The notes under the pieces: model-generated
Told to the model about the DNA's origin: nothing
The model's input: the letters and a program-made list of their open reading frames with translations, nothing else
Database searches by the model: none
In this document: positions 1 to 64,000 of the stretch, piece by piece
Position numbering within the stretch: position 1 is the first letter of the stretch
Layout: each line of letters opens with the position of its first letter
IMG/VR virus record: IMGVR_UViG_3300031519_006853
Location: 1-64,000 of that record
DNA from: a virus
DNA: 64,000 bases
Reading direction: 5' to 3' (one strand)
Position numbers and translations under genes: made by a program

Positions 1-41
1 ATGATAAAGCAGTAATAGAAGATTTAATTAAAACGTGTTAA

Positions 42-1286
42 ATGAAAAATGTTAAAAGAGTAGGTTTCTTTAAACTTGGTAAAGCGATTAAGTTTAATGA
101 AAATAGTTGGGGAGCAATCGGTGGAGATTGTGAACCTAAGCAACTGATAAATTCAATTGCAAAAAGAAATCCTAATATTGAATATTGGATATTAAGTCCA
201 AATGATTTAGGTAGAGTTAGAGCAAAGGAAAAACCAGCAGTTCAATCATTATTTGGAGATCCTGTTGTAGCAGAGTTAGCAGCAGAACCAAATATTCATG
301 AGTTTCATTCTAAAATGGAGAACAGAAAATCTGCTGATGAAACTGTAAAATTTATAAAAGAATTAGATTTAGATTTTATTTTCTTTTATACTGGACCATC
401 AAGTACAGTTAACATACCTAATTATATTAACAAGAAAGATGGCAATGGTCAAGTTAAATCATTAGACTTTTTTAAATATTATGCGGCTCCGATAATTCAA
501 GCGATGAATGAGTTGGAAAAGAAAGTACCGATTGTTGGTTTGCTTGTAGATAACCGATATGTATTAGCCTGTAAAGATTGGGGTATTAATAATAGGCCTA
601 CATATTACTTAGCTCAAAATAATTTTACAAAAGAAGAACAATATTTTTATCAACCACCATTAAGGGATGTTAAAACTATTACATCTACTTATGAATATTC
701 AGGAATTGAAACTGTCTTTCTTTTAGATAAGACTAGATATAACACCGATGAATTGTTTGAAATGAAAAAGACAAACTCATTTATGATGTTACAAAATCAA
801 GGAAAAGGTACAGGCGGAATGGACCGATGGGATCCTGTTAAAGATTATATTGTAGAGAATGATATAAAGACTGATATTTATGGTAAGTGGGATGATGAAT
901 TAAAAGAAAAATATCCAGATTGGTTTAAAGGAGAAAAAAGAATTGAATCAATGACAGATGAATTACTTTCTACTAAGTATACCTTCTGTGTACCTATTAA
1001 AGAAGGAATGGTAACCTCTAAGTATGCTGAAATGCTACACTATGGTATTATACCATTCTTACATCCATCTTACGATACTGAATTTAATGTCTTCCCTGAT
1101 GGTCATTTCATTAGATGCAAATCTCCAGAAGATTTAAAAAAGAAAGTAGAGTTTTTAAATGCAAACCCAGATCATTATAAAAAGCTCTTTTATAATCTCC
1201 AAGAAAAATACTTAAAAGATTCCTATTATACTGGAGAACATGTAGATAATAAAATCTGGGAAGCTTATAACAAAATAACAAAATAA
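42..1286 (+). CDS. GT-B glycosyltransferase, T4 beta-glucosyltransferase-like (putative DNA glycosyltransferase)
   Basis: C-terminal half (IYGKW...TSKYAEMLHYGIIPFLHPSYDTEF...FIRCKSPEDLKKKVEFL) parallels the T4 BGT C-domain; in an operon with an NDP-sugar epimerase and a C5-MTase-like gene. Confidence 0.65.
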   Translation: MKNVKRVGFFKLGKAIKFNENSWGAIGGDCEPKQLINSIAKRNPNIEYWILSPNDLGRVRAKEKPAVQSLFGDPVVAELAAEPNIHEFHSKMENRKSADETVKFIKELDLDFIFFYTGPSSTVNIPNYINKKDGNGQVKSLDFFKYYAAPIIQAMNELEKKVPIVGLLVDNRYVLACKDWGINNRPTYYLAQNNFTKEEQYFYQPPLRDVKTITSTYEYSGIETVFLLDKTRYNTDELFEMKKTNSFMMLQNQGKGTGGMDRWDPVKDYIVENDIKTDIYGKWDDELKEKYPDWFKGEKRIESMTDELLSTKYTFCVPIKEGMVTSKYAEMLHYGIIPFLHPSYDTEFNVFPDGHFIRCKSPEDLKKKVEFLNANPDHYKKLFYNLQEKYLKDSYYTGEHVDNKIWEAYNKITK

Positions 1287-1290
1287 AAAT

Positions 1291-2313
1291 ATGTATAATT
1301 CAGAAACAAAAATCCTAGTAACAGGCGGTGCCGGCTTTATTGGTACAAATTTTATTAATGATTTATTAAATAGGGGCCATAACCCAGACTGTATTGCAGT
1401 TGTTGATAATATGTCTAATGGTACTTATATACCTAAAGTCCATGATAAAATTAAAAATTTTAATAAAGTAGATATTAGAAATCAATATGTTGAAACTGTA
1501 ATCGAAAAATTTGCACCTGATTATGTATATCATTTTGCAGGGTGGGTTTCTATATATGATTGCAACGCAGATCCTTATGAAGCAGTAGATAACAATATCT
1601 TAGGAAGTATTAATGTAATGAACGGTTGTGTTAAAGCAAATGTAAAAAGAATTATTTTTAGTGAAACTTCAGCAGTATATGAAAATTGTAAAATGGGTGA
1701 TGAAGGTTATAATGAAACACAATCAGATCCTACTACAATTTATTCTACAACAAAGGCATGTCTTGCTTTATTAGCAGAATCATACCAAAGAACTAAAGGT
1801 TTAAATTATACTGCACTTAGATATTTTAATGTAGCAGGACCTTTGCAAGATTATCATAGAACAGTACCTCCAGTATTTGCTGGATTTATACTAAGAATAA
1901 TGGGTGGTCATAATCCTATAGTGTTTGGTGATTATAAAAAATCAAGAGATTATATTAATGTTGCTGATGTTAATGCATTCCATATTCTCTGTATGGAAAA
2001 TAAAGATACTGCAAATCAAACATTTAATTTAGGAACAGGTAAAATGACAAACTTATTAGATCTTAAAAACTTAATTGCTGATGAAATGGATGTAAGCGGT
2101 ATACCGTTTGATCATTATGATGCAATTGCAGGCGAAGCTGTATATTCTTTTGGAGATGTATCTAAAGCAAAATCTATGGGATGGGATCCTAAGAAAGATA
2201 TTGTTGATACGATAAAAGAAACTATTGACTATTTAAAAAATGAAGTTAAAGAAGGCACCATTAATCCATTAACATTTATGGAAGATTTAGAAATTGAAAA
2301 AGTAAAAATATGA
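1291..2313 (+). CDS. NAD-dependent nucleotide-sugar epimerase/dehydratase (extended SDR, GalE-like)
   Basis: VTGGAGFIG Rossmann motif, YSTTK (YxxxK), LRYFNVAGP. Confidence 0.92.
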   Translation: MYNSETKILVTGGAGFIGTNFINDLLNRGHNPDCIAVVDNMSNGTYIPKVHDKIKNFNKVDIRNQYVETVIEKFAPDYVYHFAGWVSIYDCNADPYEAVDNNILGSINVMNGCVKANVKRIIFSETSAVYENCKMGDEGYNETQSDPTTIYSTTKACLALLAESYQRTKGLNYTALRYFNVAGPLQDYHRTVPPVFAGFILRIMGGHNPIVFGDYKKSRDYINVADVNAFHILCMENKDTANQTFNLGTGKMTNLLDLKNLIADEMDVSGIPFDHYDAIAGEAVYSFGDVSKAKSMGWDPKKDIVDTIKETIDYLKNEVKEGTINPLTFMEDLEIEKVKI

Positions 2314-3578
2314 ACAAAGAAAAAGAATTAAAGTGGGGTACTATGATTCCGTTAATCGGAGGTAGTGCAATAGGTTGCAATAAAGCAACAGGTAATTTAC
2401 CAGCATTTCATTTAAGCTATGAAGCTTTTGCTGCTAATGAAAGCCATATAGAAGATTATTGGCCAGATGTACCTATGTATAGAATAGATCACGAAGAATT
2501 AGATATTCCTAATCAAACATTCGAACAGGTAGATTTTGTAAATTCTGTTTGTCCTTGTGCAGGTTTATCGCAGTTAAATTCTGCTAGTGGTAGCGCCTCA
2601 TCTAGAGGATCTGATGCGGTCCAAAATCAATGGATGTATAATTCAGCAGAGTATGTTTTGGAGAATGTTAAACCTAAAGTCTTATGGGGTGAAAATGCAC
2701 CAGGTCTTTTTACTAAAATGGGGCAAGGTGTTGTTGATAATCTTAAAGCTATCGGTGAAAAATATGGATATAGCTTTTCATTAATTAAAACTAATACTGA
2801 ACTACATGGAATACCACAAAGAAGAATAAGAACATTTTATTTCTTTTGGAATACACCAACAGTACCTTTATTAGGATGGAAGTTTAGAGAAAAGAAACAT
2901 CTTATAGATTATCTTAAAGAAGTACCAGAAGATGCAACACTACAAGATATGTTTATGGTTGAAGGTAAAGTAACTGATCATTATAAACCTTATGAATTTG
3001 TATTGGAAAAGGAAGGTTTAAATCATGCTGATTTTGCTAAGAAATTTGGTAAAGGTACGATTGCTCAATATTTAGAAAAGAATGATCTTTTAGATGAGTG
3101 TATTAATTGGTTAGATAAAAAATATCATAAACAAGGATTCTCTAATAAAAAATCAACAAAATCATTTGGTGATATGCTAGAACACCAGAAATATAAAACA
3201 AGCCAAGGCTTAGGTTATTGGGATGCTTCACCGCATTTCTTTAATGAAAGCTTTTCTGCTCTTATTGGTAGAAATATGTTTAATGGTGTACACCCAACAG
3301 AAAACAGATATCTAAACATTAGAGAAATGTTACACTTAATGGGATTACCATTAGACTTTGGAATTAAAGATGCTAGGCAAGTTAATCATATTGCTCAAAA
3401 TGTACCAGCAACAACTGCAATGGATATGGCAGTAGAAGTTAAAAAATTCTGTGAAGGTAAAGCTAAAATGACAAACTTTACTTTTATGAAGCAGGATAAT
3501 ACAAGTCAGAAAATCTTAGTAACGGAAGAGCTAGGTGCAATACCTAAAAAGAAGTATAAAGTTAAGAGTACTTTTTAA
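2310..3578 (+). CDS. DNA cytosine-C5 methyltransferase-fold protein with atypical SAM-binding motif I
   Basis: Motif IV CPCAGLS (Cys83), VI ENAPGL, VIII GIPQRRIR, IX RYLNIREMLHLMGLP, X IAQNVP; motif I is IPLIGG instead of FxGxGG. Confidence 0.85.
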   Translation: MNKEKELKWGTMIPLIGGSAIGCNKATGNLPAFHLSYEAFAANESHIEDYWPDVPMYRIDHEELDIPNQTFEQVDFVNSVCPCAGLSQLNSASGSASSRGSDAVQNQWMYNSAEYVLENVKPKVLWGENAPGLFTKMGQGVVDNLKAIGEKYGYSFSLIKTNTELHGIPQRRIRTFYFFWNTPTVPLLGWKFREKKHLIDYLKEVPEDATLQDMFMVEGKVTDHYKPYEFVLEKEGLNHADFAKKFGKGTIAQYLEKNDLLDECINWLDKKYHKQGFSNKKSTKSFGDMLEHQKYKTSQGLGYWDASPHFFNESFSALIGRNMFNGVHPTENRYLNIREMLHLMGLPLDFGIKDARQVNHIAQNVPATTAMDMAVEVKKFCEGKAKMTNFTFMKQDNTSQKILVTEELGAIPKKKYKVKSTF

Positions 3579-3625
3579 AACTAAATTAAATTAATGCATA
3601 TAACAATAAACAAATAATAAATTCA

Positions 3626-4375
3626 ATGGAAGCAACTATTAAAAAAATTGACGGTTACGAATTAAGTACATTCGTCAAAAAACTTTTACCGATTGATAAA
3701 TTCATTTTTATGAAAATTGGAAAGGAAGGAACCGTTTCATCTGTATACTTCCCAGAAAGGGACGCAGTGAAACTAGTATCAACACCAACATCAGATATCT
3801 TTGATACTGACATTACTGATCCAGTAAAAGTTAGTTTTTATAATGGTACTAAAGTGATTGATGCATTAGCTCATTTTAATGGAGATGTACAAGGTAAAAT
3901 TAAATACTCTGAGATTGATGGAGAATTAATGGCAAGTGATTTTACTTTAGAAAATGAAGATCTTCAAATTAACTTAGCATGTGCAGATCCATCTTTATCT
4001 TTTATGGAAATGAGTAAAGAAGAAACCGATCGTGCATTTAGTGTTGACGGAAGTATATTTCAATTTGATCTTTTAACAACTCATGTAGATAAAATGAAAT
4101 CTCTATTTAATTTAGAAAGAGAAGAAGATACATTTACATTAACAGTAACAGATAAAGGAATTGCCGTGCAAGGACTTTCATATGATGCAACATTATCGCA
4201 TTCGTATGAAGGTGAAAATGCAATAGACCAAAAGGTAGTAATTTACAAAAAATATATTAACCTTTTAGATAAAGAAAACTATAAAGTGGTAGTTTGTAAT
4301 AATAAAGTTGTATTTAGATCTTTAGATACCAACACTCACTTAACTGTCGCAGTTGCGATTACTGACGAGGATTAA
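3626..4375 (+). CDS. Putative DNA polymerase sliding clamp (gp45-like)
   Basis: About 250 aa, acidic, two-domain beta-rich pattern, ACADPS motif at mid-protein, lies just upstream of the polymerase gene. Confidence 0.6.
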   Translation: MEATIKKIDGYELSTFVKKLLPIDKFIFMKIGKEGTVSSVYFPERDAVKLVSTPTSDIFDTDITDPVKVSFYNGTKVIDALAHFNGDVQGKIKYSEIDGELMASDFTLENEDLQINLACADPSLSFMEMSKEETDRAFSVDGSIFQFDLLTTHVDKMKSLFNLEREEDTFTLTVTDKGIAVQGLSYDATLSHSYEGENAIDQKVVIYKKYINLLDKENYKVVVCNNKVVFRSLDTNTHLTVAVAITDED

Positions 4376-4398
4376 TTTTAAATATCCTTAATCTAAAC

Positions 4399-4440
4399 AA
4401 AAGGCCTCCTATCCAATTAAGGAAACAGGAGGCCTTTTTC
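4399..4440 (+). terminator. Rho-independent terminator
   Basis: aaaaggcctcct (4399-4410) / aggaggcctttt (4427-4438) inverted repeat ending in a T tract. Confidence 0.85.
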
Positions 4441-4443
4441 TTA

Positions 4444-4470
4444 AAACTTTTTATAGTTTTTAGCATATAA
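4444..4470 (+). promoter_or_regulatory. Putative middle-class promoter AAAC-N16-CATATAA (one of 13 copies)
   Basis: Recurring bipartite motif upstream of replication genes; see finding. Confidence 0.65.
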
Positions 4471-4486
4471 AAATAAAAAATAAATT

Positions 4487-4726
4487 ATGGCATACATAAG
4501 TAAAACCGGATTAAAGGTAAGTATAGGTAAAAAGAATGGTCAAGAAACTATTGAATTTATAGAATTTGATACTAGGTACCAAGATACTTATATTCAATAC
4601 ATCACAGAGTATTTTAACCCTGTAATAGGTATATATGATGAAAGCAAAACCCAAATATATTTTGAAGGTAATGATACTTTGCTAATTGATCAAGCCTTTG
4701 CAGTAACCTCAGGTGAATTAACATAA
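4487..4726 (+). CDS. Hypothetical protein
   Basis: 79-aa ORF with promoter and A-rich leader, abutting polB. Confidence 0.6.
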   Translation: MAYISKTGLKVSIGKKNGQETIEFIEFDTRYQDTYIQYITEYFNPVIGIYDESKTQIYFEGNDTLLIDQAFAVTSGELT

Positions 4727-4727
4727 T

Positions 4728-5852
4728 ATGACAGAAACTACTGAGTTACAACAAATTAATAAAGAGGCTAGTAAATTTTATAATTATGAACAGGCCGTTA
4801 AGTTAATGCTTAATTCTATATACGGTGCATTTGGTAATCCTTACTTTTATTTCTTTAATATAGACATTGCAGAAACAATAACTTTACAAGGTAAAGATGC
4901 TATTCTTTATACCGAGGAATTATTAAATAGATATTTTAGATTGTATTGGCATAAAGATATTGCTGCTCATAAAGAAATGGGTATTACTGTTACCGGTAAA
5001 ATTGAAAATCCAGTAGGTATTTATATTGATACAGATTCAGTTTATGTTAAGTTTGATGAAGTCATTGCAAAATCAGAAGGTTTTGATGGCGATGATAAGG
5101 AATTTATTTTAAAGTTATATAAGTGTAGAGTAAATGGTTATTTAGAAAAAATTCTCCAAAGATATGCTGATGATAATAATTCAGAAAACTTTTTATCTTT
5201 TGAATTAGAAAGTATTGCTAAAAATGCAATATGGTTAGCAAAGAAAAAGTACATGCAAAATATTGTATGGAAAGATCCAGATATTCATTATGAAGATTTA
5301 TCCAAAATTAGTTCTAAAGGGTTTGAAATTATTCAATCTTCAACTCCAATATTTGCTAGAGAAAAACTAAAAGATTTATTAACATACATTTTTTCTGTGG
5401 AAAAATTAGATATGAAAGCTTTTGCTGCATTATTAAAAGATATTAAAAGGCAATTTAAATTAGCTAATGTAGACCAAATCTGTTTTTCTAGAAAAGTAAA
5501 TAATTATCAAAAATATATTGTTAATGATTATGAAGCTTTTGAATTTGGATCAAGATGTCCAATTGGTGTAAGGTCCGCAGGTTATCATAATTATTTATTA
5601 AACAACTCTTCATCTAAAGGCAAGTATCAACCTTTAGGAAATGGTGAAAAATGTAAAATGTACTTTTCTAAAGATAAATCTTGTGATGTCTTTGCATTCG
5701 CACCAGGTGATTATCCTTATGAGTTTGCACCAGAAATTGATCATGATAGACAATTTGAAAAAACAATACTAGATCCAATTAATCGTGTTGTTACAGCAAT
5801 GGGATTTAAAGCATTTAATAGAAATCTTATTTATACCACGAGTTTATTTTAA
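4728..5852 (+). CDS. gp43: Family B DNA polymerase, C-terminal subunit (split gp43)
   Basis: Motif B KLMLNSIYG, motif C YIDTDS, KKKY and KGFE motifs; no exonuclease domain or motif A. Confidence 0.92.
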   Translation: MTETTELQQINKEASKFYNYEQAVKLMLNSIYGAFGNPYFYFFNIDIAETITLQGKDAILYTEELLNRYFRLYWHKDIAAHKEMGITVTGKIENPVGIYIDTDSVYVKFDEVIAKSEGFDGDDKEFILKLYKCRVNGYLEKILQRYADDNNSENFLSFELESIAKNAIWLAKKKYMQNIVWKDPDIHYEDLSKISSKGFEIIQSSTPIFAREKLKDLLTYIFSVEKLDMKAFAALLKDIKRQFKLANVDQICFSRKVNNYQKYIVNDYEAFEFGSRCPIGVRSAGYHNYLLNNSSSKGKYQPLGNGEKCKMYFSKDKSCDVFAFAPGDYPYEFAPEIDHDRQFEKTILDPINRVVTAMGFKAFNRNLIYTTSLF

Positions 5853-5899
5853 AGTAAACAAAAAGCAAAAAATACATATAATAATAAATAGAAAACAAC

Positions 5900-7108
5900 A
5901 TGGCAAAAGAATTCTCATTCGCAGATTTAAATAAAGAAATGTCAAAGATATCCGAATACGGAGAGACTTTAGACAAATCAACAATTTCAGAAATTGATCA
6001 TTATATTCCTACTGGGAATTATCATCTTAATGCATGTCTAACTGGATCTTTATTCGGAGGTTATCCAAATAATAGAGCAGTTGCATTAGCAGGACCTTCT
6101 GGTACAGGAAAAACATATCTTATTTTAAATGCAATTAAACAAGCACAAAAACAAGGTTATAGTATTGTATTTTATGATTCAGAAAATGCAGTAGACAAAT
6201 CTTTAGTAGAAAAGTTTGGAATTGATGCTTCAAAATTTAGATATGAACCATGTAATACAGTTCAAGAATTTAGAAGTTCAGTAACTGCAATTACTGATGT
6301 ATTAATTGAACAAAAGAAAAAGGGTATTGCATTGCCAAAAATAATGGTAGTTTTAGATTCTGCTGGTAACCTTGCAACTCAAAAAGAAATTGATGATGCA
6401 AAGACTGGAAGTAGTAAAGCAGATATGACAAGAGCTAAACTTTTAAAATCTACTTTTAGAATTATTATGACTCAATTTGGAATTTGTAAAATTCCATTCT
6501 TATTTACAAACCATACTTACCAAACACAAGATCTGTTTTCAAGGCAAGTTGGTGGAGGTGGTACTGGGCCAGAGTATGCAGCATCAATTATTTTGTTTTT
6601 AGGTAAAGCTAAACTTAAAGAAGGTATTGAGCAAACCGGTATTATTGTAACTGCTAAACCAAATAAAAATAGATTTGCAAAACCAACAAATATTAAATTT
6701 CATATTTCTTTTAATAAAGGTATGAATCCTTATGTAGGATTAGAAGAATACATAGGATGGGATATCTGTGGTATTGAAAGAGGAAGATTTATTACCGAAG
6801 GTGCTTTTAATAAATTACCAGATCCAGGTAAAGCTGATTGTAGAAAACATTCGTTTACTAAAGATAAAAAAGAAATTACAGTTTATTTTCAACCATCGCC
6901 TACTGCTCGTAAGATATGTGTTAAACACTTAAATGATGCAGTAGATCTTAGTCAATTATATACCCCTCAGGTTTTAACTGAAGATGTATTAAAATTAATA
7001 GAACCTCAGGTAGTTGCTAAATTTAATTATGGTGATGAATTAGAGCAAGAAGAATTATCAGACATAATTACAGAAACAACAGTTGATGATGTTACCGAAA
7101 ACTCTTAA
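5900..7108 (+). CDS. uvsX: RecA-like recombinase UvsX
   Basis: Walker A GPSGTGKT, YDSENA, VLDSAGNL, GGGGTGPEYAAS, KNRFAKP. Confidence 0.93.
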   Translation: MAKEFSFADLNKEMSKISEYGETLDKSTISEIDHYIPTGNYHLNACLTGSLFGGYPNNRAVALAGPSGTGKTYLILNAIKQAQKQGYSIVFYDSENAVDKSLVEKFGIDASKFRYEPCNTVQEFRSSVTAITDVLIEQKKKGIALPKIMVVLDSAGNLATQKEIDDAKTGSSKADMTRAKLLKSTFRIIMTQFGICKIPFLFTNHTYQTQDLFSRQVGGGGTGPEYAASIILFLGKAKLKEGIEQTGIIVTAKPNKNRFAKPTNIKFHISFNKGMNPYVGLEEYIGWDICGIERGRFITEGAFNKLPDPGKADCRKHSFTKDKKEITVYFQPSPTARKICVKHLNDAVDLSQLYTPQVLTEDVLKLIEPQVVAKFNYGDELEQEELSDIITETTVDDVTENS

Positions 7109-7388
7109 TACAGCAAAGCTTAAAGTAAAGTATGTATTAGGAAATCACACAACATTACCACATTACCCTGATACTGAAGATATACTTTTTGAATTAATAC
7201 GTGATTATTGTGGTAAAGTTGCTAAAGAGATTAAATTTACAGATATCTCAATGGCTAAAAGATGGAATTTATCTAAAGAAGAATGTAATATTCTTTTAAA
7301 GGAATTATTAAAGCATAAGTTTTTGGAAATATCTTTACAAAATTCTGCTTATACTACTTATGAAGTAATTTATAATCCATACCAATAA
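7083..7388 (+). CDS. Hypothetical protein, possible winged-helix
   Basis: Helix-rich ORF ending in a beta-hairpin-like TTYEV; start may be 7086 or 7089. Confidence 0.5.
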   Translation: MMMLPKTLNTAKLKVKYVLGNHTTLPHYPDTEDILFELIRDYCGKVAKEIKFTDISMAKRWNLSKEECNILLKELLKHKFLEISLQNSAYTTYEVIYNPYQ

Positions 7389-7426
7389 AACTAATTATGT
7401 TTTTTAGCATATAAAAATAAAACTAC

Positions 7427-8713
7427 ATGAAATCAAGTATAGATCACGAAAAGATTTTCTTTAACTATTTTTTAACAAAACCACATTATCTGAAAGGGAC
7501 AGGTAATGGGTTTTTTGCTAATAGAGATTTAGATCAGATTGCAAAGTTATCAAAAGCATTTTATTTAAAATTTGGCGAAAGCCCATCTAAACAACAGATG
7601 TCAGCTTTAGTTAAGGATGATCCTAATGAAATATCACAGGATATTGTAAAATCTATTTATGATATTAATATAAATGAATATGATCAGGATTGGTTAAAGA
7701 GAACTGGTGAAGCATGGGTTAAATGGAAACATTTTGATAAACAATTAGTAAGAACAATTGAATATGTAAAAACTCAAGATGTATCACCAGAAAATGTAGA
7801 AGATGTAGTTCAGCGTGCAATAGGAATGATTTCAACTGATGGTTCAATTAATTTTGATACTGATACTGGTTTAGATTTCTTTAATCCTGAATCACATATA
7901 CAAAGAACATCAAAGAAAATAGAAACTGGGTGGTCTTTCGTAGACAGAGTATCAGGTGGAGGTTATGATACAAAATCTTTAATCGTTTATGCAGGTGAAC
8001 AAAATATTGGTAAATCTATATGGTTAGCTAATGACGCAGCTAATTTTGTTAAGATGGGCCATAACGTAGTTTTCATTACAGCTGAGATGTCAGCTCAAAA
8101 AGTATTAAAAAGAATAGGAGCTAATCTTTTACATGTACCAATGAGTGAATATGATAAACATTCAGGTAATAGAGATTATATGAAAAGGAAGTTGGAAAAA
8201 GTATCAAGAGGTTTATTACCTCCTGGTAAATTATTTGTAAAAGAATATCCAACTTCACAAGGAACTATACCAGATATAGAATCTTACTTAAAAGATTTAG
8301 AAGAATCAACAGATCATAAAGTAAATGTATTAGTTGTAGATTATATTAATATTCTTGCAAATTATAGAAATCCTAATACTGAAAATACTTATATGAAGAT
8401 TAAGCAGATTGCAGAAGATCTTAGAGCATTAGCAGTTAAAAGAGATATGTTAGTAATATCTGCAACTCAAATTAATCGTGGTGCATGGGATGCAACTGAA
8501 GTAAGAATGGAAAACATTGCAGAATCTGCAGGTCTTGCGCATACTGCTGATGTAATGTATGCATTAATACAAGATTCAGTAATGCACGCCGAACGTGAAT
8601 ATTGGTTAAAGGTTTTAAAAATTAGAGATGGTCAAGGAAAGGGCTCAAGATGTAGATTTAACATTGACTATGAACATATGAGATTAACGGAAACTGATGA
8701 TATATCAGGGTAA
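7427..8713 (+). CDS. gp41: Replicative DnaB-like helicase (gp41)
   Basis: AGEQNIGKS Walker A, ITAEMS, VVDYINI, SATQINR, IAESAG. Confidence 0.93.
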   Translation: MKSSIDHEKIFFNYFLTKPHYLKGTGNGFFANRDLDQIAKLSKAFYLKFGESPSKQQMSALVKDDPNEISQDIVKSIYDININEYDQDWLKRTGEAWVKWKHFDKQLVRTIEYVKTQDVSPENVEDVVQRAIGMISTDGSINFDTDTGLDFFNPESHIQRTSKKIETGWSFVDRVSGGGYDTKSLIVYAGEQNIGKSIWLANDAANFVKMGHNVVFITAEMSAQKVLKRIGANLLHVPMSEYDKHSGNRDYMKRKLEKVSRGLLPPGKLFVKEYPTSQGTIPDIESYLKDLEESTDHKVNVLVVDYINILANYRNPNTENTYMKIKQIAEDLRALAVKRDMLVISATQINRGAWDATEVRMENIAESAGLAHTADVMYALIQDSVMHAEREYWLKVLKIRDGQGKGSRCRFNIDYEHMRLTETDDISG

Positions 8714-8732
8714 CATAAAAATATAAAATAAT

Positions 8733-9227
8733 ATGTGGGGAAAAAAGAAAAAACCTTTATCTAAAGGTGAAGACGATAAAAAATCAAAGTTTGTAGAAAA
8801 AGATAAGATCTTTAATAATACATACGGTGAGCAAGACTTAGGTGGTCAAAAGATAAATTTTACAGTTTCAGCTTCATGGTTAGATGGGATGGATCCTGAT
8901 GATAAGCAACATTATGATTCATTATTTGAAGTAATTGATAGATTAATTAAAGGTAGTGAGTTTGAACATCTTAATGAAGCAACACCTGACGGTGTAATAA
9001 AGAAATTGAATAAAGTACAAATTAATAAAGTATTCTTTTTTATAATAGAAAAGACTGGAACATCATATACTAGAATAGATTTATTTAGTGTTCTTTCTGA
9101 TTACTTTGATGTATTCCCTAATAAGTTTTATAATTCATTATCTAATAAATTTAAAGATGAATTAATCGAAGAGTTAGATAAAAAATACAATATTTTAGAA
9201 AAAAGAAAAATCAGAAAATTATTTTAA
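8733..9227 (+). CDS. Hypothetical protein
   Basis: Intact ORF coupled between the helicase and gp47. Confidence 0.65.
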   Translation: MWGKKKKPLSKGEDDKKSKFVEKDKIFNNTYGEQDLGGQKINFTVSASWLDGMDPDDKQHYDSLFEVIDRLIKGSEFEHLNEATPDGVIKKLNKVQINKVFFFIIEKTGTSYTRIDLFSVLSDYFDVFPNKFYNSLSNKFKDELIEELDKKYNILEKRKIRKLF

Positions 9228-9228
9228 T

Positions 9229-10317
9229 ATGACAAAAAGAATATGGATGGTATCCGATTCTCATTTAGGCTGCAGGTCAAATTCTGTCTTGTGGCTTCAG
9301 ATTATTGAAGATTACTTTTTTGATTTTTTCATACCTTTAGTAAAAAAAGAATATAAAGAAGGTGATGTTCTTTATCATCTAGGAGATGTTTTTGATAATA
9401 GGCAGAGTGTTAATTTAGCTGCACAAGATTTAGCAATTAGAGTATTTGAAAAACTTGGAGAAATATTTCCAGATATTCATATCATTGTAGGTAATCATGA
9501 TATAATGAGAAAAAACTCAAATGAAATATCATCGGTTGATTGTTTAAAATATTTACCTAATGTAAATGTATTAAAAGAACCTAAGATATTAAAGTATAAA
9601 GATGCTAATTGTTTATTAATGCCGTGGAGAAGAAACCATGAACATGAAATAGAAACTTTAGATAATATTAAAGATAAGATAGATTATATGTTTTGTCATA
9701 CTGAAACTCGAGGTGTTCAGATCAGCCCTAGTACAAAACATTTACATGACGGTGGTAATGAGGTAGGTATATTTAAAAGATTTAAAAGAGTTTACTCAGG
9801 TCATATTCATTATAGACAAGATAAAGAAAATTTTGTTTTAGTTGGAAATCCTTATCAGATGACAAGATCAGATAGAGATAATCAAAAAGGAATTTACTTA
9901 TTAGATTTAGAAAGTGGTAATCATACATTTTTTGAAAATAAATTAAGTCCAGTATTTCTTAGGTATTATATTAATGAAATATTAGAAATGAGAATGGAAG
10001 ATATTGAAAAAGAAATTAAAAATAATTTTGTAGATATCTTTATTCCTTCAAATGTTTTAGGAAAGTATAATATTAATATGTTTATGGATTACCTTGACGG
10101 TTTAGCTAGAAAATTAGAACCAAGAATTTATGATGAAGAAAATCCTTATGATAGGGAAGATGGTGAAATGTCAGATTTTAACGGTGAATTAAATTTAATG
10201 AATATAGCAGCCGAGCATATTAATTCTTTAGATTATGATGATGATTTAAAGGAAAGGTTAAAGGTATCAGTACAAGAATTATATAAAAGAACATTATCTC
10301 CTAACTATGAAGATTAA
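9229..10317 (+). CDS. gp47: Mre11/SbcD-like recombination nuclease (gp47)
   Basis: SDSHLG, HLGDVFD, VGNHD, FCH, SGHIH metallophosphoesterase motifs intact; paired with gp46. Confidence 0.92.
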   Translation: MTKRIWMVSDSHLGCRSNSVLWLQIIEDYFFDFFIPLVKKEYKEGDVLYHLGDVFDNRQSVNLAAQDLAIRVFEKLGEIFPDIHIIVGNHDIMRKNSNEISSVDCLKYLPNVNVLKEPKILKYKDANCLLMPWRRNHEHEIETLDNIKDKIDYMFCHTETRGVQISPSTKHLHDGGNEVGIFKRFKRVYSGHIHYRQDKENFVLVGNPYQMTRSDRDNQKGIYLLDLESGNHTFFENKLSPVFLRYYINEILEMRMEDIEKEIKNNFVDIFIPSNVLGKYNINMFMDYLDGLARKLEPRIYDEENPYDREDGEMSDFNGELNLMNIAAEHINSLDYDDDLKERLKVSVQELYKRTLSPNYED

Positions 10318-11977
10318 AAAAGTAGAGTTTAAGAATTTTGCAAGTTATGGAAATAGATTGCAAGTTATAGATTTTGAAGAAGACAAGAGTAACTTATATT
10401 TAGTACTAGGTGGTAATGGTGCAGGTAAAAGTACATTGGCAAAAGTTATAACATATATGTGTTATGGTAAAGTAGAAGGTTCAACATTAAAAGACTTACC
10501 TAACCGAGTTAATGGTGAGCTTTATGGAAGAATATGGTTAGAATCAAAAGGTAATAAAATTGAAATTGAAAGAGGAATTAATCCTGGTGTTTTTAATGTT
10601 AAGATTAATGGATCAGAATATGATGTTGCAGGAAAGGTAAATTTGCAAGAATTTTTAGAAACAGAAATTTATGAAATACCATATCATGTTTTTAAGAATG
10701 TAATTATTTTATCGGTTAATGATTTTAAATCTTTTATTACAATGTCTCCTTATGACAAGAAAAGAATTATAGATAAGATATTTGGTTTTTCAGTTATTAA
10801 TGAAATGGCCGAGGCAGTCAAGGAAAAGCGTAAAGGTATTGTAGAAGAAATAAGAACTTATGAAGATGAAATAAGAACTCTTAATGAATCAATCGGATCT
10901 GTTTATGATAAGATAGAGCAAATAGAATTATTAACAGCAGAGAAAGATGCATCTAAAGTTAAGAAATTAAAATTAGATTTAATTGCATTAAATGAAAATA
11001 GAAAAAAATTAAATACATTTACTCAAAATACAAAAACAAAATTAGAAGAATTAGACAATGAATCTAGAACTAAATCAAAAGAATATTCTTCAGTAGGTAA
11101 TGACATTAGAAATATTCAAAATGATTTAAAGTTATTTGAAAATTCCACATGCCCTACATGTACGGCTCCACTTACTTCTGATTTTCATTTAGATATTAAA
11201 AAAGAAAAAGAAGAATCATTAATAACATTAAGTGAAAAGTATACTTTGGCTAAAGCTGAATATGAAGAAGCTGAAACTAAATTAAATGATCTAAGAACCA
11301 AAGGTAGAACAATTCATGTAAAGGCTGGTCAATTAGAAACACAGATGGAGAACCTTAAATCTAAATTAATTGAATTATCTGAAAAGGATGAATCAGATTC
11401 ATCAACTAACCTAAAGCAATTAGTAAAGGATTTTAAAATTCGTAAAACTGAAAAATCTTCTGGTAAGTTAAAAAGTGAAGCTGATGATTTTTATTTAACT
11501 ATACTTGAAAACTTAATGGGTGAAGATGGTATTAAAAATTTAGCAGTAAGATCTATACTTCCTTCATTTAATAATCATATATTATTAATGGGTAGAGAAA
11601 TGGGAATTCCTTTTGGTATTAGATTTAATGAAAAGTTTTATTGTACACTCCATCACTTAGGAACCGAAATCAGTGCAAAGACATTAAGCACAGGAGAAAA
11701 GAAAAAAGTAGACTTTGTAATTATTATGGCTTTAATGAAAATGATTAAAGTTAGATTTCCTTCACTAAATATTTTATTCTTAGATGAAATCTTTTCTTCG
11801 ATTGATTCTGATGGTGTATATCATATAATTAATATCTTACATGATACTATACAAGATATCGGACTTAACACCTTTGTTATTAATCACACAGTATTACCTA
11901 GTGAATATTTTGATAAAAAGTTAGAAATTACAAAAGATGCAGGCTTTAGTGAATTTACAATTGAAACTATTGGATAA
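10307..11977 (+). CDS. gp46: Rad50/SbcC-like ATPase (gp46)
   Basis: GGNGAGKST, coiled coil with CPTC zinc hook, LSTGE signature, LDE Walker B. Confidence 0.94.
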   Translation: MKIKKVEFKNFASYGNRLQVIDFEEDKSNLYLVLGGNGAGKSTLAKVITYMCYGKVEGSTLKDLPNRVNGELYGRIWLESKGNKIEIERGINPGVFNVKINGSEYDVAGKVNLQEFLETEIYEIPYHVFKNVIILSVNDFKSFITMSPYDKKRIIDKIFGFSVINEMAEAVKEKRKGIVEEIRTYEDEIRTLNESIGSVYDKIEQIELLTAEKDASKVKKLKLDLIALNENRKKLNTFTQNTKTKLEELDNESRTKSKEYSSVGNDIRNIQNDLKLFENSTCPTCTAPLTSDFHLDIKKEKEESLITLSEKYTLAKAEYEEAETKLNDLRTKGRTIHVKAGQLETQMENLKSKLIELSEKDESDSSTNLKQLVKDFKIRKTEKSSGKLKSEADDFYLTILENLMGEDGIKNLAVRSILPSFNNHILLMGREMGIPFGIRFNEKFYCTLHHLGTEISAKTLSTGEKKKVDFVIIMALMKMIKVRFPSLNILFLDEIFSSIDSDGVYHIINILHDTIQDIGLNTFVINHTVLPSEYFDKKLEITKDAGFSEFTIETIG

Positions 11978-12007
11978 ATATAATACAATAAAAATTAAAA
12001 ATGACTA

Positions 12008-13009
12008 ATGTCAGCATATAATCAAGAATTTAATAAAGATAATACTATATTGCGCTATATTATAGTAGCTCTTCTAGCAGAATTAAAAGATAAAGTCTAT
12101 TATTATAATCAAATAGATGAGGATACTTTAAAGAAAATACCAGTACCTTTCTTTTATTCAATAACAGGAGACGGTAGATTTTTAATGGATAACTTCTTGT
12201 ATGATGCAGAAGCTAAAGGTAAAGCTATAGGTGATTATGAAGTTGTTCCAAGAGGTATAATACAGTTAACTGGTATATCCATAGATTCGGGTAATCAAAC
12301 AAATAAGTTTGCTAGAAGTGAATTTGTACAAGAATGGGAAGGAATTTTAAAAACTTTTTCTTTAGAGACAAATTTCCTGCCACTAAACATGTCTTTTGAT
12401 TGTACTGTAGTATGCTCTTCTAATTTGGAAATGTTAAAAGTTACTGAATCTTTAATGAGTAAGCTTTATAAAAATACATTGTTTCAGATTGATTTAGGAA
12501 TGATGAGGGTCGCAGGAACATTTGCAGTCCCAGAAGATTATGCTCAAAATAGATTATTTGAATTTCAATTAAATGATAAGAAAGAATGGAGTGTAACATT
12601 TCCTATTGAAGTAGCTTCTTTTATGCCAGTGTTTGAAGGTGGTACATTGGTGCCAGAAATAAGTCTTATGACAAAATCTGCAATTAAAGCTAATCCTAAT
12701 GCACAAGGTGTAGGTATGTTAAGATCAGGTTCTAATAATGAATTAGGCATATTCTTTGGAGGAATATTCCAGAAATTTGAAATAACAAATGAAAGTTTAT
12801 TAAAAGCACAGCCTACAGGTAGTATGAGTAATAAAGGATACATTAACCCAGATTCTATACAGACAGGTGGCGCTTATATGGAATCATCCATAACATCAGC
12901 CCCAATAATCCCTGAATCATTAGAAAGTTTAAATTTTAGAAATGCAAAAGCAGAACCAAAAGTAGATGAATCAGGCTTAGGAAGTGTAGATGATGGATTC
13001 GGAAAGTGA
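12008..13009 (+). CDS. gp15: Tail terminator / sheath stabilizer (gp15-like)
   Basis: N-terminal LRYII...VPFFYS and VPRG pattern like T4 gp15; late-type promoter upstream. Confidence 0.65.
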   Translation: MSAYNQEFNKDNTILRYIIVALLAELKDKVYYYNQIDEDTLKKIPVPFFYSITGDGRFLMDNFLYDAEAKGKAIGDYEVVPRGIIQLTGISIDSGNQTNKFARSEFVQEWEGILKTFSLETNFLPLNMSFDCTVVCSSNLEMLKVTESLMSKLYKNTLFQIDLGMMRVAGTFAVPEDYAQNRLFEFQLNDKKEWSVTFPIEVASFMPVFEGGTLVPEISLMTKSAIKANPNAQGVGMLRSGSNNELGIFFGGIFQKFEITNESLLKAQPTGSMSNKGYINPDSIQTGGAYMESSITSAPIIPESLESLNFRNAKAEPKVDESGLGSVDDGFGK

Positions 13010-13063
13010 CAAACAATTAATCAAAGAGACTTATAATATATAAAACAAATCAAATAGTGTAAT

Positions 13064-14947
13064 ATGGAAAACACAACTAACGAAGGACAAACTCAAGTTT
13101 ATGCAGATGGCGCAATTGATGCCCAGCCTGGCGTAAATACAAATGCCCTTTATCTCAATAACCCTAAGCAGCAATTAATTGATATAATTCATGTATTGTT
13201 TAGCCAAAGTGGTAAAATGTCAGATGGCGACAAAGGCGATAAAATTGAACATAGTGCTTCAATGACAGACCAACAAGTATTAGCTATTTTAGTTGGAATG
13301 GGTATTCCACAACAGATGGCAATGAGTGGTATTGCAAAGTATCATGAAAGCATGCCAGATCAATCCGATATATACACTGAAAATAATAATCAAAAAAATC
13401 ATAACAAAATGAAATTTACATTAACAGACCTATACGAAAACGTTGTGGATAGCATTAATGGACTAAAGGCAATGGATAATGACAATTCCAGAGTTTCGTA
13501 TTCTGTTAAAGAATCTTTAACTATTTTGGAAGAAGCATTAACTGCATTTCCAATGAAACTTAAAAATGCTGATCTTTCTAAGATTAGTGAAGAATTAGAA
13601 AATTCAGTTAGTCCAGACCTTAAGTTTAAAATTGCAAGAAACTTATATACTAAATTATCACAGAGTACTTGGTTAAATCCAATTTCTGAATTAAGAGAGT
13701 TTATAATGGAATCATATAACAATTCTAAATGGTATTTTAGAATTAGTGAATCAATTGAAAGAACAGGAAATCAAAAAGGTAATTTAATGGAGTCATTAAA
13801 TTCTGATTTAACTTCTTTACTAAATGAATCAGATGTAAAATCTAAATTTTCTGTAGTTGCTGCAAAGCACCCATGGTCAATGGATACTAAAGCAATCATA
13901 AATGAAATGAATGCTGAAGATCAAAAGGTTGCATCTACTTCAAGTGGAAAACTTGTAAAAGTTCTTTCTCCTATATTAGAATCTGAAAATGGATTAACTT
14001 TCCAATTACATGGCAAGAATTACAATTATGACGGTAAAGACATTACTGAAACAACTGTAACGGATCCAAGATTCTTCGATGTATCTGAAGGATTAAAAAT
14101 GTTCTCAAGAAATGGCGACATACTTTCTTTACACGGTGAAAATGGAAAATCATTAGAATATAATATTACCGAAGGAACATTACATATGGGTAAAATTGAT
14201 TTATCAAATGTAAGTATAATCGAATTAAAAGAATCTCTATTGGCAACTAACTTCTCAGGATATAGAAATCAATGGCAAAATGATAAAATTTGCAAATTCT
14301 TTGAATCTGTAGATATGATTGCTGAATTAGATGAATTCACAACTGTTCAAAATCAAGAATTTTTAGATGTATTTTTAACAATGATTGGAGTAAGTGAAGG
14401 TATTTACATTAATAAAGTAAATCCTGGAATGAAATTAAATGAAATGATAAAAATTAATACTGCAACAGAAACTGTTGATATAGTAAAGGAATTTATTAAT
14501 TTTGATATTTCACCAATTCTTTCTGAAAGATTACTCGCAGAGAATAATGAAAAAGCAATTGAAGAAAGTAAAAGAAAAGATCTTACTGATTCTATTTCTT
14601 TTTTAGAAGAAAAGAAATCTGAAGTTGAAGCTGCTATTAAAAAGTTAGGTGAAACGGAAGAATTAACAGAAGCATTAACTTTATTAGCTGAAGAATTAAT
14701 AGGTAAGGAAAAAGAATTAGCTAATTCTTATATCTCTGAAAAAAAAACTAAAGACGACTATTTAAATGACGGTTTCGTAGAAGCATCGGTTAAAAAGGAA
14801 GGTCAAGGTCTTAAAAAGAGACAAGAAGTATTAGTCTCAGCTGAAGAATATGCTTCTCTAGGTGATGAGGATATGTTAAGTGTAATTGTTCCTAAGAATG
14901 GAAAAAGTATAATAATGCCAAAAGGCGATTTAGAAGTTAAGATTTAA
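13064..14947 (+). CDS. Large hypothetical protein, probably virion/head associated
   Basis: 627 aa, late-type motif upstream, several L/I-x-E sites; possible internal start at 13409. Confidence 0.6.
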   Translation: MENTTNEGQTQVYADGAIDAQPGVNTNALYLNNPKQQLIDIIHVLFSQSGKMSDGDKGDKIEHSASMTDQQVLAILVGMGIPQQMAMSGIAKYHESMPDQSDIYTENNNQKNHNKMKFTLTDLYENVVDSINGLKAMDNDNSRVSYSVKESLTILEEALTAFPMKLKNADLSKISEELENSVSPDLKFKIARNLYTKLSQSTWLNPISELREFIMESYNNSKWYFRISESIERTGNQKGNLMESLNSDLTSLLNESDVKSKFSVVAAKHPWSMDTKAIINEMNAEDQKVASTSSGKLVKVLSPILESENGLTFQLHGKNYNYDGKDITETTVTDPRFFDVSEGLKMFSRNGDILSLHGENGKSLEYNITEGTLHMGKIDLSNVSIIELKESLLATNFSGYRNQWQNDKICKFFESVDMIAELDEFTTVQNQEFLDVFLTMIGVSEGIYINKVNPGMKLNEMIKINTATETVDIVKEFINFDISPILSERLLAENNEKAIEESKRKDLTDSISFLEEKKSEVEAAIKKLGETEELTEALTLLAEELIGKEKELANSYISEKKTKDDYLNDGFVEASVKKEGQGLKKRQEVLVSAEEYASLGDEDMLSVIVPKNGKSIIMPKGDLEVKI

Positions 14948-14977
14948 ATATAGCTTTACATCTACTAATAATATTAG

Positions 14978-15010
14978 AGGACCGATTGATTAAACAATCG
15001 GTCCTTTCTT
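14978..15010 (+). terminator. Rho-independent terminator overlapping the gp55 promoter
   Basis: aggaccgattg / caatcggtcct hairpin followed by ttctt. Confidence 0.75.
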
Positions 15011-15018
15011 GTATATAA
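14992..15018 (+). promoter_or_regulatory. Putative middle-class promoter AAAC-N16-TATATAA upstream of the late sigma gene
   Basis: Matches the 13-copy bipartite motif. Confidence 0.6.
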
Positions 15019-15038
15019 TAATAAATAAAACAAAGTTA

Positions 15039-15404
15039 ATGGCAAGGAAAAGAAATTATTTAAACAATAGAGATCTATTAGATCAAATCGTTTTATCGAA
15101 AGAGTTAGACGAGTTAACACCAAAGGCTTTAGAATTCCTAATGTTATTAGCAGATAAGTGTTCACGAAAATTAACATATAGAAATCCAGAAGATAGGCAA
15201 GATTGTATTGCTTATGCTTATATGGATCTTTATAGATATTGGAGGAATTTTAATCCAGAAAAAAGTACTAATGCATTTGCTTATTTTACTGAAATAGCAA
15301 AAAGAGGATTTGCAAAAGGCTGGAATAAATTACACCCAAAGAAATATTATGGCACTGTTTCAATTAATGGTAGCGCTGATAGCGAAGGTATTTATACAAT
15401 ATAG
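15039..15404 (+). CDS. gp55: Late-transcription sigma factor (gp55-like)
   Basis: NYLNNRDLL start, NFNPEKSTNAFAYFTEIAKRGF region 2; ATG at 15039 preferred over TTG at 15009. Confidence 0.85.
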   Translation: MARKRNYLNNRDLLDQIVLSKELDELTPKALEFLMLLADKCSRKLTYRNPEDRQDCIAYAYMDLYRYWRNFNPEKSTNAFAYFTEIAKRGFAKGWNKLHPKKYYGTVSINGSADSEGIYTI

Positions 15405-15408
15405 TTAA

Positions 15409-15891
15409 TTGCCTATGAGCATTAAAAAGGTAAAACCTACTTCAAAGTCTGGATTTAAACAAGGTTATTATAAACCTAAATACCCTCAGAAGTATAGAGG
15501 AGAAGGACCAATTATATATAGAAGCAGCTGGGAAAGAAAGTTTTGTTATTGGTGTGATCATAATATGGATGTGATATACTGGATATCTGAACCTTTCTCT
15601 ATACCTTATTTTAATTTGTTAGATAATAAATTTCATAAGTATTATCCAGATTTTTTCTTTAAAATGAAAAAGGGAGACAAGACAGAAGAATATGTAGTAG
15701 AAATAAAACCTAAGGCACAATTACAAAAACCTAAGGAACCAAAGAGAAAAACTGCAAAGGCATTAAAAAATTTTAAATATGCTTACGAATCGTATGTAAG
15801 AAATTTATGCAAACAAAATGCATTAAACAAAATGGCAAGAGAAAGAAATTGTAAAGTAATGTTATTAACGGAAGACTCAAAATTATTTTAA
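15409..15891 (+). CDS. gp4: Head completion nuclease (gp4, TnsA-like)
   Basis: YRSSWE, WISEP, YYPDF, VEIKP. Confidence 0.9.
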   Translation: MPMSIKKVKPTSKSGFKQGYYKPKYPQKYRGEGPIIYRSSWERKFCYWCDHNMDVIYWISEPFSIPYFNLLDNKFHKYYPDFFFKMKKGDKTEEYVVEIKPKAQLQKPKEPKRKTAKALKNFKYAYESYVRNLCKQNALNKMARERNCKVMLLTEDSKLF

Positions 15892-16469
15892 TGGCTTTAA
15901 TAGGATCATTTACAGAAGATTTAGATCTTTACCTTACTGAAAATAAAGGTAGAAGTCGTGCATCTAAACAATCACAGATTGATATACCTAGGATTAGCGC
16001 AAAAAGCGATGGTGTTTTAAATCCTGGTAAAATGTATTGTTTTAATTATTATACTAAAGATGAATTATTTTATGATACTAAACCATTAGTTATAGGTTTA
16101 GGAGAATCTGATAATGGTCATCAATTAGGTATTAATTTACATTACATGCCTTATGAAGCAAGAATACCATTTTTAACAGAACTTACCGTATCATTAGGTA
16201 GCCAAATAAAAGGCTTAACTAAAGGTAGTGCATTAGGCAATCCTGAACAGCAAAAACCAATAACCGCATTTAGGTGGGACTTTGTAAAGCAAGCATTTGG
16301 TAAGAAATATAACTTAACTTATTGCACTAGACAGTATATAATAAAGAAAATGAAAAATCCTTATGTCCTAGGATATGAAGATTGGTATGTAGGTGGTGTG
16401 AATAATGAGAATCAATTCTTTGGAGGAAATATAAATCAAGCACAATCATTATACTACAAGAATATATAA
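15891..16469 (+). CDS. gp2: DNA end protector protein (gp2-like)
   Basis: PGKMYCFNY...YDTKPLVI...LGINLHYMP, as in the T4 gp2 family; adjacent to gp4. Confidence 0.8.
   Translation: MALIGSFTEDLDLYLTENKGRSRASKQSQIDIPRISAKSDGVLNPGKMYCFNYYTKDELFYDTKPLVIGLGESDNGHQLGINLHYMPYEARIPFLTELTVSLGSQIKGLTKGSALGNPEQQKPITAFRWDFVKQAFGKKYNLTYCTRQYIIKKMKNPYVLGYEDWYVGGVNNENQFFGGNINQAQSLYYKNI
16461..16469 (+). promoter_or_regulatory. Putative late promoter RATATATAA upstream of the portal gene (one of about 14 copies)
   Basis: Same 9-mer precedes structural genes. Confidence 0.6.
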
Positions 16470-16488
16470 AATAATAAAAAATAAGAAT

Positions 16489-18135
16489 ATGGCAGGTTTT
16501 ACAGATAGAAGAGGTCCTTTAAGTACAGGGAACCCAGTACGAAAGCTTCTTAAAGATCTTTCTAATTTAGGAATGGCTTACGATGATATGATTATTCGTA
16601 ATTCGAGAGCAGTAGGTTTTACTGAAAATCAAATGGGTTATTCGTTTAATCCAATGGGATCTGATGGTGATGATATGTATGGCGCATTTGCTGCACTATC
16701 ATTGACTGATACTAACATGAAGAAAAACATTGCGTTTTTTGATCAAGACTATGTTAGAAAACGTGATCAACTTAGAACTTTTGCTGTACAAGATGAAATA
16801 GAAGAAATCTTAGATGTAATTACCGATGAGGCTATTGTATTTGATGAATCTAATTATATGGCATATGCTGATTTTAATGGTCATATTGGAGAATCGATTG
16901 AAGAAGAAATTGCAGATGTATATAATAACATATATAATTACTTTGGGTTTAATGATTCGGTTGCTCCGTGGAATTATTTTAGAAAATGGATGATTGATGG
17001 TTATCTTGCATTTGAAATAGTTTATAATGATAAGCAAACTGAAATTATTGGTTTTAAAGAATTAGATCCTATATCATTAATGCCAGGTATTGATACTGAT
17101 GATGGTAAAAAAGTTTGGATTCAATATAAAGGTGAAGGCGCAAAGGAAAGAACACTATGGGATTCTCAAATAATTTATATTTCATATTCACAAGTTAATT
17201 CTCCAATGAGAATATCTTACGTGGAAAGATTAATAAGATCTTTTAATCTTTTAAGAATAATGGAACATAGTAGAATTATCTGGGCTGTATCTAATGCTTC
17301 ATTTAAAACACAATTTACAATCCCAGTTGGTGGTAAATCAAAAACCAGAGCAAAACAATCTCTGGCAACATTAATGAACTCATATCGTGAGGTTGTAGAC
17401 TTTAACTTTGAGAGTGGTGAGATTCAAACCAATGGAAAGCCAATGATGCCGTTTAATAAGGAATATTGGTTACCGTCTAAGGATGGTGAATCACCTGAGA
17501 TACAAACCATTGGTGGTGACGGTCCTGATTTAGGTGATACTGAATCTTTAAAATACTTTTCTGATAAATTACAATTAGCTTCTAAAATTCCATTTTCTAG
17601 ATTTGATAGAGAAGGTGGTAATACATATGATATGGAAGGTAGTGGAATGCTAAGAGATGAAATTAAGTTTGGTAGGTTTATTTCAAGGTTAAGATCAATA
17701 TGGCAAGAAATATTAGTTAAACCAGTATATCTTCAAATGTGTCTTAATCATCCAGAATTAAAAAATGATATTGCGTTTAAGGCAGGTTTAGGATTAAACT
17801 TTATGAAAGACAATGTGTTTGAGGAAATGAAAGAAATGGAATTGCAAACAAAACGTGTTGATTTTATTGGTAACTTAAAAACTCAATTAAGTACAATGAC
17901 TGCTGAGATGGAAGAAATACCATACTTTGATTTAGGATTCTTAATTAAGAGATACGGTGGATTTACTCGTGATGATATTAAAGCAAATGCTCGAGCTAAA
18001 GAACGTGAAGAACTTGCAACAGCAGGATATAAAGAAGAAGATATAGAAAAGATCTTATTAGGTGCTAATAAGGATGATTTTAAGCCTGAGGAAAAATCTG
18101 ATGGTATAGATGATGATCCATTAGCAGATTTATAA
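16489..18135 (+). CDS. gp20: Portal protein (gp20)
   Basis: WMIDG, SYVERLIRSFNLLRIME, EYWLPSKDG...EIQTIGG, YFSDKL...KIPFSR, LRDEIKF. Confidence 0.93.
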   Translation: MAGFTDRRGPLSTGNPVRKLLKDLSNLGMAYDDMIIRNSRAVGFTENQMGYSFNPMGSDGDDMYGAFAALSLTDTNMKKNIAFFDQDYVRKRDQLRTFAVQDEIEEILDVITDEAIVFDESNYMAYADFNGHIGESIEEEIADVYNNIYNYFGFNDSVAPWNYFRKWMIDGYLAFEIVYNDKQTEIIGFKELDPISLMPGIDTDDGKKVWIQYKGEGAKERTLWDSQIIYISYSQVNSPMRISYVERLIRSFNLLRIMEHSRIIWAVSNASFKTQFTIPVGGKSKTRAKQSLATLMNSYREVVDFNFESGEIQTNGKPMMPFNKEYWLPSKDGESPEIQTIGGDGPDLGDTESLKYFSDKLQLASKIPFSRFDREGGNTYDMEGSGMLRDEIKFGRFISRLRSIWQEILVKPVYLQMCLNHPELKNDIAFKAGLGLNFMKDNVFEEMKEMELQTKRVDFIGNLKTQLSTMTAEMEEIPYFDLGFLIKRYGGFTRDDIKANARAKEREELATAGYKEEDIEKILLGANKDDFKPEEKSDGIDDDPLADL

Positions 18136-18181
18136 AAACTAATAAGAGTTATAATATATAAAACAAATAATAACTAGAAAG

Positions 18182-19903
18182 ATGTCAAATAAGAAACTTT
18201 TAATTCTAGAAAGATCTAAGTCTAATTTAAGTATGACAAAAGATGCCGATGGCTCTGTTGTCCTTGAAGGAGTATTTACTGAGATTGGAGTAAAGAATAA
18301 AAACAATAGAATATATGAAGAAGCTGAAGTTCTTCCTCATATTAATGAACTAAAAGAAAAGGTTAAAACAAACAAACTTTTAGGTGAGTTAGATCACCCT
18401 AAGGATTTTGACATTAGTTTATCAAATGTATCACACGTCATTGAAGATTTAAATTATGATAGTGATAAGAAACAAGTATTAGGAAGAATCAGATTACTAA
18501 ATACTTCAAAAGGAAAAGAAGCTCAAGCATTAATAGAAGATGGTATTCCATTACATATTTCAAGTAGAGCGGCTGGAACTGTTGATGAACAAGGAAAGGT
18601 TAAAATTAAAAAATTCTTTACTTATGATTTAGTTGCAGATCCTGGATTTGAAAATGCTGAATTAGCTAGAGTAAATGAATCTTATGGAATTGAAAATTCT
18701 GAAGGTTTATATATTTATGAAATGGCAGAAACTGAAGATGAAATAAATAAAACAAATAAAACAGATTTAACAATGGAAAATACATCAGGAAATTTTGTAA
18801 CCGTTGAGGATTTCAACAAGTACACTGAATACATTAAAGATACTTTAGACAGTGTTAAGGAATCTGCTAATTCGAACAATGATGAACTATTACAAAAACT
18901 AGTTACATATAGTGAGCATATTGCAGAGAAAGTAAATCAGGTAACTGATTATACTGAATACTTATCAGAAAATCTTGACAAAAGTATATCTCATTCTGAT
19001 TATATTGCAGAGAATGTAGATAAAATTAAAAATTACGCTTCTTATCTAGGAGAAGAACTAGATAGTTCTATTCAATATACTGAGCACGTTGCTGAACAGG
19101 CAGATAAAGGAATTGAGTATTCTAATTATTTAGGAGAAAAACTAGAAAAAGGAATTGACTATTCAGAATATGTTGCTGAAACATTAGATAAGAATATTGC
19201 TTATTCAGAATATCTTGGTGAAAATTTAACTAAGTCTATTAAATACTCTGAGTATATTGCTGAAAATGCAAATACTGTAAATGGAGAAGTAATTAATGAA
19301 GAAACTGTATCTGTATCATCTGAGCCTAAAATTGAGGAATCAATAAATGAATCAGTTGAGGCTAAAGAAAAAGTATCTTATAAAGATGCAATAAGTGAAA
19401 AGTTATCAAACTTAATTTCTAAGGCAGAAGCTAAATCAATTACTGAAATGCACTTTATGAATTTTTTATCAGAATCTAAAAAGAATCAATTTGATTCTTT
19501 AGAAGAAGATAAGAAAAGTTTAATAGTTGAATCAATGAATAAAGATTCTATTATGTCAACTATACAAGCTGAAAACATTTGGGATTCATGTTTTATAACT
19601 GAAAGAAAGGAAATTAACTTTATTGATGATATGCCAGAAAAATTCCGTTCTAAATGGGATAATCTTTCTGAGAATAGAAAAGAACAAATTATATCAGAAG
19701 CAAGGTTTCACCCCGTAGGTAATCAATACGGAATTAATAACTTCTGGCAAACAAGAGATCTTAGAGATACTCAAATGAATTTAGAATCAATTAACGAAAG
19801 TAAAACTGCTGCTGAAGCTGCTCAAACTAAAACTGAGCCATTATTAAATGAAAGCTTTCAAACAGATTTAATTCAAAAAATGAAATTCAGATTAAATAGA
19901 TAA
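18182..19903 (+). CDS. gp21: Prohead protease (gp21) fused to a coiled-coil scaffold/core domain
   Basis: LEGVF...NKNNRIY, LGELDHP, ISSRAAG, YDLVADPG; long acidic repeat-containing C-terminal extension. Confidence 0.9.
   Translation: MSNKKLLILERSKSNLSMTKDADGSVVLEGVFTEIGVKNKNNRIYEEAEVLPHINELKEKVKTNKLLGELDHPKDFDISLSNVSHVIEDLNYDSDKKQVLGRIRLLNTSKGKEAQALIEDGIPLHISSRAAGTVDEQGKVKIKKFFTYDLVADPGFENAELARVNESYGIENSEGLYIYEMAETEDEINKTNKTDLTMENTSGNFVTVEDFNKYTEYIKDTLDSVKESANSNNDELLQKLVTYSEHIAEKVNQVTDYTEYLSENLDKSISHSDYIAENVDKIKNYASYLGEELDSSIQYTEHVAEQADKGIEYSNYLGEKLEKGIDYSEYVAETLDKNIAYSEYLGENLTKSIKYSEYIAENANTVNGEVINEETVSVSSEPKIEESINESVEAKEKVSYKDAISEKLSNLISKAEAKSITEMHFMNFLSESKKNQFDSLEEDKKSLIVESMNKDSIMSTIQAENIWDSCFITERKEINFIDDMPEKFRSKWDNLSENRKEQIISEARFHPVGNQYGINNFWQTRDLRDTQMNLESINESKTAAEAAQTKTEPLLNESFQTDLIQKMKFRLNR
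18908..19267 (+). repeat. Coding tandem repeat, about 8.5 copies of a 14-aa (42-bp) unit Y-S/T-E-Y/H-I/L/V-A/G/S-E...
   Basis: YSEHIAEKVNQVTD / YTEYLSENLDKSIS / ... / YSEYIAEN; phase 18908+42n checked at 19244. Confidence 0.9.
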
Positions 19904-20010
19904 TCATTTAATCTAAACAATATAATCGAATAGTCAAGAAGAAAAGGACTTAGGCGATTAAAAACGGAATACTAATAATATTCCACAAAATGCGAAAATA
20001 AAAATTTAAT

Positions 20011-21939
20011 ATGTACGCAAATCAATTAATCAATGAGGCTGAGGTTCAAAAGACTTGGGGACCTGTTATTGAGGAAAGTACTGGAATTACTGAAAAATCT
20101 AAGTTATCTTGGATGTCTAAGTATTGCCATTACCATAACCTTAATGAGAGTGTTTACAATACTGTACACCTTAACCCGAACATGAATGTTCAAAGTATGG
20201 GCAACGCAACATTACCAGGAAACCCTGGATCAATGAATGCTTTCCCAGCACAAGCAACTGGATCTGGTGACAGACCTTTTTCTTTGTTACCACTTGCAAT
20301 GCAAGTAGCAGCTCAGACTGTAGGTTTAGACTTAGTACCTGTTGTACCAATGCAAGGCCCTATGGGAGTATTAACTTACCTAGACTTTGTATACGGTGGA
20401 GGTAGAGATAATGGAGCACCTGCTTCATCTACTGCTGCTGGAGCTGTAGGACCTGGCGCTGGCGCTGGTGCACCTGACGTAATCGGATCTCCATTACTAA
20501 TCAAAGTTTCTGCTATACCTACTGTAGGTGTAACTGCAACTGCTGATGGTTTTGCTGTGAATGATGTAATCTATGCTGCATCTGCTGCTGCTTTAGCTGC
20601 TAATGCTGCTGGATCTTACGAATTAACTTACGTAGGAAGATCAAGAATAGACGGTTTACAAATCTTTAGAGTAAGAGCCTATAACGGTGCTCTTTTAGCT
20701 ACAGGTTTTCCTGGACTATTTAATAACTATACCCAAGGTGGTGAAAACGCTGGAGAAGCAATTTATTCTGCAATCTCTAATGGTATTAACTTCTATGCTA
20801 ACTCTGCTGTTGCTGGAACTTCACCGTTCTTAGTATTAGCTGCTGGTGCATCTCCTGTTGTTGGAGCTGCTGGACTTTTAGCTGCTGGTGCATTCGGTGC
20901 AACTGCTAACTTAAGTTACGTATCTGCTTTAGAAGATCACATTAGTGGTTTCTCTGGTAATGCATTCCAACCTGCTAATAACCCAGGACCTGCTGTTGGT
21001 GGACCACAATTCACTAATCAGTCTGTTAATGGTACTGATCCTTATTTAAGAGGTGTAGGTGAATCTACTGTTGATAACATAATGGGATTAACTTTATTCA
21101 ATAAGTCTATTGCCGCTGATACTTTCCAAGTAGCTGCTGCTGTAACTAGAGAACAAGTTCAAGATCTGAAGCAATTCGGAATTGATGCTGTCGCTCAAGT
21201 TGAGGCTGTATTGGTAAATGAGTTAACTCAATCTATCAACAGATATATCTTAGATAGAATCTTCAGAAATGGTGTAACTAATGCTGTTAATGCTGCTGCC
21301 GTAAATGGTACCAACTTATCAACTACGTTTAACCAAACTGGATTAGCTCCTGCTGTAGCAACTATCGGCCTAGGTCCTGACAATGTTGGAACCGGTGGTG
21401 GTGGTGGTGCAATTCAAACTGTACCTGCTCCTGCATTAGGAATTAATATATCAGGTGGTGGAAACACTCCAGGTACATTACAACGTAGAATCTATACTAA
21501 AATTCTTGCTGCAAGTAACTTAATTGCTACTAGAGGAAGAAGAGGACCTGCAACGTTTGCAGTAACAGGTGGAGAAATGGCAACTGCTCTTCAATCTGTA
21601 GCTGGTTTCGTAGCATACCCGTTATCTAATACAGTTAACCAAGCTGGTGGATCTTTATATCCAATCGGTGCAATTGCTGGGGTAACAGTTTATGTAGATC
21701 CTAACAGAGCTTTTAATGACTATACAATTTGTGTAGGAAGAAAAGGTGATGGTAATTCTCCTGGACTAGTATTTATGCCTTACTTAATGGCTGAATCAGT
21801 AGAAACAATCGCAGAAGGAACTATGGCTCCTAAAATCGCGGTTAAATCTAGATTCGCTTTAGTAGACGCTGGATTCAATCCTGAATTAATGTATTACACA
21901 ATGAACTTCGTATTAGAAGGTGGAATTTCTATTATCTAA
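20011..21939 (+). CDS. gp23: Major capsid protein (gp23) with large Ala/Gly-rich insertions
   Basis: VPVVPMQGPMG, TREQVQDLK, NELTQSINR, RRGPATF, IGAIAGVTVYVDP, PYLMAE, PKIAVKSRFAL. Confidence 0.95.
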   Translation: MYANQLINEAEVQKTWGPVIEESTGITEKSKLSWMSKYCHYHNLNESVYNTVHLNPNMNVQSMGNATLPGNPGSMNAFPAQATGSGDRPFSLLPLAMQVAAQTVGLDLVPVVPMQGPMGVLTYLDFVYGGGRDNGAPASSTAAGAVGPGAGAGAPDVIGSPLLIKVSAIPTVGVTATADGFAVNDVIYAASAAALAANAAGSYELTYVGRSRIDGLQIFRVRAYNGALLATGFPGLFNNYTQGGENAGEAIYSAISNGINFYANSAVAGTSPFLVLAAGASPVVGAAGLLAAGAFGATANLSYVSALEDHISGFSGNAFQPANNPGPAVGGPQFTNQSVNGTDPYLRGVGESTVDNIMGLTLFNKSIAADTFQVAAAVTREQVQDLKQFGIDAVAQVEAVLVNELTQSINRYILDRIFRNGVTNAVNAAAVNGTNLSTTFNQTGLAPAVATIGLGPDNVGTGGGGGAIQTVPAPALGINISGGGNTPGTLQRRIYTKILAASNLIATRGRRGPATFAVTGGEMATALQSVAGFVAYPLSNTVNQAGGSLYPIGAIAGVTVYVDPNRAFNDYTICVGRKGDGNSPGLVFMPYLMAESVETIAEGTMAPKIAVKSRFALVDAGFNPELMYYTMNFVLEGGISII

Positions 21940-21966
21940 TAGATCCCATTGTAATATTTTATATAG

Positions 21967-21993
21967 AAAGCCACTCTTCGGAGTGGCTTTTTT
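21967..21993 (+). terminator. Rho-independent terminator after the MCP gene
   Basis: aaagccactc-TTCG-gagtggcttt plus T tract; C(UUCG)G tetraloop. Confidence 0.93.
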
Positions 21994-22040
21994 GTTCTTA
22001 TAGCTCAAATATATAAAACAATTAAAAACAATAATAGATC

Positions 22041-23111
22041 ATGGCAAAATTAAAAACATATTCTGAATTTTTAAATGAAGGAATAATGGATGTACTAAAA
22101 AGTCCTATTAAATACGTAAAGATTAGGAATAATGCTAAAAAGCTAGTGAAAGCTAAAGTAGCAGTTGCTCTTAATGATGTTAATTTTGAGAAAAAGAAAC
22201 AAAAATCAACAATAAAGGATCCAGATAAGAATGCTGTATTAACAAAAGCTAATGCTGCAAAGAATGATGCTCTTAAAGATACTGCTAAAGGTGTGAGTGA
22301 TAGAATGGATGATTTAGCTACATCACCTATATTAAAAAAGGTTTCATCTCTTGCAAAAACAAAGGCTGCTGTTGCCGCTAATAAAACTATACTTAAGTCT
22401 GCAACTGGTGAAGAAGCTAAACAATTAAAAGTAAGACAAACAGAGTTAAATAAAAAGGCAACTAAATTAGCTGGTGGTATAAAAGATTTTGAATCTACTG
22501 CTGCGAAAAAAGAAGAGACTAAGCCTGCTCCTACTACAACAGAAAAACCTGCTAAAACAGGAAAAGATGGAACAGAAGATAAAGAAAAAGCTAAGATTGC
22601 TAAAGACGCAGTGTTAGATGAAATCGGTAAAGCTAAAATTGCATATGATGCTGTAAAGGACGGTGATGATGAAACGGCTAAATTACAAGCAGAGATTAAA
22701 TTTAAATTAGCACAGCAGAAAAAAGCTAAGCTTGAAGGTAACGATGAAGTATTTAAAGGACTAGCTGATGATATTACTGAACTCAAGAAAAAGACACCGA
22801 AAGATGATCCATCTGCAAAATTAGAAGCTGATATTAAATCTTTTAATGATAATATAGAAGCTGAGAGAACTACAATGAATAAAGCTACCAAAGAGTTAGA
22901 ACAGGCTCAAAGAGATCTAAAAACTGGTAGAGGTTCTGAGGAAAAAGTTCAAAAGTTACAAAAGGCAATTGAAGATAGTAAAGAAGACATTGCTGAGCTT
23001 AAGAAAAAGGAAGCTGAAGCTAAAAAGAAATTAACTGCATTACCAGAATCTTTTGAATATGTAGCAGAATCTGTATCTGATAAATTTGCAAGATTAAGAT
23101 CAAACCTGTAA
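22041..23111 (+). CDS. Lys/Ala-rich coiled-coil protein, putative internal head protein
   Basis: N-terminus KTYSEFLNE resembles the T4 capsid-targeting sequence MKTYQEFIAE; late motif upstream; follows the MCP gene. Confidence 0.65.
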   Translation: MAKLKTYSEFLNEGIMDVLKSPIKYVKIRNNAKKLVKAKVAVALNDVNFEKKKQKSTIKDPDKNAVLTKANAAKNDALKDTAKGVSDRMDDLATSPILKKVSSLAKTKAAVAANKTILKSATGEEAKQLKVRQTELNKKATKLAGGIKDFESTAAKKEETKPAPTTTEKPAKTGKDGTEDKEKAKIAKDAVLDEIGKAKIAYDAVKDGDDETAKLQAEIKFKLAQQKKAKLEGNDEVFKGLADDITELKKKTPKDDPSAKLEADIKSFNDNIEAERTTMNKATKELEQAQRDLKTGRGSEEKVQKLQKAIEDSKEDIAELKKKEAEAKKKLTALPESFEYVAESVSDKFARLRSNL

Positions 23112-23125
23112 AAATAATTATTAAT

Positions 23126-23191
23126 ATGAAATGCGATTGTAAAGAATGTAACTGTGGGACAACTTGTGAACACACATGTTGTAACTGTTAA
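23126..23191 (+). CDS. Metallothionein-like 21-aa peptide MKCDCKECNCGTTCEHTCCNC
   Basis: Manual translation: ATG at 23126, TAA 23189-23191; 8 Cys + 1 His; A/T-rich leader; fills the gap between neighbouring genes. Confidence 0.65.
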   Translation: MKCDCKECNCGTTCEHTCCNC

Positions 23192-23202
23192 ATTAAAACT
23201 CT

Positions 23203-23694
23203 ATGTATAAAGTTCGTAAAATAAACTTTGGATGGTATAAAAGGCGGTATGGTATTCTTCTAGAAAACCTGCCGCCTTTGAAGCAAAAATTGCTTCTAAA
23301 CAACCGTCATATGAAATGGTTAGATTCTGATACCCAAGCCTTTGAAGTTATATTTAAAGTAGAGGATATGAATGGTCATGAAAAGAATGTTAATAAGGCT
23401 ATATGGAATCCTTTTAGAGAAACCTTTACTACTCTTAAAGAATTAGAAAAAGATGCAGATCTTATTGCATGGAATTGTGGAATATGCAAAGTTCCTATTA
23501 AATCTAGAATGGATTCTAAGAAAGTAGAAAATTTTGTTTGTAGTAAATGTTCTAAAGCCCACAACTCACGGAACGGAAGTGTAGATGGTAGAATTATAGA
23601 TACATCTGTTAGGTTTACTAAACACTGTAAACACCTCCTTAAAAAGGAACAGAGGGAGTTTATGACCTATGCTAAAAGATCATCTAAAGCTTAA
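23203..23694 (+). CDS. Hypothetical zinc-ribbon protein
   Basis: CGIC...CSKC pairs. Confidence 0.6.
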   Translation: MYKVRKINFGWYKRRYGILLENLPPLKQKLLLNNRHMKWLDSDTQAFEVIFKVEDMNGHEKNVNKAIWNPFRETFTTLKELEKDADLIAWNCGICKVPIKSRMDSKKVENFVCSKCSKAHNSRNGSVDGRIIDTSVRFTKHCKHLLKKEQREFMTYAKRSSKA

Positions 23695-24477
23695 TGCCTG
23701 TTCTATTGTAATTTTAGGAAATACCTTTAACCTACTATGAGGTGATGCATTGTATATTTCTATACCTTTATTTTTTATTTCTGAATTTAATTGCTTAAAC
23801 CCTGGTAAAAACTTTTCAGTGTAAATTTTGTCACCTGCCCCTCTGGTTGGATAGCCATCATGAAAATGCGTTTCTTTGCCATCATTAGCCATATCAAACC
23901 CTAATAGGATAATTCGACTTGCGCCTAAATGATATGCTAAATTAATTGCAGCATAACCACTATTAAATCCATGGGCTAATCTTTGCGGATCTTCTTCCAA
24001 ACCATAAGGCTTCCCTTTTACTAATATTTTAATATCATTAGTATATTGACTCCCTGGTTTTAAGGCAAACTTTAAACCTTTATAATTATCTACTTCATTT
24101 TTATACCAAGTATAAAACCTACCATCAGTCCAATAAACAACATCAGCATCCCAGTGATAAATTATTGATTTATTAATTGCAATAGTTTTGCGACCTATTA
24201 ATTGTCTAAAATTAAAATTTCTTAATGAAGGCCCTCCTCCAATAATATAAATAGTTTCACCAGGAAATAATTTAGGTACAGTAGAATATTTTACAGAAGT
24301 TTGTTCAGGTATTGCTGAATTCCTTAATTGCATATTCTTAGAAACATTTGCTCTAATTGCTTGATTATTAGTAGTTCTTACAATTGTTCTAGTGCTACTC
24401 CTTCTTTGTATGTTAGTTTTGTGTTCGACTGCCTGCGGTTCTTGTATAACCTTTCTAATAGTTCTTCTTCTTTGCAC
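23680..24477 (-). CDS. DUF115/Maf-like (GT42 sialyltransferase-fold) putative glycosyltransferase
   Basis: IIGGGPSL, TIAINK, HGFNSGYAAINLAYHLGASRIILLGFD, THFH; probable GTG start at 24477 (track ORF starts 24579). Confidence 0.75.
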   Translation of the reverse strand: MQRRRTIRKVIQEPQAVEHKTNIQRRSSTRTIVRTTNNQAIRANVSKNMQLRNSAIPEQTSVKYSTVPKLFPGETIYIIGGGPSLRNFNFRQLIGRKTIAINKSIIYHWDADVVYWTDGRFYTWYKNEVDNYKGLKFALKPGSQYTNDIKILVKGKPYGLEEDPQRLAHGFNSGYAAINLAYHLGASRIILLGFDMANDGKETHFHDGYPTRGAGDKIYTEKFLPGFKQLNSEIKNKGIEIYNASPHSRLKVFPKITIEQALSFR

Positions 24478-24559
24478 AATTAACCTTATTTTAATATTTA
24501 TTCCATGTGTAAACAATCTTATTTTTTTACATATAAAAATAAACAAATTCAATAAATTC

Positions 24560-25522
24560 ATGCGGAACATACAAAACATTTTGCTTACGGAGAAATATCG
24601 ACCAAAAGCATTAGAAGATTTAATAACGCCTAAAAGAGTAGGCGAGAAATTAAGTAAAGGGGTTTATCAACATTTATTATTACACGGTAGCCCAGGTACT
24701 GGAAAAACCTCAGCTGCTAAAGTATTAGTTAAACATTTTAAGCACCCTTATCTTTATATTAATGCTTCTACTGATACATCAGTTGATATTGTAAGAAATA
24801 GAATAACAGACTTCTGTGCTAATCGTTCTATAATGGATGAACCAGGAAAATTAAAAGTAATTATACTTGATGAGATTGATGGTGTATCTGACCAATTCTT
24901 TAAAGCATTAAGAGCTACAATGGATCAGTTTGCAACTAATGCAAGATTTGTAGCAACCTGTAATTATATTAATAAAGTACCAGATCCAATTCAATCTAGA
25001 TTTGAAATGATTGATTTTGATTTTTCTAAAGAAGAAGAAACTGAAATAATGAAAAGTTACATTATGAGGATTCTTAAAATATGTAAAGAAGAAGGTATTG
25101 ATATTGATAAGCATGCTGCTGTTGAATTAGTAAAAAGAAAATTTCCAGATTTAAGGAATATGCTAAATCAGTTACAAGGTTTTCAATCTCAAGGAAAGGA
25201 TAAAATAACTGTTGATGATATAAAGCAATTTAGTTCAGTATATAAAGATATCTATGATCTTGTTATAGATGGAGAAGATCCTGTAAAAAATTATCAATAT
25301 ATGCTATCTAATTATGCAAATAGATCTGATGATGTTCTTTCTTCTTTAGGAGCTGAGTTTGTTGAATTTATACAACAAGAAAGGGAATCATATATTCAAT
25401 TTATTCCACAAGTTATTATAACAGTAGCAAAATATCAATCACAAAGACAACAAGTAATCGATCCTGCAGTATCAATGCTTGCTTGTATTTATGAACTGCA
25501 ATCAATATTAAACGGAGTATGA
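24560..25522 (+). CDS. gp44: Clamp loader AAA+ subunit (gp44/RFC-like)
   Basis: TEKYRP, GSPGTGKT, INAS, LDEID, SRF, FPDLR; ATG at 24560 follows a promoter motif. Confidence 0.93.
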   Translation: MRNIQNILLTEKYRPKALEDLITPKRVGEKLSKGVYQHLLLHGSPGTGKTSAAKVLVKHFKHPYLYINASTDTSVDIVRNRITDFCANRSIMDEPGKLKVIILDEIDGVSDQFFKALRATMDQFATNARFVATCNYINKVPDPIQSRFEMIDFDFSKEEETEIMKSYIMRILKICKEEGIDIDKHAAVELVKRKFPDLRNMLNQLQGFQSQGKDKITVDDIKQFSSVYKDIYDLVIDGEDPVKNYQYMLSNYANRSDDVLSSLGAEFVEFIQQERESYIQFIPQVIITVAKYQSQRQQVIDPAVSMLACIYELQSILNGV

Positions 25523-25674
25523 GAGCACAATTCTTAGAAAAATTAATTAAAAAGTACCCTAATCATTATCAATTAGGAGCAGCAGTTAGTAGGTATTACC
25601 ATCTTAGACAAGAAAAACTAACTAAAGAAGAATGCGAAGAAAAAACATTAAAAACTACTTTCAGTAATAACTAA
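25519..25674 (+). CDS. Small hypothetical protein (51 aa, MRAQFLEKLIKKYPNHYQLG...)
   Basis: Manual translation; ATGA overlap with the clamp loader stop. Confidence 0.5.
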   Translation: MRAQFLEKLIKKYPNHYQLGAAVSRYYHLRQEKLTKEECEEKTLKTTFSNN

Positions 25675-25705
25675 AATTTGTTATTATTATATTAAATACA
25701 ATAAT

Positions 25706-26941
25706 ATGAGAAAAACAGGAAGGCATACATTCGTAATAGACGGTAATTATTTTCTTTTTAGAACTCTTTATGTTTTACCAAGAAAATCTAAAAAATCAGA
25801 AATGCTAGGTACTGATGAAGATGCTATTGTCTTTATGAGAAAGCTTGCAACAGATTTTGCATATCAGATTAGATTATTCGAAGGACTAATAGATAAAGTA
25901 GTATGGACTATAGATTCAAGATCATGGAGAAAAGATTTTTACCCAGATGCAGAATATAAAGGTAATCGTAAACAAGATACATCAATAAACTGGGCAAACT
26001 TTTCTAAAGTAACAGAAGAATTTACTCAATTACTAATTAAACAAGGTGTTATTTACTCTAAAGTAAACGGAGCAGAAGGAGATGATTTAATGTATGCATG
26101 GAATACAGAATCTCTAGCTAATGACAAATCTGTTATTATGTTTACTGGTGATAAGGATTTGGTTCAATTAGTTAATAAGAGCCCTAACAATAATACACAT
26201 ACAATATTATTTTCACCAGCTCATAAAAAATTATATACATATCAAGGATTTTCTGAATGGCTCACATCCGAAGAAACAGAAACTTCAACTGATTTATTCG
26301 ATGTACTTAAAACATCATCATCACCAGAATCACAATCCAAAAAATTACTTTCGTCTATTATTTCTAAAAAGAAAGTTTCTGTTATAGAAGTAGACCCTGA
26401 GGATTTCCGTTTCAGAAAGGTTTTAACAGGTGATTCTGGTGATAACGTACCTCCTGCATATTGGTACATATCAGCACCTAAGAATGGTTCATCTAGAAGG
26501 TACGGTATTAGCGAAGCCAAAGCAGGTGCAATCATTCAAGAATTTAAAGATAAACACGGATCATTATCCCATATGTATCTTTATGACAACGGTTATATTA
26601 CAGATTTAGCTAATATACTTATTAGACATATGAAAGCTAAGCATATGAGTAGAGAGCAAATTATAGCAAATCTAAAATCAAATGTTAATCTAATGGTTCT
26701 TAGTTCTCATACTATCCCAGAAGGTATACTAGATGAAATGTTTAAATCTGTAGAATCTCATATAAACATAAATGAATTATCATTACCTAATGTTTCTACA
26801 ATGAAAAAATTAGTTGCAGGAACTAAATATGATGGTGATGATAACTCTGCTTTTAAAGCAACATTCTTTAAAGGCGATAGCGATGATTCTAATGATATGT
26901 CATTTATAACAAATAAAACAACAAAGGGTAAAATTTTCTAA
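25706..26941 (+). CDS. rnh: 5'-3' exonuclease / T4 RNase H-like flap nuclease
   Basis: VIDGNY, EGDD, TGDKDLVQL, LTGDSGDNVP. Confidence 0.9.
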   Translation: MRKTGRHTFVIDGNYFLFRTLYVLPRKSKKSEMLGTDEDAIVFMRKLATDFAYQIRLFEGLIDKVVWTIDSRSWRKDFYPDAEYKGNRKQDTSINWANFSKVTEEFTQLLIKQGVIYSKVNGAEGDDLMYAWNTESLANDKSVIMFTGDKDLVQLVNKSPNNNTHTILFSPAHKKLYTYQGFSEWLTSEETETSTDLFDVLKTSSSPESQSKKLLSSIISKKKVSVIEVDPEDFRFRKVLTGDSGDNVPPAYWYISAPKNGSSRRYGISEAKAGAIIQEFKDKHGSLSHMYLYDNGYITDLANILIRHMKAKHMSREQIIANLKSNVNLMVLSSHTIPEGILDEMFKSVESHININELSLPNVSTMKKLVAGTKYDGDDNSAFKATFFKGDSDDSNDMSFITNKTTKGKIF

Positions 26942-26988
26942 TAATAGAAAACAAACCTATTCACAAGTCATATAAATAATAAAAGGTA

Positions 26989-27399
26989 ATGAAATTATTT
27001 GATTACATAAAGGTCTTGTTTGGTCGAGATCAACAATGGGAAAAATTAAAAGGATACGATAAATCTAAGAATTCATTTATGACTAATAGATTTATGAGTA
27101 TTAAATTTCCTATACAAGCAAATATGTTTAATGCACTGAAGATTGATCCAGTAGGACAAGCGGAAGCATGGAGAATGGTTGCATCAAAATTTAATAGAGT
27201 ACCTGGTTTTATTTATACTAAAACCAAAGCCTCTAAAAAAATAAAAAAATGGGATCCTAATCCTGCGGCTTTAGAAATGTATCTAAAGATTAATGAAATA
27301 GGTGAACGTGATTTTAAAGAAGCAATGAAGCACCAGCCATCTGAAATTAAAAATGCAATAAACGTATTAGAAAAACAGATGAGCAATGATGTTAATTGA
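26989..27399 (+). CDS. Putative clamp loader small subunit (gp62-like)
   Basis: Size and FMTNRFMS...ANMFN pattern resemble gp62 family; middle-class promoter. Confidence 0.45.
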   Translation: MKLFDYIKVLFGRDQQWEKLKGYDKSKNSFMTNRFMSIKFPIQANMFNALKIDPVGQAEAWRMVASKFNRVPGFIYTKTKASKKIKKWDPNPAALEMYLKINEIGERDFKEAMKHQPSEIKNAINVLEKQMSNDVN

Positions 27400-28054
27400 T
27401 AACCACTTTGAATTAGAAATACCTACGCATATTGCGTTTACTTTATATAAAAATGATTATGTTGATGGTCTTATTATATCTAAAGTAAAAAAAGAATGCC
27501 GAAATGAATCTAATAAAGATGCAGAATTTATAGTATCTTTGGATCAATTTCAAAAGGCAATACAAACTTCTACATTTTTAAAGGCCGAATTAAAGAAAAC
27601 ATTAGATCAAGATTTATTACCTAATCCTAATTTTAAACCTAATTCTATTTTCTTTTTACAATCTATTATTAATAGGTTGCCTAATCTTTCTAAAATAACA
27701 TTTAAGATATCTAATGAAAAGGTATTCTCAAGATTAATAAAAGTAGACGGCGGTAGAGAAATCGTAAGTTTTCATTTTAATATTATTGAAGGCACTTTTG
27801 ATTTGACTCAGATTTTATCACGCGAACAGTTGGATACTTTTAATAAGAGATTTATGGATGTTGGGATAATGAAAAATAAATACTTAGAAAGGTCATCCTA
27901 TTTTTATATAAAGGCTACAACTTTATTTGATATACTTTCCGAAATGGATGAAGCTCAAGTTTTTGATGCGTTTGACATTATAACATCGGTTGATCCTAAA
28001 ATAGAAGAAGATGATCCGGTACTCTTAGTTAAGACTGACTATACACCGTATTAG
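27386..28054 (+). CDS. Hypothetical protein
   Basis: Intact 222-aa ORF overlapping the previous gene. Confidence 0.6.
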   Translation: MMLIDNHFELEIPTHIAFTLYKNDYVDGLIISKVKKECRNESNKDAEFIVSLDQFQKAIQTSTFLKAELKKTLDQDLLPNPNFKPNSIFFLQSIINRLPNLSKITFKISNEKVFSRLIKVDGGREIVSFHFNIIEGTFDLTQILSREQLDTFNKRFMDVGIMKNKYLERSSYFYIKATTLFDILSEMDEAQVFDAFDIITSVDPKIEEDDPVLLVKTDYTPY

Positions 28055-28080
28055 AACATGAATATATAAACAAAATATGT

Positions 28081-28347
28081 TTGTATATGAAAAAGATAAT
28101 TAATTGGATAAGCGGTCTTTTACGAGATGAAAAAGGTACACCGTCTTCAAAAAGATTTATTGGTATCACTGCAGGTTTATCTTTATGTGGAGCATTGTTT
28201 ATTAATCTTTATACTGAGCACCCAGTCGAACCAACTCTTGTAAATGCTGTTGCAGCAATATGTATTGGTGGTTTAGGGTTAGCTTCTGCTGATAAAATAT
28301 GGGCAAAGAAAGCAGAAAAGAAGCAAGATCAACAAATAAATTCATAA
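28081..28347 (+). CDS. Small two-TM membrane protein, holin-like
   Basis: SSKRF then two hydrophobic helices and a charged C-terminus; late motif upstream. Confidence 0.55.
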   Translation: MYMKKIINWISGLLRDEKGTPSSKRFIGITAGLSLCGALFINLYTEHPVEPTLVNAVAAICIGGLGLASADKIWAKKAEKKQDQQINS

Positions 28348-28348
28348 A

Positions 28349-30325
28349 ATGGCAATAACAGGATCAAGTACAGATGCTAATGGCGATCAGTTATTAGTTA
28401 GTCTTAAAACCCCTTATGAAAATGTAACTGAAGTATTAGGATTTACTGATTCTATAACAGGAGAAACTACTGATTGTTATTATAACAAAGATTTTAGGTG
28501 GGGAATAGATGGTGTAACATATTCTGATTGGACTACATTAACAGATGTTAATTTGCAAACACTCGTGTTAAATCCAGCTAATAAATTTTGGATTCAATAT
28601 AGGTATACACAGGTTGGGGATTGTACTTTAACTTTTAATTCTATTGCATTAGAAATTGTAACCGATGGTGGCGTTATATGCAAAATACCTCAAATAGATT
28701 GTGGTGGTGTAGATGGATGTTCAGGTGCTTTAAATTTAGCATTTGATTGTTGTGGTGATGGGTGGAATCCTTATGATATTTCTAGAGCTGGACAAATGTA
28801 TACTCAATTATCAGCAATGACAAATAATTTATTTGGAATATGCGTAGATTATTACAAGACCAAAGCAGATCAAAGAAGTAGAGATGTTATCCTAAAAGAA
28901 TATTCTTTATTTGATGTTATTAAGGAGGCTGAAATTAAAATTATGGTTCCTGATAATGAATTGCCTACTAGAGATATAAACTTTAATCCATTAATGATGG
29001 ATTTTCCTGTTCAGTTTGAAATTCATATTGTAAAGTCTGCATTTGAAGCAGCATTTGGTATTGGCGCAAAACCTCAGATGAGAGACTATTTATATTTTAA
29101 ACAATTTATGAATAGGATGTATGAAATTGATGCAATGGCAGAAGCTGATGATTTTATGTATACTGGTGCTTATTGGAGAGTAAGTTTAGTTACTTATCAA
29201 CAAAGAACAAACGTAGGGTATGAAGATACTACTTTAGGTTTAGCAGCAGAGGCTTCTACTGAAGCATTAGTTTCTAATGTAGAAGATAAATTCAGAGTTG
29301 AGCGAGAAAATGAATTTAAAGATGTAAGAAAGCCTAATGAATATAACACTATAGGTGCACAAGCAAATGATTATGTAAGAAGAGCTTTAAACAAAAAGAT
29401 GACTATTACAGAAGAGAATGTTTACAATCAATGGACAATCATTTCTAAATATCATTATGCATTAGGTACTTTAATTAATAAAGCAGTTGGTGTTAAATAT
29501 AGATATAATTCTGGATGGTCTGCAACTGATAATAGGGCATTTACATTTTGGTTTAGGCCTACATACAAAAAACCTATAGGCAAGAATGTATTAATAACAC
29601 AAGTAAGTAATAATTCTGGCAATCCTATGATAACTACAGCAGGTTTACCTTTAGGATCTGATGCTATATTGGCTGGAGACTGGATTGCTATAAGAGGAAC
29701 AACTTCTTATAATGGAATTCAACTTGTAAAATCAGCAGATGTAGCAACTAATACAATTACATTAGATACCCCATACATTGATAGTATAATAACCAATACA
29801 GCAAAACTTAATAAAGAAGTTAGTAATACTTTTATACAATATGATACTGATACTGCAACACCAACTTCATATGTACAATTAACTTATACTGCAAATTGGT
29901 TTATAATTAAATTCAATGATACTTATTATAAATATGATATATCTAAATCATCAATCAGTTTCTTAAAGGGTGAATGGTATGCTGCTGTTATTAATTTAAA
30001 TAATTTAGCAAAGCAATTATCTTTATTTTTATATAATACTCCTGAATTAACTGGAGCTATAAATCCTGATAAGACAGCAGATTTAAAAAGCATTTATATA
30101 AATACGCAAACCGTACCAGCTATTTCTATAGATAATGATTATACTTGGAAATTATTAGGTTGTGAAACTGATCTAACAAACATTAGGATTTGGAGTGAAC
30201 CGATAGAAGAAGAATTACAAGAATTAATTTTAAGTCAATATGTAGTAAAAGATTCTCATTTAGCTTTATTATTAGATAATGCTTCACCAGAATTATTGCT
30301 GCCAACAGTTTCTAACCCAAGATAA
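28349..30325 (+). CDS. Neck/head-closure protein (gp14-like) with extra N-terminal and LamG-like C-terminal domains
   Basis: FGICVDYY...PQMRDYLYF...NRMYEI resembles T4 gp14 core; FTFWFRP...GEWYAAVI...NIRIW resembles LamG. Confidence 0.65.
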   Translation: MAITGSSTDANGDQLLVSLKTPYENVTEVLGFTDSITGETTDCYYNKDFRWGIDGVTYSDWTTLTDVNLQTLVLNPANKFWIQYRYTQVGDCTLTFNSIALEIVTDGGVICKIPQIDCGGVDGCSGALNLAFDCCGDGWNPYDISRAGQMYTQLSAMTNNLFGICVDYYKTKADQRSRDVILKEYSLFDVIKEAEIKIMVPDNELPTRDINFNPLMMDFPVQFEIHIVKSAFEAAFGIGAKPQMRDYLYFKQFMNRMYEIDAMAEADDFMYTGAYWRVSLVTYQQRTNVGYEDTTLGLAAEASTEALVSNVEDKFRVERENEFKDVRKPNEYNTIGAQANDYVRRALNKKMTITEENVYNQWTIISKYHYALGTLINKAVGVKYRYNSGWSATDNRAFTFWFRPTYKKPIGKNVLITQVSNNSGNPMITTAGLPLGSDAILAGDWIAIRGTTSYNGIQLVKSADVATNTITLDTPYIDSIITNTAKLNKEVSNTFIQYDTDTATPTSYVQLTYTANWFIIKFNDTYYKYDISKSSISFLKGEWYAAVINLNNLAKQLSLFLYNTPELTGAINPDKTADLKSIYINTQTVPAISIDNDYTWKLLGCETDLTNIRIWSEPIEEELQELILSQYVVKDSHLALLLDNASPELLLPTVSNPR

Positions 30326-30356
30326 CTTGGAATATATATTATAAATTTAAAGTATA

Positions 30357-30965
30357 ATGAAAGAATCATCGAAAGGAAAATTTCGTGATAGTTTAGGCGA
30401 TTTATTAAATGATCTTCCCGATGAAGTGGAAGGATTAAATAATAATAGCGAAGAACTACAGCCAGTTAGAGTTGAGAGTGGACAAGCACTCCAATTAAAT
30501 AAAGCTAAAAACAAAGCCGAAAAGGTAATGAATAGCTTATTAACTTTTTATTTGAGTGAAGAGATAATTGCAGAACATGAATACATTAGAGCTAAGGCTC
30601 AATTAGATGAATCTGCACTATCTATGTTAATAAGACAAATGCAAAACAGCGAAACTGCTATTACCTTATTAATGGAGACAATACATGAAGGCGATGTATC
30701 CCCGAGAATGTTTGAGGTACTCAGTGATTTACAAAGAACTCTTTTGGATATTATTAAAAGCCAAACAATGTATATGGTAGCAATTGAAGAGAATGCAAAA
30801 AAGATATCTCGTGATGTAGATGTTTATCATAACAATGAAAGTTCAACATCCAATAAACAAAGTGGTATTAAATCTAGAGGTACAAAAGATTTGATGAGAG
30901 CTTTACAAGATACAATTAAAGAAGAAGATATACAAGATGTCGATGGAAATGAAAATGAAGAATGA
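30357..30965 (+). CDS. gp16: Terminase small subunit (gp16-like)
   Basis: SPRMFEVL..L helix-turn motif as in T4 gp16; upstream of the large terminase. Confidence 0.7.
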   Translation: MKESSKGKFRDSLGDLLNDLPDEVEGLNNNSEELQPVRVESGQALQLNKAKNKAEKVMNSLLTFYLSEEIIAEHEYIRAKAQLDESALSMLIRQMQNSETAITLLMETIHEGDVSPRMFEVLSDLQRTLLDIIKSQTMYMVAIEENAKKISRDVDVYHNNESSTSNKQSGIKSRGTKDLMRALQDTIKEEDIQDVDGNENEE

Positions 30966-31194
30966 TTACCTGTTAATTCAGGAAATCGAACAAAAAGAAA
31001 CAAAAACAGCATCAGGAATTATAGTACCTGTAGAAAAGCATAATCGTAAAGCAAAGGTTATTAATTCAGGCAATACTAAAGATTTAAAGACTGGTGATGT
31101 TATATTAAAAAATATGGGCAAAGGTACAATGATAACTTTAAATGATATTGAATTTGAAGTTATTCATGTTAACCAGATAATTGCTGTACTATAA
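30937..31194 (+). CDS. groES: Co-chaperonin GroES-like
   Basis: LLIQEIEQKETKTASGIIVP mobile loop, KTGDVI, IIAVL end; start may be a later ATG. Confidence 0.85.
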   Translation: MSMEMKMKNDYLLIQEIEQKETKTASGIIVPVEKHNRKAKVINSGNTKDLKTGDVILKNMGKGTMITLNDIEFEVIHVNQIIAVL

Positions 31195-31200
31195 AAAATA

Positions 31201-33015
31201 ATGGCTAAACCACAAGCAGAATCAGCAGGATTTGAACTTAAGATATCGAAAGGTGCTGAGTCTTTCGCATGGACGAGTAAAAAGGTGGAGCAATTGATGC
31301 TAGCAATTGACGAAGGTTATAAACCAAAGTCAACACCTTTCTATGAAGGCAATCCTAATTTAAGAAAAGGTAACATTGTATTTAATTACTCAGATGAAGA
31401 AATACGAGAAATTAAAAAGTGCGCAAAAGATATTGTATACTTTGCAAATACTTATTGCACTGTAATGACTGATGAAGGTTTACAAACAATTAATTTAAGA
31501 CCTTATCAAGAAGAAATGCTAAGGCAGTTTCAAGCAGAAAGATTTAATATATGTTTAGCAAGTAGACAAGTTGGTAAAACAATATGCTCTTCTATTTTTA
31601 TTGCTTGGTATTCAGTATTTAATTTTGATAAAAACTCGCTAATACTTTCAAATAAGGGTGCTACAACAAGAGAAATTATTGATAAAGGTAAAACTATATT
31701 AGAACACTTACCGTTCTTTATCAAGCCCGGTACTCTTAAATGGGATGTATTTAATTCCAAGTTTGATAATGGTTGTAGAATAATTGGCCAGACAACTACA
31801 AAGAAAGCAGCTATTGGTTTTACTATTCATTTATTATTTATGGATGAGTTTGCGCATATACCTGCAAATTTTGTAAATACCTTTTATGAAAATGTATATC
31901 CAACAGTATCTGCGTCAGCAAACTCTAAAGTAATTATAACAAGTACCCCTAATGGCTTTAATAAATTCTATGACATATATAATGCTGCTGATAAAGGTTT
32001 AAGTGAATATATTCCATTCCGAGTTGATTGGTGGGATGTACCAGGGCGTGATGATGCGTGGATGCGACAAGAGGTTGCAAACCTAGGAAGTGACGAGGCA
32101 TTTAACAGACAATATGGAAATCAATTTATAGCAGGTTCTTCATTATTATTAGGTGCAGCTAGTTTACAAAAGCTTACCGAAAATCAAGTGGAATTTACAC
32201 ATAAGGAAATACCAGAATTTGATGATGCCGAAATTGATTACTCTAGTATGCTATGGCAACCTGATTTTAATTTAGATGAAATAGAAGAAGATTATAATTA
32301 TTGGGTATTTTCAGTTGATATAGCAGAAGGTACTGGTGGAGACTATTCGGTTATTAACATTTTTCAAATAGCTATGTTAGATGAAAAGGATTGGAAAGGA
32401 GTAACAACACCAGGTAGTTTTGTTGACTTTTTTGGTATTAAACAGATTGGAAGGTTCCGAAGTAATTCTCACACTATTGAAGAATTTGCAAAAACACTGT
32501 ATATTTTAGCATTTGATTTATTTTATTCAGAAAATGTAAAATTAATTATAGAATGGAATATGTTTGGTGGAGAATTAATAAAAAGAATGGAAACTGTATT
32601 TCCACAAAGGAATGAGTTTGATGAAGAAAGTGTAGTTAAATTTAAACACCGAGTTGATGCCAAGACAAAACAATTTGGCCTTAAAGTAAAAAAAGATAAT
32701 AAACCTATCTTTTGCCAAAATTTTAAAAAATATATTTCACAAAATAAAATTGGTATATTTGATAAAGATACAGTAAAAGAATCTTCTACATTTGGCAAAC
32801 TCCCAAATGGGTCATATGCAGGCCAATTAGGTAATGATGACTTGATTATGACTTGTATAAATAGTTCTGAGTTCTTTACTACATTAGATTTCTCAGATTT
32901 TGTAGAAGAGATTTATGATGTGATGGATCCCTTAATTCAAAATAAGATAGATCAAATTCTAGAAAAAGATTCAAAGGGTGGGAATCTAAATTTCGATATC
33001 TACGACTTAGTATAA
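31201..33015 (+). CDS. gp17: Terminase large subunit (gp17)
   Basis: LRPYQ, ASRQVGKT, MDEFAH, ITSTPNG, VDIAEGTGGDYS, NDDLIM. Confidence 0.95.
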   Translation: MAKPQAESAGFELKISKGAESFAWTSKKVEQLMLAIDEGYKPKSTPFYEGNPNLRKGNIVFNYSDEEIREIKKCAKDIVYFANTYCTVMTDEGLQTINLRPYQEEMLRQFQAERFNICLASRQVGKTICSSIFIAWYSVFNFDKNSLILSNKGATTREIIDKGKTILEHLPFFIKPGTLKWDVFNSKFDNGCRIIGQTTTKKAAIGFTIHLLFMDEFAHIPANFVNTFYENVYPTVSASANSKVIITSTPNGFNKFYDIYNAADKGLSEYIPFRVDWWDVPGRDDAWMRQEVANLGSDEAFNRQYGNQFIAGSSLLLGAASLQKLTENQVEFTHKEIPEFDDAEIDYSSMLWQPDFNLDEIEEDYNYWVFSVDIAEGTGGDYSVINIFQIAMLDEKDWKGVTTPGSFVDFFGIKQIGRFRSNSHTIEEFAKTLYILAFDLFYSENVKLIIEWNMFGGELIKRMETVFPQRNEFDEESVVKFKHRVDAKTKQFGLKVKKDNKPIFCQNFKKYISQNKIGIFDKDTVKESSTFGKLPNGSYAGQLGNDDLIMTCINSSEFFTTLDFSDFVEEIYDVMDPLIQNKIDQILEKDSKGGNLNFDIYDLV

Positions 33016-33032
33016 AAAGTAGTTACTTGGTA

Positions 33033-33041
33033 GATATATAA
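33033..33041 (+). promoter_or_regulatory. Putative late promoter GATATATAA upstream of the tail sheath gene
   Basis: Recurring late-class 9-mer. Confidence 0.6.
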
Positions 33042-33074
33042 AAAAACTAATAAACAAAAAAAATATATTACAAG

Positions 33075-36000
33075 ATGGCACTAGATCCAAAAATCGCTTC
33101 TCTTAAGGCTGCAGGAACATATAGATTTGAATTTGACAAAAGTCAAGTCGTAAGTATTCCAGCAAATCAAACTCGATTGGTAGTCGGGTTTTCCAAGACA
33201 GGCCCATTCAATACACCCGTCTTTGTTCCCGATACGGCTTTCTTTAAGCAAGTATACGGTGATATAGATCGAAACTTAGAAAGAAAAGATTCATTTTTCC
33301 ATAGAAGCTGTTTATCAGCATTGGAAAGAGGACCTATTCTTGCTTTAAATTTACTTAACTTAGATGCTGATGATAAAGTACAAGCCGTTAGGTTTGCTAC
33401 CTCAGCAACACCAGAAGCCCAAGCAAATGCAGGGGCTGCGTATGAGTATCAAAGATTTTATAACAGAGATAAATTTTGGTTCCCATCAACTGATGATTTT
33501 TTAACTAACGTTGGGGCTAATACTACTAAATTAAGTTCATTAACTGTAAATGATTTATTGGATGTTACTAACTTAGGACAAAATCCTATATCAGTAATAG
33601 CAAAAAAATCTGCTGCAACAAATGTTTTACCTTATCAAGTAACTGTTGAAGAATGGTATGGTGCTGCAAATGTACCAGGATTTTTAAATAAGGATAGTTT
33701 AATATCTGACTTCTTTGTAGATATCTTTGTATTAGAAGGTAACTTTGGTGGAGACTTTGGTACTGTTACTCCTTATTCAAGATTTAATTCTGATCCGTTG
33801 TTTCAAAAGTATTTTGACCCAACACAAGGATTAAAAAGAAAAAAGTTTGCAACTGATTCTACAGATACATTAATGCAAGAATTCTTTAATGAAACTGAAG
33901 TAACTTTACAAGCAACTTATACTGCATGTTTAATTCCTGACTTTGTAGATCTATTAGGTAACAACCTTTTCGTTGAAAAAGTTGTTAATGCTGATACTGC
34001 AACTACTGGATTATTTGTTACTGTAAACGAAGATTTATTTGACGGTGATACATTAATAGATGGTGTACCTGGAGGAATTGATATGATAGGACACAATATT
34101 GAATATACTCAAGCTACTTCAATCCAAGATGATGTTAACTTCTTATCTTACGGAGGATCAATTGTTTCTGATTTATCTTATGCAAGAAATATTGAACTAG
34201 GAACTGTTGTAACTAATTCAACAAGTACAATTACAACAGCTGTACCAAGTGCAGGAGGTATACAAATACAAATTGTAAATACTAATGCTACTAAAGATGC
34301 AATATGGACTGCATTTTCTAAAATGACTGCAAATACACCAAGTATAGTAGGATCATTTATATTAGATCCTATAGCAAATGAATATGTACCAGTAACTTCG
34401 GTGCAAGTTGTAGGTAGTACTGTAACAGTATTATTATCAGATGTAGGAACTCCGGTTGTGGCTAACTTCCCAACAGGCGCTGCTGCAAGTTATACTTATA
34501 TTAATGAAGCAGATTTGGATTTTGTAGCAGATGAATTTTCGCAAGCTAATCCAGTTGCTGGAATTATTGGTGGTTATGGATCAACATTACAAGCACAATT
34601 TGCTAACGGTACTTTAACCGATGGTGATGAAGCAGTTTATAAAGATTCATTAGGTACTTTTACTTCATTCTTGGTAATGAATGCTATAGAGTATGGATTT
34701 ATTCATACAGGTGGACCGACTACAACTGCAAATACAATTGCAATCTCTGATTCGGATTATTTCTTACCATCGGTTAGAATAACCCCTTATGAGCAAGATT
34801 CATTTTCTACATTAACACCACATAGTGAATTTACAATCGATGCTTTAGGACAATTCCTTAAATCAGATGGTACTACATTATGGCCAGTGAATACCTTAGG
34901 TGTACAAACACTAAAAGGTGCTCTTAACCTTACTGTAGATATTGTAGGTGATACTTTAAATGAACCAACATTAAAACCGAATGAAATACTTATAGCAGAT
35001 AATTCACCAGAAATTGCTGATATCGTTGTAGGAAATTATTTAGTACATTTTGAAGGATCTGTTACTATACCACATTCAAGGTTAACAAGAATTAATATTG
35101 TAGAAGGTGGATTAACTGCATCAGAATATCCAATTTTATCTGGTTTACCTGCAGGTGTAAAAGGTGTTAAAGTAACATGTCAATCTGAAATAAGTACAAC
35201 TTCAATAGGAGCTTTAAAAACTGTAGAGGTTTATTATCCAATTGATTCTTGGGTAGATTACCTTAACATATTTGAATTACCTGGATTTGCATTAGATTCA
35301 ACTAAACATGTACCTGATGGAACAAACAGTAGACAAAATTATTGTTTATCTCCAATATTAGGTGGAACTAATTTATATAAAGCTTTAACAGATAGAGAAA
35401 CAATTAACTTCCGTTATGTAGTAGATACTTATGGAAATGGAATTGAAGCAAACTGTAAAGCTGTTTATACAAATTTATGTATGGGTAGAAAAAATGCATT
35501 TGCAATTGTTAATGCTCCATCTGCTAAAGACTTCAAGAAAAATACTAATCCAAGCTTTACTGATGCAACTGGTGGTTTATCCTCTAAGTTTATCGCGGAA
35601 GGTGGAAATCTTGCATTAAATCCAACTATTAGGTTCTCATTACCTGCCGCTACAAGTGGTGGATCTTGGGGAGGATATTATTATCCATTCTTAAGCGTTA
35701 GAGATCTAGGTAAGACTATAAGTGTACCACCTGCAGCAAATGTATCTAACAACTATATACTTAAATATGAAAACGCATTACCGTGGTCAATCGTGGCTGG
35801 TGTAAGACGTGGAGTTATAGGTGGTAATGGGGTTGTAGGTTTAGAATTAAATCTAGATCAAGAAGACCGCTATTACTTAGAGCCATTCGGAATTAATCCG
35901 ATTGTATTCCAAAGTGGAACAGGACCAACTATATTTGCAAATAAAACTGCTCAACAGGTTCCAAAATCTGCTTTAAGTTCAATTAACGTTAGAGAGGTTG

Positions 36001-36302
36001 TAATTTACATCCAAGATGGTGTTGAAGCAATTCTTAAAAACTACTTATTTGAATTTAATACAGCTCAAACGAGATTAGAAATTAAAACATTAGCTGATAA
36101 CTTCTTATCAACTGTTCAAAATGATGATGGTGTTTACGATTATAGAAATATAATGGATGAAACAAACAATACACCAGAAGTAATTGACCAGAATGTAGGT
36201 ATCCTAGATACATATATTGAACCAGTAAGAGGAATGGAAATTCTTGTACAGAGAACAACTATTTTAAGAACTGGTGCAATTAGTACTGGAAACTTCCAAT
36301 AA
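33075..36302 (+). CDS. gp18: Tail sheath protein (gp18)
   Basis: N-terminal VGFSKTGP, C-terminal PWSIVAGVRRG, GINPI, SINVR, FEFN, IEPVRGME. Confidence 0.95.
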   Translation: MALDPKIASLKAAGTYRFEFDKSQVVSIPANQTRLVVGFSKTGPFNTPVFVPDTAFFKQVYGDIDRNLERKDSFFHRSCLSALERGPILALNLLNLDADDKVQAVRFATSATPEAQANAGAAYEYQRFYNRDKFWFPSTDDFLTNVGANTTKLSSLTVNDLLDVTNLGQNPISVIAKKSAATNVLPYQVTVEEWYGAANVPGFLNKDSLISDFFVDIFVLEGNFGGDFGTVTPYSRFNSDPLFQKYFDPTQGLKRKKFATDSTDTLMQEFFNETEVTLQATYTACLIPDFVDLLGNNLFVEKVVNADTATTGLFVTVNEDLFDGDTLIDGVPGGIDMIGHNIEYTQATSIQDDVNFLSYGGSIVSDLSYARNIELGTVVTNSTSTITTAVPSAGGIQIQIVNTNATKDAIWTAFSKMTANTPSIVGSFILDPIANEYVPVTSVQVVGSTVTVLLSDVGTPVVANFPTGAAASYTYINEADLDFVADEFSQANPVAGIIGGYGSTLQAQFANGTLTDGDEAVYKDSLGTFTSFLVMNAIEYGFIHTGGPTTTANTIAISDSDYFLPSVRITPYEQDSFSTLTPHSEFTIDALGQFLKSDGTTLWPVNTLGVQTLKGALNLTVDIVGDTLNEPTLKPNEILIADNSPEIADIVVGNYLVHFEGSVTIPHSRLTRINIVEGGLTASEYPILSGLPAGVKGVKVTCQSEISTTSIGALKTVEVYYPIDSWVDYLNIFELPGFALDSTKHVPDGTNSRQNYCLSPILGGTNLYKALTDRETINFRYVVDTYGNGIEANCKAVYTNLCMGRKNAFAIVNAPSAKDFKKNTNPSFTDATGGLSSKFIAEGGNLALNPTIRFSLPAATSGGSWGGYYYPFLSVRDLGKTISVPPAANVSNNYILKYENALPWSIVAGVRRGVIGGNGVVGLELNLDQEDRYYLEPFGINPIVFQSGTGPTIFANKTAQQVPKSALSSINVREVVIYIQDGVEAILKNYLFEFNTAQTRLEIKTLADNFLSTVQNDDGVYDYRNIMDETNNTPEVIDQNVGILDTYIEPVRGMEILVQRTTILRTGAISTGNFQ

Positions 36303-36342
36303 GAAGGTAAAGAAGACGAATATATAAAAAAACAAATTAAAT

Positions 36343-36897
36343 ATGCCACTACCACATTATACCCAATCAAGGGCCAGTAGCCAAAGGTACGAACCTATTC
36401 AGCCTAACCTATTTGAGGTGACTGTATTTTCACCATTAGGGGATGATACGGGTTTAATCTTAGAGCAAGTAAAATCAATAGGAGGATTAAATAACTTAAA
36501 TCCATCAATTGATGCTATAAATCAAAAATATAAGTTTGCTGATAGATCCTATGCAGGAATGCCAGGCCAAACGTTTGTTGATTTAACACTTAACTTCAGT
36601 CTTAACTTGAATGAAGCTAATGAAAACTATATCTATAATACTTTCCGTAACTGGAATAATATCATTTATGATCCATTAACTGGTGAAATGGGATTAAAGA
36701 AAGATTACGTAGGAAGTATGATCGTAGTTCAATATAATAGAGCAGGAGATATCTTCAGAAAGATTACATTTAAAGATGTATTCCCAACAGGACAACCTGA
36801 TTTTGTAGATGAATTAAGCTATGAAACACAAGATGCAGCTGAATTAACAATGACTTATCGTTGTGATCACTGGGTTGAGGAGAACGTAGGAGCATAA
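36343..36897 (+). CDS. gp19: Tail tube protein (gp19)
   Basis: Follows the sheath; NLFEV, WNNIIYDP.TG, FKDVFPT, LSY pattern. Confidence 0.9.
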   Translation: MPLPHYTQSRASSQRYEPIQPNLFEVTVFSPLGDDTGLILEQVKSIGGLNNLNPSIDAINQKYKFADRSYAGMPGQTFVDLTLNFSLNLNEANENYIYNTFRNWNNIIYDPLTGEMGLKKDYVGSMIVVQYNRAGDIFRKITFKDVFPTGQPDFVDELSYETQDAAELTMTYRCDHWVEENVGA

Positions 36898-36909
36898 CTT
36901 TTAAATATT

Positions 36910-36942
36910 AAACTGGGAATATTAACTATTCCCAGTTTTTTT
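36910..36942 (+). terminator. Rho-independent terminator
   Basis: aaactgggaata / tattcccagttt plus T tract. Confidence 0.9.
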
Positions 36943-36985
36943 GCCTTCTCTCTAATATATAATATAAAATATATAATATAGAAAA

Positions 36986-37456
36986 ATGATAATCTATAAA
37001 TTACAACAACAAAAAACTAACAAAGTTTATGTAGGATATTCAGTAAATGACAACCCTAATAACTTTGGGACAGGAAAATACATTAAAAGAGCAGTTAAAG
37101 ACTTTGGAACTAAAGCTTTTGAAAGAGAAGTTATGGAAATCTTCGATAATGACGAATCTTTAAGTGATGTATTAAAAAGAGTAGAGTATTGGATTAATAA
37201 ATTTAAATCTGATAATCCTAAGTATGGTTTTAATGAAACTGTACAAGAACTTATTCCACAAAGAAAAAGACTAACTAAAAAATTACAAGTCTTATTAACG
37301 CCTGAGGATGAAGAAAGTCTAAATGCGATAATTATACAAAGATCAATGGAAAGCAGAATTAAGCCTGTTGCAATATCAAGGTATGTTAGACAACTAATAG
37401 TAGAACATATTGTTAATGAAAATACAATTGAAAAACAATTAATAAAAAATAATTAA
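36986..37456 (+). CDS. GIY-YIG (Seg-like) domain fused to a ribbon-helix-helix-like domain
   Basis: IIY...VYVG, G.GK.IKRAVKDFG..AF, E.WI, GFN; C-terminal KKLQVLLTPED...ISRYVRQLI. Confidence 0.7.
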   Translation: MIIYKLQQQKTNKVYVGYSVNDNPNNFGTGKYIKRAVKDFGTKAFEREVMEIFDNDESLSDVLKRVEYWINKFKSDNPKYGFNETVQELIPQRKRLTKKLQVLLTPEDEESLNAIIIQRSMESRIKPVAISRYVRQLIVEHIVNENTIEKQLIKNN

Positions 37457-37458
37457 AA

Positions 37459-38457
37459 ATGTCAAAAGAGCACGAAGAAAATATTAAAAAGGAATTTGCA
37501 CAGGCTGAAGGTATTACAGTTGAAGCAACAGAAACTCCTAAAGAAATAATTAAAGAATTAGGAAAGGTTGATGTTAGCAGGCAATTGGACCATACTTCAC
37601 CAGATGATCCTGAAATAAAAAGATTAAATTCATTGGTTGGTTACACACCATTAAATTTAAATGAGTTTCCATCAAAAGGTAAATTTTATAGAGATGATTT
37701 TGAAATTCACATCAGATCGGCAAAGGTTGCTGAAGTTAGAGCATTCTCTACTGTTGATGAAAATAACTTAAAAGAAGTTGATGATGGGTTAAACAATTTA
37801 GTTTTATCTTGTACAAGAATTATGTACGGTAGTCAAAGAGGATCTTATAAAGATATTTTAGAAGAAGATAGAATTTATTTAATTCTAGCAATTAGAGAAT
37901 TAACCTTTAAAACTGGTGAACAAACATTAATGATGCCAGTTGGAAAAAAATCATGCAAGACATCAGAATGTAAATCACAAGAATCTATTGAATTAAGAAC
38001 AGAGAATTTGCAATTTAATAATGTTATAGATACAATTGAAAAATATTATGATCCAGCTGATAAATGTTATACGATAACTACTAAAAGTTATGGTGAAATT
38101 AAAATGGCTCCACCTACTATCGGTGTTATGAGAGCTATAACTGATTATATCAGAGATAGGGAGGAGAAAAACCAAAGCTGGGATAAATCTACATTAGCTA
38201 TCTTGCCTTATCTACAGAGAGAATGGCGAGGATGGACTGAAAAAGATATTTTTGCAAAGATTACATCCTTTCAAGGTTGGGATGCTACAAAATATACAAT
38301 TGTATATAGATTAGCTGAAGATATGAAAGTTGGTGTTAAACCTGAAATGGTATTCCCATGTAAAAGCTGCGGTGAGGAGGTCACCGTTCCGCTCACGTTT
38401 CCCGGCGGTATCAAGGCTCTCTTCATTATTTCAGATATCTCTTCTGAACTTTTATAA
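37459..38457 (+). CDS. Baseplate hub / tail assembly protein (gp26-like)
   Basis: LP/FPSKGKFY, duplicated domain, Cys pairs (CKTSEC, CKSC); between tube and tape measure. Confidence 0.65.
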   Translation: MSKEHEENIKKEFAQAEGITVEATETPKEIIKELGKVDVSRQLDHTSPDDPEIKRLNSLVGYTPLNLNEFPSKGKFYRDDFEIHIRSAKVAEVRAFSTVDENNLKEVDDGLNNLVLSCTRIMYGSQRGSYKDILEEDRIYLILAIRELTFKTGEQTLMMPVGKKSCKTSECKSQESIELRTENLQFNNVIDTIEKYYDPADKCYTITTKSYGEIKMAPPTIGVMRAITDYIRDREEKNQSWDKSTLAILPYLQREWRGWTEKDIFAKITSFQGWDATKYTIVYRLAEDMKVGVKPEMVFPCKSCGEEVTVPLTFPGGIKALFIISDISSELL

Positions 38458-38707
38458 AGTTAGAGTTTTATTATTAGAAAAGTTGCATCTCCAACCATCT
38501 GAGTTGGATTTGCTGCCTTTCTATGAATATGAATTTACTTTGGAAATCTATAATGATTTGTTGAAAGAGCGAAATAAGCAAGAACAACAAAATACTAAAG
38601 ACACTCAAGATAAATACAATATGGATGGGATGAAATCTCAGGCAACTAAAAATATGAGTGGTTATAAAACTCCTAAGATGCCTTCGATGAAAATGCCTAA
38701 ATTATAA
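38330..38707 (+). CDS. gp51-like hub/tail assembly C-terminal domain, overlapping the upstream gene in the +1 frame; true start uncertain
   Basis: ISLLNFYK...LQPSELDLLPFYEYE...ERNKQE resembles gp51-type domain; no ATG before this core. Confidence 0.55.
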   Translation: MVLNLKWYSHVKAAVRRSPFRSRFPAVSRLSSLFQISLLNFYKVRVLLLEKLHLQPSELDLLPFYEYEFTLEIYNDLLKERNKQEQQNTKDTQDKYNMDGMKSQATKNMSGYKTPKMPSMKMPKL

Positions 38708-38720
38708 AATAAAATTCTGA

Positions 38721-41700
38721 ATGGCTGCCGTAACCTTAGCAAATTTAATGGACCCTCTAAAGAAAATAGAGGCTGCCGCTAGTGAAACCAATGAAAAGTT
38801 AGATATGTTAATTGCAGTATCTACTGGTGGTAACGATGGTGGTGGATCAATGGCCATTATAAATGAATTACAAACTCAAACTCTATTGCTTCAACAAATA
38901 GAAGCAAATACTAGAGGAATAGATGAAAAGTCAAGTAAAAGTTTAACTAATTTTCTTTTTACTCGTTCACACCGAAAGAAGTTATTGTCAGCAGTATCTC
39001 AAAAACCTGAAAAAGGTGGTGGTGCTGCCGCTGGTGGCGGTGGTGGTAAAATGGCAGATCTAAAAGCCTTAGGTATAGGATCTATTAAAACTGCAATGGG
39101 TATGTTACTCTGGGCAATTGTACCTAAAAAAGGTGTAGACAAGTTTGTTGACTTTATTGAAAGAACTTTTACAAAGCTAGCTGATACAGATACTAAAAAA
39201 GTCCAGGAAGGTATATCAGCTTTAGATATGATGGGTGGTGCAATATTTAAATTTGCTAAAGGTTTAGCATTAGCCACACCTCTATTACTTATTGGGGCAA
39301 TAGGTATACCAATTTTATATTTAACCACAATATTAGTAACTCCACTATTTCTTTTATTAGGAATGGCAGAGAAACAAATTAAAGGTGGTGCAGGAGCTAT
39401 GGCCGATATGGGTATGGGATTAGTTAAGTTTGCAGCAGGCTTAGCACTTTTTGCCTTAGTATCTTATTTTGTTATGCAAGGCGGTTTACCATTATTGATG
39501 ACTATGGCTGGATCCATACTTTTAATAGGTGGTGCTGTGGCTCTATTAGGTGTAGTTGATAAACAAGTTAGAAAAGGATCTGTTGCTTTAGCAATGATGG
39601 GAATTGGTTTAGCAATATTTGGTTTAGGATATGCAGCCTATGCTGGTTTAATTGCAATGACAGCACCAACACTTGAAGATATAGCCATACAAGCAGGAGT
39701 ATTAATAGGATTAGGAATAGCAGTAGCAATATTAGGTTTAGTATTTACTGAAGTAGTAAAAGGATCTATAGCTTTAGCCGTAATGGGAGTTGGGCTGCTT
39801 GTTTTTGGATTAGCATATACTCCATTTGCTAAAGCTACAAGCGGTGTTAAGTTTGCAGACATTGGTATGCAAGTAGCTGTAATATTAGGATTTGGTGTTG
39901 TATTCGCTTTACTTGGAGCATATGAAGCAGGTTTAATGACTGGAATTCCATTAACTATTACATTAGGATCGATTGCAATTGCTGTAATGGGACTTGGTCT
40001 TCTTGTCTTTGGTTTAGGATATACTCCATTTGCTAAAGCAACAGAAGGAGTTACCTTAAAAAGTGTTGCTGCTCAGGCTGGTGTATTATCTGCATTAGCT
40101 GTTGTATTTGGGGTTGCTGGTGTAGGATCAATATTTATTGGTGCAGGTGCAATTGCATTTGGTGCAGTAGGTTTAGCATTACAAGCATTAGGCCCAGGTT
40201 TACAGGCAATGAAGGATGTTGACTTTACTCAAAAAGATGCTCTTAACTTAACAACTACATTAGCTGGTGTAAAGACAGCGTTTTTAGGACCTCCTAAAGG
40301 TGGTGGTATTGGAGGATTCTTTAAAAGTATTGGTGGTGCTATAACAGGTACTATTGATGCAGGTGCAATGACAGCAGCAGCAATAGGGTTTGGTGCAGCC
40401 GGTTTAGCATTAACTAGGTTATCTATTGGTTTAAAGGATTATCAAAAATTAGATTGGACTGCAGATGATAGTTTACAGCTAACAACTGTATTGACAGGTG
40501 TAACAGGTGCATTCGCAGCAGCTGGTGGCGAAGCTGCAACCCCAACAGGTCTATTTGGAGCTGTATTTGGAAACGCATTCAGTCCTAACGCCACTAAGAA
40601 AGGTATTAATTCTGTGATGGGTGCAGGTAAAGCTTTAACTAGCATAGCCCAAGGTTTAACTGAATTTCAAAAACTAGTAGATTCTAAAGTTGACTTTACT
40701 GTATTAGGTGAAGCTATATCTACAACAGTTGGATTTGTGCAAAGAGCATTTGCAGCTGTTGCTGAAGAAGGTAATGTTGATGCAGGTGGTTTCTTTGGAT
40801 CCTTATTTGGAATTAAGAAGAATAAGGTTGCAGAAGGATTAGACGCAGTCCAAGGTGCAGGATCTGCATTAACTGGCATAGCTGAAGGTTTAACTGCATT
40901 TCAAACATTAGTTGAATCTAAAGTAGATTTTGACAAAGTTGGTGCTGCTATATCTAAATCAGTTGGTTTTGTACAAGAGGCTTTTGCAGCCGTTGCTGAT
41001 CAAGGTAATGTTAAAGCAGGTGGTTTTTGGGGAAGCCTATTAGGAATCAAAAAGAATAAAGTACAAGAAGGTATACAATCAGTACAAGGTGCAGGTACTG
41101 AATTAGAAAAAATTGCAAATGCGCTATCTACGTTTTCTGGTATAGATAATGTAGAAGACGTTGCTGGAAAAATTGGAATAACTTTAGGTTTAGTTGGAGC
41201 TGCTTTTGCTAAAATCGGTGGAGCTGAAAATGAAGAAACTAATTCGTTTATGTTTTTTAGCTGGGATGAAAATAAAATTCAAAAAGGTATTCAAGCTGTT
41301 GATGGTGCAGGTGATGCGCTAACAGACATAGCAGCAGGTCTTAAAGCATTCAGTGGTGATTTTCAACCAGAAGCTGTTGCCACATCTGTTGGTAAATTAT
41401 TAACTTCTATAGGAACTGCATTTAGTGATCTTTATGAAACTAATCCATTTATGTCTTCTCAATTAGAAGATTTTAGTTCCTTTATAGTTACTCTAGGTGA
41501 TGTTGCTGAAAAGGGCCAATTGGATAAAGCAGCTGATGGTATTTCTAAAATAGCAGATTCAATTAATAAAATAGATATTGACAAAGCAATAGGATTTGGT
41601 AATTTATTTAATAGTGCATCTGCGCTATCCGACGATAAGTCAGCATATCGTGCTTTAGCAAAAGCAGTAGAAGATATTAGAGATATGATGTCTGAGCCAG

Positions 41701-41900
41701 CTGCTGGTGGAGATAGTGTTATGGATAAAATATTTAAAAAATCTGCTACTGATAAAGGTGGTGCAAAATCAGGTACTACTGGTGGTAATGCAGCCTTAAG
41801 TAATGCAATTCGTAAATTGAGCGGTAAAATTGATGGTTTACCAATGGCTATAACTACTGGAATAGCATCTTCAAATATTGTAGTGAAACTTAAACAATAA
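38721..41900 (+). CDS. Tape measure protein
   Basis: 1059 aa, Ala/Gly-rich helical repeats with a hydrophobic segment, at the canonical position. Confidence 0.85.
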   Translation: MAAVTLANLMDPLKKIEAAASETNEKLDMLIAVSTGGNDGGGSMAIINELQTQTLLLQQIEANTRGIDEKSSKSLTNFLFTRSHRKKLLSAVSQKPEKGGGAAAGGGGGKMADLKALGIGSIKTAMGMLLWAIVPKKGVDKFVDFIERTFTKLADTDTKKVQEGISALDMMGGAIFKFAKGLALATPLLLIGAIGIPILYLTTILVTPLFLLLGMAEKQIKGGAGAMADMGMGLVKFAAGLALFALVSYFVMQGGLPLLMTMAGSILLIGGAVALLGVVDKQVRKGSVALAMMGIGLAIFGLGYAAYAGLIAMTAPTLEDIAIQAGVLIGLGIAVAILGLVFTEVVKGSIALAVMGVGLLVFGLAYTPFAKATSGVKFADIGMQVAVILGFGVVFALLGAYEAGLMTGIPLTITLGSIAIAVMGLGLLVFGLGYTPFAKATEGVTLKSVAAQAGVLSALAVVFGVAGVGSIFIGAGAIAFGAVGLALQALGPGLQAMKDVDFTQKDALNLTTTLAGVKTAFLGPPKGGGIGGFFKSIGGAITGTIDAGAMTAAAIGFGAAGLALTRLSIGLKDYQKLDWTADDSLQLTTVLTGVTGAFAAAGGEAATPTGLFGAVFGNAFSPNATKKGINSVMGAGKALTSIAQGLTEFQKLVDSKVDFTVLGEAISTTVGFVQRAFAAVAEEGNVDAGGFFGSLFGIKKNKVAEGLDAVQGAGSALTGIAEGLTAFQTLVESKVDFDKVGAAISKSVGFVQEAFAAVADQGNVKAGGFWGSLLGIKKNKVQEGIQSVQGAGTELEKIANALSTFSGIDNVEDVAGKIGITLGLVGAAFAKIGGAENEETNSFMFFSWDENKIQKGIQAVDGAGDALTDIAAGLKAFSGDFQPEAVATSVGKLLTSIGTAFSDLYETNPFMSSQLEDFSSFIVTLGDVAEKGQLDKAADGISKIADSINKIDIDKAIGFGNLFNSASALSDDKSAYRALAKAVEDIRDMMSEPAAGGDSVMDKIFKKSATDKGGAKSGTTGGNAALSNAIRKLSGKIDGLPMAITTGIASSNIVVKLKQ
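40620..41130 (+). repeat. 234-bp (78-aa) tandem coding repeat in the tape measure gene, two full units plus a partial third
   Basis: GAG motif units start at 40620, 40854 and 41088. Confidence 0.85.
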
Positions 41901-41973
41901 ATTATAATTTCTTAAACTAACCTTTACTTTAGCTATATAATATTTATAACAGTTAAAGTTAAAATAGAATAGT

Positions 41974-42777
41974 ATGAAGAAAAATATAGTTTGGTTTGAT
42001 TTAGAAACCACAGGAATCAGCACAACAGCTGACCGCATAATTGAGATCTGTATGATTAAAACAGATTTTGATGGTAATGAGATTGAAACTTACAATCAAT
42101 TAGTAAATCCAGGAAATGTAGAAATGAGAGCCGAGGCTGAAGAAAAGCACGGCATATCTTTAGAGATGCTAAAGGATAAACCAACCTTTGAAATGATAGC
42201 ATCTGAAATCAATGACTTTATTGGTGATAGTGACTTAGGAGGGTATAATGCCTTATTCTTTGATGTTCCTTTCTTATGTGAGGAATTCATGAGATGTGGT
42301 ATTGTATTTAACCATAGAGGTAGAGCTGTAATGGATCCATTCCTTATATACAGTAACTATGAAAAAAGAGATCTAACAAATACTTATAAAAAATTTACAG
42401 GTAAAGATTTAGAAGGTGCACATAGGGCTGAGGCTGATGTCAGAGCTACAATGGAAATATTTCAAAAACAAAGAGAAGTATATGATATGCCACAAACTGC
42501 CGAAGAAATTGATAAGGTAGTAAATACTCGTAGAGCTGATCAGGTTGATTTAGGAGGTAAGTTAAAATTTGATGAAATTAATGGAAAGAGAACAATCGTA
42601 TTTAATTTTGGAAAGAATAAAGGCAAACCGTTCAAAGAAGTTGTTGAAATGGATGGTAGGTATATTGATTGGATTATTGATAAAGGTGAATTCTCCACAG
42701 AGTTAAAAGTCATATGTAGAAAACTCGTAGCAAAGTTTAAAGCAGATGAAAATAAAAATATAGAAATGCCATACTAA
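41974..42777 (+). CDS. DEDDh 3'-5' exonuclease (DnaQ/ExoX-like)
   Basis: FDLETTG, YN..FFDVPFL, HRAEADV; C-terminal FGKNKG module. Confidence 0.92.
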   Translation: MKKNIVWFDLETTGISTTADRIIEICMIKTDFDGNEIETYNQLVNPGNVEMRAEAEEKHGISLEMLKDKPTFEMIASEINDFIGDSDLGGYNALFFDVPFLCEEFMRCGIVFNHRGRAVMDPFLIYSNYEKRDLTNTYKKFTGKDLEGAHRAEADVRATMEIFQKQREVYDMPQTAEEIDKVVNTRRADQVDLGGKLKFDEINGKRTIVFNFGKNKGKPFKEVVEMDGRYIDWIIDKGEFSTELKVICRKLVAKFKADENKNIEMPY

Positions 42778-42834
42778 TCTTTCAGAAAGAGAGAAAGTTT
42801 GTTATTATTATAATATACTAAACATAAAGATAAG

Positions 42835-43164
42835 ATGAATAGATTAGAAGATTCAAGTTTGGCCGAAAACCTTACTTTCCATAACCATGATTTTGTAGCT
42901 GCACAAGAAGATATAGAAAAAGTATGCGGTATAGTAATGTACACTGATCTAGACCCTGAAGAGATAACCCAAAATGAATGGGAAATGCAAACTGAAGATG
43001 GTACACCTTTTACTATATATGACTTTAAAGAATATCGTGATTATGATAAGAAAGAAAAAATAACATGGCACATAGGATCAGGTAATAGATTTGGATCGAA
43101 GAAAGGTTATGAAGAATTAAAAAGAGCATTCCACCTACATCCAAAAGTTATGTATAATATATAA
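42835..43164 (+). CDS. Hypothetical protein
   Basis: 109-aa ORF; EWEMQ...FTIYDFK...WHIGS. Confidence 0.65.
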   Translation: MNRLEDSSLAENLTFHNHDFVAAQEDIEKVCGIVMYTDLDPEEITQNEWEMQTEDGTPFTIYDFKEYRDYDKKEKITWHIGSGNRFGSKKGYEELKRAFHLHPKVMYNI

Positions 43165-43183
43165 TAAAGTTCATTGAATTATT

Positions 43184-43525
43184 GGGGGTGAACGGTTTTT
43201 GACAATCTGATTGAAATAAAAACTACAGCACCGGGTGATGACCTACATCAATCTTAGCCGACAACGCTGAGTTAGCAATGGCTGCCTAAGTAGGTAAGTA
43301 ATGCTCATCATGTTATTAGTATGCTTGTAAATAACTAAGATGTAAAAGGAAGCAGATTGTGGTTTAGTAATGTACCCTAAACATTACAACCAATAGAGCC
43401 TTTATGATTTTGTGGCCATGGGATATCAAAATTTGATTTTGGAAGTTTAAAGAAACTTATCCTAAGCTGTAAGAAATGTTTTTATGAATACTTATTGGAC
43501 GTGGGTTCGAATCCCACCACCTCCA
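43184..43525 (+). ncRNA. ssrA: tmRNA
   Basis: 5' GGGGGTG pairs with 3' CACCTCC-A (G3.U70), T-arm GTGGG-TTCGAAT-CCCAC, internal tag ORF 43260-43289 (A)DNAELAMAA*; CCA not encoded. Confidence 0.9.
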
Positions 43526-43530
43526 CAAAT

Positions 43531-43604
43531 GGGGAATTAGCTCAGCTGGCTAGAGCGCCTGCCTTGCACGCAGGAGGTCATCGGTTCGACTCCGATATTC
43601 TCCA
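43531..43604 (+). tRNA. tRNA-Ala(TGC)
   Basis: Full cloverleaf; anticodon TGC 43565-43567; G3.U70; CCA not encoded. Confidence 0.96.
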
Positions 43605-43635
43605 CAATAATAAAATAAAAATAGTTAAATAAGTA

Positions 43636-43782
43636 ATGACAACAAATCAAGAAACAAACAACGGGCAAACTCAGATTAATCAAACTAGGAACTCGTTTAA
43701 TGACAAAGTATCTAAGTATAGAATGCTAGGCTCTTCTAAAAAGGTACAATGGGATAACACAAGAAGAAACAGATCAATATGA
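43636..43782 (+). CDS. Small hypothetical protein (48 aa)
   Basis: Manual translation MTTNQETNNG...; ATGA overlap with the next ORF. Confidence 0.45.
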   Translation: MTTNQETNNGQTQINQTRNSFNDKVSKYRMLGSSKKVQWDNTRRNRSI

Positions 43783-43964
43783 CAAAGGATTATTCATACG
43801 TATTAAAAGTAATAAATAATAAAGATAATAACCGTTATCATTACCCTGCCCTTAAAAATTTAATATCTATTTGGAAAATTAAATGGAAGCATGAAAGCAA
43901 GGGAAGGTATTTTGATGTTTATTTACATTCTCTTAATACTACACTCAAAAGATCATTTCAGTAA
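43779..43964 (+). CDS. Hypothetical protein
   Basis: 61-aa ORF in operon. Confidence 0.5.
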   Translation: MTKDYSYVLKVINNKDNNRYHYPALKNLISIWKIKWKHESKGRYFDVYLHSLNTTLKRSFQ

Positions 43965-43989
43965 ACAAATAGATAAATTGACTATATAA
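43963..43989 (+). promoter_or_regulatory. Putative middle-class promoter AAAC-N16-TATATAA upstream of topoisomerase
   Basis: Matches the 13-copy motif. Confidence 0.6.
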
Positions 43990-43999
43990 AAATAAAAAT

Positions 44000-45874
44000 A
44001 TGGCAGTAAACATTGAAAAGAAATATCAGAAACTAACAGATACTGAACATGTATTGTTAAGGCCTGGTATGTATGTTGGATCTATTAAGCCACATACTGA
44101 AGAAGTATTTTTACCAATGAAAGGTAAAGATCAATTTCAACTTACTGAAGTAACCTATAATCCAGGCTTCTTAAAACTCTTTGATGAAATTGTTTCCAAT
44201 TCAGTAGATGAACATAAAAGAAATGTTAAACTAAATAAAGTTAAAGTAGATATTGATATGGCTACTGGGCAAATATCAATTTGGGATAATGGAGGAATAC
44301 CTGTAAAGATTCATAAAGAGTATGATGAGTGGGTACCTGAAATGATATTTTCAAATCTAAAGGCTGGTAGTAATTTTGATGATACTGAGGATAGAGTTGT
44401 TGTTGGAACTAACGGTGTAGGTAGTACATTAACAAATATATTTAGTAAAGAATTTATAATTGAAACTTGTGATGGTAAAAAACAATTTGTTCAGACTTTT
44501 AAAAATAATATGTCTGAGCGAACTAAGGCTAAAATTACAAATAAGAAAACTGCATTTACAAAAATAACATATCTTACTGATTTTAAAAGGTTTGGTTTAA
44601 CAGGTATTAATAAGAATCATTATTTAATGATTACCAAAAGACTTATTGATATTGCTGCATGTAACCCAACCCTTAAAATATTCTTAAATGGTAAACCTAT
44701 TGCCTTTAGAACTTTTAAAGATTATGCAAGCCGTTATGTAACTCCAATATTTTATGATCAATCAGAGCATTGGAAAATTGGAATAGGACATTCAACAACT
44801 GGCTTTAAAGCAATATCATTTGTTAATTCTGTTGAAACTAAAGATGGTGGTACACACGTTAATAATATAGACTGGCAAATTACATCTTATCTTAGAGATA
44901 AAATTAAAAGAAAATATAGAGTAGATGTAAAACCTTCTGAATTAAGACAGCATTTATATCTGTTTATTAATTGTACTGTTATCAATCCAGCATTCTCTTC
45001 TCAAACAAAAGAAAAATTAATTACTGCGCCTAAAGATTTTGGAACTAGTCATGTTTTAAGTGAAAAAGTATTAAGACAAGTTTTAAATTCTGAAATCATA
45101 CAATCAGTATTAGATTGGATTGAGAGAAAGAAAGATGCTGATGAAAGAGCAAAGCTTAGAAAATTAAATAAAGGTTTAGATAAAACTAAAGTTCTTAAAT
45201 TAATTGATGCAAAGAAAAGAGGTGATAGAGGAAAATGTACACTTGCTATATTTGAAGGAGATTCTGCATCCTCTGCATTTAGAAGATACCGAGAACCTCA
45301 ATACCAAGGAGCATTTCCATTAAGAGGTAAATTTATAAATGTTAGAGAACTAACAGCTTCTAAGGTTGTACAAAATAAAGAGGTACAATCAATGATGGCT
45401 GCTATGGGTTTAAAGATCGGTCATGAACCTAAAGATCTAAGATATGGTAAAATACTTTTATATACCGATGCGGATGTAGACGGTAATTCTATTGCAGCAT
45501 TACTAATTAATTTCTTAGGTAAATATTGGCCAGAATTATTCAGTGAAGGGAGAGTACTAAAAGTAGAAACACCTCTTATGGTTGCAAAGAAAGGTAAAGA
45601 ATCTTTAAACTTTTATTCAGATGATGATTACCAAGAATGGGAATCTAAACAGAAAAATTTAAATTCCTGGTCAATTGAATATAAGAAAGGTTTAGCTGCT
45701 CTAGAGGATGCAGAATATAAAGAGATCATTAGAAGCCCGAGAACCTTTACACTTACTAAAGACAATGGATTTAACAATACATTAGATATATGGTTTTCTA
45801 AAGATTCTACACCGCGTAAAGGAAAGATACTTGGAGAGACTGTAATAATTAAAAACAACAAATCATTATTTTAA
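44000..45874 (+). CDS. Type IIA topoisomerase ATPase/TOPRIM subunit (gp39+60, GyrB-like)
   Basis: LLRPGMYVG, EIVSNSVDE, GTNGVG, EGDSA, PLRGK, TDADVDG. Confidence 0.95.
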   Translation: MAVNIEKKYQKLTDTEHVLLRPGMYVGSIKPHTEEVFLPMKGKDQFQLTEVTYNPGFLKLFDEIVSNSVDEHKRNVKLNKVKVDIDMATGQISIWDNGGIPVKIHKEYDEWVPEMIFSNLKAGSNFDDTEDRVVVGTNGVGSTLTNIFSKEFIIETCDGKKQFVQTFKNNMSERTKAKITNKKTAFTKITYLTDFKRFGLTGINKNHYLMITKRLIDIAACNPTLKIFLNGKPIAFRTFKDYASRYVTPIFYDQSEHWKIGIGHSTTGFKAISFVNSVETKDGGTHVNNIDWQITSYLRDKIKRKYRVDVKPSELRQHLYLFINCTVINPAFSSQTKEKLITAPKDFGTSHVLSEKVLRQVLNSEIIQSVLDWIERKKDADERAKLRKLNKGLDKTKVLKLIDAKKRGDRGKCTLAIFEGDSASSAFRRYREPQYQGAFPLRGKFINVRELTASKVVQNKEVQSMMAAMGLKIGHEPKDLRYGKILLYTDADVDGNSIAALLINFLGKYWPELFSEGRVLKVETPLMVAKKGKESLNFYSDDDYQEWESKQKNLNSWSIEYKKGLAALEDAEYKEIIRSPRTFTLTKDNGFNNTLDIWFSKDSTPRKGKILGETVIIKNNKSLF

Positions 45875-47224
45875 ATGAAAAACACTAGAACTGTAACATC
45901 TTTTTTTGATAAAGAATATTTAGATTATGCAAGATATGTTGTAGAAAACAGAGCTATACCAAGTTGCATTGATGGACTTAAACCAACACAGAGAAAGGTT
46001 GTTTATATTGCAAATAAAATATGGAAAACTGGTAATGAAAAACCTATGAAGTTATTTCAACTTGCAGGTAGAGTTGCAGCTGAGGCTTTTTATCATCATG
46101 GTAATACTTCATTGGAATCTTCAATGGTTGGAATGGCTCAAAAATTTAAAAATTCATTACCATTACTAGAAGGCGTTGGTCAATTCGGTTCTTTAAGAAG
46201 TCCTGCTGCAGGTGCACCTCGTTATATCAGTGCAAAGTTGCATCCTAATTTTAGATTACTTTATCAAGACTTTGATTTATTAGAAAATAAAATAGAAGAA
46301 GGTGAAAAAATAGAACCTGCATTTTTCTTACCTATTGTACCAACCGTTATATTAAATGGTACATCAGGTATTGCCGTTGGTTTTGCTACAAATATTTTAA
46401 ATAGAAATCCTAAAGATGTGGTTGATGCATGTATATCTACTCTTAATAATAAAAAGATGAAAGTATTAGCTCCGTGGATACAAGAATTCAAAGGAACTTT
46501 TACTAGAGATTTAGAAAATCCAAAAACATGGAAGATCAAAGGTCAGTATCAAATTATTAATACAACCACAGTAAAGATAACTGCAATACCTCCAAATTAC
46601 ACATATGAAAGGTATGAAGAAATATTAAATCTTTTACAAGAAAAAGGTATAATAACTTCTTATGATGATAATTCGTCTGAAACTATTGAGTACATATTAA
46701 AATTCAGAAGGTCTGTATTAAATAGCTTAGTAAGCAGTGAAGGTAAATTGGAAAGGGCTTTAAGATTAAATACTCAGGAAACTGAAAACCTAACAACATT
46801 AGATGAAAATGGTAAATTAAAGATTTTTGATAAAGCTGAAGATATTGTAAAGCATTTTGTAGGTGTAAGGTTAATGTGGTATCAAACAAGAAAAGATTAT
46901 TTAATTGATAAAACAGAAAAGCAGTTAGCATTAGTAACAAATAAAGCAAGATTCATTAAAGATATTATTGACGGTAAGTTAAAAATTAATAATATACCTA
47001 AAGAAAAAATTGTAACTTATTTAAAAACTAATTCATATGATACTGTTCATGGTTCATATGATTATCTTTTATCAATGGCAATTCATTCTTTAACAAAAGA
47101 AAGATATGAAAAATTGTTATTAGAAAAAGAAGGGTGTATTATTGCACTCAAAACATTAAAAGCAACTGATCCTAAAGAAATGTATTTAGGAGATCTTAAA
47201 AAATTAAAGTTATCAATTAAGTAA
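45875..47224 (+). CDS. gp52: Type IIA topoisomerase breakage-reunion subunit (gp52, GyrA-like)
   Basis: DGLKPTQRK, YHHG, GAPRY catalytic Tyr, GIAVGF. Confidence 0.95.
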   Translation: MKNTRTVTSFFDKEYLDYARYVVENRAIPSCIDGLKPTQRKVVYIANKIWKTGNEKPMKLFQLAGRVAAEAFYHHGNTSLESSMVGMAQKFKNSLPLLEGVGQFGSLRSPAAGAPRYISAKLHPNFRLLYQDFDLLENKIEEGEKIEPAFFLPIVPTVILNGTSGIAVGFATNILNRNPKDVVDACISTLNNKKMKVLAPWIQEFKGTFTRDLENPKTWKIKGQYQIINTTTVKITAIPPNYTYERYEEILNLLQEKGIITSYDDNSSETIEYILKFRRSVLNSLVSSEGKLERALRLNTQETENLTTLDENGKLKIFDKAEDIVKHFVGVRLMWYQTRKDYLIDKTEKQLALVTNKARFIKDIIDGKLKINNIPKEKIVTYLKTNSYDTVHGSYDYLLSMAIHSLTKERYEKLLLEKEGCIIALKTLKATDPKEMYLGDLKKLKLSIK

Positions 47225-47265
47225 ACTTTTTTTAAAAATAACATATAATAATAAATCACAATACT

Positions 47266-47412
47266 ATGAAAAAATTTCAATTTTGTATTAAAGATGACTG
47301 CCGAACTGCATGTGAAGCTATAAGCGAGAATATGGCATGGCAATGGCTTGCAAAAACAAAATCGTTATCAGTAGAAGTAGTAAAGAAACTTTATTATATA
47401 AAAACTAAATAA
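47266..47412 (+). CDS. Small hypothetical protein (48 aa)
   Basis: Manual translation MKKFQFCIKDDC...; follows promoter motif 47223-47248. Confidence 0.5.
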   Translation: MKKFQFCIKDDCRTACEAISENMAWQWLAKTKSLSVEVVKKLYYIKTK

Positions 47413-47414
47413 TT

Positions 47415-47642
47415 ATGCTAAAAGAACAATCAACAACAGTAGAATCATCAATGATAAACAAATATGTTTATAACTTTGCAACTAAAACATTAAAGGTAGA
47501 ATTTAATAGCGGTGCATTATATGAATATAAAAATGTTGAATCAGAAATATATGATGAGTTGACAAAATCCGAATCTACCGGTAAATTCTTTAATGAGAAA
47601 ATTAAAAATAACTTTGAACATTCACAACTTTTAATAAACTAA
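47415..47642 (+). CDS. KTSC domain protein
   Basis: VESSMI..Y....LKVEF.SG..YEY..V...Y..L...S.GKFFN. Confidence 0.88.
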   Translation: MLKEQSTTVESSMINKYVYNFATKTLKVEFNSGALYEYKNVESEIYDELTKSESTGKFFNEKIKNNFEHSQLLIN

Positions 47643-47644
47643 AT

Positions 47645-47881
47645 ATGGCAAATACTAAAAATGTAATTTACGATGCGTTAAAATCGCAATTTGAAGCACA
47701 AAAACAAAAAGCTTTAGCAACATTAACAATTTATTTAACTAACCCAGTAGGCATTGGAGAACACCCTCAACATATTGATGAAATGATGGAAATGTCTAGA
47801 ACATTAGCAGAGGCAGAAGATGTTATTTCAACATTAGAAAGAACATTTGAATCTACCGAAGAATCTGCTCCGAATGAATAA
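47645..47881 (+). CDS. Conserved phage hypothetical protein
   Basis: YLTNPVGIGEHP motif. Confidence 0.65.
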   Translation: MANTKNVIYDALKSQFEAQKQKALATLTIYLTNPVGIGEHPQHIDEMMEMSRTLAEAEDVISTLERTFESTEESAPNE

Positions 47882-48353
47882 AGTTATATTAATAGGAAAG
47901 GCTGCTGCTGGAAAAGATCATATGAGAAAGGTTTTAGAAGGTAGAGGTTTTACATACGGTACTTCTTATACAACCAGGCCTCCTAGGAAAGGTGAAATAG
48001 ATGGCCAAGATTATTATTTTATTTCTGAAAAAGATTTTAAAAAATTTGCAGACAATAATTATTGGTATGAGTATGTAGAATTTAATGGATGGTTTTATGG
48101 AACTAGTTATGATCAATTTATGAATACTTGTAATTTGTTTGTAATGACACCTAAGGGTGTAGAAGCAGTAAATCCTATTCATAGAAAAGATTGTACAATC
48201 ATTTATTTAGATATACCTTTAGAAGTTAGAACAAATCGTTTAAAAGAAAGAGGTGATCTTAATGATAAAATCCAAAGAAGAATAGACGCAGATGAAGTTG
48301 ACTTTAAAGATTTTAAAGATTATGATATTTTAATAAACAATTCTAACTTTTAA
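47874..48353 (+). CDS. gmk: Guanylate kinase-like nucleotide kinase
   Basis: GKAAAGKD, TTRPPRKGEIDGQDYYF, FNGWFYGT; ATG at 47874 preferred. Confidence 0.9.
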   Translation: MNKVILIGKAAAGKDHMRKVLEGRGFTYGTSYTTRPPRKGEIDGQDYYFISEKDFKKFADNNYWYEYVEFNGWFYGTSYDQFMNTCNLFVMTPKGVEAVNPIHRKDCTIIYLDIPLEVRTNRLKERGDLNDKIQRRIDADEVDFKDFKDYDILINNSNF

Positions 48354-48371
48354 TCATATAAAAATAAAACA

Positions 48372-48983
48372 ATGAGTAAATTTATTATTATAGAAGGTAC
48401 CGATAATGTAGGTAAAGATACACAACAAGATTTAATTATTAAAAATATGAGTGAACATGTTTTTCATAAGTTACATTATTCATCATTACCGTTTAAAGAT
48501 GATAAAGAAAAGCATGCAACATATTCTAAAGAACTTTATGAAAGCATGTTTTTATTAATGATGAAATCCAAACTTGCTCATAAAAAAGGTGATGCAAATA
48601 TTAATCTTATATTTAATAGATCTCATTTAGGTGAAACTGTTTATTCTCCATTATATAGAGGTTACTCTGGTGATTATGTTTTTGATATTGAAAAGAAATT
48701 TACTAAAGCCTTAAGAGAAGATTTATATTTAATTACATTAACCAATGATCCACATACAATATTAAAAAGAGATGATGGTAAATCATTTTATGGTAATGAA
48801 GAAGAAGTTAAAGCTGAGGTTGATGGATTTAGGCGTGCTCATAGGTTAAGTACCATTAAAAATAAATTACATGTAGATGTAGGTACAATGAGTGCAATTG
48901 AAGTTTCTAATATTATTACAGATTTCTTAAATCATGAAAATACAGTAACAGGTGATAACAAACAATTAAACTTATTTGTGTAA
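48372..48983 (+). CDS. dNMP/thymidylate kinase-like (candidate modified-dCMP kinase)
   Basis: IIIEGTDNVGKDT P-loop, FNRSHLGETVY. Confidence 0.85.
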   Translation: MSKFIIIEGTDNVGKDTQQDLIIKNMSEHVFHKLHYSSLPFKDDKEKHATYSKELYESMFLLMMKSKLAHKKGDANINLIFNRSHLGETVYSPLYRGYSGDYVFDIEKKFTKALREDLYLITLTNDPHTILKRDDGKSFYGNEEEVKAEVDGFRRAHRLSTIKNKLHVDVGTMSAIEVSNIITDFLNHENTVTGDNKQLNLFV

Positions 48984-49171
48984 TGTCAACAGCTGAAGAT
49001 ATACTTTACCAAGCCCATTATGAAGGGATTAAAGATTTAGTTTTTAAAGAATCTAAAAGATTAAGAACAGAAGATCCAAAGAAATGGAAATATGCAGAAT
49101 ACGTAGTTGTATTAGAAGAAGCTTATAGGATAGTCAAAGAACGAAACAAAAAAAATAATGAGAACATATAG
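48983..49171 (+). CDS. Hypothetical protein
   Basis: 62-aa coupled ORF. Confidence 0.55.
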   Translation: MSTAEDILYQAHYEGIKDLVFKESKRLRTEDPKKWKYAEYVVVLEEAYRIVKERNKKNNENI

Positions 49172-50042
49172 AGGAGATACATTTGCAGATGTTTATGAAA
49201 AAGCATTAAGAGATACTTTAGACAATCCTGATTATACTTCTAAACCAAGAGGTATGGAAATTAAAGAAATATGCAATGCAGCCTTAGTTATAGATGATCC
49301 TTATTTTCCACTTTATGAAAATAAAAAAAGAAGTAGCCAATTTAAATATATTGCTGGTGAAACTGTATGGTATTTTACAGGAAGAAAGGATATTGATTTT
49401 ATAAGTAAGTATTCTAAATTTTGGAGTCAATTAGACAATGGTGATGGTACTGTAAACTCTGCTTATGGAAATCTTATATTTAAGGAATTACTTTCTGATG
49501 GTAGAAATCAATACCAATGGGCATTAGATTCTTTAATAGAAGATAAAGATTCAAGACAATCAATTATACACTTTAACAAACCTTCTCACCAATGGCAAGG
49601 TAATAAAGATTTTGTATGTACTCTTAATGGTGTATTTCAAATCAGAGATAACAGATTAAACTTTACTGTTGATATGAGATCCAATGATTTAATATTAGGT
49701 ACAGCAACTGATGTGGCATTCTTTTGTTTATTACAACAACAAATGTTAAAGCATTTACAATTATATTATCCTAATCTTAAAATGGGTTCGTATACTCATA
49801 TAGTTCATTCATTACATATTTATGAAAGACATTTTGAATTAGTAAAAGAAATGTTAAGCAATGAATTTACTCACATGTCATACCCACCTTTAAATAGAAA
49901 CTTAATTACAGCAAAGGGCCATCCTACTGATGAAATGAATTTATTAGAATTAGAAATTTTAGAAGAAGGTCCTGTTGCTTTATTTAAAGATCCATTATTT
50001 AAATGGTTATCTGATTATAGCTTTCAACTAACTGATATATAA
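49158..50042 (+). CDS. Thymidylate-synthase-fold dCMP-modifying enzyme (dCMP hydroxymethylase, gp42-like)
   Basis: VNSAYG, DFVCT (Cys154), MRSNDLILGTATD with Asp185 at the dUMP/dCMP specificity site, SLHIYERH. Confidence 0.82.
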   Translation: MRTYRGDTFADVYEKALRDTLDNPDYTSKPRGMEIKEICNAALVIDDPYFPLYENKKRSSQFKYIAGETVWYFTGRKDIDFISKYSKFWSQLDNGDGTVNSAYGNLIFKELLSDGRNQYQWALDSLIEDKDSRQSIIHFNKPSHQWQGNKDFVCTLNGVFQIRDNRLNFTVDMRSNDLILGTATDVAFFCLLQQQMLKHLQLYYPNLKMGSYTHIVHSLHIYERHFELVKEMLSNEFTHMSYPPLNRNLITAKGHPTDEMNLLELEILEEGPVALFKDPLFKWLSDYSFQLTDI

Positions 50043-50057
50043 TAAAATTACTTATAA

Positions 50058-51275
50058 GTGTTGAAATATCTAAAACTTTTTGAACAGTTCCTACACCTAA
50101 CAGAAAAGAAACCTGCCGGTGCTCCTGAATTCTATCACTCTGATGCACCTGATGCTGAAGGCAGATTCAAAGATCTTTCTATAAAAGATTTAGCTGCATG
50201 GTTAATTAAAACCAGAAAAAAGGATGTTAAAAAGATTAGCGGTTCTTTAACACAGCAGGTAGTTTTTAATAGAAAAAGCGATCCAAAGTATGCTGAAAAG
50301 ATGGAGAAAACCAGAAAAGAAGTATATAAACAATTAGGTAGAGAAGATTTATTAAAGGAATCGGTTAATACTGAAGGCGGTTTAGGTAAAGTTTATTTAG
50401 CATTAAGAGAAGATAGCGGACAAAGATGGTGGACTTATAAAGGTTTTGCTGGAGATAATTTCTTTACTCAGATCCATGAAAATAACATGAATGATATTGA
50501 TATTAATCCTGACTACCCAGTTTTAACATATCACTCAGATACAGTTAATAAACTAATAAAGGCTGGTAAGATTAAAAAAGAAAATGTTTATAACCACCCA
50601 GACCATATATCAAAATCTGGATCTAAAGAAGAATTCCATAAACTGGTTGGAGAAGATGAAAATATACCGAAGACAGTATATTCTAAAAATGATGCATTAG
50701 AAAAATTAGAATTTCCTATTATTGCAAAACCTGCAGAAGGTCATAGCGGTAAAGGTATTCAAATTATTAATAAACCAGATTTAATGGAAGATGTAGATGA
50801 AAAGATCTTTGATACATTTTCAGAATATATTGATAAAGAAGAAGAACATAGATTTATAAACTTTAAAGGTAAGCCTATCTTTTGGATGGAAAGAACTCCA
50901 TTAAATGAAAAAGCTAAAACTGGTAAAGGTAGTGCTAAAAGTGAAATGGAATTTGGTTATGCAAAAAGGAGCTTAAGTGATTTACCTGAAGATTATAGAA
51001 AAGTCTTAGAAAGATTCTGTAAGATCTATGAAGATTTACCTTATATGTGTTTTGATGTAATGAAAGGTAAAAATGGAAAAGTATATATTATTGAATCAAA
51101 TGCACAACCTGGAGTACCTTTTGATTCAACTGTTGAGGCTTATAAACATATCTATGAAGATTTTTATAAGAAACCTCTTGATAAAGAAAGTTTAACTAAA
51201 CTAAATGAATACGCAAAAACTATGATTGAAAAGACCCTCAAAAAAGATGGTGGTAAAAGATTTTCAATTAAATAG
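50058..51275 (+). CDS. ATP-grasp (RimK-like) ligase with N-terminal extra domain and CTS-like leader
   Basis: FPIIAKPAEGHSGKGI, SEYID..EHR, FDVM...YIIESNAQPG; GTG start. Confidence 0.85.
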   Translation: MLKYLKLFEQFLHLTEKKPAGAPEFYHSDAPDAEGRFKDLSIKDLAAWLIKTRKKDVKKISGSLTQQVVFNRKSDPKYAEKMEKTRKEVYKQLGREDLLKESVNTEGGLGKVYLALREDSGQRWWTYKGFAGDNFFTQIHENNMNDIDINPDYPVLTYHSDTVNKLIKAGKIKKENVYNHPDHISKSGSKEEFHKLVGEDENIPKTVYSKNDALEKLEFPIIAKPAEGHSGKGIQIINKPDLMEDVDEKIFDTFSEYIDKEEEHRFINFKGKPIFWMERTPLNEKAKTGKGSAKSEMEFGYAKRSLSDLPEDYRKVLERFCKIYEDLPYMCFDVMKGKNGKVYIIESNAQPGVPFDSTVEAYKHIYEDFYKKPLDKESLTKLNEYAKTMIEKTLKKDGGKRFSIK

Positions 51276-51295
51276 TAAAAAAGTTACTAAAAACT

Positions 51296-51328
51296 TTTCA
51301 GTTCCCAACAAATTTGTTTATATTTATA
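51296..51328 (+). promoter_or_regulatory. Putative early promoter TTTCAG-N11-TTTGTTTATATTTATA
   Basis: Similar elements at 25659 and 42780; TATATTTA resembles the Bacteroidota -7 TAnnTTTG. Confidence 0.45.
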
Positions 51329-51365
51329 CTGTATTATATGAAACAATACACTGTAAAACAATTAT

Positions 51366-51893
51366 ATGAATAAAAAAATACCTAAAGACTTTTATATTAC
51401 TTCTGATACCTGGTTCGGTAGACCACAGATTCTTCAGATTGCCAACAGACCGTTTAATACTGTAGAAGAAATGAATACAGCATTAATCAAAAATTGGAAT
51501 AAGAAGATTAAAAAATCTGATGTAGTATTTCATTTAGGAAATTTTGCATGGGATCCAACAACTGCTCGTAAAGTACTCAAAAAATTAAATGGAAAAATAT
51601 TCTTTTTAAAAGGTAGTTCTGATAAAGCATTGGAAGAAGTTATACATGAATTTCCTAAGGCTGAATTTCTAAAGGAATCAATTATGGATTTAATTGATTT
51701 TGATACTGTGATTTGCCATTACCCATTATCGGTTTGGAACGGTAAAGATTCAGGAACAATTCATATGCATGGTCATACAGTATTTTCACATAAGACTAAC
51801 CTAACAATTGAAAACAGATTTAATGTCTGTTCTGATTTTTGGGAATTCTCACCTATTAATTACCTAACCTTAAAAGATTTCATAAATGGCTAA
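51366..51893 (+). CDS. Calcineurin-like metallophosphoesterase fold with degenerate active site
   Basis: Family scaffold (RPF...MN..LI.NWN, LNG, CHYP, HGH) retained, but SDTW, LGN, GSSD, GHTV replace catalytic motifs. Confidence 0.8.
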   Translation: MNKKIPKDFYITSDTWFGRPQILQIANRPFNTVEEMNTALIKNWNKKIKKSDVVFHLGNFAWDPTTARKVLKKLNGKIFFLKGSSDKALEEVIHEFPKAEFLKESIMDLIDFDTVICHYPLSVWNGKDSGTIHMHGHTVFSHKTNLTIENRFNVCSDFWEFSPINYLTLKDFING

Positions 51894-52524
51894 AAGAACA
51901 AAGAAAACCTATAAAGAACTTGCAATAGAATTTAAAAAGACAAGAAAAGAAAGCGTGTATAATGAACTATATGCCAAGATGAGACCAGGGTTATGGTCAT
52001 ATACAAATAATATTGTAAAAGATCCTCATGTAGCTGATGATATTGTATCAACAACTTTAACAACAGTGTATTTAAAAATTGATCAATACAATGAAGATTA
52101 TCAAATTACAACATGGGCATATCGTATTGCTTATAATGAATGCATCGGCTGGATAAGATATAGAAATAGAAAGGTAAGTATGAATGCATTTACTGACAAA
52201 GGAATCGATCCTCCAACATTTATGCTACCTCATATTGACACTGATAATTCAATGCCACCAACAGAAGCAGATTACTGGGAAGCTGAGCATCTCTTAACTG
52301 AAAAGGTAAGATTAACTACCGAAGCAATTAAAGCTTTGCCTCCAATGTATAAGAGATTTATGGAAGAAAGGTTCTTAAATAAAAAATCTTATAATGATAT
52401 TTTAGATATCATGTCCGACTGTGAAAAAGGCATAAATTTACAAACTGTGAAAAACCGCATATTCCGTGGAAGGAAAATAGTCAGAAAACAACTAGAAAGT
52501 ATGAAAGTCTTCTCCGAGGCATAA
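51886..52524 (+). CDS. ECF-type sigma-70 factor
   Basis: Region 2 ADDIVS...TTWAYRIAYNECI, region 4 TVKNRIFRGR. Confidence 0.88.
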   Translation: MAKRTKKTYKELAIEFKKTRKESVYNELYAKMRPGLWSYTNNIVKDPHVADDIVSTTLTTVYLKIDQYNEDYQITTWAYRIAYNECIGWIRYRNRKVSMNAFTDKGIDPPTFMLPHIDTDNSMPPTEADYWEAEHLLTEKVRLTTEAIKALPPMYKRFMEERFLNKKSYNDILDIMSDCEKGINLQTVKNRIFRGRKIVRKQLESMKVFSEA

Positions 52525-52547
52525 ATACATAAAAAACAGATAATACT

Positions 52548-53000
52548 ATGTACATAACAGATTTAACAAATGAAATACTAACTTGGTATAAAATTAGAAA
52601 AATTGCCAAGGGCTCTGAATCAAAATTAAAAGAAAAAGGTTTTAGGGTTGACTGGGTAGGCAGGATCTATACAGTTATTAATTTACCTGAAGAAGTAGTC
52701 TCTGCACCCATTTCACAAGAAGGGTATGTATTGATGCAACTTAGGGAGCATGATAAGTTTTTATTAGACTTAGGAATAGCTGACGCAGTTTCTCCAGAGT
52801 TTGATCCAATCCCTGATACTGATTCATTCTTATTAGTATTATCTGCTGATAGGGAATATTTTAAATTATGGCCATTTTTAAAGTCAGCAGCCAAAACGCT
52901 AGGTTTAATACTTTTATTAAGATTAGCTTATGTACTGTTTGTCTCTCATGGTGGAAAAATATCTGAGTTATGGAACAAGATAATGGAAATAGTGTTTTAA
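52548..53000 (+). CDS. Hypothetical membrane-anchored protein
   Basis: RVDWVGRIYTVINLP; C-terminal hydrophobic helix. Confidence 0.65.
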   Translation: MYITDLTNEILTWYKIRKIAKGSESKLKEKGFRVDWVGRIYTVINLPEEVVSAPISQEGYVLMQLREHDKFLLDLGIADAVSPEFDPIPDTDSFLLVLSADREYFKLWPFLKSAAKTLGLILLLRLAYVLFVSHGGKISELWNKIMEIVF

Positions 53001-53200
53001 CAGACATTAATAAAATTGAAAATAAATTAAAAGAACTAGAAAAAGAAAAAGAAATTATTCAACAAAGTTGCACTCATAAAGAAACTGTGATTAACTTTGA
53101 TGAAACACGATCAATTAAAAAATACTGCTCAGAATGCAAGAGGGAGTTAGGTTATGCGACAAAGGATGAGGAGTTAGATTTTTTAAAACCGAAAGGTTAA
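52970..53200 (+). CDS. Hypothetical protein, coiled coil plus Zn-ribbon
   Basis: CTH...CSEC. Confidence 0.55.
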   Translation: MEQDNGNSVLTDINKIENKLKELEKEKEIIQQSCTHKETVINFDETRSIKKYCSECKRELGYATKDEELDFLKPKG

Positions 53201-53273
53201 CACATACACGGAAAAGGTTTCTGTGTTAGGGAATAATTTCCCGAATTATTAATTAAATAAAAAAAATTTAAAA

Positions 53274-53699
53274 ATGAAAAAATTAATTTTAAGTTTGATG
53301 CTAGTAATTGGAATTTCAATTTCAATGAACGCGCAAAATGTAAAAGGAGATTGGTACGTAGGTACAGGTGACATCGCAGATGTTGCATGGACTGATTGGT
53401 CAATTTCACCAACATTAGGATACGCTGTATCTAATAAACTAATGGTTGGTTTATCTTTAGCACAAGCTGATTCGTCTGAAGACTTATCAATGGATATACA
53501 TGCTAGATACTTTGTAACAGCAGCTGGGCAAGACTTTTTCTTGTATGCTGGAATGGATGACTTTGAAACTGATAACCTTAGTTTAGGTTTAGGTAAAATG
53601 TTTACTATTCATAAAGGTGTTTTTGTAGAGCCAAAGGTTGTTTATCATTCAGGTGAAAAAACAACAAACATGATGTTAGGTTTCGGATTGAAATTTTAA
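53274..53699 (+). CDS. Outer-membrane beta-barrel protein with signal peptide
   Basis: MKKLILSLMLVIGISISMNAQ Sec signal, amphipathic beta strands, C-terminal GFGLKF. Confidence 0.8.
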   Translation: MKKLILSLMLVIGISISMNAQNVKGDWYVGTGDIADVAWTDWSISPTLGYAVSNKLMVGLSLAQADSSEDLSMDIHARYFVTAAGQDFFLYAGMDDFETDNLSLGLGKMFTIHKGVFVEPKVVYHSGEKTTNMMLGFGLKF

Positions 53700-53712
53700 T
53701 AACATATAAATT

Positions 53713-53745
53713 AAAAACCGGTAATGTAATGTTACCGGTTTTTTT
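53713..53745 (+). terminator. Rho-independent terminator
   Basis: aaaaaccggtaa / ttaccggttttt plus T tract. Confidence 0.9.
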
Positions 53746-53789
53746 GTCTTAAACATTCTTATTTTTTTACATATAATAATAAACAGAAT

Positions 53790-54527
53790 ATGGCCACAGC
53801 TCAATCACTAGCAACAACTGAAACAATAAATGGTAAAAGATACTATAATATTGCAGAAGGTAAAAAATATCCATCAGTAACAACTATACTAGGTGCAATG
53901 ACTGATAAATCAGGAATTGACAAATGGAGAAAAAGAGTAGGTGAAGAAAAGGCTGATGCTATTTCTAAGTTTTCTTCTAACCGAGGAACTGTGATGCATC
54001 AATTTTGTGAATACTTTTTAGGATCTGAAGAGGAAACTGTTAGAGAAAGATTAATAGAAGCTCAAACTTTAATAGGTCCTTTTGTAGAAGATAATGGTTT
54101 TACTGAAGAAGAAACTAATGTAGGAAGAAAACTTTTCTTTAATTTTTATAATGGCAAATGTTTTGAACGCATTGCTAATGTAGTGTCTATAGAGGATACT
54201 CTATTCTCACCTGTAATGGGAGGGTATGCTGGTAGGGTAGATATTATATATGAAAATGAAAAAGGGCATCTAGTGATCTTAGATTTTAAATCATCTAAAA
54301 AGCCTAAAAGAGAAGATTGGATAGAAAATTATAAAATGCAAATTGCAGCATATTCATTAGCATATTGGGAAATGAATAAAAGAAAACCCCAAGGTGGCGA
54401 AATTTGGATTAGTAATGAAGCTGATGGTTTTCCACAGGTTTTTGAAATGTCATTTAATGATATAACTAAATATGGTAAAATGTTTTTAAACTTAGTAAAA
54501 GAATTTCATACTAAGTTCCCTCTTTAA
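53790..54527 (+). CDS. PD-(D/E)XK exonuclease (Cas4/RecB-like)
   Basis: YPSVTTIL, RGT.MH, AGRVD, DFKSS, QIAAY. Confidence 0.88.
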   Translation: MATAQSLATTETINGKRYYNIAEGKKYPSVTTILGAMTDKSGIDKWRKRVGEEKADAISKFSSNRGTVMHQFCEYFLGSEEETVRERLIEAQTLIGPFVEDNGFTEEETNVGRKLFFNFYNGKCFERIANVVSIEDTLFSPVMGGYAGRVDIIYENEKGHLVILDFKSSKKPKREDWIENYKMQIAAYSLAYWEMNKRKPQGGEIWISNEADGFPQVFEMSFNDITKYGKMFLNLVKEFHTKFPL

Positions 54528-54554
54528 TTGAATATATAAAAAAAATCAAATTTA

Positions 54555-54851
54555 ATGTTTATAAGAAATTATAGAGATTTTCTTTTAGAAGTAAGGGATC
54601 AAAAACATGAGCCAGCCGGGGAAAAGGTTGAAAAGGATCATAAAGATGGTAAACATAGCGGAGTAGACTCAAAACTAGAAAAAGAAATAGAAGATGAATT
54701 GGAAGCCAATGCCGAAGATTGCCCAAGGTGCGGAGAGCATATCGAGTCTTGTGAATGTGCCGAGAAGGACCCATGGTCAACTCAAGTTTATCACAGAGCT
54801 CCAAAAGGAAAAGAATTTAAAGCAAAACCAAAACAACAATTTAAAAAATAA
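54555..54851 (+). CDS. Small protein with CTS-like N-terminus and Cys cluster
   Basis: RNYRDFLLE; CPRC...CEC; late motif upstream. Confidence 0.6.
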   Translation: MFIRNYRDFLLEVRDQKHEPAGEKVEKDHKDGKHSGVDSKLEKEIEDELEANAEDCPRCGEHIESCECAEKDPWSTQVYHRAPKGKEFKAKPKQQFKK

Positions 54852-54855
54852 AATA

Positions 54856-55143
54856 ATGAACAAATTTAACAAATTTTTTGCAGAACATGGAATTAAAATA
54901 ATTATAGTTATAATGGTATTAACTTATTTTAAATCATGTAGCATTGATTCTGAAGTAGAAAGAATTAAAAAAGAACAAAGAATTTTAACTACAGAGATTG
55001 ATACTTTATCATCTCAGATAGTTAATCAAGAGGAAATGATATATCTTATCGAAACGGTTCCTGCTTGGAAAACTCTAAGAATTGAAGAAATTTCTGATAA
55101 AGAAAGAATCTCTATCAATGCATTAGAAGAAAAAGATAACTAA
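54856..55143 (+). CDS. Membrane-anchored coiled-coil protein (possibly spanin-like)
   Basis: N-terminal TM helix then coiled coil; ATG at 54856 preferred over 54694. Confidence 0.5.
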   Translation: MNKFNKFFAEHGIKIIIVIMVLTYFKSCSIDSEVERIKKEQRILTTEIDTLSSQIVNQEEMIYLIETVPAWKTLRIEEISDKERISINALEEKDN

Positions 55144-55145
55144 AT

Positions 55146-55664
55146 GTGGCCAATACACCTATAATACCTGGAGTACCTACTCCAATAAGCGGAGATCCAA
55201 AATGTGCATTAACTTTATGCGGTAATATTATTGCCCAGGTTGATTGTGTTACTATAATAATGCAAGGAACTAACGGTTGTATAGATTTACAATTTTTTGG
55301 TAAGGATGGAAAACCTTTAGATTTAACTAAATTCAGTGAAATTCAAATTATGTTATATAATGAATTTGATTGTACAATAGCAAATTTTTGGTGGCCATCA
55401 ATTCCTACTGGTTGTAAAGGTCTCTTAATGACTATATTACAGTATACAGATGCTAAGGGTGTAATTCACAATAAAGGTATGATAAGGATATGTTTAGATC
55501 CTGCTTGTACAAAAACTAGCCCAACGGGAATATTTGCAGAAATTTTATTAACAGAATTAACAACTGCAGGTACTGCTGAAACATCAGGCATACCATGTTT
55601 ACAGGTTGCTAAAATTATACCATCCAGGATTTACGAAAATGGTTGTGATGACGGTTGCAGTTAA
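55146..55664 (+). CDS. Cys-rich hypothetical protein, probably structural
   Basis: GTG start, beta-rich, many Cys. Confidence 0.55.
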   Translation: MANTPIIPGVPTPISGDPKCALTLCGNIIAQVDCVTIIMQGTNGCIDLQFFGKDGKPLDLTKFSEIQIMLYNEFDCTIANFWWPSIPTGCKGLLMTILQYTDAKGVIHNKGMIRICLDPACTKTSPTGIFAEILLTELTTAGTAETSGIPCLQVAKIIPSRIYENGCDDGCS

Positions 55665-55676
55665 AACATTAACATT

Positions 55677-56504
55677 ATGGAAGAAAAAACATTAAAAGAA
55701 AGATTATTACATATCTTTATTATAAGTATATTTTGTAGTTTATATTTTTTAGTAGCTACAATCTCAATGATTAATTCAGTTGCATTTTTTGACTTAAGCC
55801 ACTCTGGTTTAATGTCTTGGTCATTAGCTATTGGATTTGAAATAGGAGCAGCGGCTTCTCTTGCTGCAATTATTATTTTAGATAAAACCAACAAAACAAT
55901 GGTTTGGGGTTTATTCTTATTATTGACATCCTTTCAAATGATGGCTAACTCATTTCATGCTTTTATTAATTTAGAAGATTATATGGGTTGGATTGAATTA
56001 TTTGGATTGGAAGAAGCAGAACCGATATATCAAAAAAGAATTTTATCAATTGTGAGTGGTGCTATACTTCCTGTAGTAGCATTAGGATTTATTAAATCAT
56101 TAGTTGATTATATTAGACCTGAAAAGCCTGAAGAATTAGAAGTTACAATTGGAGATAGGTTAGGTGATATTGAAACACCTGTCGCAGGGTCGGCTGAACC
56201 TATTATAGAAAAACAAATAATCCCGGATGTTAGCGAGGAACTGCCGGAAGAAGATTCATATTCTCGTGATGCTGACAAAGCAATAATACCAGTTGAAATT
56301 GGAGAAGTACGCATAGCACCTGAAACGGTAACTACCGAAACACCGGTTGCTGATGTAGTAGCAAAGCCAATTTCACCAGCGCATATTACACCAGTTGGAG
56401 ATCCTATAGTGATACCAACACCCGAAACTCAAATACCAATAAAACAAGCAAAGCCACCTTTATCAGGTAGACCTTTTATTAGAAGTAGTGAGTCCAAACC
56501 ATAA
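55677..56504 (+). CDS. Multi-pass membrane protein with Pro/Glu-rich tail
   Basis: About four hydrophobic helices, then a low-complexity P/E/V tail. Confidence 0.7.
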   Translation: MEEKTLKERLLHIFIISIFCSLYFLVATISMINSVAFFDLSHSGLMSWSLAIGFEIGAAASLAAIIILDKTNKTMVWGLFLLLTSFQMMANSFHAFINLEDYMGWIELFGLEEAEPIYQKRILSIVSGAILPVVALGFIKSLVDYIRPEKPEELEVTIGDRLGDIETPVAGSAEPIIEKQIIPDVSEELPEEDSYSRDADKAIIPVEIGEVRIAPETVTTETPVADVVAKPISPAHITPVGDPIVIPTPETQIPIKQAKPPLSGRPFIRSSESKP

Positions 56505-56558
56505 TCCTTTGAGATTAAACTTTATATTTCGGAGGATTTTAAAAAATAAAAATTCAAT

Positions 56559-57269
56559 ATGCCCGCACGTACTTACGATGACGAAGTCTTTAAAGAAAAA
56601 AGAAGACCAAAAAATCCAATTAAATTTAAACTAAACCTTAATGAAGAACAGAAGTTAGCTAAAGAAGTTATATTATTAAATACAATAACCTTACTTGCTG
56701 GTAAAGCAGGATCTGGTAAAACGTTATTAGCTTGCCAAGTTGCATTGGATGGATTATTCAGAAGACATTATGAAAAGGTCATTATAACAAGACCAACTGT
56801 TTCTAAAGAAGAGATAGGATTCCTACCTGGGGATCTCCATGCTAAAATGGATCCGTGGGTACAACCAATTTATCAAAATATGTATAGCCTTTATGGAAAA
56901 GATAAAGTGCAACCTTTTATAGAAAGTGGACAAATAGAAATTGTACCAGTTTCATTTATGAGAGGAAGGACATTTGTTGATAGTTGTGTTATTGTTGATG
57001 AGGCACAAAATGTAACAAATGATCAAATGGAAATGATTGTAACCAGAGTTGGTTTAAGATCAAAGATGATTATTTGTGGTGATGATGGTCAAGTAGATTT
57101 AAAAGGCCGTGGTGAATCAGGGTTTAGATTTCTTTATAATCAAGCATTTAAAATTAAGAAATTATCTTCTCTTACTCTTTTACAAAATCACAGAGATCCT
57201 ATCGTTGATGATTTAATTGACATTTATGAGGAAGAAAACTATAAAAGATCAGGTAATAAAAATAAATAA
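56559..57269 (+). CDS. phoH: PhoH-family ATPase
   Basis: GKAGSGKT, GFLPG, MRGRTF, DEAQN, GDDGQ.D. Confidence 0.95.
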   Translation: MPARTYDDEVFKEKRRPKNPIKFKLNLNEEQKLAKEVILLNTITLLAGKAGSGKTLLACQVALDGLFRRHYEKVIITRPTVSKEEIGFLPGDLHAKMDPWVQPIYQNMYSLYGKDKVQPFIESGQIEIVPVSFMRGRTFVDSCVIVDEAQNVTNDQMEMIVTRVGLRSKMIICGDDGQVDLKGRGESGFRFLYNQAFKIKKLSSLTLLQNHRDPIVDDLIDIYEEENYKRSGNKNK

Positions 57270-57285
57270 AACAAATTAGAAAATT

Positions 57286-57549
57286 ATGATTCCAGAAAAA
57301 GGTAAGTATTTAGTTAACTTTTCAGCTGATTGGTGTGGACCATGTAAGGCAATGAAAGGTACATTAGAAAAGTTTAAAGAATTTTCTAAAGACACTTTAA
57401 TAAAGATAAATGTAGATACGGAATCGGATATTGCAGCAAAGTATGGGGTACGAAGTATCCCATGCTTTATTGTTGTTAAAGATGGTAATGAAATAAAAAG
57501 AGAAGTTGGTTCAAAAAGTTTAGATCAATTAAAAGAGATGATAAAATAA
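57286..57549 (+). CDS. trxA: Thioredoxin
   Basis: FSADWCGPCK, VRSIP. Confidence 0.95.
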   Translation: MIPEKGKYLVNFSADWCGPCKAMKGTLEKFKEFSKDTLIKINVDTESDIAAKYGVRSIPCFIVVKDGNEIKREVGSKSLDQLKEMIK

Positions 57550-57558
57550 ATTAACATA

Positions 57559-58434
57559 ATGATTTTAAAATATGGTTCAAAAGGTAAAGAAGTTAAAGAA
57601 CTACAAGAATTCCTATCTATATCTCCAGATGGACATTTTGGTAAAGGAACTGAAGGGGCAGTTAAAACATGGCAAGCCAATAACAAACTTATTACTGATG
57701 GTATTGTTGGCCCTGCCACTTGGAATGCTATGGGTTTGGCTACTACTGATGTTGAAGAAGCAACCTACCAAACCGAAAATGGATTAACAATTCATCGTCA
57801 TATGTTACCTAAAGATGAGTTTATGACAGGGAGTAAACCTGAATATGTTTTTTTACACCATACAGCTGGCTGGCATAATCCATTTAGAACTGTAGATCAT
57901 TGGGGTAGAGATGATAGAGGTAAAGTTGCTACTGAATTTGTATTAGGTGGTCAATCTATAAAAGGTGATGATGATCAATATGATGGTGTTTTAGTTCAAT
58001 GTACACCACAAGGTGGCTGGGGTTGGCATTTAGGTACAGGGAGAAGTCATATGCATCAAAATTCTGTAGGAATAGAAGTAAATAATTTTGGCTGGATTAA
58101 AAATGGTAAAACATATGCTGGGACAACGGCTGATAGATCTCAATTAGTAACCTTATCCCAACCTTTTAGAGGTTACAGTACATGGCATAGGTATTCTGAT
58201 AAACAAATAGAAGTATTAAGAGATTGGATTTTGTATATCGGTGAAAGAGATAATATTGATATTACTGATGGGTTACCTAAATTAATTAAATCAATAGGTG
58301 CAGATGCTTTTGAATATATTCCTGAAGTAGTAAGAGGAAATTGCAAAGGTTTATGGACTCATACTAATGTTAAGAAAACAAAAGTAGACATGTTTCCTCA
58401 ACCAGAGTTAATGGATATGCTAGTATCATTATAA
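57559..58434 (+). CDS. Endolysin: peptidoglycan-binding domain plus N-acetylmuramoyl-L-alanine amidase
   Basis: LKYGSKG.EVKELQ...DGIVGPATW; FLHHTAG, SVGIEV, THTNV. Confidence 0.9.
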   Translation: MILKYGSKGKEVKELQEFLSISPDGHFGKGTEGAVKTWQANNKLITDGIVGPATWNAMGLATTDVEEATYQTENGLTIHRHMLPKDEFMTGSKPEYVFLHHTAGWHNPFRTVDHWGRDDRGKVATEFVLGGQSIKGDDDQYDGVLVQCTPQGGWGWHLGTGRSHMHQNSVGIEVNNFGWIKNGKTYAGTTADRSQLVTLSQPFRGYSTWHRYSDKQIEVLRDWILYIGERDNIDITDGLPKLIKSIGADAFEYIPEVVRGNCKGLWTHTNVKKTKVDMFPQPELMDMLVSL

Positions 58435-58437
58435 CAT

Positions 58438-58587
58438 ATGAAACATTTAAAAGAAAATAATATAAGTTATTGGAAGCATTGGTTTTTTGCTATGAAATTA
58501 TCTCTTTCATTGTTTATTCATGCATGGTTTCCTAATATATTAAAAACATACGCATCTGATAAAATTTGCAAAAAACAGTCATCTTGA
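58438..58587 (+). CDS. Small hypothetical membrane-associated protein (49 aa)
   Basis: Manual translation MKHLKENNISYWKHWFFA...IHAWFP. Confidence 0.55.
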   Translation: MKHLKENNISYWKHWFFAMKLSLSLFIHAWFPNILKTYASDKICKKQSS

Positions 58588-58713
58588 CATAGTCAACATG
58601 AAAAACCAGACAATGTGTCAAAATAATCACGTTTTTTCACTATTGCACGGTTTTTTCAGTATAGTATATAAATAAGGAACTGAATCTTTATTTTAAATAA
58701 AAACTATATAACT

Positions 58714-59112
58714 ATGTACACATTTTTAAATGGCTTTAAGCCAGTAACACAAGCAAGAAGAATCAACGACAATATTGATACATTACTAAAAGATCCTTTT
58801 TGGGATGAATTTGAAAACTTTTTTGCAAAACCATCAAAAGGTTGGCATTGTATTAAAGAAGATAAAAACTGGATTTTAGAAATCGCTATTCCAGGTTTAA
58901 CAAAAGAAGACTTAAAAGTAAAAATGATTAAAGGAGAATTAAGCATTGCTTCTACTAATGAAGATAATGTTTGGTTAGGATCCTTTGATAAAAGATTTAC
59001 TTTACCTCAAGATGTTAATTCTAAAAAGATCAAAGCTAAAGTAGAGAATGGTGTGTTATCATTAACATTACCAATTAAAGAAGATAGCGAAAATTTTATA
59101 GACATAAAGTAA
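58714..59112 (+). CDS. Small heat shock protein (Hsp20/alpha-crystallin)
   Basis: IAIPGLTKEDL, FDKRFTLP, AKVENGVLSLTLP. Confidence 0.93.
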   Translation: MYTFLNGFKPVTQARRINDNIDTLLKDPFWDEFENFFAKPSKGWHCIKEDKNWILEIAIPGLTKEDLKVKMIKGELSIASTNEDNVWLGSFDKRFTLPQDVNSKKIKAKVENGVLSLTLPIKEDSENFIDIK

Positions 59113-59168
59113 AACAAACTATTAAGTTATGTATATAAATATTAAATATATTTAAAATTAACGTTAAC

Positions 59169-59441
59169 ATGAACAAAGAAGAAAACACTCAAGAAAACCC
59201 AGAACAAGTAAACCCAACGGGAGAGCTTAATGGTCAGCAGGCATTAAATGTTTTAATCCAAGCTGTTAGAATTGCACAAGGTAAAGGTGCTTACACAATC
59301 GAAGATGCTGAATTGATCTCAAGAGCAATTAAAGTATTCGTTCCACCAACTGCTCCAGGAGCTGAAGGTACTGATACGGATCCAATTGTAAATGAAGAAG
59401 AAGTTCCAGCAGAGCCAGTATTGACTAAGGTTGAGAAGTAA
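59169..59441 (+). CDS. Acidic hypothetical protein
   Basis: 90 aa; own promoter motif and terminator. Confidence 0.65.
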   Translation: MNKEENTQENPEQVNPTGELNGQQALNVLIQAVRIAQGKGAYTIEDAELISRAIKVFVPPTAPGAEGTDTDPIVNEEEVPAEPVLTKVEK

Positions 59442-59460
59442 AACTTACTTATAACTCTGA

Positions 59461-59489
59461 AAGAGGGATCCAGTAATGGGTCCCTTTTT
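59461..59489 (+). terminator. Rho-independent terminator
   Basis: aagagggatcc / gggtccctttt. Confidence 0.8.
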
Positions 59490-59520
59490 AGTTAATATAT
59501 AATACAAATATATTATTATA

Positions 59521-60171
59521 ATGATAAGCTTAGAGGAAATAAAAGAATTTTGTAAAGGCAAGAGTATTATCATAGTAGGCAATTCATCTAGGCTATTAAA
59601 TGAAAGACACGGTAAGTTAATTGATAGTTATGATATTGTAGTTAGAATCAATAAAGGATATCTTCATAGGCAAAATATTTATTCTGATAAAATTGGAAAT
59701 AAAACAACTATATTATCTTTAGGAATAAAATCTGCAACAATGTCAGCAAATGTTATTCAATCTAATACTGTAAAATATTTAATGAGTCCTATTATTTATA
59801 GTGACAGATTAGATTATGCTAATGTATATGATGTACAAGAAAATACATATAATGAGTTAAAGAATTCTTTAGGCGGATTTAAACCTTCATCTGGGATTAG
59901 TACTTATAATTTTTTTAATCGGCATACTAATTTTAATAAATTAGATTTAATTGGATTTGATTTTTTTGAAAGTTCAAGTAGGCAAAGAAATCAATTAGGT
60001 CATTGTTATGTTAAAGATCATCATGGAATTAAAGAAAAAAAATTCTTTGAGAATTCTAAAGATCCTAATAAAACAAGACTAATTAAAATAGAAGATGGTA
60101 GTGTTAATGTTAATGTACCAAGATTTATGGTTTCTGACAATTATCAAATAAAAAAATTAAATAAGAAATGA
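59521..60171 (+). CDS. GT29 sialyltransferase-like glycosyltransferase
   Basis: IVGNS.......G.LIDSYDIVVRIN (sialylmotif L-like), PSSG...LIGFDFF (S-like), distal H (VS-like). Confidence 0.75.
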   Translation: MISLEEIKEFCKGKSIIIVGNSSRLLNERHGKLIDSYDIVVRINKGYLHRQNIYSDKIGNKTTILSLGIKSATMSANVIQSNTVKYLMSPIIYSDRLDYANVYDVQENTYNELKNSLGGFKPSSGISTYNFFNRHTNFNKLDLIGFDFFESSSRQRNQLGHCYVKDHHGIKEKKFFENSKDPNKTRLIKIEDGSVNVNVPRFMVSDNYQIKKLNKK

Positions 60172-61694
60172 GTCGCAGGAACATAAAAAGAATAAAGCAA
60201 GATCCTAAGTCCTATGGAGATGAACCAAAGCAATTTCCTAAAGTTTCTATTAGGCCTAACTCTACAAATAAGATTCATAATGTTAAACAGAATATTCAAA
60301 AAAGAACTTTTGTTAATAGGAAACCTTTAACAGAACAAGTTAAAACTCCAATTAATTTTATAGATACAGCATTAGAGCAAGCAAACAGGGATATATGTTT
60401 TGTGATAGGTGGCGGTCCATCATTAAATGGATTTGACTTTTCTTCATTAAATGGCTTTGATACTATTGCAGTTAACAAAGTAGTAGAATATATGAATAAT
60501 CCTACTTACTTCATTACAACAGATTATTCTTATTTTATTAAAGCTTCATTGCCAATAGGAAAAATAAATCAAAAAGTAAGAAAAAGTTACTTTATTGCTA
60601 ATATGTCTCATTCTTATATGAAAATACAAAAAGAACAGGTTGTTGACACTCGTAGAAACTTTGTTTATGAAGATCTTTATCATTATGATGGGGTAATTCA
60701 ATCATATAACAAAACTGGATTTGGTTCTGATATAAGTGAATTTAGTCATGGAGAAAACAGTGGACACTGTGGAATTCAGTTAGCTTTACTGATGGGTTAT
60801 AAAAAAATATACTTACTAGGTTTTGATTTAAACTCTGGTGGGCAAACTCATTTTCATCAATCATATAGAGAAATTGACCAAGCTTCATTTAAGAAAAGAG
60901 TTAATACGTATGCTGGAACTTTATTGCAATCATTAGCTAAACATAATGGAGGCCAGGAGATAATTAATCTATCTTCATCAAGCATATTGACACAATCACC
61001 AAATATAATTAAAACTGAAACCTTTAAAGATGTTTTAGTGGAGCATGGTGTAAAGCACAGAGAAGTAACCAAAGGAGATAATCGTACACTTGATAATTTA
61101 ATGGTTGTCGGTTACTATACAGTTAATACACCATACGAAGAAGAGGCTAAAAATTTAATAAGATCTTTAAATAAATTAAGTGTTAATCATGATATTAGTG
61201 GAGTTAAGACTTTAGGCAATTGGCAAGCAAATACTAGATTTAAAGCAGGGTTTATGTTAGACATGTTAAATAAGTGGCCTAATCATAGATTACTATATGT
61301 TGATGTTGATGCTGTTGTTCATAGAATGCCAGAGTTATTTAAAAATTATAGTTGTGATATAGCTGTAAGATGGCAAGACTTTAGATGGAGAAAGAATGAA
61401 TGTTTAAGTGGAACTATTTATATGGAAAATAATGAAAGAACTCGGCGTATCTGTGAATTATGGAGGGATATAAATGTTAAAGAAGGTAATAAATCAAATA
61501 GAATGGAGCAGTGGAATTTAGATACTGTTATTAATAAAATGAAAGCAGAAGATCCTAACTTTACTTATAAGAATCTTCCACCAGAATATACAATGATATT
61601 TGATAGTATGAGAGGGATGTATCCTAATATTACGCCAGTCATAGAACATTTTCAAGCAAGTAGAAGATTCAAAAAAGACGTAAATGAAAGCTAG
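60168..61694 (+). CDS. Two-domain glycosyltransferase: DUF115/Maf (GT42-fold) plus GT-A DxD domain
   Basis: IGGGPSL...HGENSG...LLGFD...THFH; C-terminal LLYVDVDAVV. Confidence 0.8.
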   Translation: MSRRNIKRIKQDPKSYGDEPKQFPKVSIRPNSTNKIHNVKQNIQKRTFVNRKPLTEQVKTPINFIDTALEQANRDICFVIGGGPSLNGFDFSSLNGFDTIAVNKVVEYMNNPTYFITTDYSYFIKASLPIGKINQKVRKSYFIANMSHSYMKIQKEQVVDTRRNFVYEDLYHYDGVIQSYNKTGFGSDISEFSHGENSGHCGIQLALLMGYKKIYLLGFDLNSGGQTHFHQSYREIDQASFKKRVNTYAGTLLQSLAKHNGGQEIINLSSSSILTQSPNIIKTETFKDVLVEHGVKHREVTKGDNRTLDNLMVVGYYTVNTPYEEEAKNLIRSLNKLSVNHDISGVKTLGNWQANTRFKAGFMLDMLNKWPNHRLLYVDVDAVVHRMPELFKNYSCDIAVRWQDFRWRKNECLSGTIYMENNERTRRICELWRDINVKEGNKSNRMEQWNLDTVINKMKAEDPNFTYKNLPPEYTMIFDSMRGMYPNITPVIEHFQASRRFKKDVNES

Positions 61695-62583
61695 AAATAT
61701 AAATATACCAATGAAAGTACAATTCCCATCCCCTAACCCTGATTGGGCACGTAAATCAGATCCTAATGAAACTGGGCAATGGCATAAATACTACTCGACA
61801 CATCCTCAGTATGTACTGAACTTATTAACAAAAGGAGGTGCCAAAGTAGAAATGGTACCGGCTATATCTTTTAAATCTAGAAGTACAGTAAGTTTTGATT
61901 GTTTAATAGATGGTCATTTATGTAAATTTGATTTTAATGATCATGAAATTATTGATAGGGATGAATCATCTAAGTATAAGGCTTATTTTAAATTTCATTA
62001 TCATGAAAGTCATAGTATAGGGCCAAGAGAAAAAAATATATTTCCTTTTTCTCCAGTTAATTTTCATGATTGGGATCTTTATAATAAATTACAACCTATG
62101 ATTAATTATACTGCTAAAGGTAAAGTATTAAATAACCAAGCACCAGCAGGCGCGGCAGTTGCTCGAAGAAATCATGTTCATCAACTATTAAGAAATGCAT
62201 ACGGCGATCAATTAGATGCAGGTAGATATCCAAAAGAAGAATTTTATAAATTAATTAATAATGCAAGTGTTATTGTTTGCGTACCTGGTGCAAGAAATAA
62301 TATGTTAGATAGAGGCCATGGGCAACAACTAGGATTTGGGGCGTGCACAATATCGCCTAAATTAAATACAAGACTATCATACCATGGGAGGTTAATACCC
62401 GGTGTTCATTATATAGAATGTAAACCTGATTATAGTGACTTAATAGAAAAGGTAAATTGGGTTAGGTCTAATAGAGATACAGCAATTAAAATAGGAAAAG
62501 CTGCCAAAAAATTATTTTTAGAAACTTCAACACCACAAAAACAAGTTGAATGGATAAAGCAATGTGTAAATAGAAATGAATAA
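61684..62583 (+). CDS. GT-B glycosyltransferase (GT90/Glyco_trans_1_2-like)
   Basis: IPGVHYIECKPDYSDLIEKVNWV...IGKAA C-terminal signature. Confidence 0.7.
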   Translation: MKARNINIPMKVQFPSPNPDWARKSDPNETGQWHKYYSTHPQYVLNLLTKGGAKVEMVPAISFKSRSTVSFDCLIDGHLCKFDFNDHEIIDRDESSKYKAYFKFHYHESHSIGPREKNIFPFSPVNFHDWDLYNKLQPMINYTAKGKVLNNQAPAGAAVARRNHVHQLLRNAYGDQLDAGRYPKEEFYKLINNASVIVCVPGARNNMLDRGHGQQLGFGACTISPKLNTRLSYHGRLIPGVHYIECKPDYSDLIEKVNWVRSNRDTAIKIGKAAKKLFLETSTPQKQVEWIKQCVNRNE

Positions 62584-63355
62584 AACAGGAGTAATAGTAA
62601 TTAATTTAAATACATACGGATATACTCGTAGATGTATTGAAGATCTGTTAAAACAAAACGTTCCATTTGATTTAACATTAGTAGACCAGGCATCGCAAGA
62701 AGCAGGGATACGAGAGTTTTTTGAATCTGTCAGATCTTTGTGGGGTAATAGAGGCAAACTTACTATTAAATATAATACTATAAATGAACCTCTTAATGAA
62801 GTTTGGAATACTTTTGCAAAGGAATCTGATAATGAATATTTATGTTATTTAAATAGTGATGTAAGAATTCCTTCTAATTTTATTAAAGATAGTGAATCTG
62901 TTTTTGCATTAGAACCAACAGTAGGAATTACCGTACACTCGACTAATCATCCTCATTGGTTAACTAATGCATCCCATCAATTAAATTATAAAATACCAAC
63001 TAATCAAAAAATTAAACAAGGGTGGGATTTTACAATAAGAAAAACTGATTGGGAAATAATACCTGAGATTCTTCAAATATTTTGTGGTGATGATTTTATT
63101 TTTTATAAATGTTTTGTAAAAGATAGAAAAGTTTCTTATATTTTAAGCTCTCCTATTTTACATTTCCAGGGGATGTCACAAAAACCAGGTTACAAATTAA
63201 AATTACCACCTAGAAAAGATAATTTTGAAAGTGATGTTAAAGCATGGGCTAGTTTAGGTTGGCCTGTAGGATCAACTCGCAAAATCAATGATGAATACAC
63301 TAGAATTAAACCAACTTTAGATTTAGTACAAAGATATGCAAAAGGAATACTTTAA
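62576..63355 (+). CDS. GT2-family glycosyltransferase
   Basis: VIVINLN, VDQAS, LNSDV, FCGDD. Confidence 0.8.
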   Translation: MNKTGVIVINLNTYGYTRRCIEDLLKQNVPFDLTLVDQASQEAGIREFFESVRSLWGNRGKLTIKYNTINEPLNEVWNTFAKESDNEYLCYLNSDVRIPSNFIKDSESVFALEPTVGITVHSTNHPHWLTNASHQLNYKIPTNQKIKQGWDFTIRKTDWEIIPEILQIFCGDDFIFYKCFVKDRKVSYILSSPILHFQGMSQKPGYKLKLPPRKDNFESDVKAWASLGWPVGSTRKINDEYTRIKPTLDLVQRYAKGIL

Positions 63356-64000
63356 TATTTTTATAATTGCAACAATCGGCAGGCCTTCACTCAAAGAAGC
63401 TATAAATAGTTGTCTTAATCAAAGGAGAGAAACTTTAGTAGTTGTAGTATTTGATGATGAAGAAATTATAAGGATAGTAGATAATCCTAATGTGATATAT
63501 TTAAAAACAAAAAAACATGTTTGGGGTGAAGGTGCTAGACAGTATGGTGTCGATTGGTGTAAAGATAACAAAATAAAATCTACTTACATTTCTTATTTAG
63601 ATGATGACGACATTATCCTTCCTTCTTACACAGATAGTTTAGAACAATTTTTATCCTATGATATTGTTGTTCATAGTATGAAGATTTTTGAAAACGGAAG
63701 AATTGTACCAGAACAAGGTTATTATAATTATCCTAATTTACCAGAAAGTAAAAAAATACAAATTTCAACAAGACCTTTAGTTAAAAATTATGTAGGGTTA
63801 AGTTTTAGTTTAAAATGGAATAAAGCTAAAAATATAAATTGGTATTCTAACGGAGCTGAAAAAGATTTTAATTATATAGATGCTGCATGCAAAAGTGGAC
63901 TTACTCATATTAAAACTGGCAAAGTATCTTATCATCAATTAACAAGAGGATTAACAGGCTCTCATACTAATCGCAAATTTGGTGTTCATGATACTTTTAA
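63336..64000 (+). CDS. GT2-family glycosyltransferase (partial, runs off the window)
   Basis: Manual translation MQKEYFNIFIIATIGRPSL..AINSCLNQ...YLDDDD; open to base 64000. Confidence 0.8.
   Translation, partial: MQKEYFNIFIIATIGRPSLKEAINSCLNQRRETLVVVVFDDEEIIRIVDNPNVIYLKTKKHVWGEGARQYGVDWCKDNKIKSTYISYLDDDDIILPSYTDSLEQFLSYDIVVHSMKIFENGRIVPEQGYYNYPNLPESKKIQISTRPLVKNYVGLSFSLKWNKAKNINWYSNGAEKDFNYIDAACKSGLTHIKTGKVSYHQLTRGLTGSHTNRKFGVHDTF

Follow-up and report, generated by a model that had tools for sequence, protein, structure and literature searches.

A candidate T-even-type cytosine hypermodification system in an uncultured marine phage, with a BGT-like glycosyltransferase and a divergent methyltransferase-fold partner

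On balance, we favor the reading that three packed genes at the start of a contig from an uncultured marine phage are the visible end of a T-even-type DNA cytosine hypermodification system, and, as a first guess, that a methyltransferase-fold protein (hereafter methylase) protects the cytosines that are not replaced. The preliminary description of this DNA had proposed a hypermodification operon that makes a non-glucose sugar donor and in which the methylase-fold enzyme does something other than simple methylation. That the phage hypermodifies cytosine is very probable, but an origin of the modified base in the methylase fold finds no support: a gene of the dCMP hydroxymethylase type and two nucleotide kinase genes are located at 47847–50042, and thus the hydroxymethyl group most likely arrives by the classical pre-replicative route.

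Glycosylated hydroxymethylcytosine is a textbook phage counter-defense, and to our knowledge it is known almost only from the enterobacterial T-even phages. Here the T-even logic would appear in an abundant uncultured marine lineage, with a glycosyltransferase that is BGT-like only by structure and with its own sugar-nucleotide tailoring. It also brings a puzzle, namely a conserved partner methylase whose cofactor motifs have been rewritten and whose target C5 should already be occupied in these genomes. If this methylase is an ordinary one, the phage would possess a two-layer cytosine protection; if it is not, it would modify DNA in a new way and might become useful as a tool.

Gene layout and the glycosyltransferase

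The window, that is the whole stretch of DNA analyzed, comprises bases 1–64000 of a 181,663-base IMG/VR contig that begins at base 1 and has a completeness of 65% (CheckV). Three packed open reading frames follow each other on the plus strand (Table 1). The stop codon TAA of a further upstream gene (39–41) directly abuts the glycosyltransferase start ATG at 42, the glycosyltransferase and epimerase genes are separated by 4 bases (1287–1290), and the epimerase and methylase genes share an ATGA overlap at 2310–2313, all of which agrees with the tight coupling originally described. The three genes are real, given 2591 relatives of the methylase as well as 151 near relatives and 388 cluster representatives of the glycosyltransferase. 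Window positions 1–5853 align to positions 9959–15796 of a relative, L005, at 83.5% identity, and the lineage is abundant, with hundreds of near-identical metagenome copies and contigs up to 219 kb. The setting of the three genes is one of early DNA metabolism, including RNR, polymerase, a clamp-like gene, a UvsX-like RecA, and DnaB.

Table 1. Coordinates of the discussed genes in the window.
Feature	Position	Strand	Length (aa)	Basis
Upstream gene, 3' end, cut by contig start	1..41	+		stop TAA at 39-41
GT-B glycosyltransferase, proposed 5hmC-DNA glycosyltransferase	42..1286	+	414	predicted fold, gene neighborhoods
Extended-SDR NDP-sugar 4-epimerase, GalE-like	1291..2313	+	340	PF01370, phrog_540, PDB matches
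C5-cytosine methyltransferase-fold protein, IPL[IV]GG clade	2310..3578	+	422	PF00145, motifs, fold
Guanylate-kinase-like nucleotide kinase	47847..48353	+		PF00625 77 bits; phrog_1815
Thymidylate-kinase-like dNMP kinase, candidate 5hm-dCMP kinase	48372..48983	+		PF02223, phrog_761 52.9 bits
Thymidylate-synthase (TS) homologue with dCMP hydroxymethylase signature	49158..50042	+		PDB scores, active-site residues
ATP-grasp ligase gene	50058-51275			

The AF2 model of the glycosyltransferase (pLDDT 92.9) has T4 beta-glucosyltransferase (BGT) as its best Foldseek match (1qkj, E 2e-10), and in VIA it aligns with T4 BGT 1j39 at Z 23.1 (rmsd 3.7, 314 of 344 residues aligned). The next structural group, GT4/BshA, lies about 3 units lower (Z 19–20, VIA), and T4 AGT reaches 18.6 (VIA). 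The second-best match in BFVD is annotated as DNA beta-glucosyltransferase. At the sequence level, hmmscan against all of Pfam (E <= 0.01) gave no match to the T4 BGT family, the sole Pfam match being Glyco_trans_1_2 at 19.2 bits, under the cut-off of 25, and a PHROGs search gave no match. The BGT likeness named in the preliminary description is invisible by sequence and holds at the level of the predicted fold. Within the family Asp111 is almost invariant. The gene neighborhoods point the same way: a TS homologue is found within a few genes of the glycosyltransferase relatives in XG4 (Pseudoalteromonas phage), the metagenome loci L016 and L023, Planchet (Enterococcus phage), and AB434P2 (Agathobaculum phage), so that in unrelated phages the glycosyltransferase homologues adjoin TS homologues which by their residues are of the dCMP hydroxymethylase type. 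The first gene is supported by its modeled structure as a candidate BGT-like DNA glycosyltransferase.

Proposed supply of the hydroxymethyl group and of the sugar

Among PDB entries the TS homologue scores highest with MilA (92.8 bits) and T4 gp42 (88.5 bits), and its best true TS follows at 53 bits. Its active site contains the catalytic Cys in KDFVCT, an Asp at the ThyA-143 position, MRSND with Asp169 kept, and TATD with an Asp at ThyA-177. In an alignment that took in T4-like gp42, RB69 gp48, and the contig's own ThyA, Asp at ThyA positions 143, 169, and 177 is common to this homologue and to those beside the glycosyltransferase relatives, while RB69 gp48, a 5-hydroxy-dCMP synthase, reads RSQN at the corresponding motif. 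Following the residue rule for the product types of TS homologues (PMC13326640), we infer that the protein is of the dCMP hydroxymethylase type and the putative source of 5hm-dCMP. A separate true ThyA is encoded at genome position 101248–102222, and a dCMP deaminase in the same contig. The thymidylate-kinase-like protein reaches 24 bits against PF02223, under the cut-off; a kinase likewise stands beside the TS homologue in DLP3, RB69, and RL38J1 (PMC13326640).

The epimerase matches PF01370 at 158 bits and the nucleotide-sugar epimerase family phrog_540 at 198 bits, and its best PDB matches are UDP-hexose 4-epimerases (4zrm, 145 bits); the NCBIfam GalE model gives 139.5 bits, under the equivalog cut-off of 262.3. 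Its translation carries the NAD motif GGAGFIG together with SETSAVY and YSTTK, which supply a Ser/Thr-Tyr-Lys triad, and the Asp-Glu pair of dehydratases (TDEVYG) was not seen in it. These matches bear out the NDP-sugar epimerase of the preliminary description and support its assignment as a GalE-like NDP-sugar 4-epimerase. The nucleotidyltransferase that the same description had suggested looking for upstream is probably there as well: in two close relatives, L005 and L008, the gene ending at the position equivalent to base 41 encodes a 234-aa protein with a weak NTP_transf_3/NTP_transferase match, and the cut upstream gene is likely a sugar-activating nucleotidyltransferase. These relatives possess a larger and variable sugar island upstream of the three genes, and the three genes are surrounded in them by as many as five glycosyltransferases, by a dehydratase, aminotransferase, and acetyltransferase set of the bacillosamine type, and by an FkbM methyltransferase. 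A second sugar cluster with SIS isomerase and CTP_transf_3 genes is located at 64.7–71.5 kb of the genome.

From these genes the following pathway may be proposed. The TS homologue would convert dCMP into 5-hydroxymethyl-dCMP, as its active-site signature suggests, which the adjacent kinases would phosphorylate up to the triphosphate, so that 5hmC could be built into DNA by the phage polymerase. After replication the BGT-like GT-B enzyme would use an NDP-sugar to glycosylate 5hmC in DNA at its 5-CH2OH, a step proposed because of the fold and the conserved neighborhoods. The sugar would be activated by the nucleotidyltransferase ending at 1–41 and tailored by the 4-epimerase, so that it is probably a C4-epimer and not plain glucose. 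Finally, as a first guess, the methylase would perform ordinary methylation of the leftover cytosines, those not replaced by 5hmC, and every cytosine would be protected. Several points count against this pathway: fully hmC-substituted DNA offers a C5-methyltransferase no substrate, the glycosyltransferase does not match the T4 BGT family by sequence, the methylase departs from the canonical cofactor motifs, and the wealth of sugar genes exceeds the needs of DNA monoglycosylation and resembles protein or cell-surface glycan synthesis too. Unlike in the T-even pathway, the contig yielded no dCTPase, as might be expected if cytosine is replaced only in part.

The methylase-fold protein and alternative readings

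PF00145 matches the methylase at 66.8 bits (cut-off 22), with the match beginning only at residue 55, past motifs I and II, and the NCBIfam dcm model gives 42 against a cut-off of 100.65. The catalytic elements are all located in the translation as had been described: P82-C83 of motif IV, E128-N129-A130 of motif VI, Q170-R-R-I-R174 of motif VIII, R333...G345-L-P347 of motif IX, and Q363-N364-V-P366 of motif X, and these five motifs are invariant or nearly so across the clade (alignments of 20 and 6 sequences). Motif I reads I13-P-L-I-G-G18 with the Phe and first Gly of FxGxG lost. This deviation, noted before in the single protein, is no one-off, since IPL[IV]GG is invariant across a large clade. 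The hhalign program places it on FAGIGG of E. coli Dcm with low probability, and the ranges of the structural alignment (model from residue 5, HhaI from 10) agree with its position as motif I. In the model the second beta strand spans residues 33–36, followed by Tyr or Trp at position 37 and a variable residue at 38 (E, N, S, K, D, Q, P); the acid expected at this strand end (37/38; motif II, cofactor ribose) thus appears not to be conserved in the clade. The helix that follows has a conserved Asn43-(Glu/Asp)44 pair, and the clade has new invariant residues, Pro31, Phe40, and Asn43, with His46 in most members. The fold matches HaeIII, HhaI, DNMT1, and the Cp-933R MTase at Z 23–24 over residues about 5–384, with a mostly helical region between motifs VIII and IX. 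We propose from these motifs an intact cytosine-flipping, Cys83-dependent C5-methyltransferase-fold enzyme of a distinct clade, whose use of SAM is not assured given the loss of the motif I residues and the apparent lack of conservation of the beta-2 acid. Its linkage to the BGT-like gene recurs in five independent lineages, with an IPL[IV]GG methylase within three genes of the glycosyltransferase in L005/L008 (the window's own lineage), L016, L017, L018, L023, and XG4; the two genes are often adjacent or overlapping, and in L008 the epimerase and methylase genes are set apart by an inserted GT1 and an inserted FkbM gene.

It is conceivable, although we regard it as unlikely, that the clade represents a novel type of DNA-modifying enzyme that has lost the canonical SAM site. 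It would employ the Cys-C6 adduct with C or 5hmC for installing, exchanging, or activating a C5 substituent (for example by hydroxymethyl transfer or exchange, or by activation of 5-CH2OH for substitution, with a non-SAM cofactor or none), and it would be the obligate partner of the BGT-like glycosyltransferase in marine and freshwater phages of high abundance. The clade-wide change of motif I, the apparently unconserved motif II acid, the new invariant residues, and the adjacency to the glycosyltransferase speak for such chemistry, and so does the co-occurrence of the clade with TS homologues that are specific for dCMP, including the annotated ThyA of S-TIM61 with its Asp at 177; in the product of these homologues C5 is already taken. 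In one contig a member of the clade is even fused to Pfam HMUDK_hel (42.7 bits), with a TS homologue and sugar genes next to it, but this is one sequence on a 2x-coverage contig, and the N-terminal part of the fusion showed no P-loop. Against such chemistry, the residues of the catalytic motifs and of motif X, including the Asn contacting the cofactor region, are as in ordinary methyltransferases, the fold can be superposed on SAM-dependent enzymes starting at about residue 5, and relatives on mRNA-sized contigs, one long relative carrying zf-CXXC, resemble ordinary DNA methyltransferases. A CmoX-type carboxymethyltransferase using carboxy-SAM is barely credible. CmoX (8yf3) is among the structural matches at Z 23.6 and an ATP-grasp ligase gene lies in the window, but the characterized CmoY ligases are asparagine-synthetase-like and not of the ATP-grasp type. 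The published sequence test for carboxymethyl-SAM use, raised in the preliminary description, turned out negative: the methylase reads CPC and not SPPC, the HhaI Asn304 position holds Asn364 where CmoX has the carboxyl-binding Arg350, and no CmoA (TIGR00740) match exists in the 181 kb of this incomplete contig.

The glycosyltransferase and epimerase could instead decorate virion proteins or host surface polymers, with the methylase an unrelated anti-restriction enzyme that merely happens to share their hypervariable region, flanked by replication genes. In its favor, the relatives hold many extra GT1/GT2, FkbM, PglD-like, DegT, SDR dehydratase, KdsA-like DAHP_synth_1, HAD, and NUDIX genes, gene content varies between phages with 95% identical glycosyltransferase, and the insertion in L008 and the second sugar cluster fit as well; a published survey saw no base-modification neighbor in the majority of phage GT contigs (bioRxiv 10.1101/2023.12.21.572611). 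We nevertheless consider this quite improbable, with T4 BGT leading the solved structures by 3 Z units, with the family adjoining dCMP-hydroxymethylase-type genes, dUTPase/deaminase, and nucleotide kinases in Enterococcus, Agathobaculum, and Pseudoalteromonas phages and two marine lineages, and with the genes placed among those of early DNA metabolism. Very improbable is a post-replicative route, in which the methylase makes 5mC, a TET-like dioxygenase oxidizes it to 5hmC, and the glycosyltransferase adds the sugar. Known clusters of this type do hold a phage-specific cytosine methyltransferase, glycosyltransferases, and epimerases (PMC8256090; bioRxiv 10.1101/2023.12.21.572611), and the contig is incomplete. 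However, the TET/2OG oxygenase that the preliminary description had suggested looking for upstream was not found in the contig or in the flanks of relatives: Tet_JBP (PF12851) gave no match at E <= 1 in the 181 kb (65% complete), the genes called up to about 10 kb from the cluster in L005, L008, L016, L017, L018, L023, and L027 include no TET/JBP or other dioxygenase family, and a pre-replicative hydroxymethylase is present instead.

Comparison with known systems

The clusters that combine a methyltransferase, 5mYOX (TET), and a glycosyltransferase (PMC8256090; bioRxiv 10.1101/2023.12.21.572611) likewise unite a C5-methyltransferase, a glycosyltransferase, and an epimerase, and methyltransferases and epimerases have been noted beside ThyS-associated GT-B genes (bioRxiv 10.1101/2023.12.21.572611). 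They differ in their dioxygenase; here 5hmC would be supplied before replication, and the methylase is thus not needed to make the acceptor. The carboxymethylcytosine system CmoA/CmoX/CmoY of Synechococcus phage S-B43 (PMC12783734, PDB 8yf3) is another case of a C5-methyltransferase fold in a marine phage, repurposed there; CmoX has retained a Phe in motif I, which reads IPLIGG in the present protein, and a Glu in motif II. M.HhaI and M.HaeIII (PF00145) have the same fold and the same motifs IV (PC), VI (EN), VIII (QxRxR), IX, and X, whereas canonical C5-methyltransferases read FxGxGG at motif I, where this clade has IPL[IV]GG, and differ from it in the motif II acid, which the clade seems not to conserve, and in the stretch between motifs VIII and IX, which is mostly helical here.

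The pentosyl- and arabinosyl-cytosine clusters of RB69, DLP3, and Thanatos (PMC13326640, PMC12838424) follow the same logic of TS homologue, kinase, home-made NDP-sugar, and a GT-B enzyme acting on DNA. Their nucleotidyltransferase of 520–560 aa is also found in the marine relatives XG4, L016, L021, and L023, and their small HAD phosphatase in L016 and L023, whereas the window's lineage has the 234-aa nucleotidyltransferase and an SDR epimerase. Their TS homologues are D169N and make 5-hydroxy-dCMP, while the one in the window keeps Asp169, and these clusters do not have a C5-methyltransferase.

The T-even pathway itself (T4 gp42, gp1 dNMP kinase, BGT, CAZy GT63) shares with the window a TS homologue of gp42 signature, nucleotide kinases, a GT-B transferase closest to T4 BGT among solved structures, and a location among genes of early DNA metabolism. 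T4 BGT has 351 aa and a catalytic Asp100, and the window's enzyme is longer, at 414 aa, and outside the BGT Pfam family. Unlike in T4, a nucleotidyltransferase and a 4-epimerase would be dedicated to the sugar, which suggests a donor different from UDP-glucose, and a C5-methyltransferase-fold gene, which T4 does not have, is coupled here to the glycosyltransferase.

Gene layout and the surrounding sugar island

The IMG/VR contig of this uncultured marine phage is 181,663 bases long and 65% complete (CheckV); its first 64 kb form the window, where G+C is about 30% and almost every gene lies on one strand. The tightly packed plus-strand cluster of three genes put forward in the preliminary description was borne out by the 4-nt spacing, the ATGA overlap and the TAA abutting the first start codon. 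Next on the 3' side come a 249-aa gene and a piece of a family-B polymerase, its C-terminal part, then a gene resembling RecA/UvsX and a helicase resembling DnaB; the trio stands among the early DNA-metabolism genes of a large phage. Megablast of bases 1–8000 against phage records gave no match. The 249-aa gene has no Pfam match, and its language-model neighbours include one cluster in which 10% of members bear gp45 sliding-clamp C-terminal domains; a hidden dioxygenase was considered here and rejected, since this atlas lead indicates a gp45-type sliding clamp. The family-B DNA polymerase is apparently split, with a phrog "polymerase exonuclease subunit" 36 kb from the C-terminal part and, in relatives, a 471-aa N-terminal piece 5' of the ribonucleotide reductase (RNR) and sugar island; the polymerase piece of one relative contains an intein.

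The genes upstream of base 1 were read in two contigs of the same lineage: L005 (218,985 bases), part of which is 83.5% identical to bases 1–5853, and L008, a closer relative whose glycosyltransferase (GT) is 95% identical to gene 1. The lineage includes contigs of 210–219 kb. In both, the order toward the GT is RNR, SDR dehydratase, PglD-like acetyltransferase, DegT aminotransferase, GT2, Hc1-like gene, HAD, 248-aa protein and 234-aa nucleotidyltransferase, and bases 1–41 would be the last codons of the latter. The nucleotidyltransferase looked for upstream is present in these relatives, and no TET/JBP or other dioxygenase family is among their called genes. L005 additionally carries a KdsA-like gene, a NUDIX gene and a Methyltransf_24 gene, and in L008 a GT1 and an FkbM methyltransferase sit between epimerase and methylase, with two further GT1 genes after the polymerase piece. 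Given these insertions and differing gene sets, the trio is what stays conserved at the centre of a sugar island that otherwise varies, and its genes are not tightly coupled in every relative. Just beyond the window lies a second sugar cluster, which resembles either a Kdo-/ulosonic-acid-type pathway or the arabinose-5-phosphate route of RB69.

Coordinates of features in the window, the rest of the contig and comparison loci
Feature	Sequence	Position	Strand	Remarks
Gene 1	window	42-1286	+	ORF; start ATG abutted by TAA at 39-41
Gene 2	window	1291-2313	+	ORF; 4-nt gap after gene 1
Gene 3	window	2310-3578	+	ORF; ATGA overlap with gene 2
249-aa gene	window	3626-4375		conserved directly after methylase in L005, L008, L017, L018
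Polymerase, C-terminal part	window	4728-5852		after methylase and clamp-like gene
Polymerase exonuclease subunit (phrog)	window	41974-42777
TS homologue	window	49158-50042		dCMP hydroxymethylase signature
ATP-grasp ligase	window	50058-51275		YheCD/RimK/TTL-like, weak matches
Second sugar cluster	genome	64.7-71.5 kb		L026 700-7458; weak GT2-like gene, 443-aa hexapeptide transferase, Methyltransf_24, 210-aa DegT piece, SIS-domain isomerase, CTP_transf_3 cytidylyltransferase, GT4-like gene
ThyA	genome	101248-102222		Asn177 kept
Polymerase piece	L008	1-1129
Polymerase piece	L017	11355-12992
~370-aa family	L013	4238-5344
~370-aa family	L023	6865-8004
~370-aa family	L012	4497-5582
Annotated ThyA, S-TIM61	L001	2763-3599		Asp at ThyA-177, HCPPCH, RSND
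P0446	L027	10001-12670		889 aa

Proposed sugar transfer and the probable source of the acceptor base

Gene 1 had been called a GT resembling T4 beta-glucosyltransferase (BGT), and this holds for its fold but not for membership in a sequence family, where profiles return Glyco_trans_1_2 alone, below threshold. A structure model built from a 48-sequence alignment (pLDDT 92.9) finds T4 BGT as its best match in both Foldseek (E 2e-10) and VIA-align (Z 23.1, rmsd 3.7, 314 residues); by VIA-align Z the BshA/GT4 group lies about 3 units below T4 BGT, and T4 alpha-glucosyltransferase scores 18.6. When the model is compared with predicted viral structures, the match ranked second bears the annotation DNA beta-glucosyltransferase. 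Exhaustive search of the family yielded 388 cluster representatives. Gene 2 is soundly assigned as a putative NDP-sugar 4-epimerase, which makes the earlier epimerase call more specific: the protein, an extended SDR, matches PF01370 at 158 bits and a phrog for nucleotide-sugar epimerases, has GGAGFIG and YSTTK motifs without the Asp-Glu pair of 4,6-dehydratases, and finds its closest solved structures among UDP-hexose 4-epimerases.

Two genes of the thymidylate-synthase (TS) family occur on the contig, one of them a true ThyA. The homologue in the window matches the MilA CMP hydroxymethylase (93 bits) and T4 gp42 (88), with any TS at 53 bits or less, and has Asp at ThyA positions 143, 169 and 177. 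Asp177 goes with a cytosine substrate and an acidic residue at 143 with a hydroxymethyl product, while 5-hydroxy-dCMP synthases, RB69 gp48 among them, are recognised by Asn at 169 (PMC13326640). Two nucleotide kinases, one of them at 48372-48983, lie immediately 5' of the gene, and from this signature and the adjoining kinases it is very probable that the phage makes 5hm-dCTP before replication. An ATP-grasp ligase gene directly follows the TS homologue; it could belong to a base-modification pathway or be unrelated. Searches of the contig, at its 65% completeness, for dUTPase, dUTPase_2, MazG, NUDIX and HMUDK_hel returned nothing.

Members of the gene 1 family, their homology confirmed by phmmer across the compared loci, adjoin TS homologues of the hydroxymethylase type in a number of unrelated phages. 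In Pseudoalteromonas phage XG4 the order is TS homologue, 559-aa nucleotidyltransferase, GT, 368-aa protein and methylase; in the marine locus L016 it is TS homologue, dUTPase/DCD, HAD, 527-aa nucleotidyltransferase, GT and methylase; and L023 has TS homologue, dCMP deaminase, dUTPase, nucleotidyltransferase, HAD, GT, methylase and UvsX. Enterococcus phage Planchet combines a kinase, a pyrimidine hydroxymethylase, a dUTPase and three GTs, and Agathobaculum phage AB434P2 has a GT family member beside such a TS homologue. A preprint survey reports methyltransferases and epimerases adjoining ThyS-associated GT-B genes (bioRxiv 10.1101/2023.12.21.572611). XG4, L023 and AB434P2 share, inside their hydroxymethylcytosine/GT modules, a protein family of about 370 aa that has no Pfam match and is absent from the window.

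The methylase-fold protein and its clade

The model of gene 3 (pLDDT 87) superposes over residues ~5–384 on HaeIII, HhaI, DNMT1, the Cp-933R MTase and the carboxymethyl-SAM-using CmoX (Z 23–24). Single-sequence phmmer against the PDB gave no match, so that a profile was needed, and a local hhalign alignment with E. coli Dcm is of low probability and serves as a guide only. The preliminary description had noted retained catalytic motifs beside a motif I reading IPLIGG, and both points stand: motifs IV, VI, VIII, IX and X are all intact and do not vary within the family, and the motif I change is common to a whole clade, IPL[IV]GG being invariant in relatives down to 31–34% identity (XG4, cyanophage S-TIM61, L023). 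Where strand beta-2 ends, the family shows no conservation of the usual acid, while Pro31, Phe40 and Asn43 never vary and His46 almost never does. Our literature search, including one for the motif string, found no description of this clade or motif.

Clade members lie within three genes of a BGT-like GT in L005/L008, L016, L017, L018, L023 and XG4; the C5-methylase beside the GT in L021 is of a different kind. In S-TIM61 a member lies 3 kb from a gene annotated as ThyA, which from its residues appears dCMP-specific and is possibly a 5-methyl-dCMP synthase. Longer members of 600–1465 aa (P0037-P0061, P0044, P0073, P0430-P0445) with the same motif I and 52–59% identity occur on mRNA-sized contigs of 2–5 kb and in a transcriptome set of the copepod Neocalanus flemingeri, one with zf-CXXC. 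The clade is mostly viral, and in these members it may have copies that are eukaryotic or associated with eukaryotes. The longer relatives include no GT-methylase fusion, only C-terminally extended forms and one protein, P0446, that joins an IPLVGG methylase to an N-terminal part matching Pfam HMUDK_hel, the helical domain of 5-hmdU DNA kinase, at 42.7 bits; no P-loop was seen in that part. Its neighbours are a TS homologue, dUTPase/DCD, inositol-1-phosphate synthase, FkbM methyltransferase and SDR epimerase, and no free-standing homologue of the N-terminal part was found in any of the loci or in the genome; as a single sequence from a 2x-coverage contig, this fusion is a lead only. CpG depletion was considered as a possible mark of CpG methylation: the genome-wide CpG odds ratio is 0.42 (TpG/CpA 1.10), with CCGG and ACGT under-represented; among related and unrelated loci CpG spans 0.27–0.97, with no clear tie to the methylase.

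Candidate pathways and known systems

We consider it moderately probable that a T-even-type pre-replicative pathway supplies 5-hydroxymethylcytosine (5hmC), whose hydroxymethyl groups the BGT-like enzyme would glycosylate from an NDP-sugar that the phage makes and epimerises itself; in this reading the methylase-fold enzyme is a conserved partner whose simplest role would be methylation of residual cytosines. A cytosine already substituted at C5 is no substrate for a C5-methylase, which makes the role of gene 3 beside a 5hmC pathway puzzling. The methylase fold might instead carry out non-methyl chemistry, as proposed earlier, which we regard as unlikely. Carboxymethyl-SAM use in the manner of CmoX is scarcely credible: the model does superpose on CmoX within the Z 23–24 group, but the published markers, namely SPPC, Arg at the position of HhaI Asn304 and a CmoA gene, are all absent, the last from the contig as far as it is complete (65%). 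Nor did that same 65% contain a TET/JBP oxygenase (Tet_JBP), and a methyltransferase-plus-TET route is very improbable.

The abundance of sugar genes, in L005/L008 and in the second cluster, keeps alive the rival that some of this machinery serves non-DNA glycans. Yet as a full account, with an unrelated methylase, it seems to us quite improbable, and DNA is favoured as the acceptor mainly because the GT family recurs beside hydroxymethylase-type TS homologues. In T4, 5hm-dCTP is made pre-replicatively, and this phage, judged from its genes, is very probably alike; the sugar-cytosine clusters of RB69, DLP3 and Thanatos parallel these modules of GT and TS homologue in their gene arrangement.

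Follow-up and report, generated by a model that had tools for sequence, protein, structure and literature searches.

The window analysed here (64,000 nucleotides, positions 1 to 64,000 of the uncultured virus record IMGVR_UViG_3300031519_006853) carries a gene whose product is named thymidylate synthase in the databases, and the question is whether this thymidylate synthase (TS)-like enzyme makes thymidylate or acts on dCMP. The initial annotation of the locus had taken the enzyme to be dCMP-specific and to produce hm-dCMP or another C5-substituted dCMP. As judged from sequence, the protein is likely to be a T4 gp42-type dCMP 5-hydroxymethyltransferase that depends on folate and works in a pre-replicative modified-cytosine pathway. 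The features concerned are listed in Table 1; positions marked as contig positions refer to the 181.6-kb contig.

Table 1. Features of the window discussed in the text (positions in the window)
Feature	Position	Strand	Remark
Probable GT-B glycosyltransferase, candidate 5hmC-DNA glycosyltransferase	42-1286	+	Foldseek, PF13524 of relatives, context
NDP-sugar epimerase/dehydratase, likely sugar-donor supply	1291-2313	+	PF01370 (158 bits), phrog_540
Divergent C5-cytosine DNA methyltransferase (MTase)-like protein	2310-3578	+	PF00145 (67 bits)
Second copy of motif AAAC-N16-CATATAA	47223-47248	+	Upstream of KTSC, orf78 and guanylate-kinase-like genes
Guanylate-kinase-like kinase	47847/47874-48353	+	Start more likely at the ATG at 47874
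Promoter-like motif AAAC-N16-CATATAA	48335-48361	+	Just upstream of Tmk-like gene
Thymidylate-kinase (Tmk)-like P-loop kinase, predicted partner acting on (hm)dNMP	48372-48983	+	PF02223, phrog_761
62-aa ORF between Tmk-like and TS-like genes	48983-49171	+	No family; in most close relatives
TS-fold enzyme, predicted dCMP 5-hydroxymethyltransferase (5hm-dCMP synthase)	49158-50042	+	294 aa
Arg133 codon, deoxyribose-type (E. coli Arg126' / MilA Lys133' position)	49554-49556	+	Invariant; determinant from PMC5175136
Asp151-Phe-Val-Cys154, acidic at E. coli Leu143 position, and catalytic Cys	49608-49619	+	Alignment with controls
Arg174-Ser175-Asn176-Asp177, deoxy-type phosphate/ribose Ser, and Asp at E. 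coli Asp169 position	49677-49688	+	Alignment
Asp185 codon GAT, cytosine-specificity position (E. coli Asn177 / T4 Asp179)	49710-49712	+	Alignment

In the profile search, the TS-like ORF matched PF00303 with 86 bits. The best of the NCBIfam ThyA equivalog models gave 63.5 bits (the cut-offs of these models are above 300, and 327 for the best one), and the protein further departs from canonical ThyA in having Asp185 and Asp151. The sequence matches in PDB were MilA (2e-25), T4 gp42 (5e-24) and, at 1e-13 or weaker, ThyA. The AF2 model of the protein (pLDDT 96.7) gave the same order with Foldseek, in which MilA ranked first (E-value 2.5e-22 to 1.4e-21, TM 0.71-0.81), the T4 dCMP hydroxymethylase second (1.5e-17) and the ThyAs thereafter. 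No matching sequence was found among the GenBank phages when the 8.6-kb region was searched with megablast.

Cys154 is part of DFVCT, and Asp185 is part of MRSNDLILGTATD. Translation and alignment agreed with the earlier statement that the two are 31 residues apart, which is the distance in T4 gp42 (Cys148 and Asp179) and in RB69 td (Cys156 and Asn187). HMMER alignment to the PDB sequences 1b49 (T4 dCMP hydroxymethylase) and 5jnh (MilA) placed Asp185 on their specificity Asp, and the alignment with controls confirmed that this is the position to which the initial annotation had assigned it. Asp185 is no accident of this one sequence: it was invariant in the alignment of 64 sequences, with identity down to 26%, as were the other diagnostic residues, including Cys154, Ser175 and Arg133. 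Among the 138 representatives of the clusters formed at 50% identity, 137 had Asp at this position, and the Asp/Asp/Asp pattern at the Leu143, Asp169 and Asn177 positions was found in 136.

These residues bear on the possibility of a uracil-nucleotide enzyme, that is, a second thymidylate synthase or a dUMP hydroxymethylase. Such a reading would accord with the database name, with a similar gene pair of a marine myophage that was read as "two different thymidylate synthases" (PMC7029224) and with a quick tree in which the SP8 dUMP hydroxymethylase nests among the Asp-type sequences of the same radiation. However, every uracil-specific control keeps Asn where the query has Asp185, the ThyA equivalog scores are far under their cut-offs, and a full canonical ThyA is already encoded in the contig (contig positions 101212-102228, 299 bits), which also encodes a dCMP deaminase (contig positions 125918-126391). 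The TS-like enzyme is not the thymidylate synthase of the phage, the canonical ThyA being separate, and we regard a uracil substrate as very improbable. The phylogeny that had been suggested as a check on the TS-like protein turned out not to be diagnostic, and it was dropped for the assignment of function: the deep nodes of the quick tree were unresolved and long branches were joined. Since the tree has no deep resolution and the SP8 enzyme lies inside the Asp-type set, the functional assignment rests on a few residues.

In one alignment with characterised controls, the query (Asp151, Cys154, Ser175, Asp177 and Asp185, together with Arg133) had a pattern identical to that of T4 gp42. At the Leu143, Asp169 and Asn177 positions, the controls had Leu/Asp/Asn (ThyA), Asn/Asp/Asp (Xp12), Glu/Asn/Asp (RB69 gp48) and Asp/Asp/Asn (SP8). 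The query residues are thus set apart from those of ThyA, the Xp12 5-methyl-dCMP synthase, the RB69 5-hydroxy-dCMP synthase, SP8 and MilA, and in these comparisons the published diagnostic positions all fit the 5-hydroxymethyl-dCMP synthases of the T4 gp42 type. The resemblance to T4 gp42 (PDB 1B49/1B5E/6A9A) extends to the fold, the Cys-Asp spacing, DF(V/M)C, MRSND, the HxY ribose motif and the Arg and Ser deoxy determinants. The T4 genome, too, encodes a dCMP deaminase and a ThyA distinct from the hydroxymethylase, and a candidate DNA glycosyltransferase is present here. The two proteins differ in that their identity is only about 31% and T4 gp42 has 246 residues.

The Leu143 position, which is Asp in T4, SP8, Xp15 and phage G, also bears on the product. 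A dCMP methyltransferase of the Xp12 type, in which the carbon and the hydride would both come from folate, as with ThyA but on dCMP, would yield 5-methyl-dCMP; Xp12 shares with the query the Asp at the Asn177 position, and an acidic residue at the Leu143 position is a correlate, not a proven determinant, of a hydroxymethyl product (PMC13326640). The Xp12 enzyme, however, has Asn and not Asp at the Leu143 position, whereas DFVC of the query resembles DFMC of T4 gp42, and the closest characterised sequences and structures are those of hydroxymethylases. Because the methyl-forming chemistry consumes hydride, a dihydrofolate reductase gene is expected beside the Xp12 gene; it does adjoin it there, but phmmer found no homologue of the Xp12 dihydrofolate reductase in our contig. 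A methyl product is accordingly given a low probability.

The flavin- and O2-dependent 5-hydroxy-dCMP synthases (RB69 gp48 and DLP3 gp80; PMC13326640), which would feed O-glycosylated 5-hydroxycytosine, are similar to the query in the TS fold, in Asp at the Asn177 position and in the acidic residue at the Leu143 position. Their neighbourhoods contain a small kinase and sugar-nucleotide genes, and the present genome also has sugar-nucleotide genes and a candidate glycosyltransferase. The published diagnostic substitution of these enzymes is Asp169 to Asn (PMC13326640), and RB69 gp48 has this Asn; in contrast, RSND is common to the query and T4 gp42, and Asp177 is kept by the query, as the corresponding Asp is by 137 of its 138 relatives. 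In direct sequence comparison RB69 gp48 was distant (3e-13, versus 8e-29 for T4 gp42), and a 5-hydroxy product has a very slight chance of being correct.

MilA (PDB 5JNH/5B6D/5B6E), which is the CMP 5-hydroxymethylase from Streptomyces rimofaciens, was the best match in both sequence and structure (TM values reaching 0.81 across some 300 columns); it has Asp at the Asn177 and Leu143 positions and shares with the query a C-terminal helical extension (about 50 residues in the query) that is missing from T4 gp42. These features could point to a ribonucleotide enzyme of the MilA/BcmA kind that hydroxymethylates CMP for RNA or a small molecule and not for DNA. The CMP preference of MilA comes from Ala176 and Lys133', and the A176S/K133R mutant switches to dCMP (PMC5175136); the query has, unlike MilA, Ser175 and Arg133, the residues found in deoxy-specific enzymes. 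MilA is an enzyme of an antibiotic pathway, whereas the TS-like gene stands in a phage replication module, among replication and dNMP-kinase genes. We consider action on ribonucleotides extremely unlikely.

For the T4 gp42-type enzyme, we infer from the fold and residues the following course. Cys154 would attack C6 of dCMP, the N3/N4 face of the cytosine would be read by Asp185, and the deoxyribose form would be selected by Ser175 and Arg133. With the acidic Asp151 at the mouth of the active site, water and not the folate hydride would quench the exocyclic methylene, so that the proposed product is 5-hydroxymethyl-dCMP. The Tmk-like kinase, possibly with help from the guanylate-kinase-like one, would convert 5hm-dCMP to the diphosphate, host NDP kinase would form the triphosphate, and the phage replisome would put in 5hmC for C. 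dTMP would come separately from the canonical ThyA, which the dCMP deaminase of the phage would supply. After replication, 5hmC would be glycosylated by the GT-B-like protein, for which the neighbouring epimerase would tailor the sugar nucleotide. Since the active-site residues match those of the T4 enzyme, cytosine in the phage DNA is probably modified and likely to carry a sugar.

Both nucleotide kinases reported directly upstream of the TS-like gene were found. The guanylate-kinase-like ORF matched PF00625 (77 bits), phrog_1815 (1.7e-39) and guanylate kinases in PDB (6e-15). The Tmk-like kinase matched phrog_761 (8.7e-14) and PF02223 with 24 bits, under the cut-off of 27; the PDB sequence search gave no usable match, and, as a difference from T4, the protein has no similarity to the gp1-type enzymes. 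In LR756500 (a 462-kb phage), a homologue of this kinase (45% identity) is directly upstream of the TS-like gene (54% identity). In Bacillus phage G, the N-terminal part of gp315 is homologous to the Tmk-like kinase and is encoded near gp319, at most 2.5 kb from the TS homologue, with a dCMP deaminase and an alpha-glucosyltransferase also nearby. The retained adjacency of the kinase, the residue controls and the separate ThyA favour the dCMP-specific, hm-dCMP-making enzyme of the initial annotation. The window contains 14 copies of the promoter-like motif where 0.9 would be expected, most of them ahead of replication genes, and the presence of the motif in front of the kinase and TS-like genes supports, at the level of sequence, the pathway reading.

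The C5-MTase fold that had been noted in the window was recovered by PF00145 and by the motifs PC (CPCAGLS), ENA, QRRIR and QNVP; homologues were found only in Pseudoalteromonas phage XG4 and the cyanophages of the S-TIM5 group. The first ORF of the same cluster had no Pfam or PHROG match of its own, and its relatives carry PF13524. All matches listed by Foldseek for its AF2 model, which is of low confidence (pLDDT 61.6), were glycosyltransferases, mostly GT-B, with T4 AGT at ranks 2, 6 and 11 and T4 BGT also among them; the protein is probably a GT-B glycosyltransferase. Searches against PDB sequences with this ORF, the MTase-like protein and XG4 orf368 gave no usable match. Three unrelated cultured phages (Enterococcus phage 9183, Agathobaculum phage AB434P2 and Pseudoalteromonas phage XG4) each have a gene for a homologue of the GT-B-like protein adjoining one for an Asp-type TS homologue, and in XG4 the C5-MTase-like, TS-like and glycosyltransferase genes form one 6.5-kb cluster. 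The earlier suggestion that the two loci act in series (hmC, then sugar) thereby gains independent support. We put the chance that the GT-B-like protein glycosylates 5hmC at about even. LR756500 had no homologue of the GT-B-like or the C5-MTase-like protein, so the cluster does not accompany the TS-like gene in every genome.

The pairing itself is already known: Asp-type TS homologues of metaviromes and phages are paired with 5hmC-modifying enzymes (MetaGPA study, PMC8670742), and GT-B clusters associated with ThyS have been published (bioRxiv 10.1101/2023.12.21.572611). The Xp15 homologue of the TS-like gene adjoins a carbamoyltransferase, fitting the published pathway of 5hmC carbamoylation (PMC8670742). 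The present genome resembles the MetaGPA, Xp15 and ThyS systems in the Asp-type TS homologue, the dCMP deaminase, a candidate hydroxyl-decorating transferase and the pairing of a probable glycosyltransferase with an epimerase. It differs in that the TS-like gene is 46 kb from the glycosyltransferase/epimerase/C5-MTase-like cluster and in that no carbamoyltransferase and no 5mC dioxygenase were found in the contig. A phmmer search of the contig with the Xp15 carbamoyltransferase, the RB69 cluster, the Enterococcus and XG4 partners and the Xp12 dihydrofolate reductase brought up only the dCMP deaminase and a single cytidylyltransferase as homologues. Since the search for a Tet/JBP dioxygenase (PF12851) was empty, a route to 5hmC by C5-MTase and dioxygenase is unsupported in the contig. 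The T4 alpha- and beta-glucosyltransferases and Dam, searched with phmmer against all ORFs of the contig, also gave no match, again a difference from T4 as regards the glucosyltransferases.

The genome search proposed in the initial annotation for ThyA and dCTPase succeeded for the former. No dCTPase/dUTPase-type protein was found in the 181.6 kb of this incomplete contig with the MazG, PRA-PH, dUTPase, dUTPase_2 and MazG-like profiles or with T4 gp56 (phmmer), a weak search in which T4 gp56 itself scores only 25 bits on PF08761; relatives in the lineage reach about 219 kb. The lack of a gp56-type match is a further difference from T4, and on this weak test the exclusion of dCTP, and with it full replacement of C, is unsupported. 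A C5-MTase-like gene is unexpected in the same genome if every C5 is already substituted. It is conceivable, though rather unlikely as a whole, that this abundant lineage of large marine phages puts in 5hmC for C pre-replicatively and then adds an unusual sugar through a previously undescribed GT-B family, the C5-MTase-fold protein having a role beyond simple C5 methylation of phage DNA. In that combined reading, the sugar may be CDP-activated, deoxy or methylated and come from the cluster next to thyA, and the C5-MTase-fold protein may act, for example, on residual C of a partly substituted genome or perform a different chemistry.

Modified or sugar-decorated cytosine is a well-known anti-restriction strategy, and such a modification is here predicted for an uncultured lineage of large, widespread marine phages. 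If the prediction is true, a lineage present in the marine metagenomes of at least eight studies has cytosine that is hydroxymethylated in whole or in part and probably glycosylated; this would affect both how well standard library preparation and sequencing recover these phages and how the phages evade host restriction and CRISPR systems. The "second thymidylate synthase" genes of marine myophages may then be dCMP hydroxymethylases. Candidate tools for making modified DNA would be the 5hm-dCMP synthase, with its C-terminal extension like that of MilA, the small Tmk-like kinase and the new GT-B family. The T4 paradigm would be extended and not changed.

Near-identical pieces of RNA-library contigs overlap the TS-like gene (in X16, for instance, at 49041-49339 and 49440-49634); they are a hint of expression at most and not proof, DNA carry-over being possible, and the uncovered parts carry no meaning. 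The ATP-grasp gene at 50058-51275 was considered as a pathway member and ruled out, as in LR756500 it does not adjoin the TS-like gene. Among close relatives, its identity ranges from 35% to 97% with stable flanking genes, and the N-terminus of its product resembles a leader common to three unrelated proteins of the contig.

The window is the opening 64 kb of a viral contig (181,663 bp, approximately 30% G+C) that carries almost every gene on the plus strand. Its apparent thymidylate synthase (TS) is a member of the thymidylate synthase superfamily by its PF00303 score of 86 bits but is only distantly related to true ThyA: the best NCBIfam ThyA equivalog scored 63 bits, the cut-off being 327. 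Among the sequences of solved structures, the best matches were MilA (2e-25) and T4 gp42 (5e-24), the two characterised cytosine hydroxymethylases, followed by ThyA from 3e-13. The structure model, built from 64 homologues (pLDDT 96.7), matched, in order, MilA (E = 2.5e-22 to 1.4e-21, TM 0.71-0.81, about 300 columns), T4 gp42 (1.5e-17) and ThyAs; the match with MilA extended over a C-terminal helical extension, which T4 gp42 lacks.

Features of the contig considered in the analysis
Feature	Position	Strand	Remarks
Candidate GT-B glycosyltransferase	42-1286	+	Pfam/PHROG: no match
NDP-sugar epimerase	1291-2313	+	
Divergent C5-MTase-like protein	2310-3578	+	
Guanylate-kinase-like gene	47847-48353 (likelier ATG start, 47874)	+	PF00625, 77 bits; PDB guanylate kinases, 6e-15
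Thymidylate-kinase-like (Tmk-like) gene	48372-48983	+	PF02223, 24 bits (slightly below cut-off); phrog_761, 8.7e-14
TS-like enzyme, predicted dCMP 5-hydroxymethyltransferase	49158-50042	+	294 residues
Canonical ThyA, second TS-fold gene	101212-102228		299 bits; Leu and Asn at two diagnostic positions
dCMP deaminase	125918-126391		

Translation confirmed that Cys154 (within DFVCT) and Asp185 (within MRSNDLILGTATD; codon GAT, 49710-49712) are 31 residues apart, as the initial annotation had stated, and the same spacing was found in T4 gp42 (Cys148/Asp179) and RB69 td (Cys156/Asn187). In E. coli ThyA numbering, Asn177 directs the enzyme to dUMP and Asp to dCMP, position 143 correlates with the product, which is methyl where the residue is a bulky Leu and hydroxymethyl where it is acidic, and flavin-dependent 5-hydroxy-dCMP synthases are marked by Asp169 to Asn (PMC13326640). 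The CMP preference of MilA is due to Ala176 and Lys133', where deoxy-specific enzymes carry Ser and Arg (PMC5175136). The TS-like protein, which further carries Cys154, Ser175 and Arg133, was aligned with GenBank sequences of enzymes whose product is known.

Residues at the diagnostic columns (E. coli ThyA numbering)
Enzyme	Product	Leu143	Asp169	Asn177
TS-like protein	5hm-dCMP (predicted)	Asp151	Asp177	Asp185
T4 gp42	5hm-dCMP	Asp	Asp	Asp
Xp12 enzyme	5m-dCMP	Asn	Asp	Asp
RB69 gp48	5ho-dCMP	Glu	Asn	Asp
SP8 enzyme	5hm-dUMP	Asp	Asp	Asn
RB69 td and the contig's own ThyA	dTMP	Leu	Asp	Asn

Among the aligned patterns, only that of T4 gp42 fits; the diagnostic residues were invariant across the 64-sequence alignment, and the pattern was common to 136 of the 138 representatives of 50%-identity clusters. 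In a quick tree, the deep branches were not resolved and the SP8 dUMP enzyme fell among the sequences with Asp at the Asn177 position (Asp-type); the functional call was therefore based on residues and not on phylogeny. At the sequence level, the dCMP specificity proposed earlier is upheld, by Asp185 and by the whole T4 gp42-type pattern against the controls, and we consider it quite probable that the apparent thymidylate synthase is a dCMP 5-hydroxymethyltransferase. Such an enzyme would feed a T4-like pre-replicative modified-cytosine pathway, the product of which would then probably be glycosylated. Earlier publications already describe the principle, the residues used for diagnosis and the GT-B association; specific to the present case are an abundant uncultured marine large-phage lineage, the Tmk-like partner kinase, an unannotated candidate GT-B family, and the co-occurrence of a C5-MTase-fold protein with the TS-like enzyme. 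In Agathobaculum phage AB434P2, the product of L061 3838-4500 is annotated as deoxyuridylate hydroxymethyltransferase, yet combines Asp at the Asn177 position with the complete signature of the T4 gp42 type; this annotation is probably wrong, dCMP being the likelier substrate.

That the Asp-type enzyme is the thymidylate synthase of the phage is contradicted by the separate canonical ThyA, a true ThyA having been sought elsewhere in the genome. The accompanying search for dCTPase/dUTPase-type proteins (MazG, PRA-PH, trimeric/dimeric dUTPase, MazG-like, T4 gp56-like) found none in 181.6 kb, a soft negative: T4 gp56 itself scores only 25 bits on its own Pfam model, and 30-40 kb may be unseen because relatives reach about 219 kb. 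Replacement of C may be full or partial. A PF00303 search of the whole record of LR756500.1, a 462-kb uncultured phage, matched the Asp-type homologue alone and found no canonical ThyA. A marine myophage gene pair was read as 'two different thymidylate synthases' (PMC7029224), one of which, by analogy with the contig, may be a dCMP hydroxymethylase.

Two kinase genes do lie directly upstream of the TS-like gene, as initially annotated. The order topoisomerase, KTSC, orf78, guanylate-kinase-like, Tmk-like, orf62 and TS-like was conserved in 29 related viral contigs (63-96% identity), and the more distant cases of LR756500, Bacillus phage G and Xp15 are more telling. In LR756500 (54% identity) the Tmk-like gene is likewise directly upstream; in phage G, no more than 2.5 kb separates gp319 (the TS-like homologue) from a homologue of the contig's Tmk-like protein, with dCMP deaminase and an annotated alpha-glucosyltransferase nearby; and the Xp15 homologue adjoins carbamoyltransferase and dCMP deaminase, an arrangement whose product was found by experiment to be 5-carbamoyloxymethylcytosine (PMC8670742). 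The phage G 'thymidylate kinase' gp315 (L047 1480-2475) is a Tmk-like kinase fused to a uracil-DNA-glycosylase-superfamily domain. The ATP-grasp gene (50058-51275) was rejected as a pathway member: in LR756500 it is not a neighbour of the TS-like gene, close relatives differ greatly in their identity to it, and its N-terminus (MLKYLKLFEQF) resembles those of three unrelated contig proteins (at 93389, 95079 and 175985; MKYIKLFEKF, MKHVKLFEQW and MKHIKTFDSINE), which fits a shared N-terminal targeting leader.

The model of the candidate glycosyltransferase (GT) was poor (pLDDT 61.6), and with it all listed Foldseek matches were glycosyltransferases, mostly GT-B, including T4 alpha-glucosyltransferase (ranks 2, 6 and 11) and beta-glucosyltransferase (ranks 22-30); PF13524 was present in close relatives. 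Its homologues in cultured phages are few, and all adjoin Asp-type TS homologues: in Enterococcus phage 9183 in an unbroken series (Tmk, TS-like, dUTPase, sugar isomerase, NDP-sugar pyrophosphorylase, GT homologue), in AB434P2 likewise in series (cytidylyltransferase, GT homologue, TS-like), and in Pseudoalteromonas phage vB_Psh_XG4 inside a 6.5-kb part of an unannotated record (L062 100-6580; T4 gp42-like TS homologue, orf131, NDP-sugar pyrophosphorylase, GT-B homologue, orf368, C5-MTase-like homologue; both orfs of unknown function). The XG4 genes form a candidate compact cytosine-hypermodification cluster, giving at least one other phage in which the C5-MTase-like gene is linked with the pathway; as XG4 is cultured, its DNA is open to direct analysis. 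Of the earlier idea that the two loci act in series, the order hmC, then sugar, gains independent comparative support from these neighbourhoods. A canonical C5-MTase would, as the initial annotation put it, be redundant once C5 is occupied. A survey of phage DNA glycosyltransferases found GT-B often associated with ThyS-type genes, and GT and epimerase genes paired (bioRxiv 10.1101/2023.12.21.572611). A Tet/JBP dioxygenase was looked for and none was found.

Just upstream of thyA, a sugar-nucleotide cluster (97672-100920 of the contig; L035 15672-18920) encodes a cytidylyltransferase-like protein, an NDP-sugar 4,6-dehydratase and an FkbM-methyltransferase/RmlD-like reductase fusion. The first of these is a homologue (1e-26) of AB434P2 ORF05, which adjoins the GT and Asp-type TS homologues; this cluster may be the source of a sugar put on DNA. 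A glycosyltransferase-type run at 59521-64000 (GT29-like, then MptE/sialyltransferase-like, then ORFs without family match) is distinct from the 42-3578 cluster.

The motif AAAC-N15/16-YATATAA occurred 14 times on the plus strand of the window (0.9 expected; e.g., at 3578, 4444, 5856, 7388, 43963, 47223, 48335 and 53751), in most cases ahead of genes for replication or nucleotide metabolism, and is likely a phage-specific promoter class; two copies precede the kinase and TS-like genes, which fits co-expression with replication. A 9-kb stretch had at least half of its words in 14 DNA runs, which came from eight or more marine, seawater or brine studies, and public metagenomes, including Tara samples, contained hundreds of homologues (58-91% identity). 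Contigs from marine RNA libraries were free of mismatches over parts of the TS-like gene, no more than a hint of transcription.
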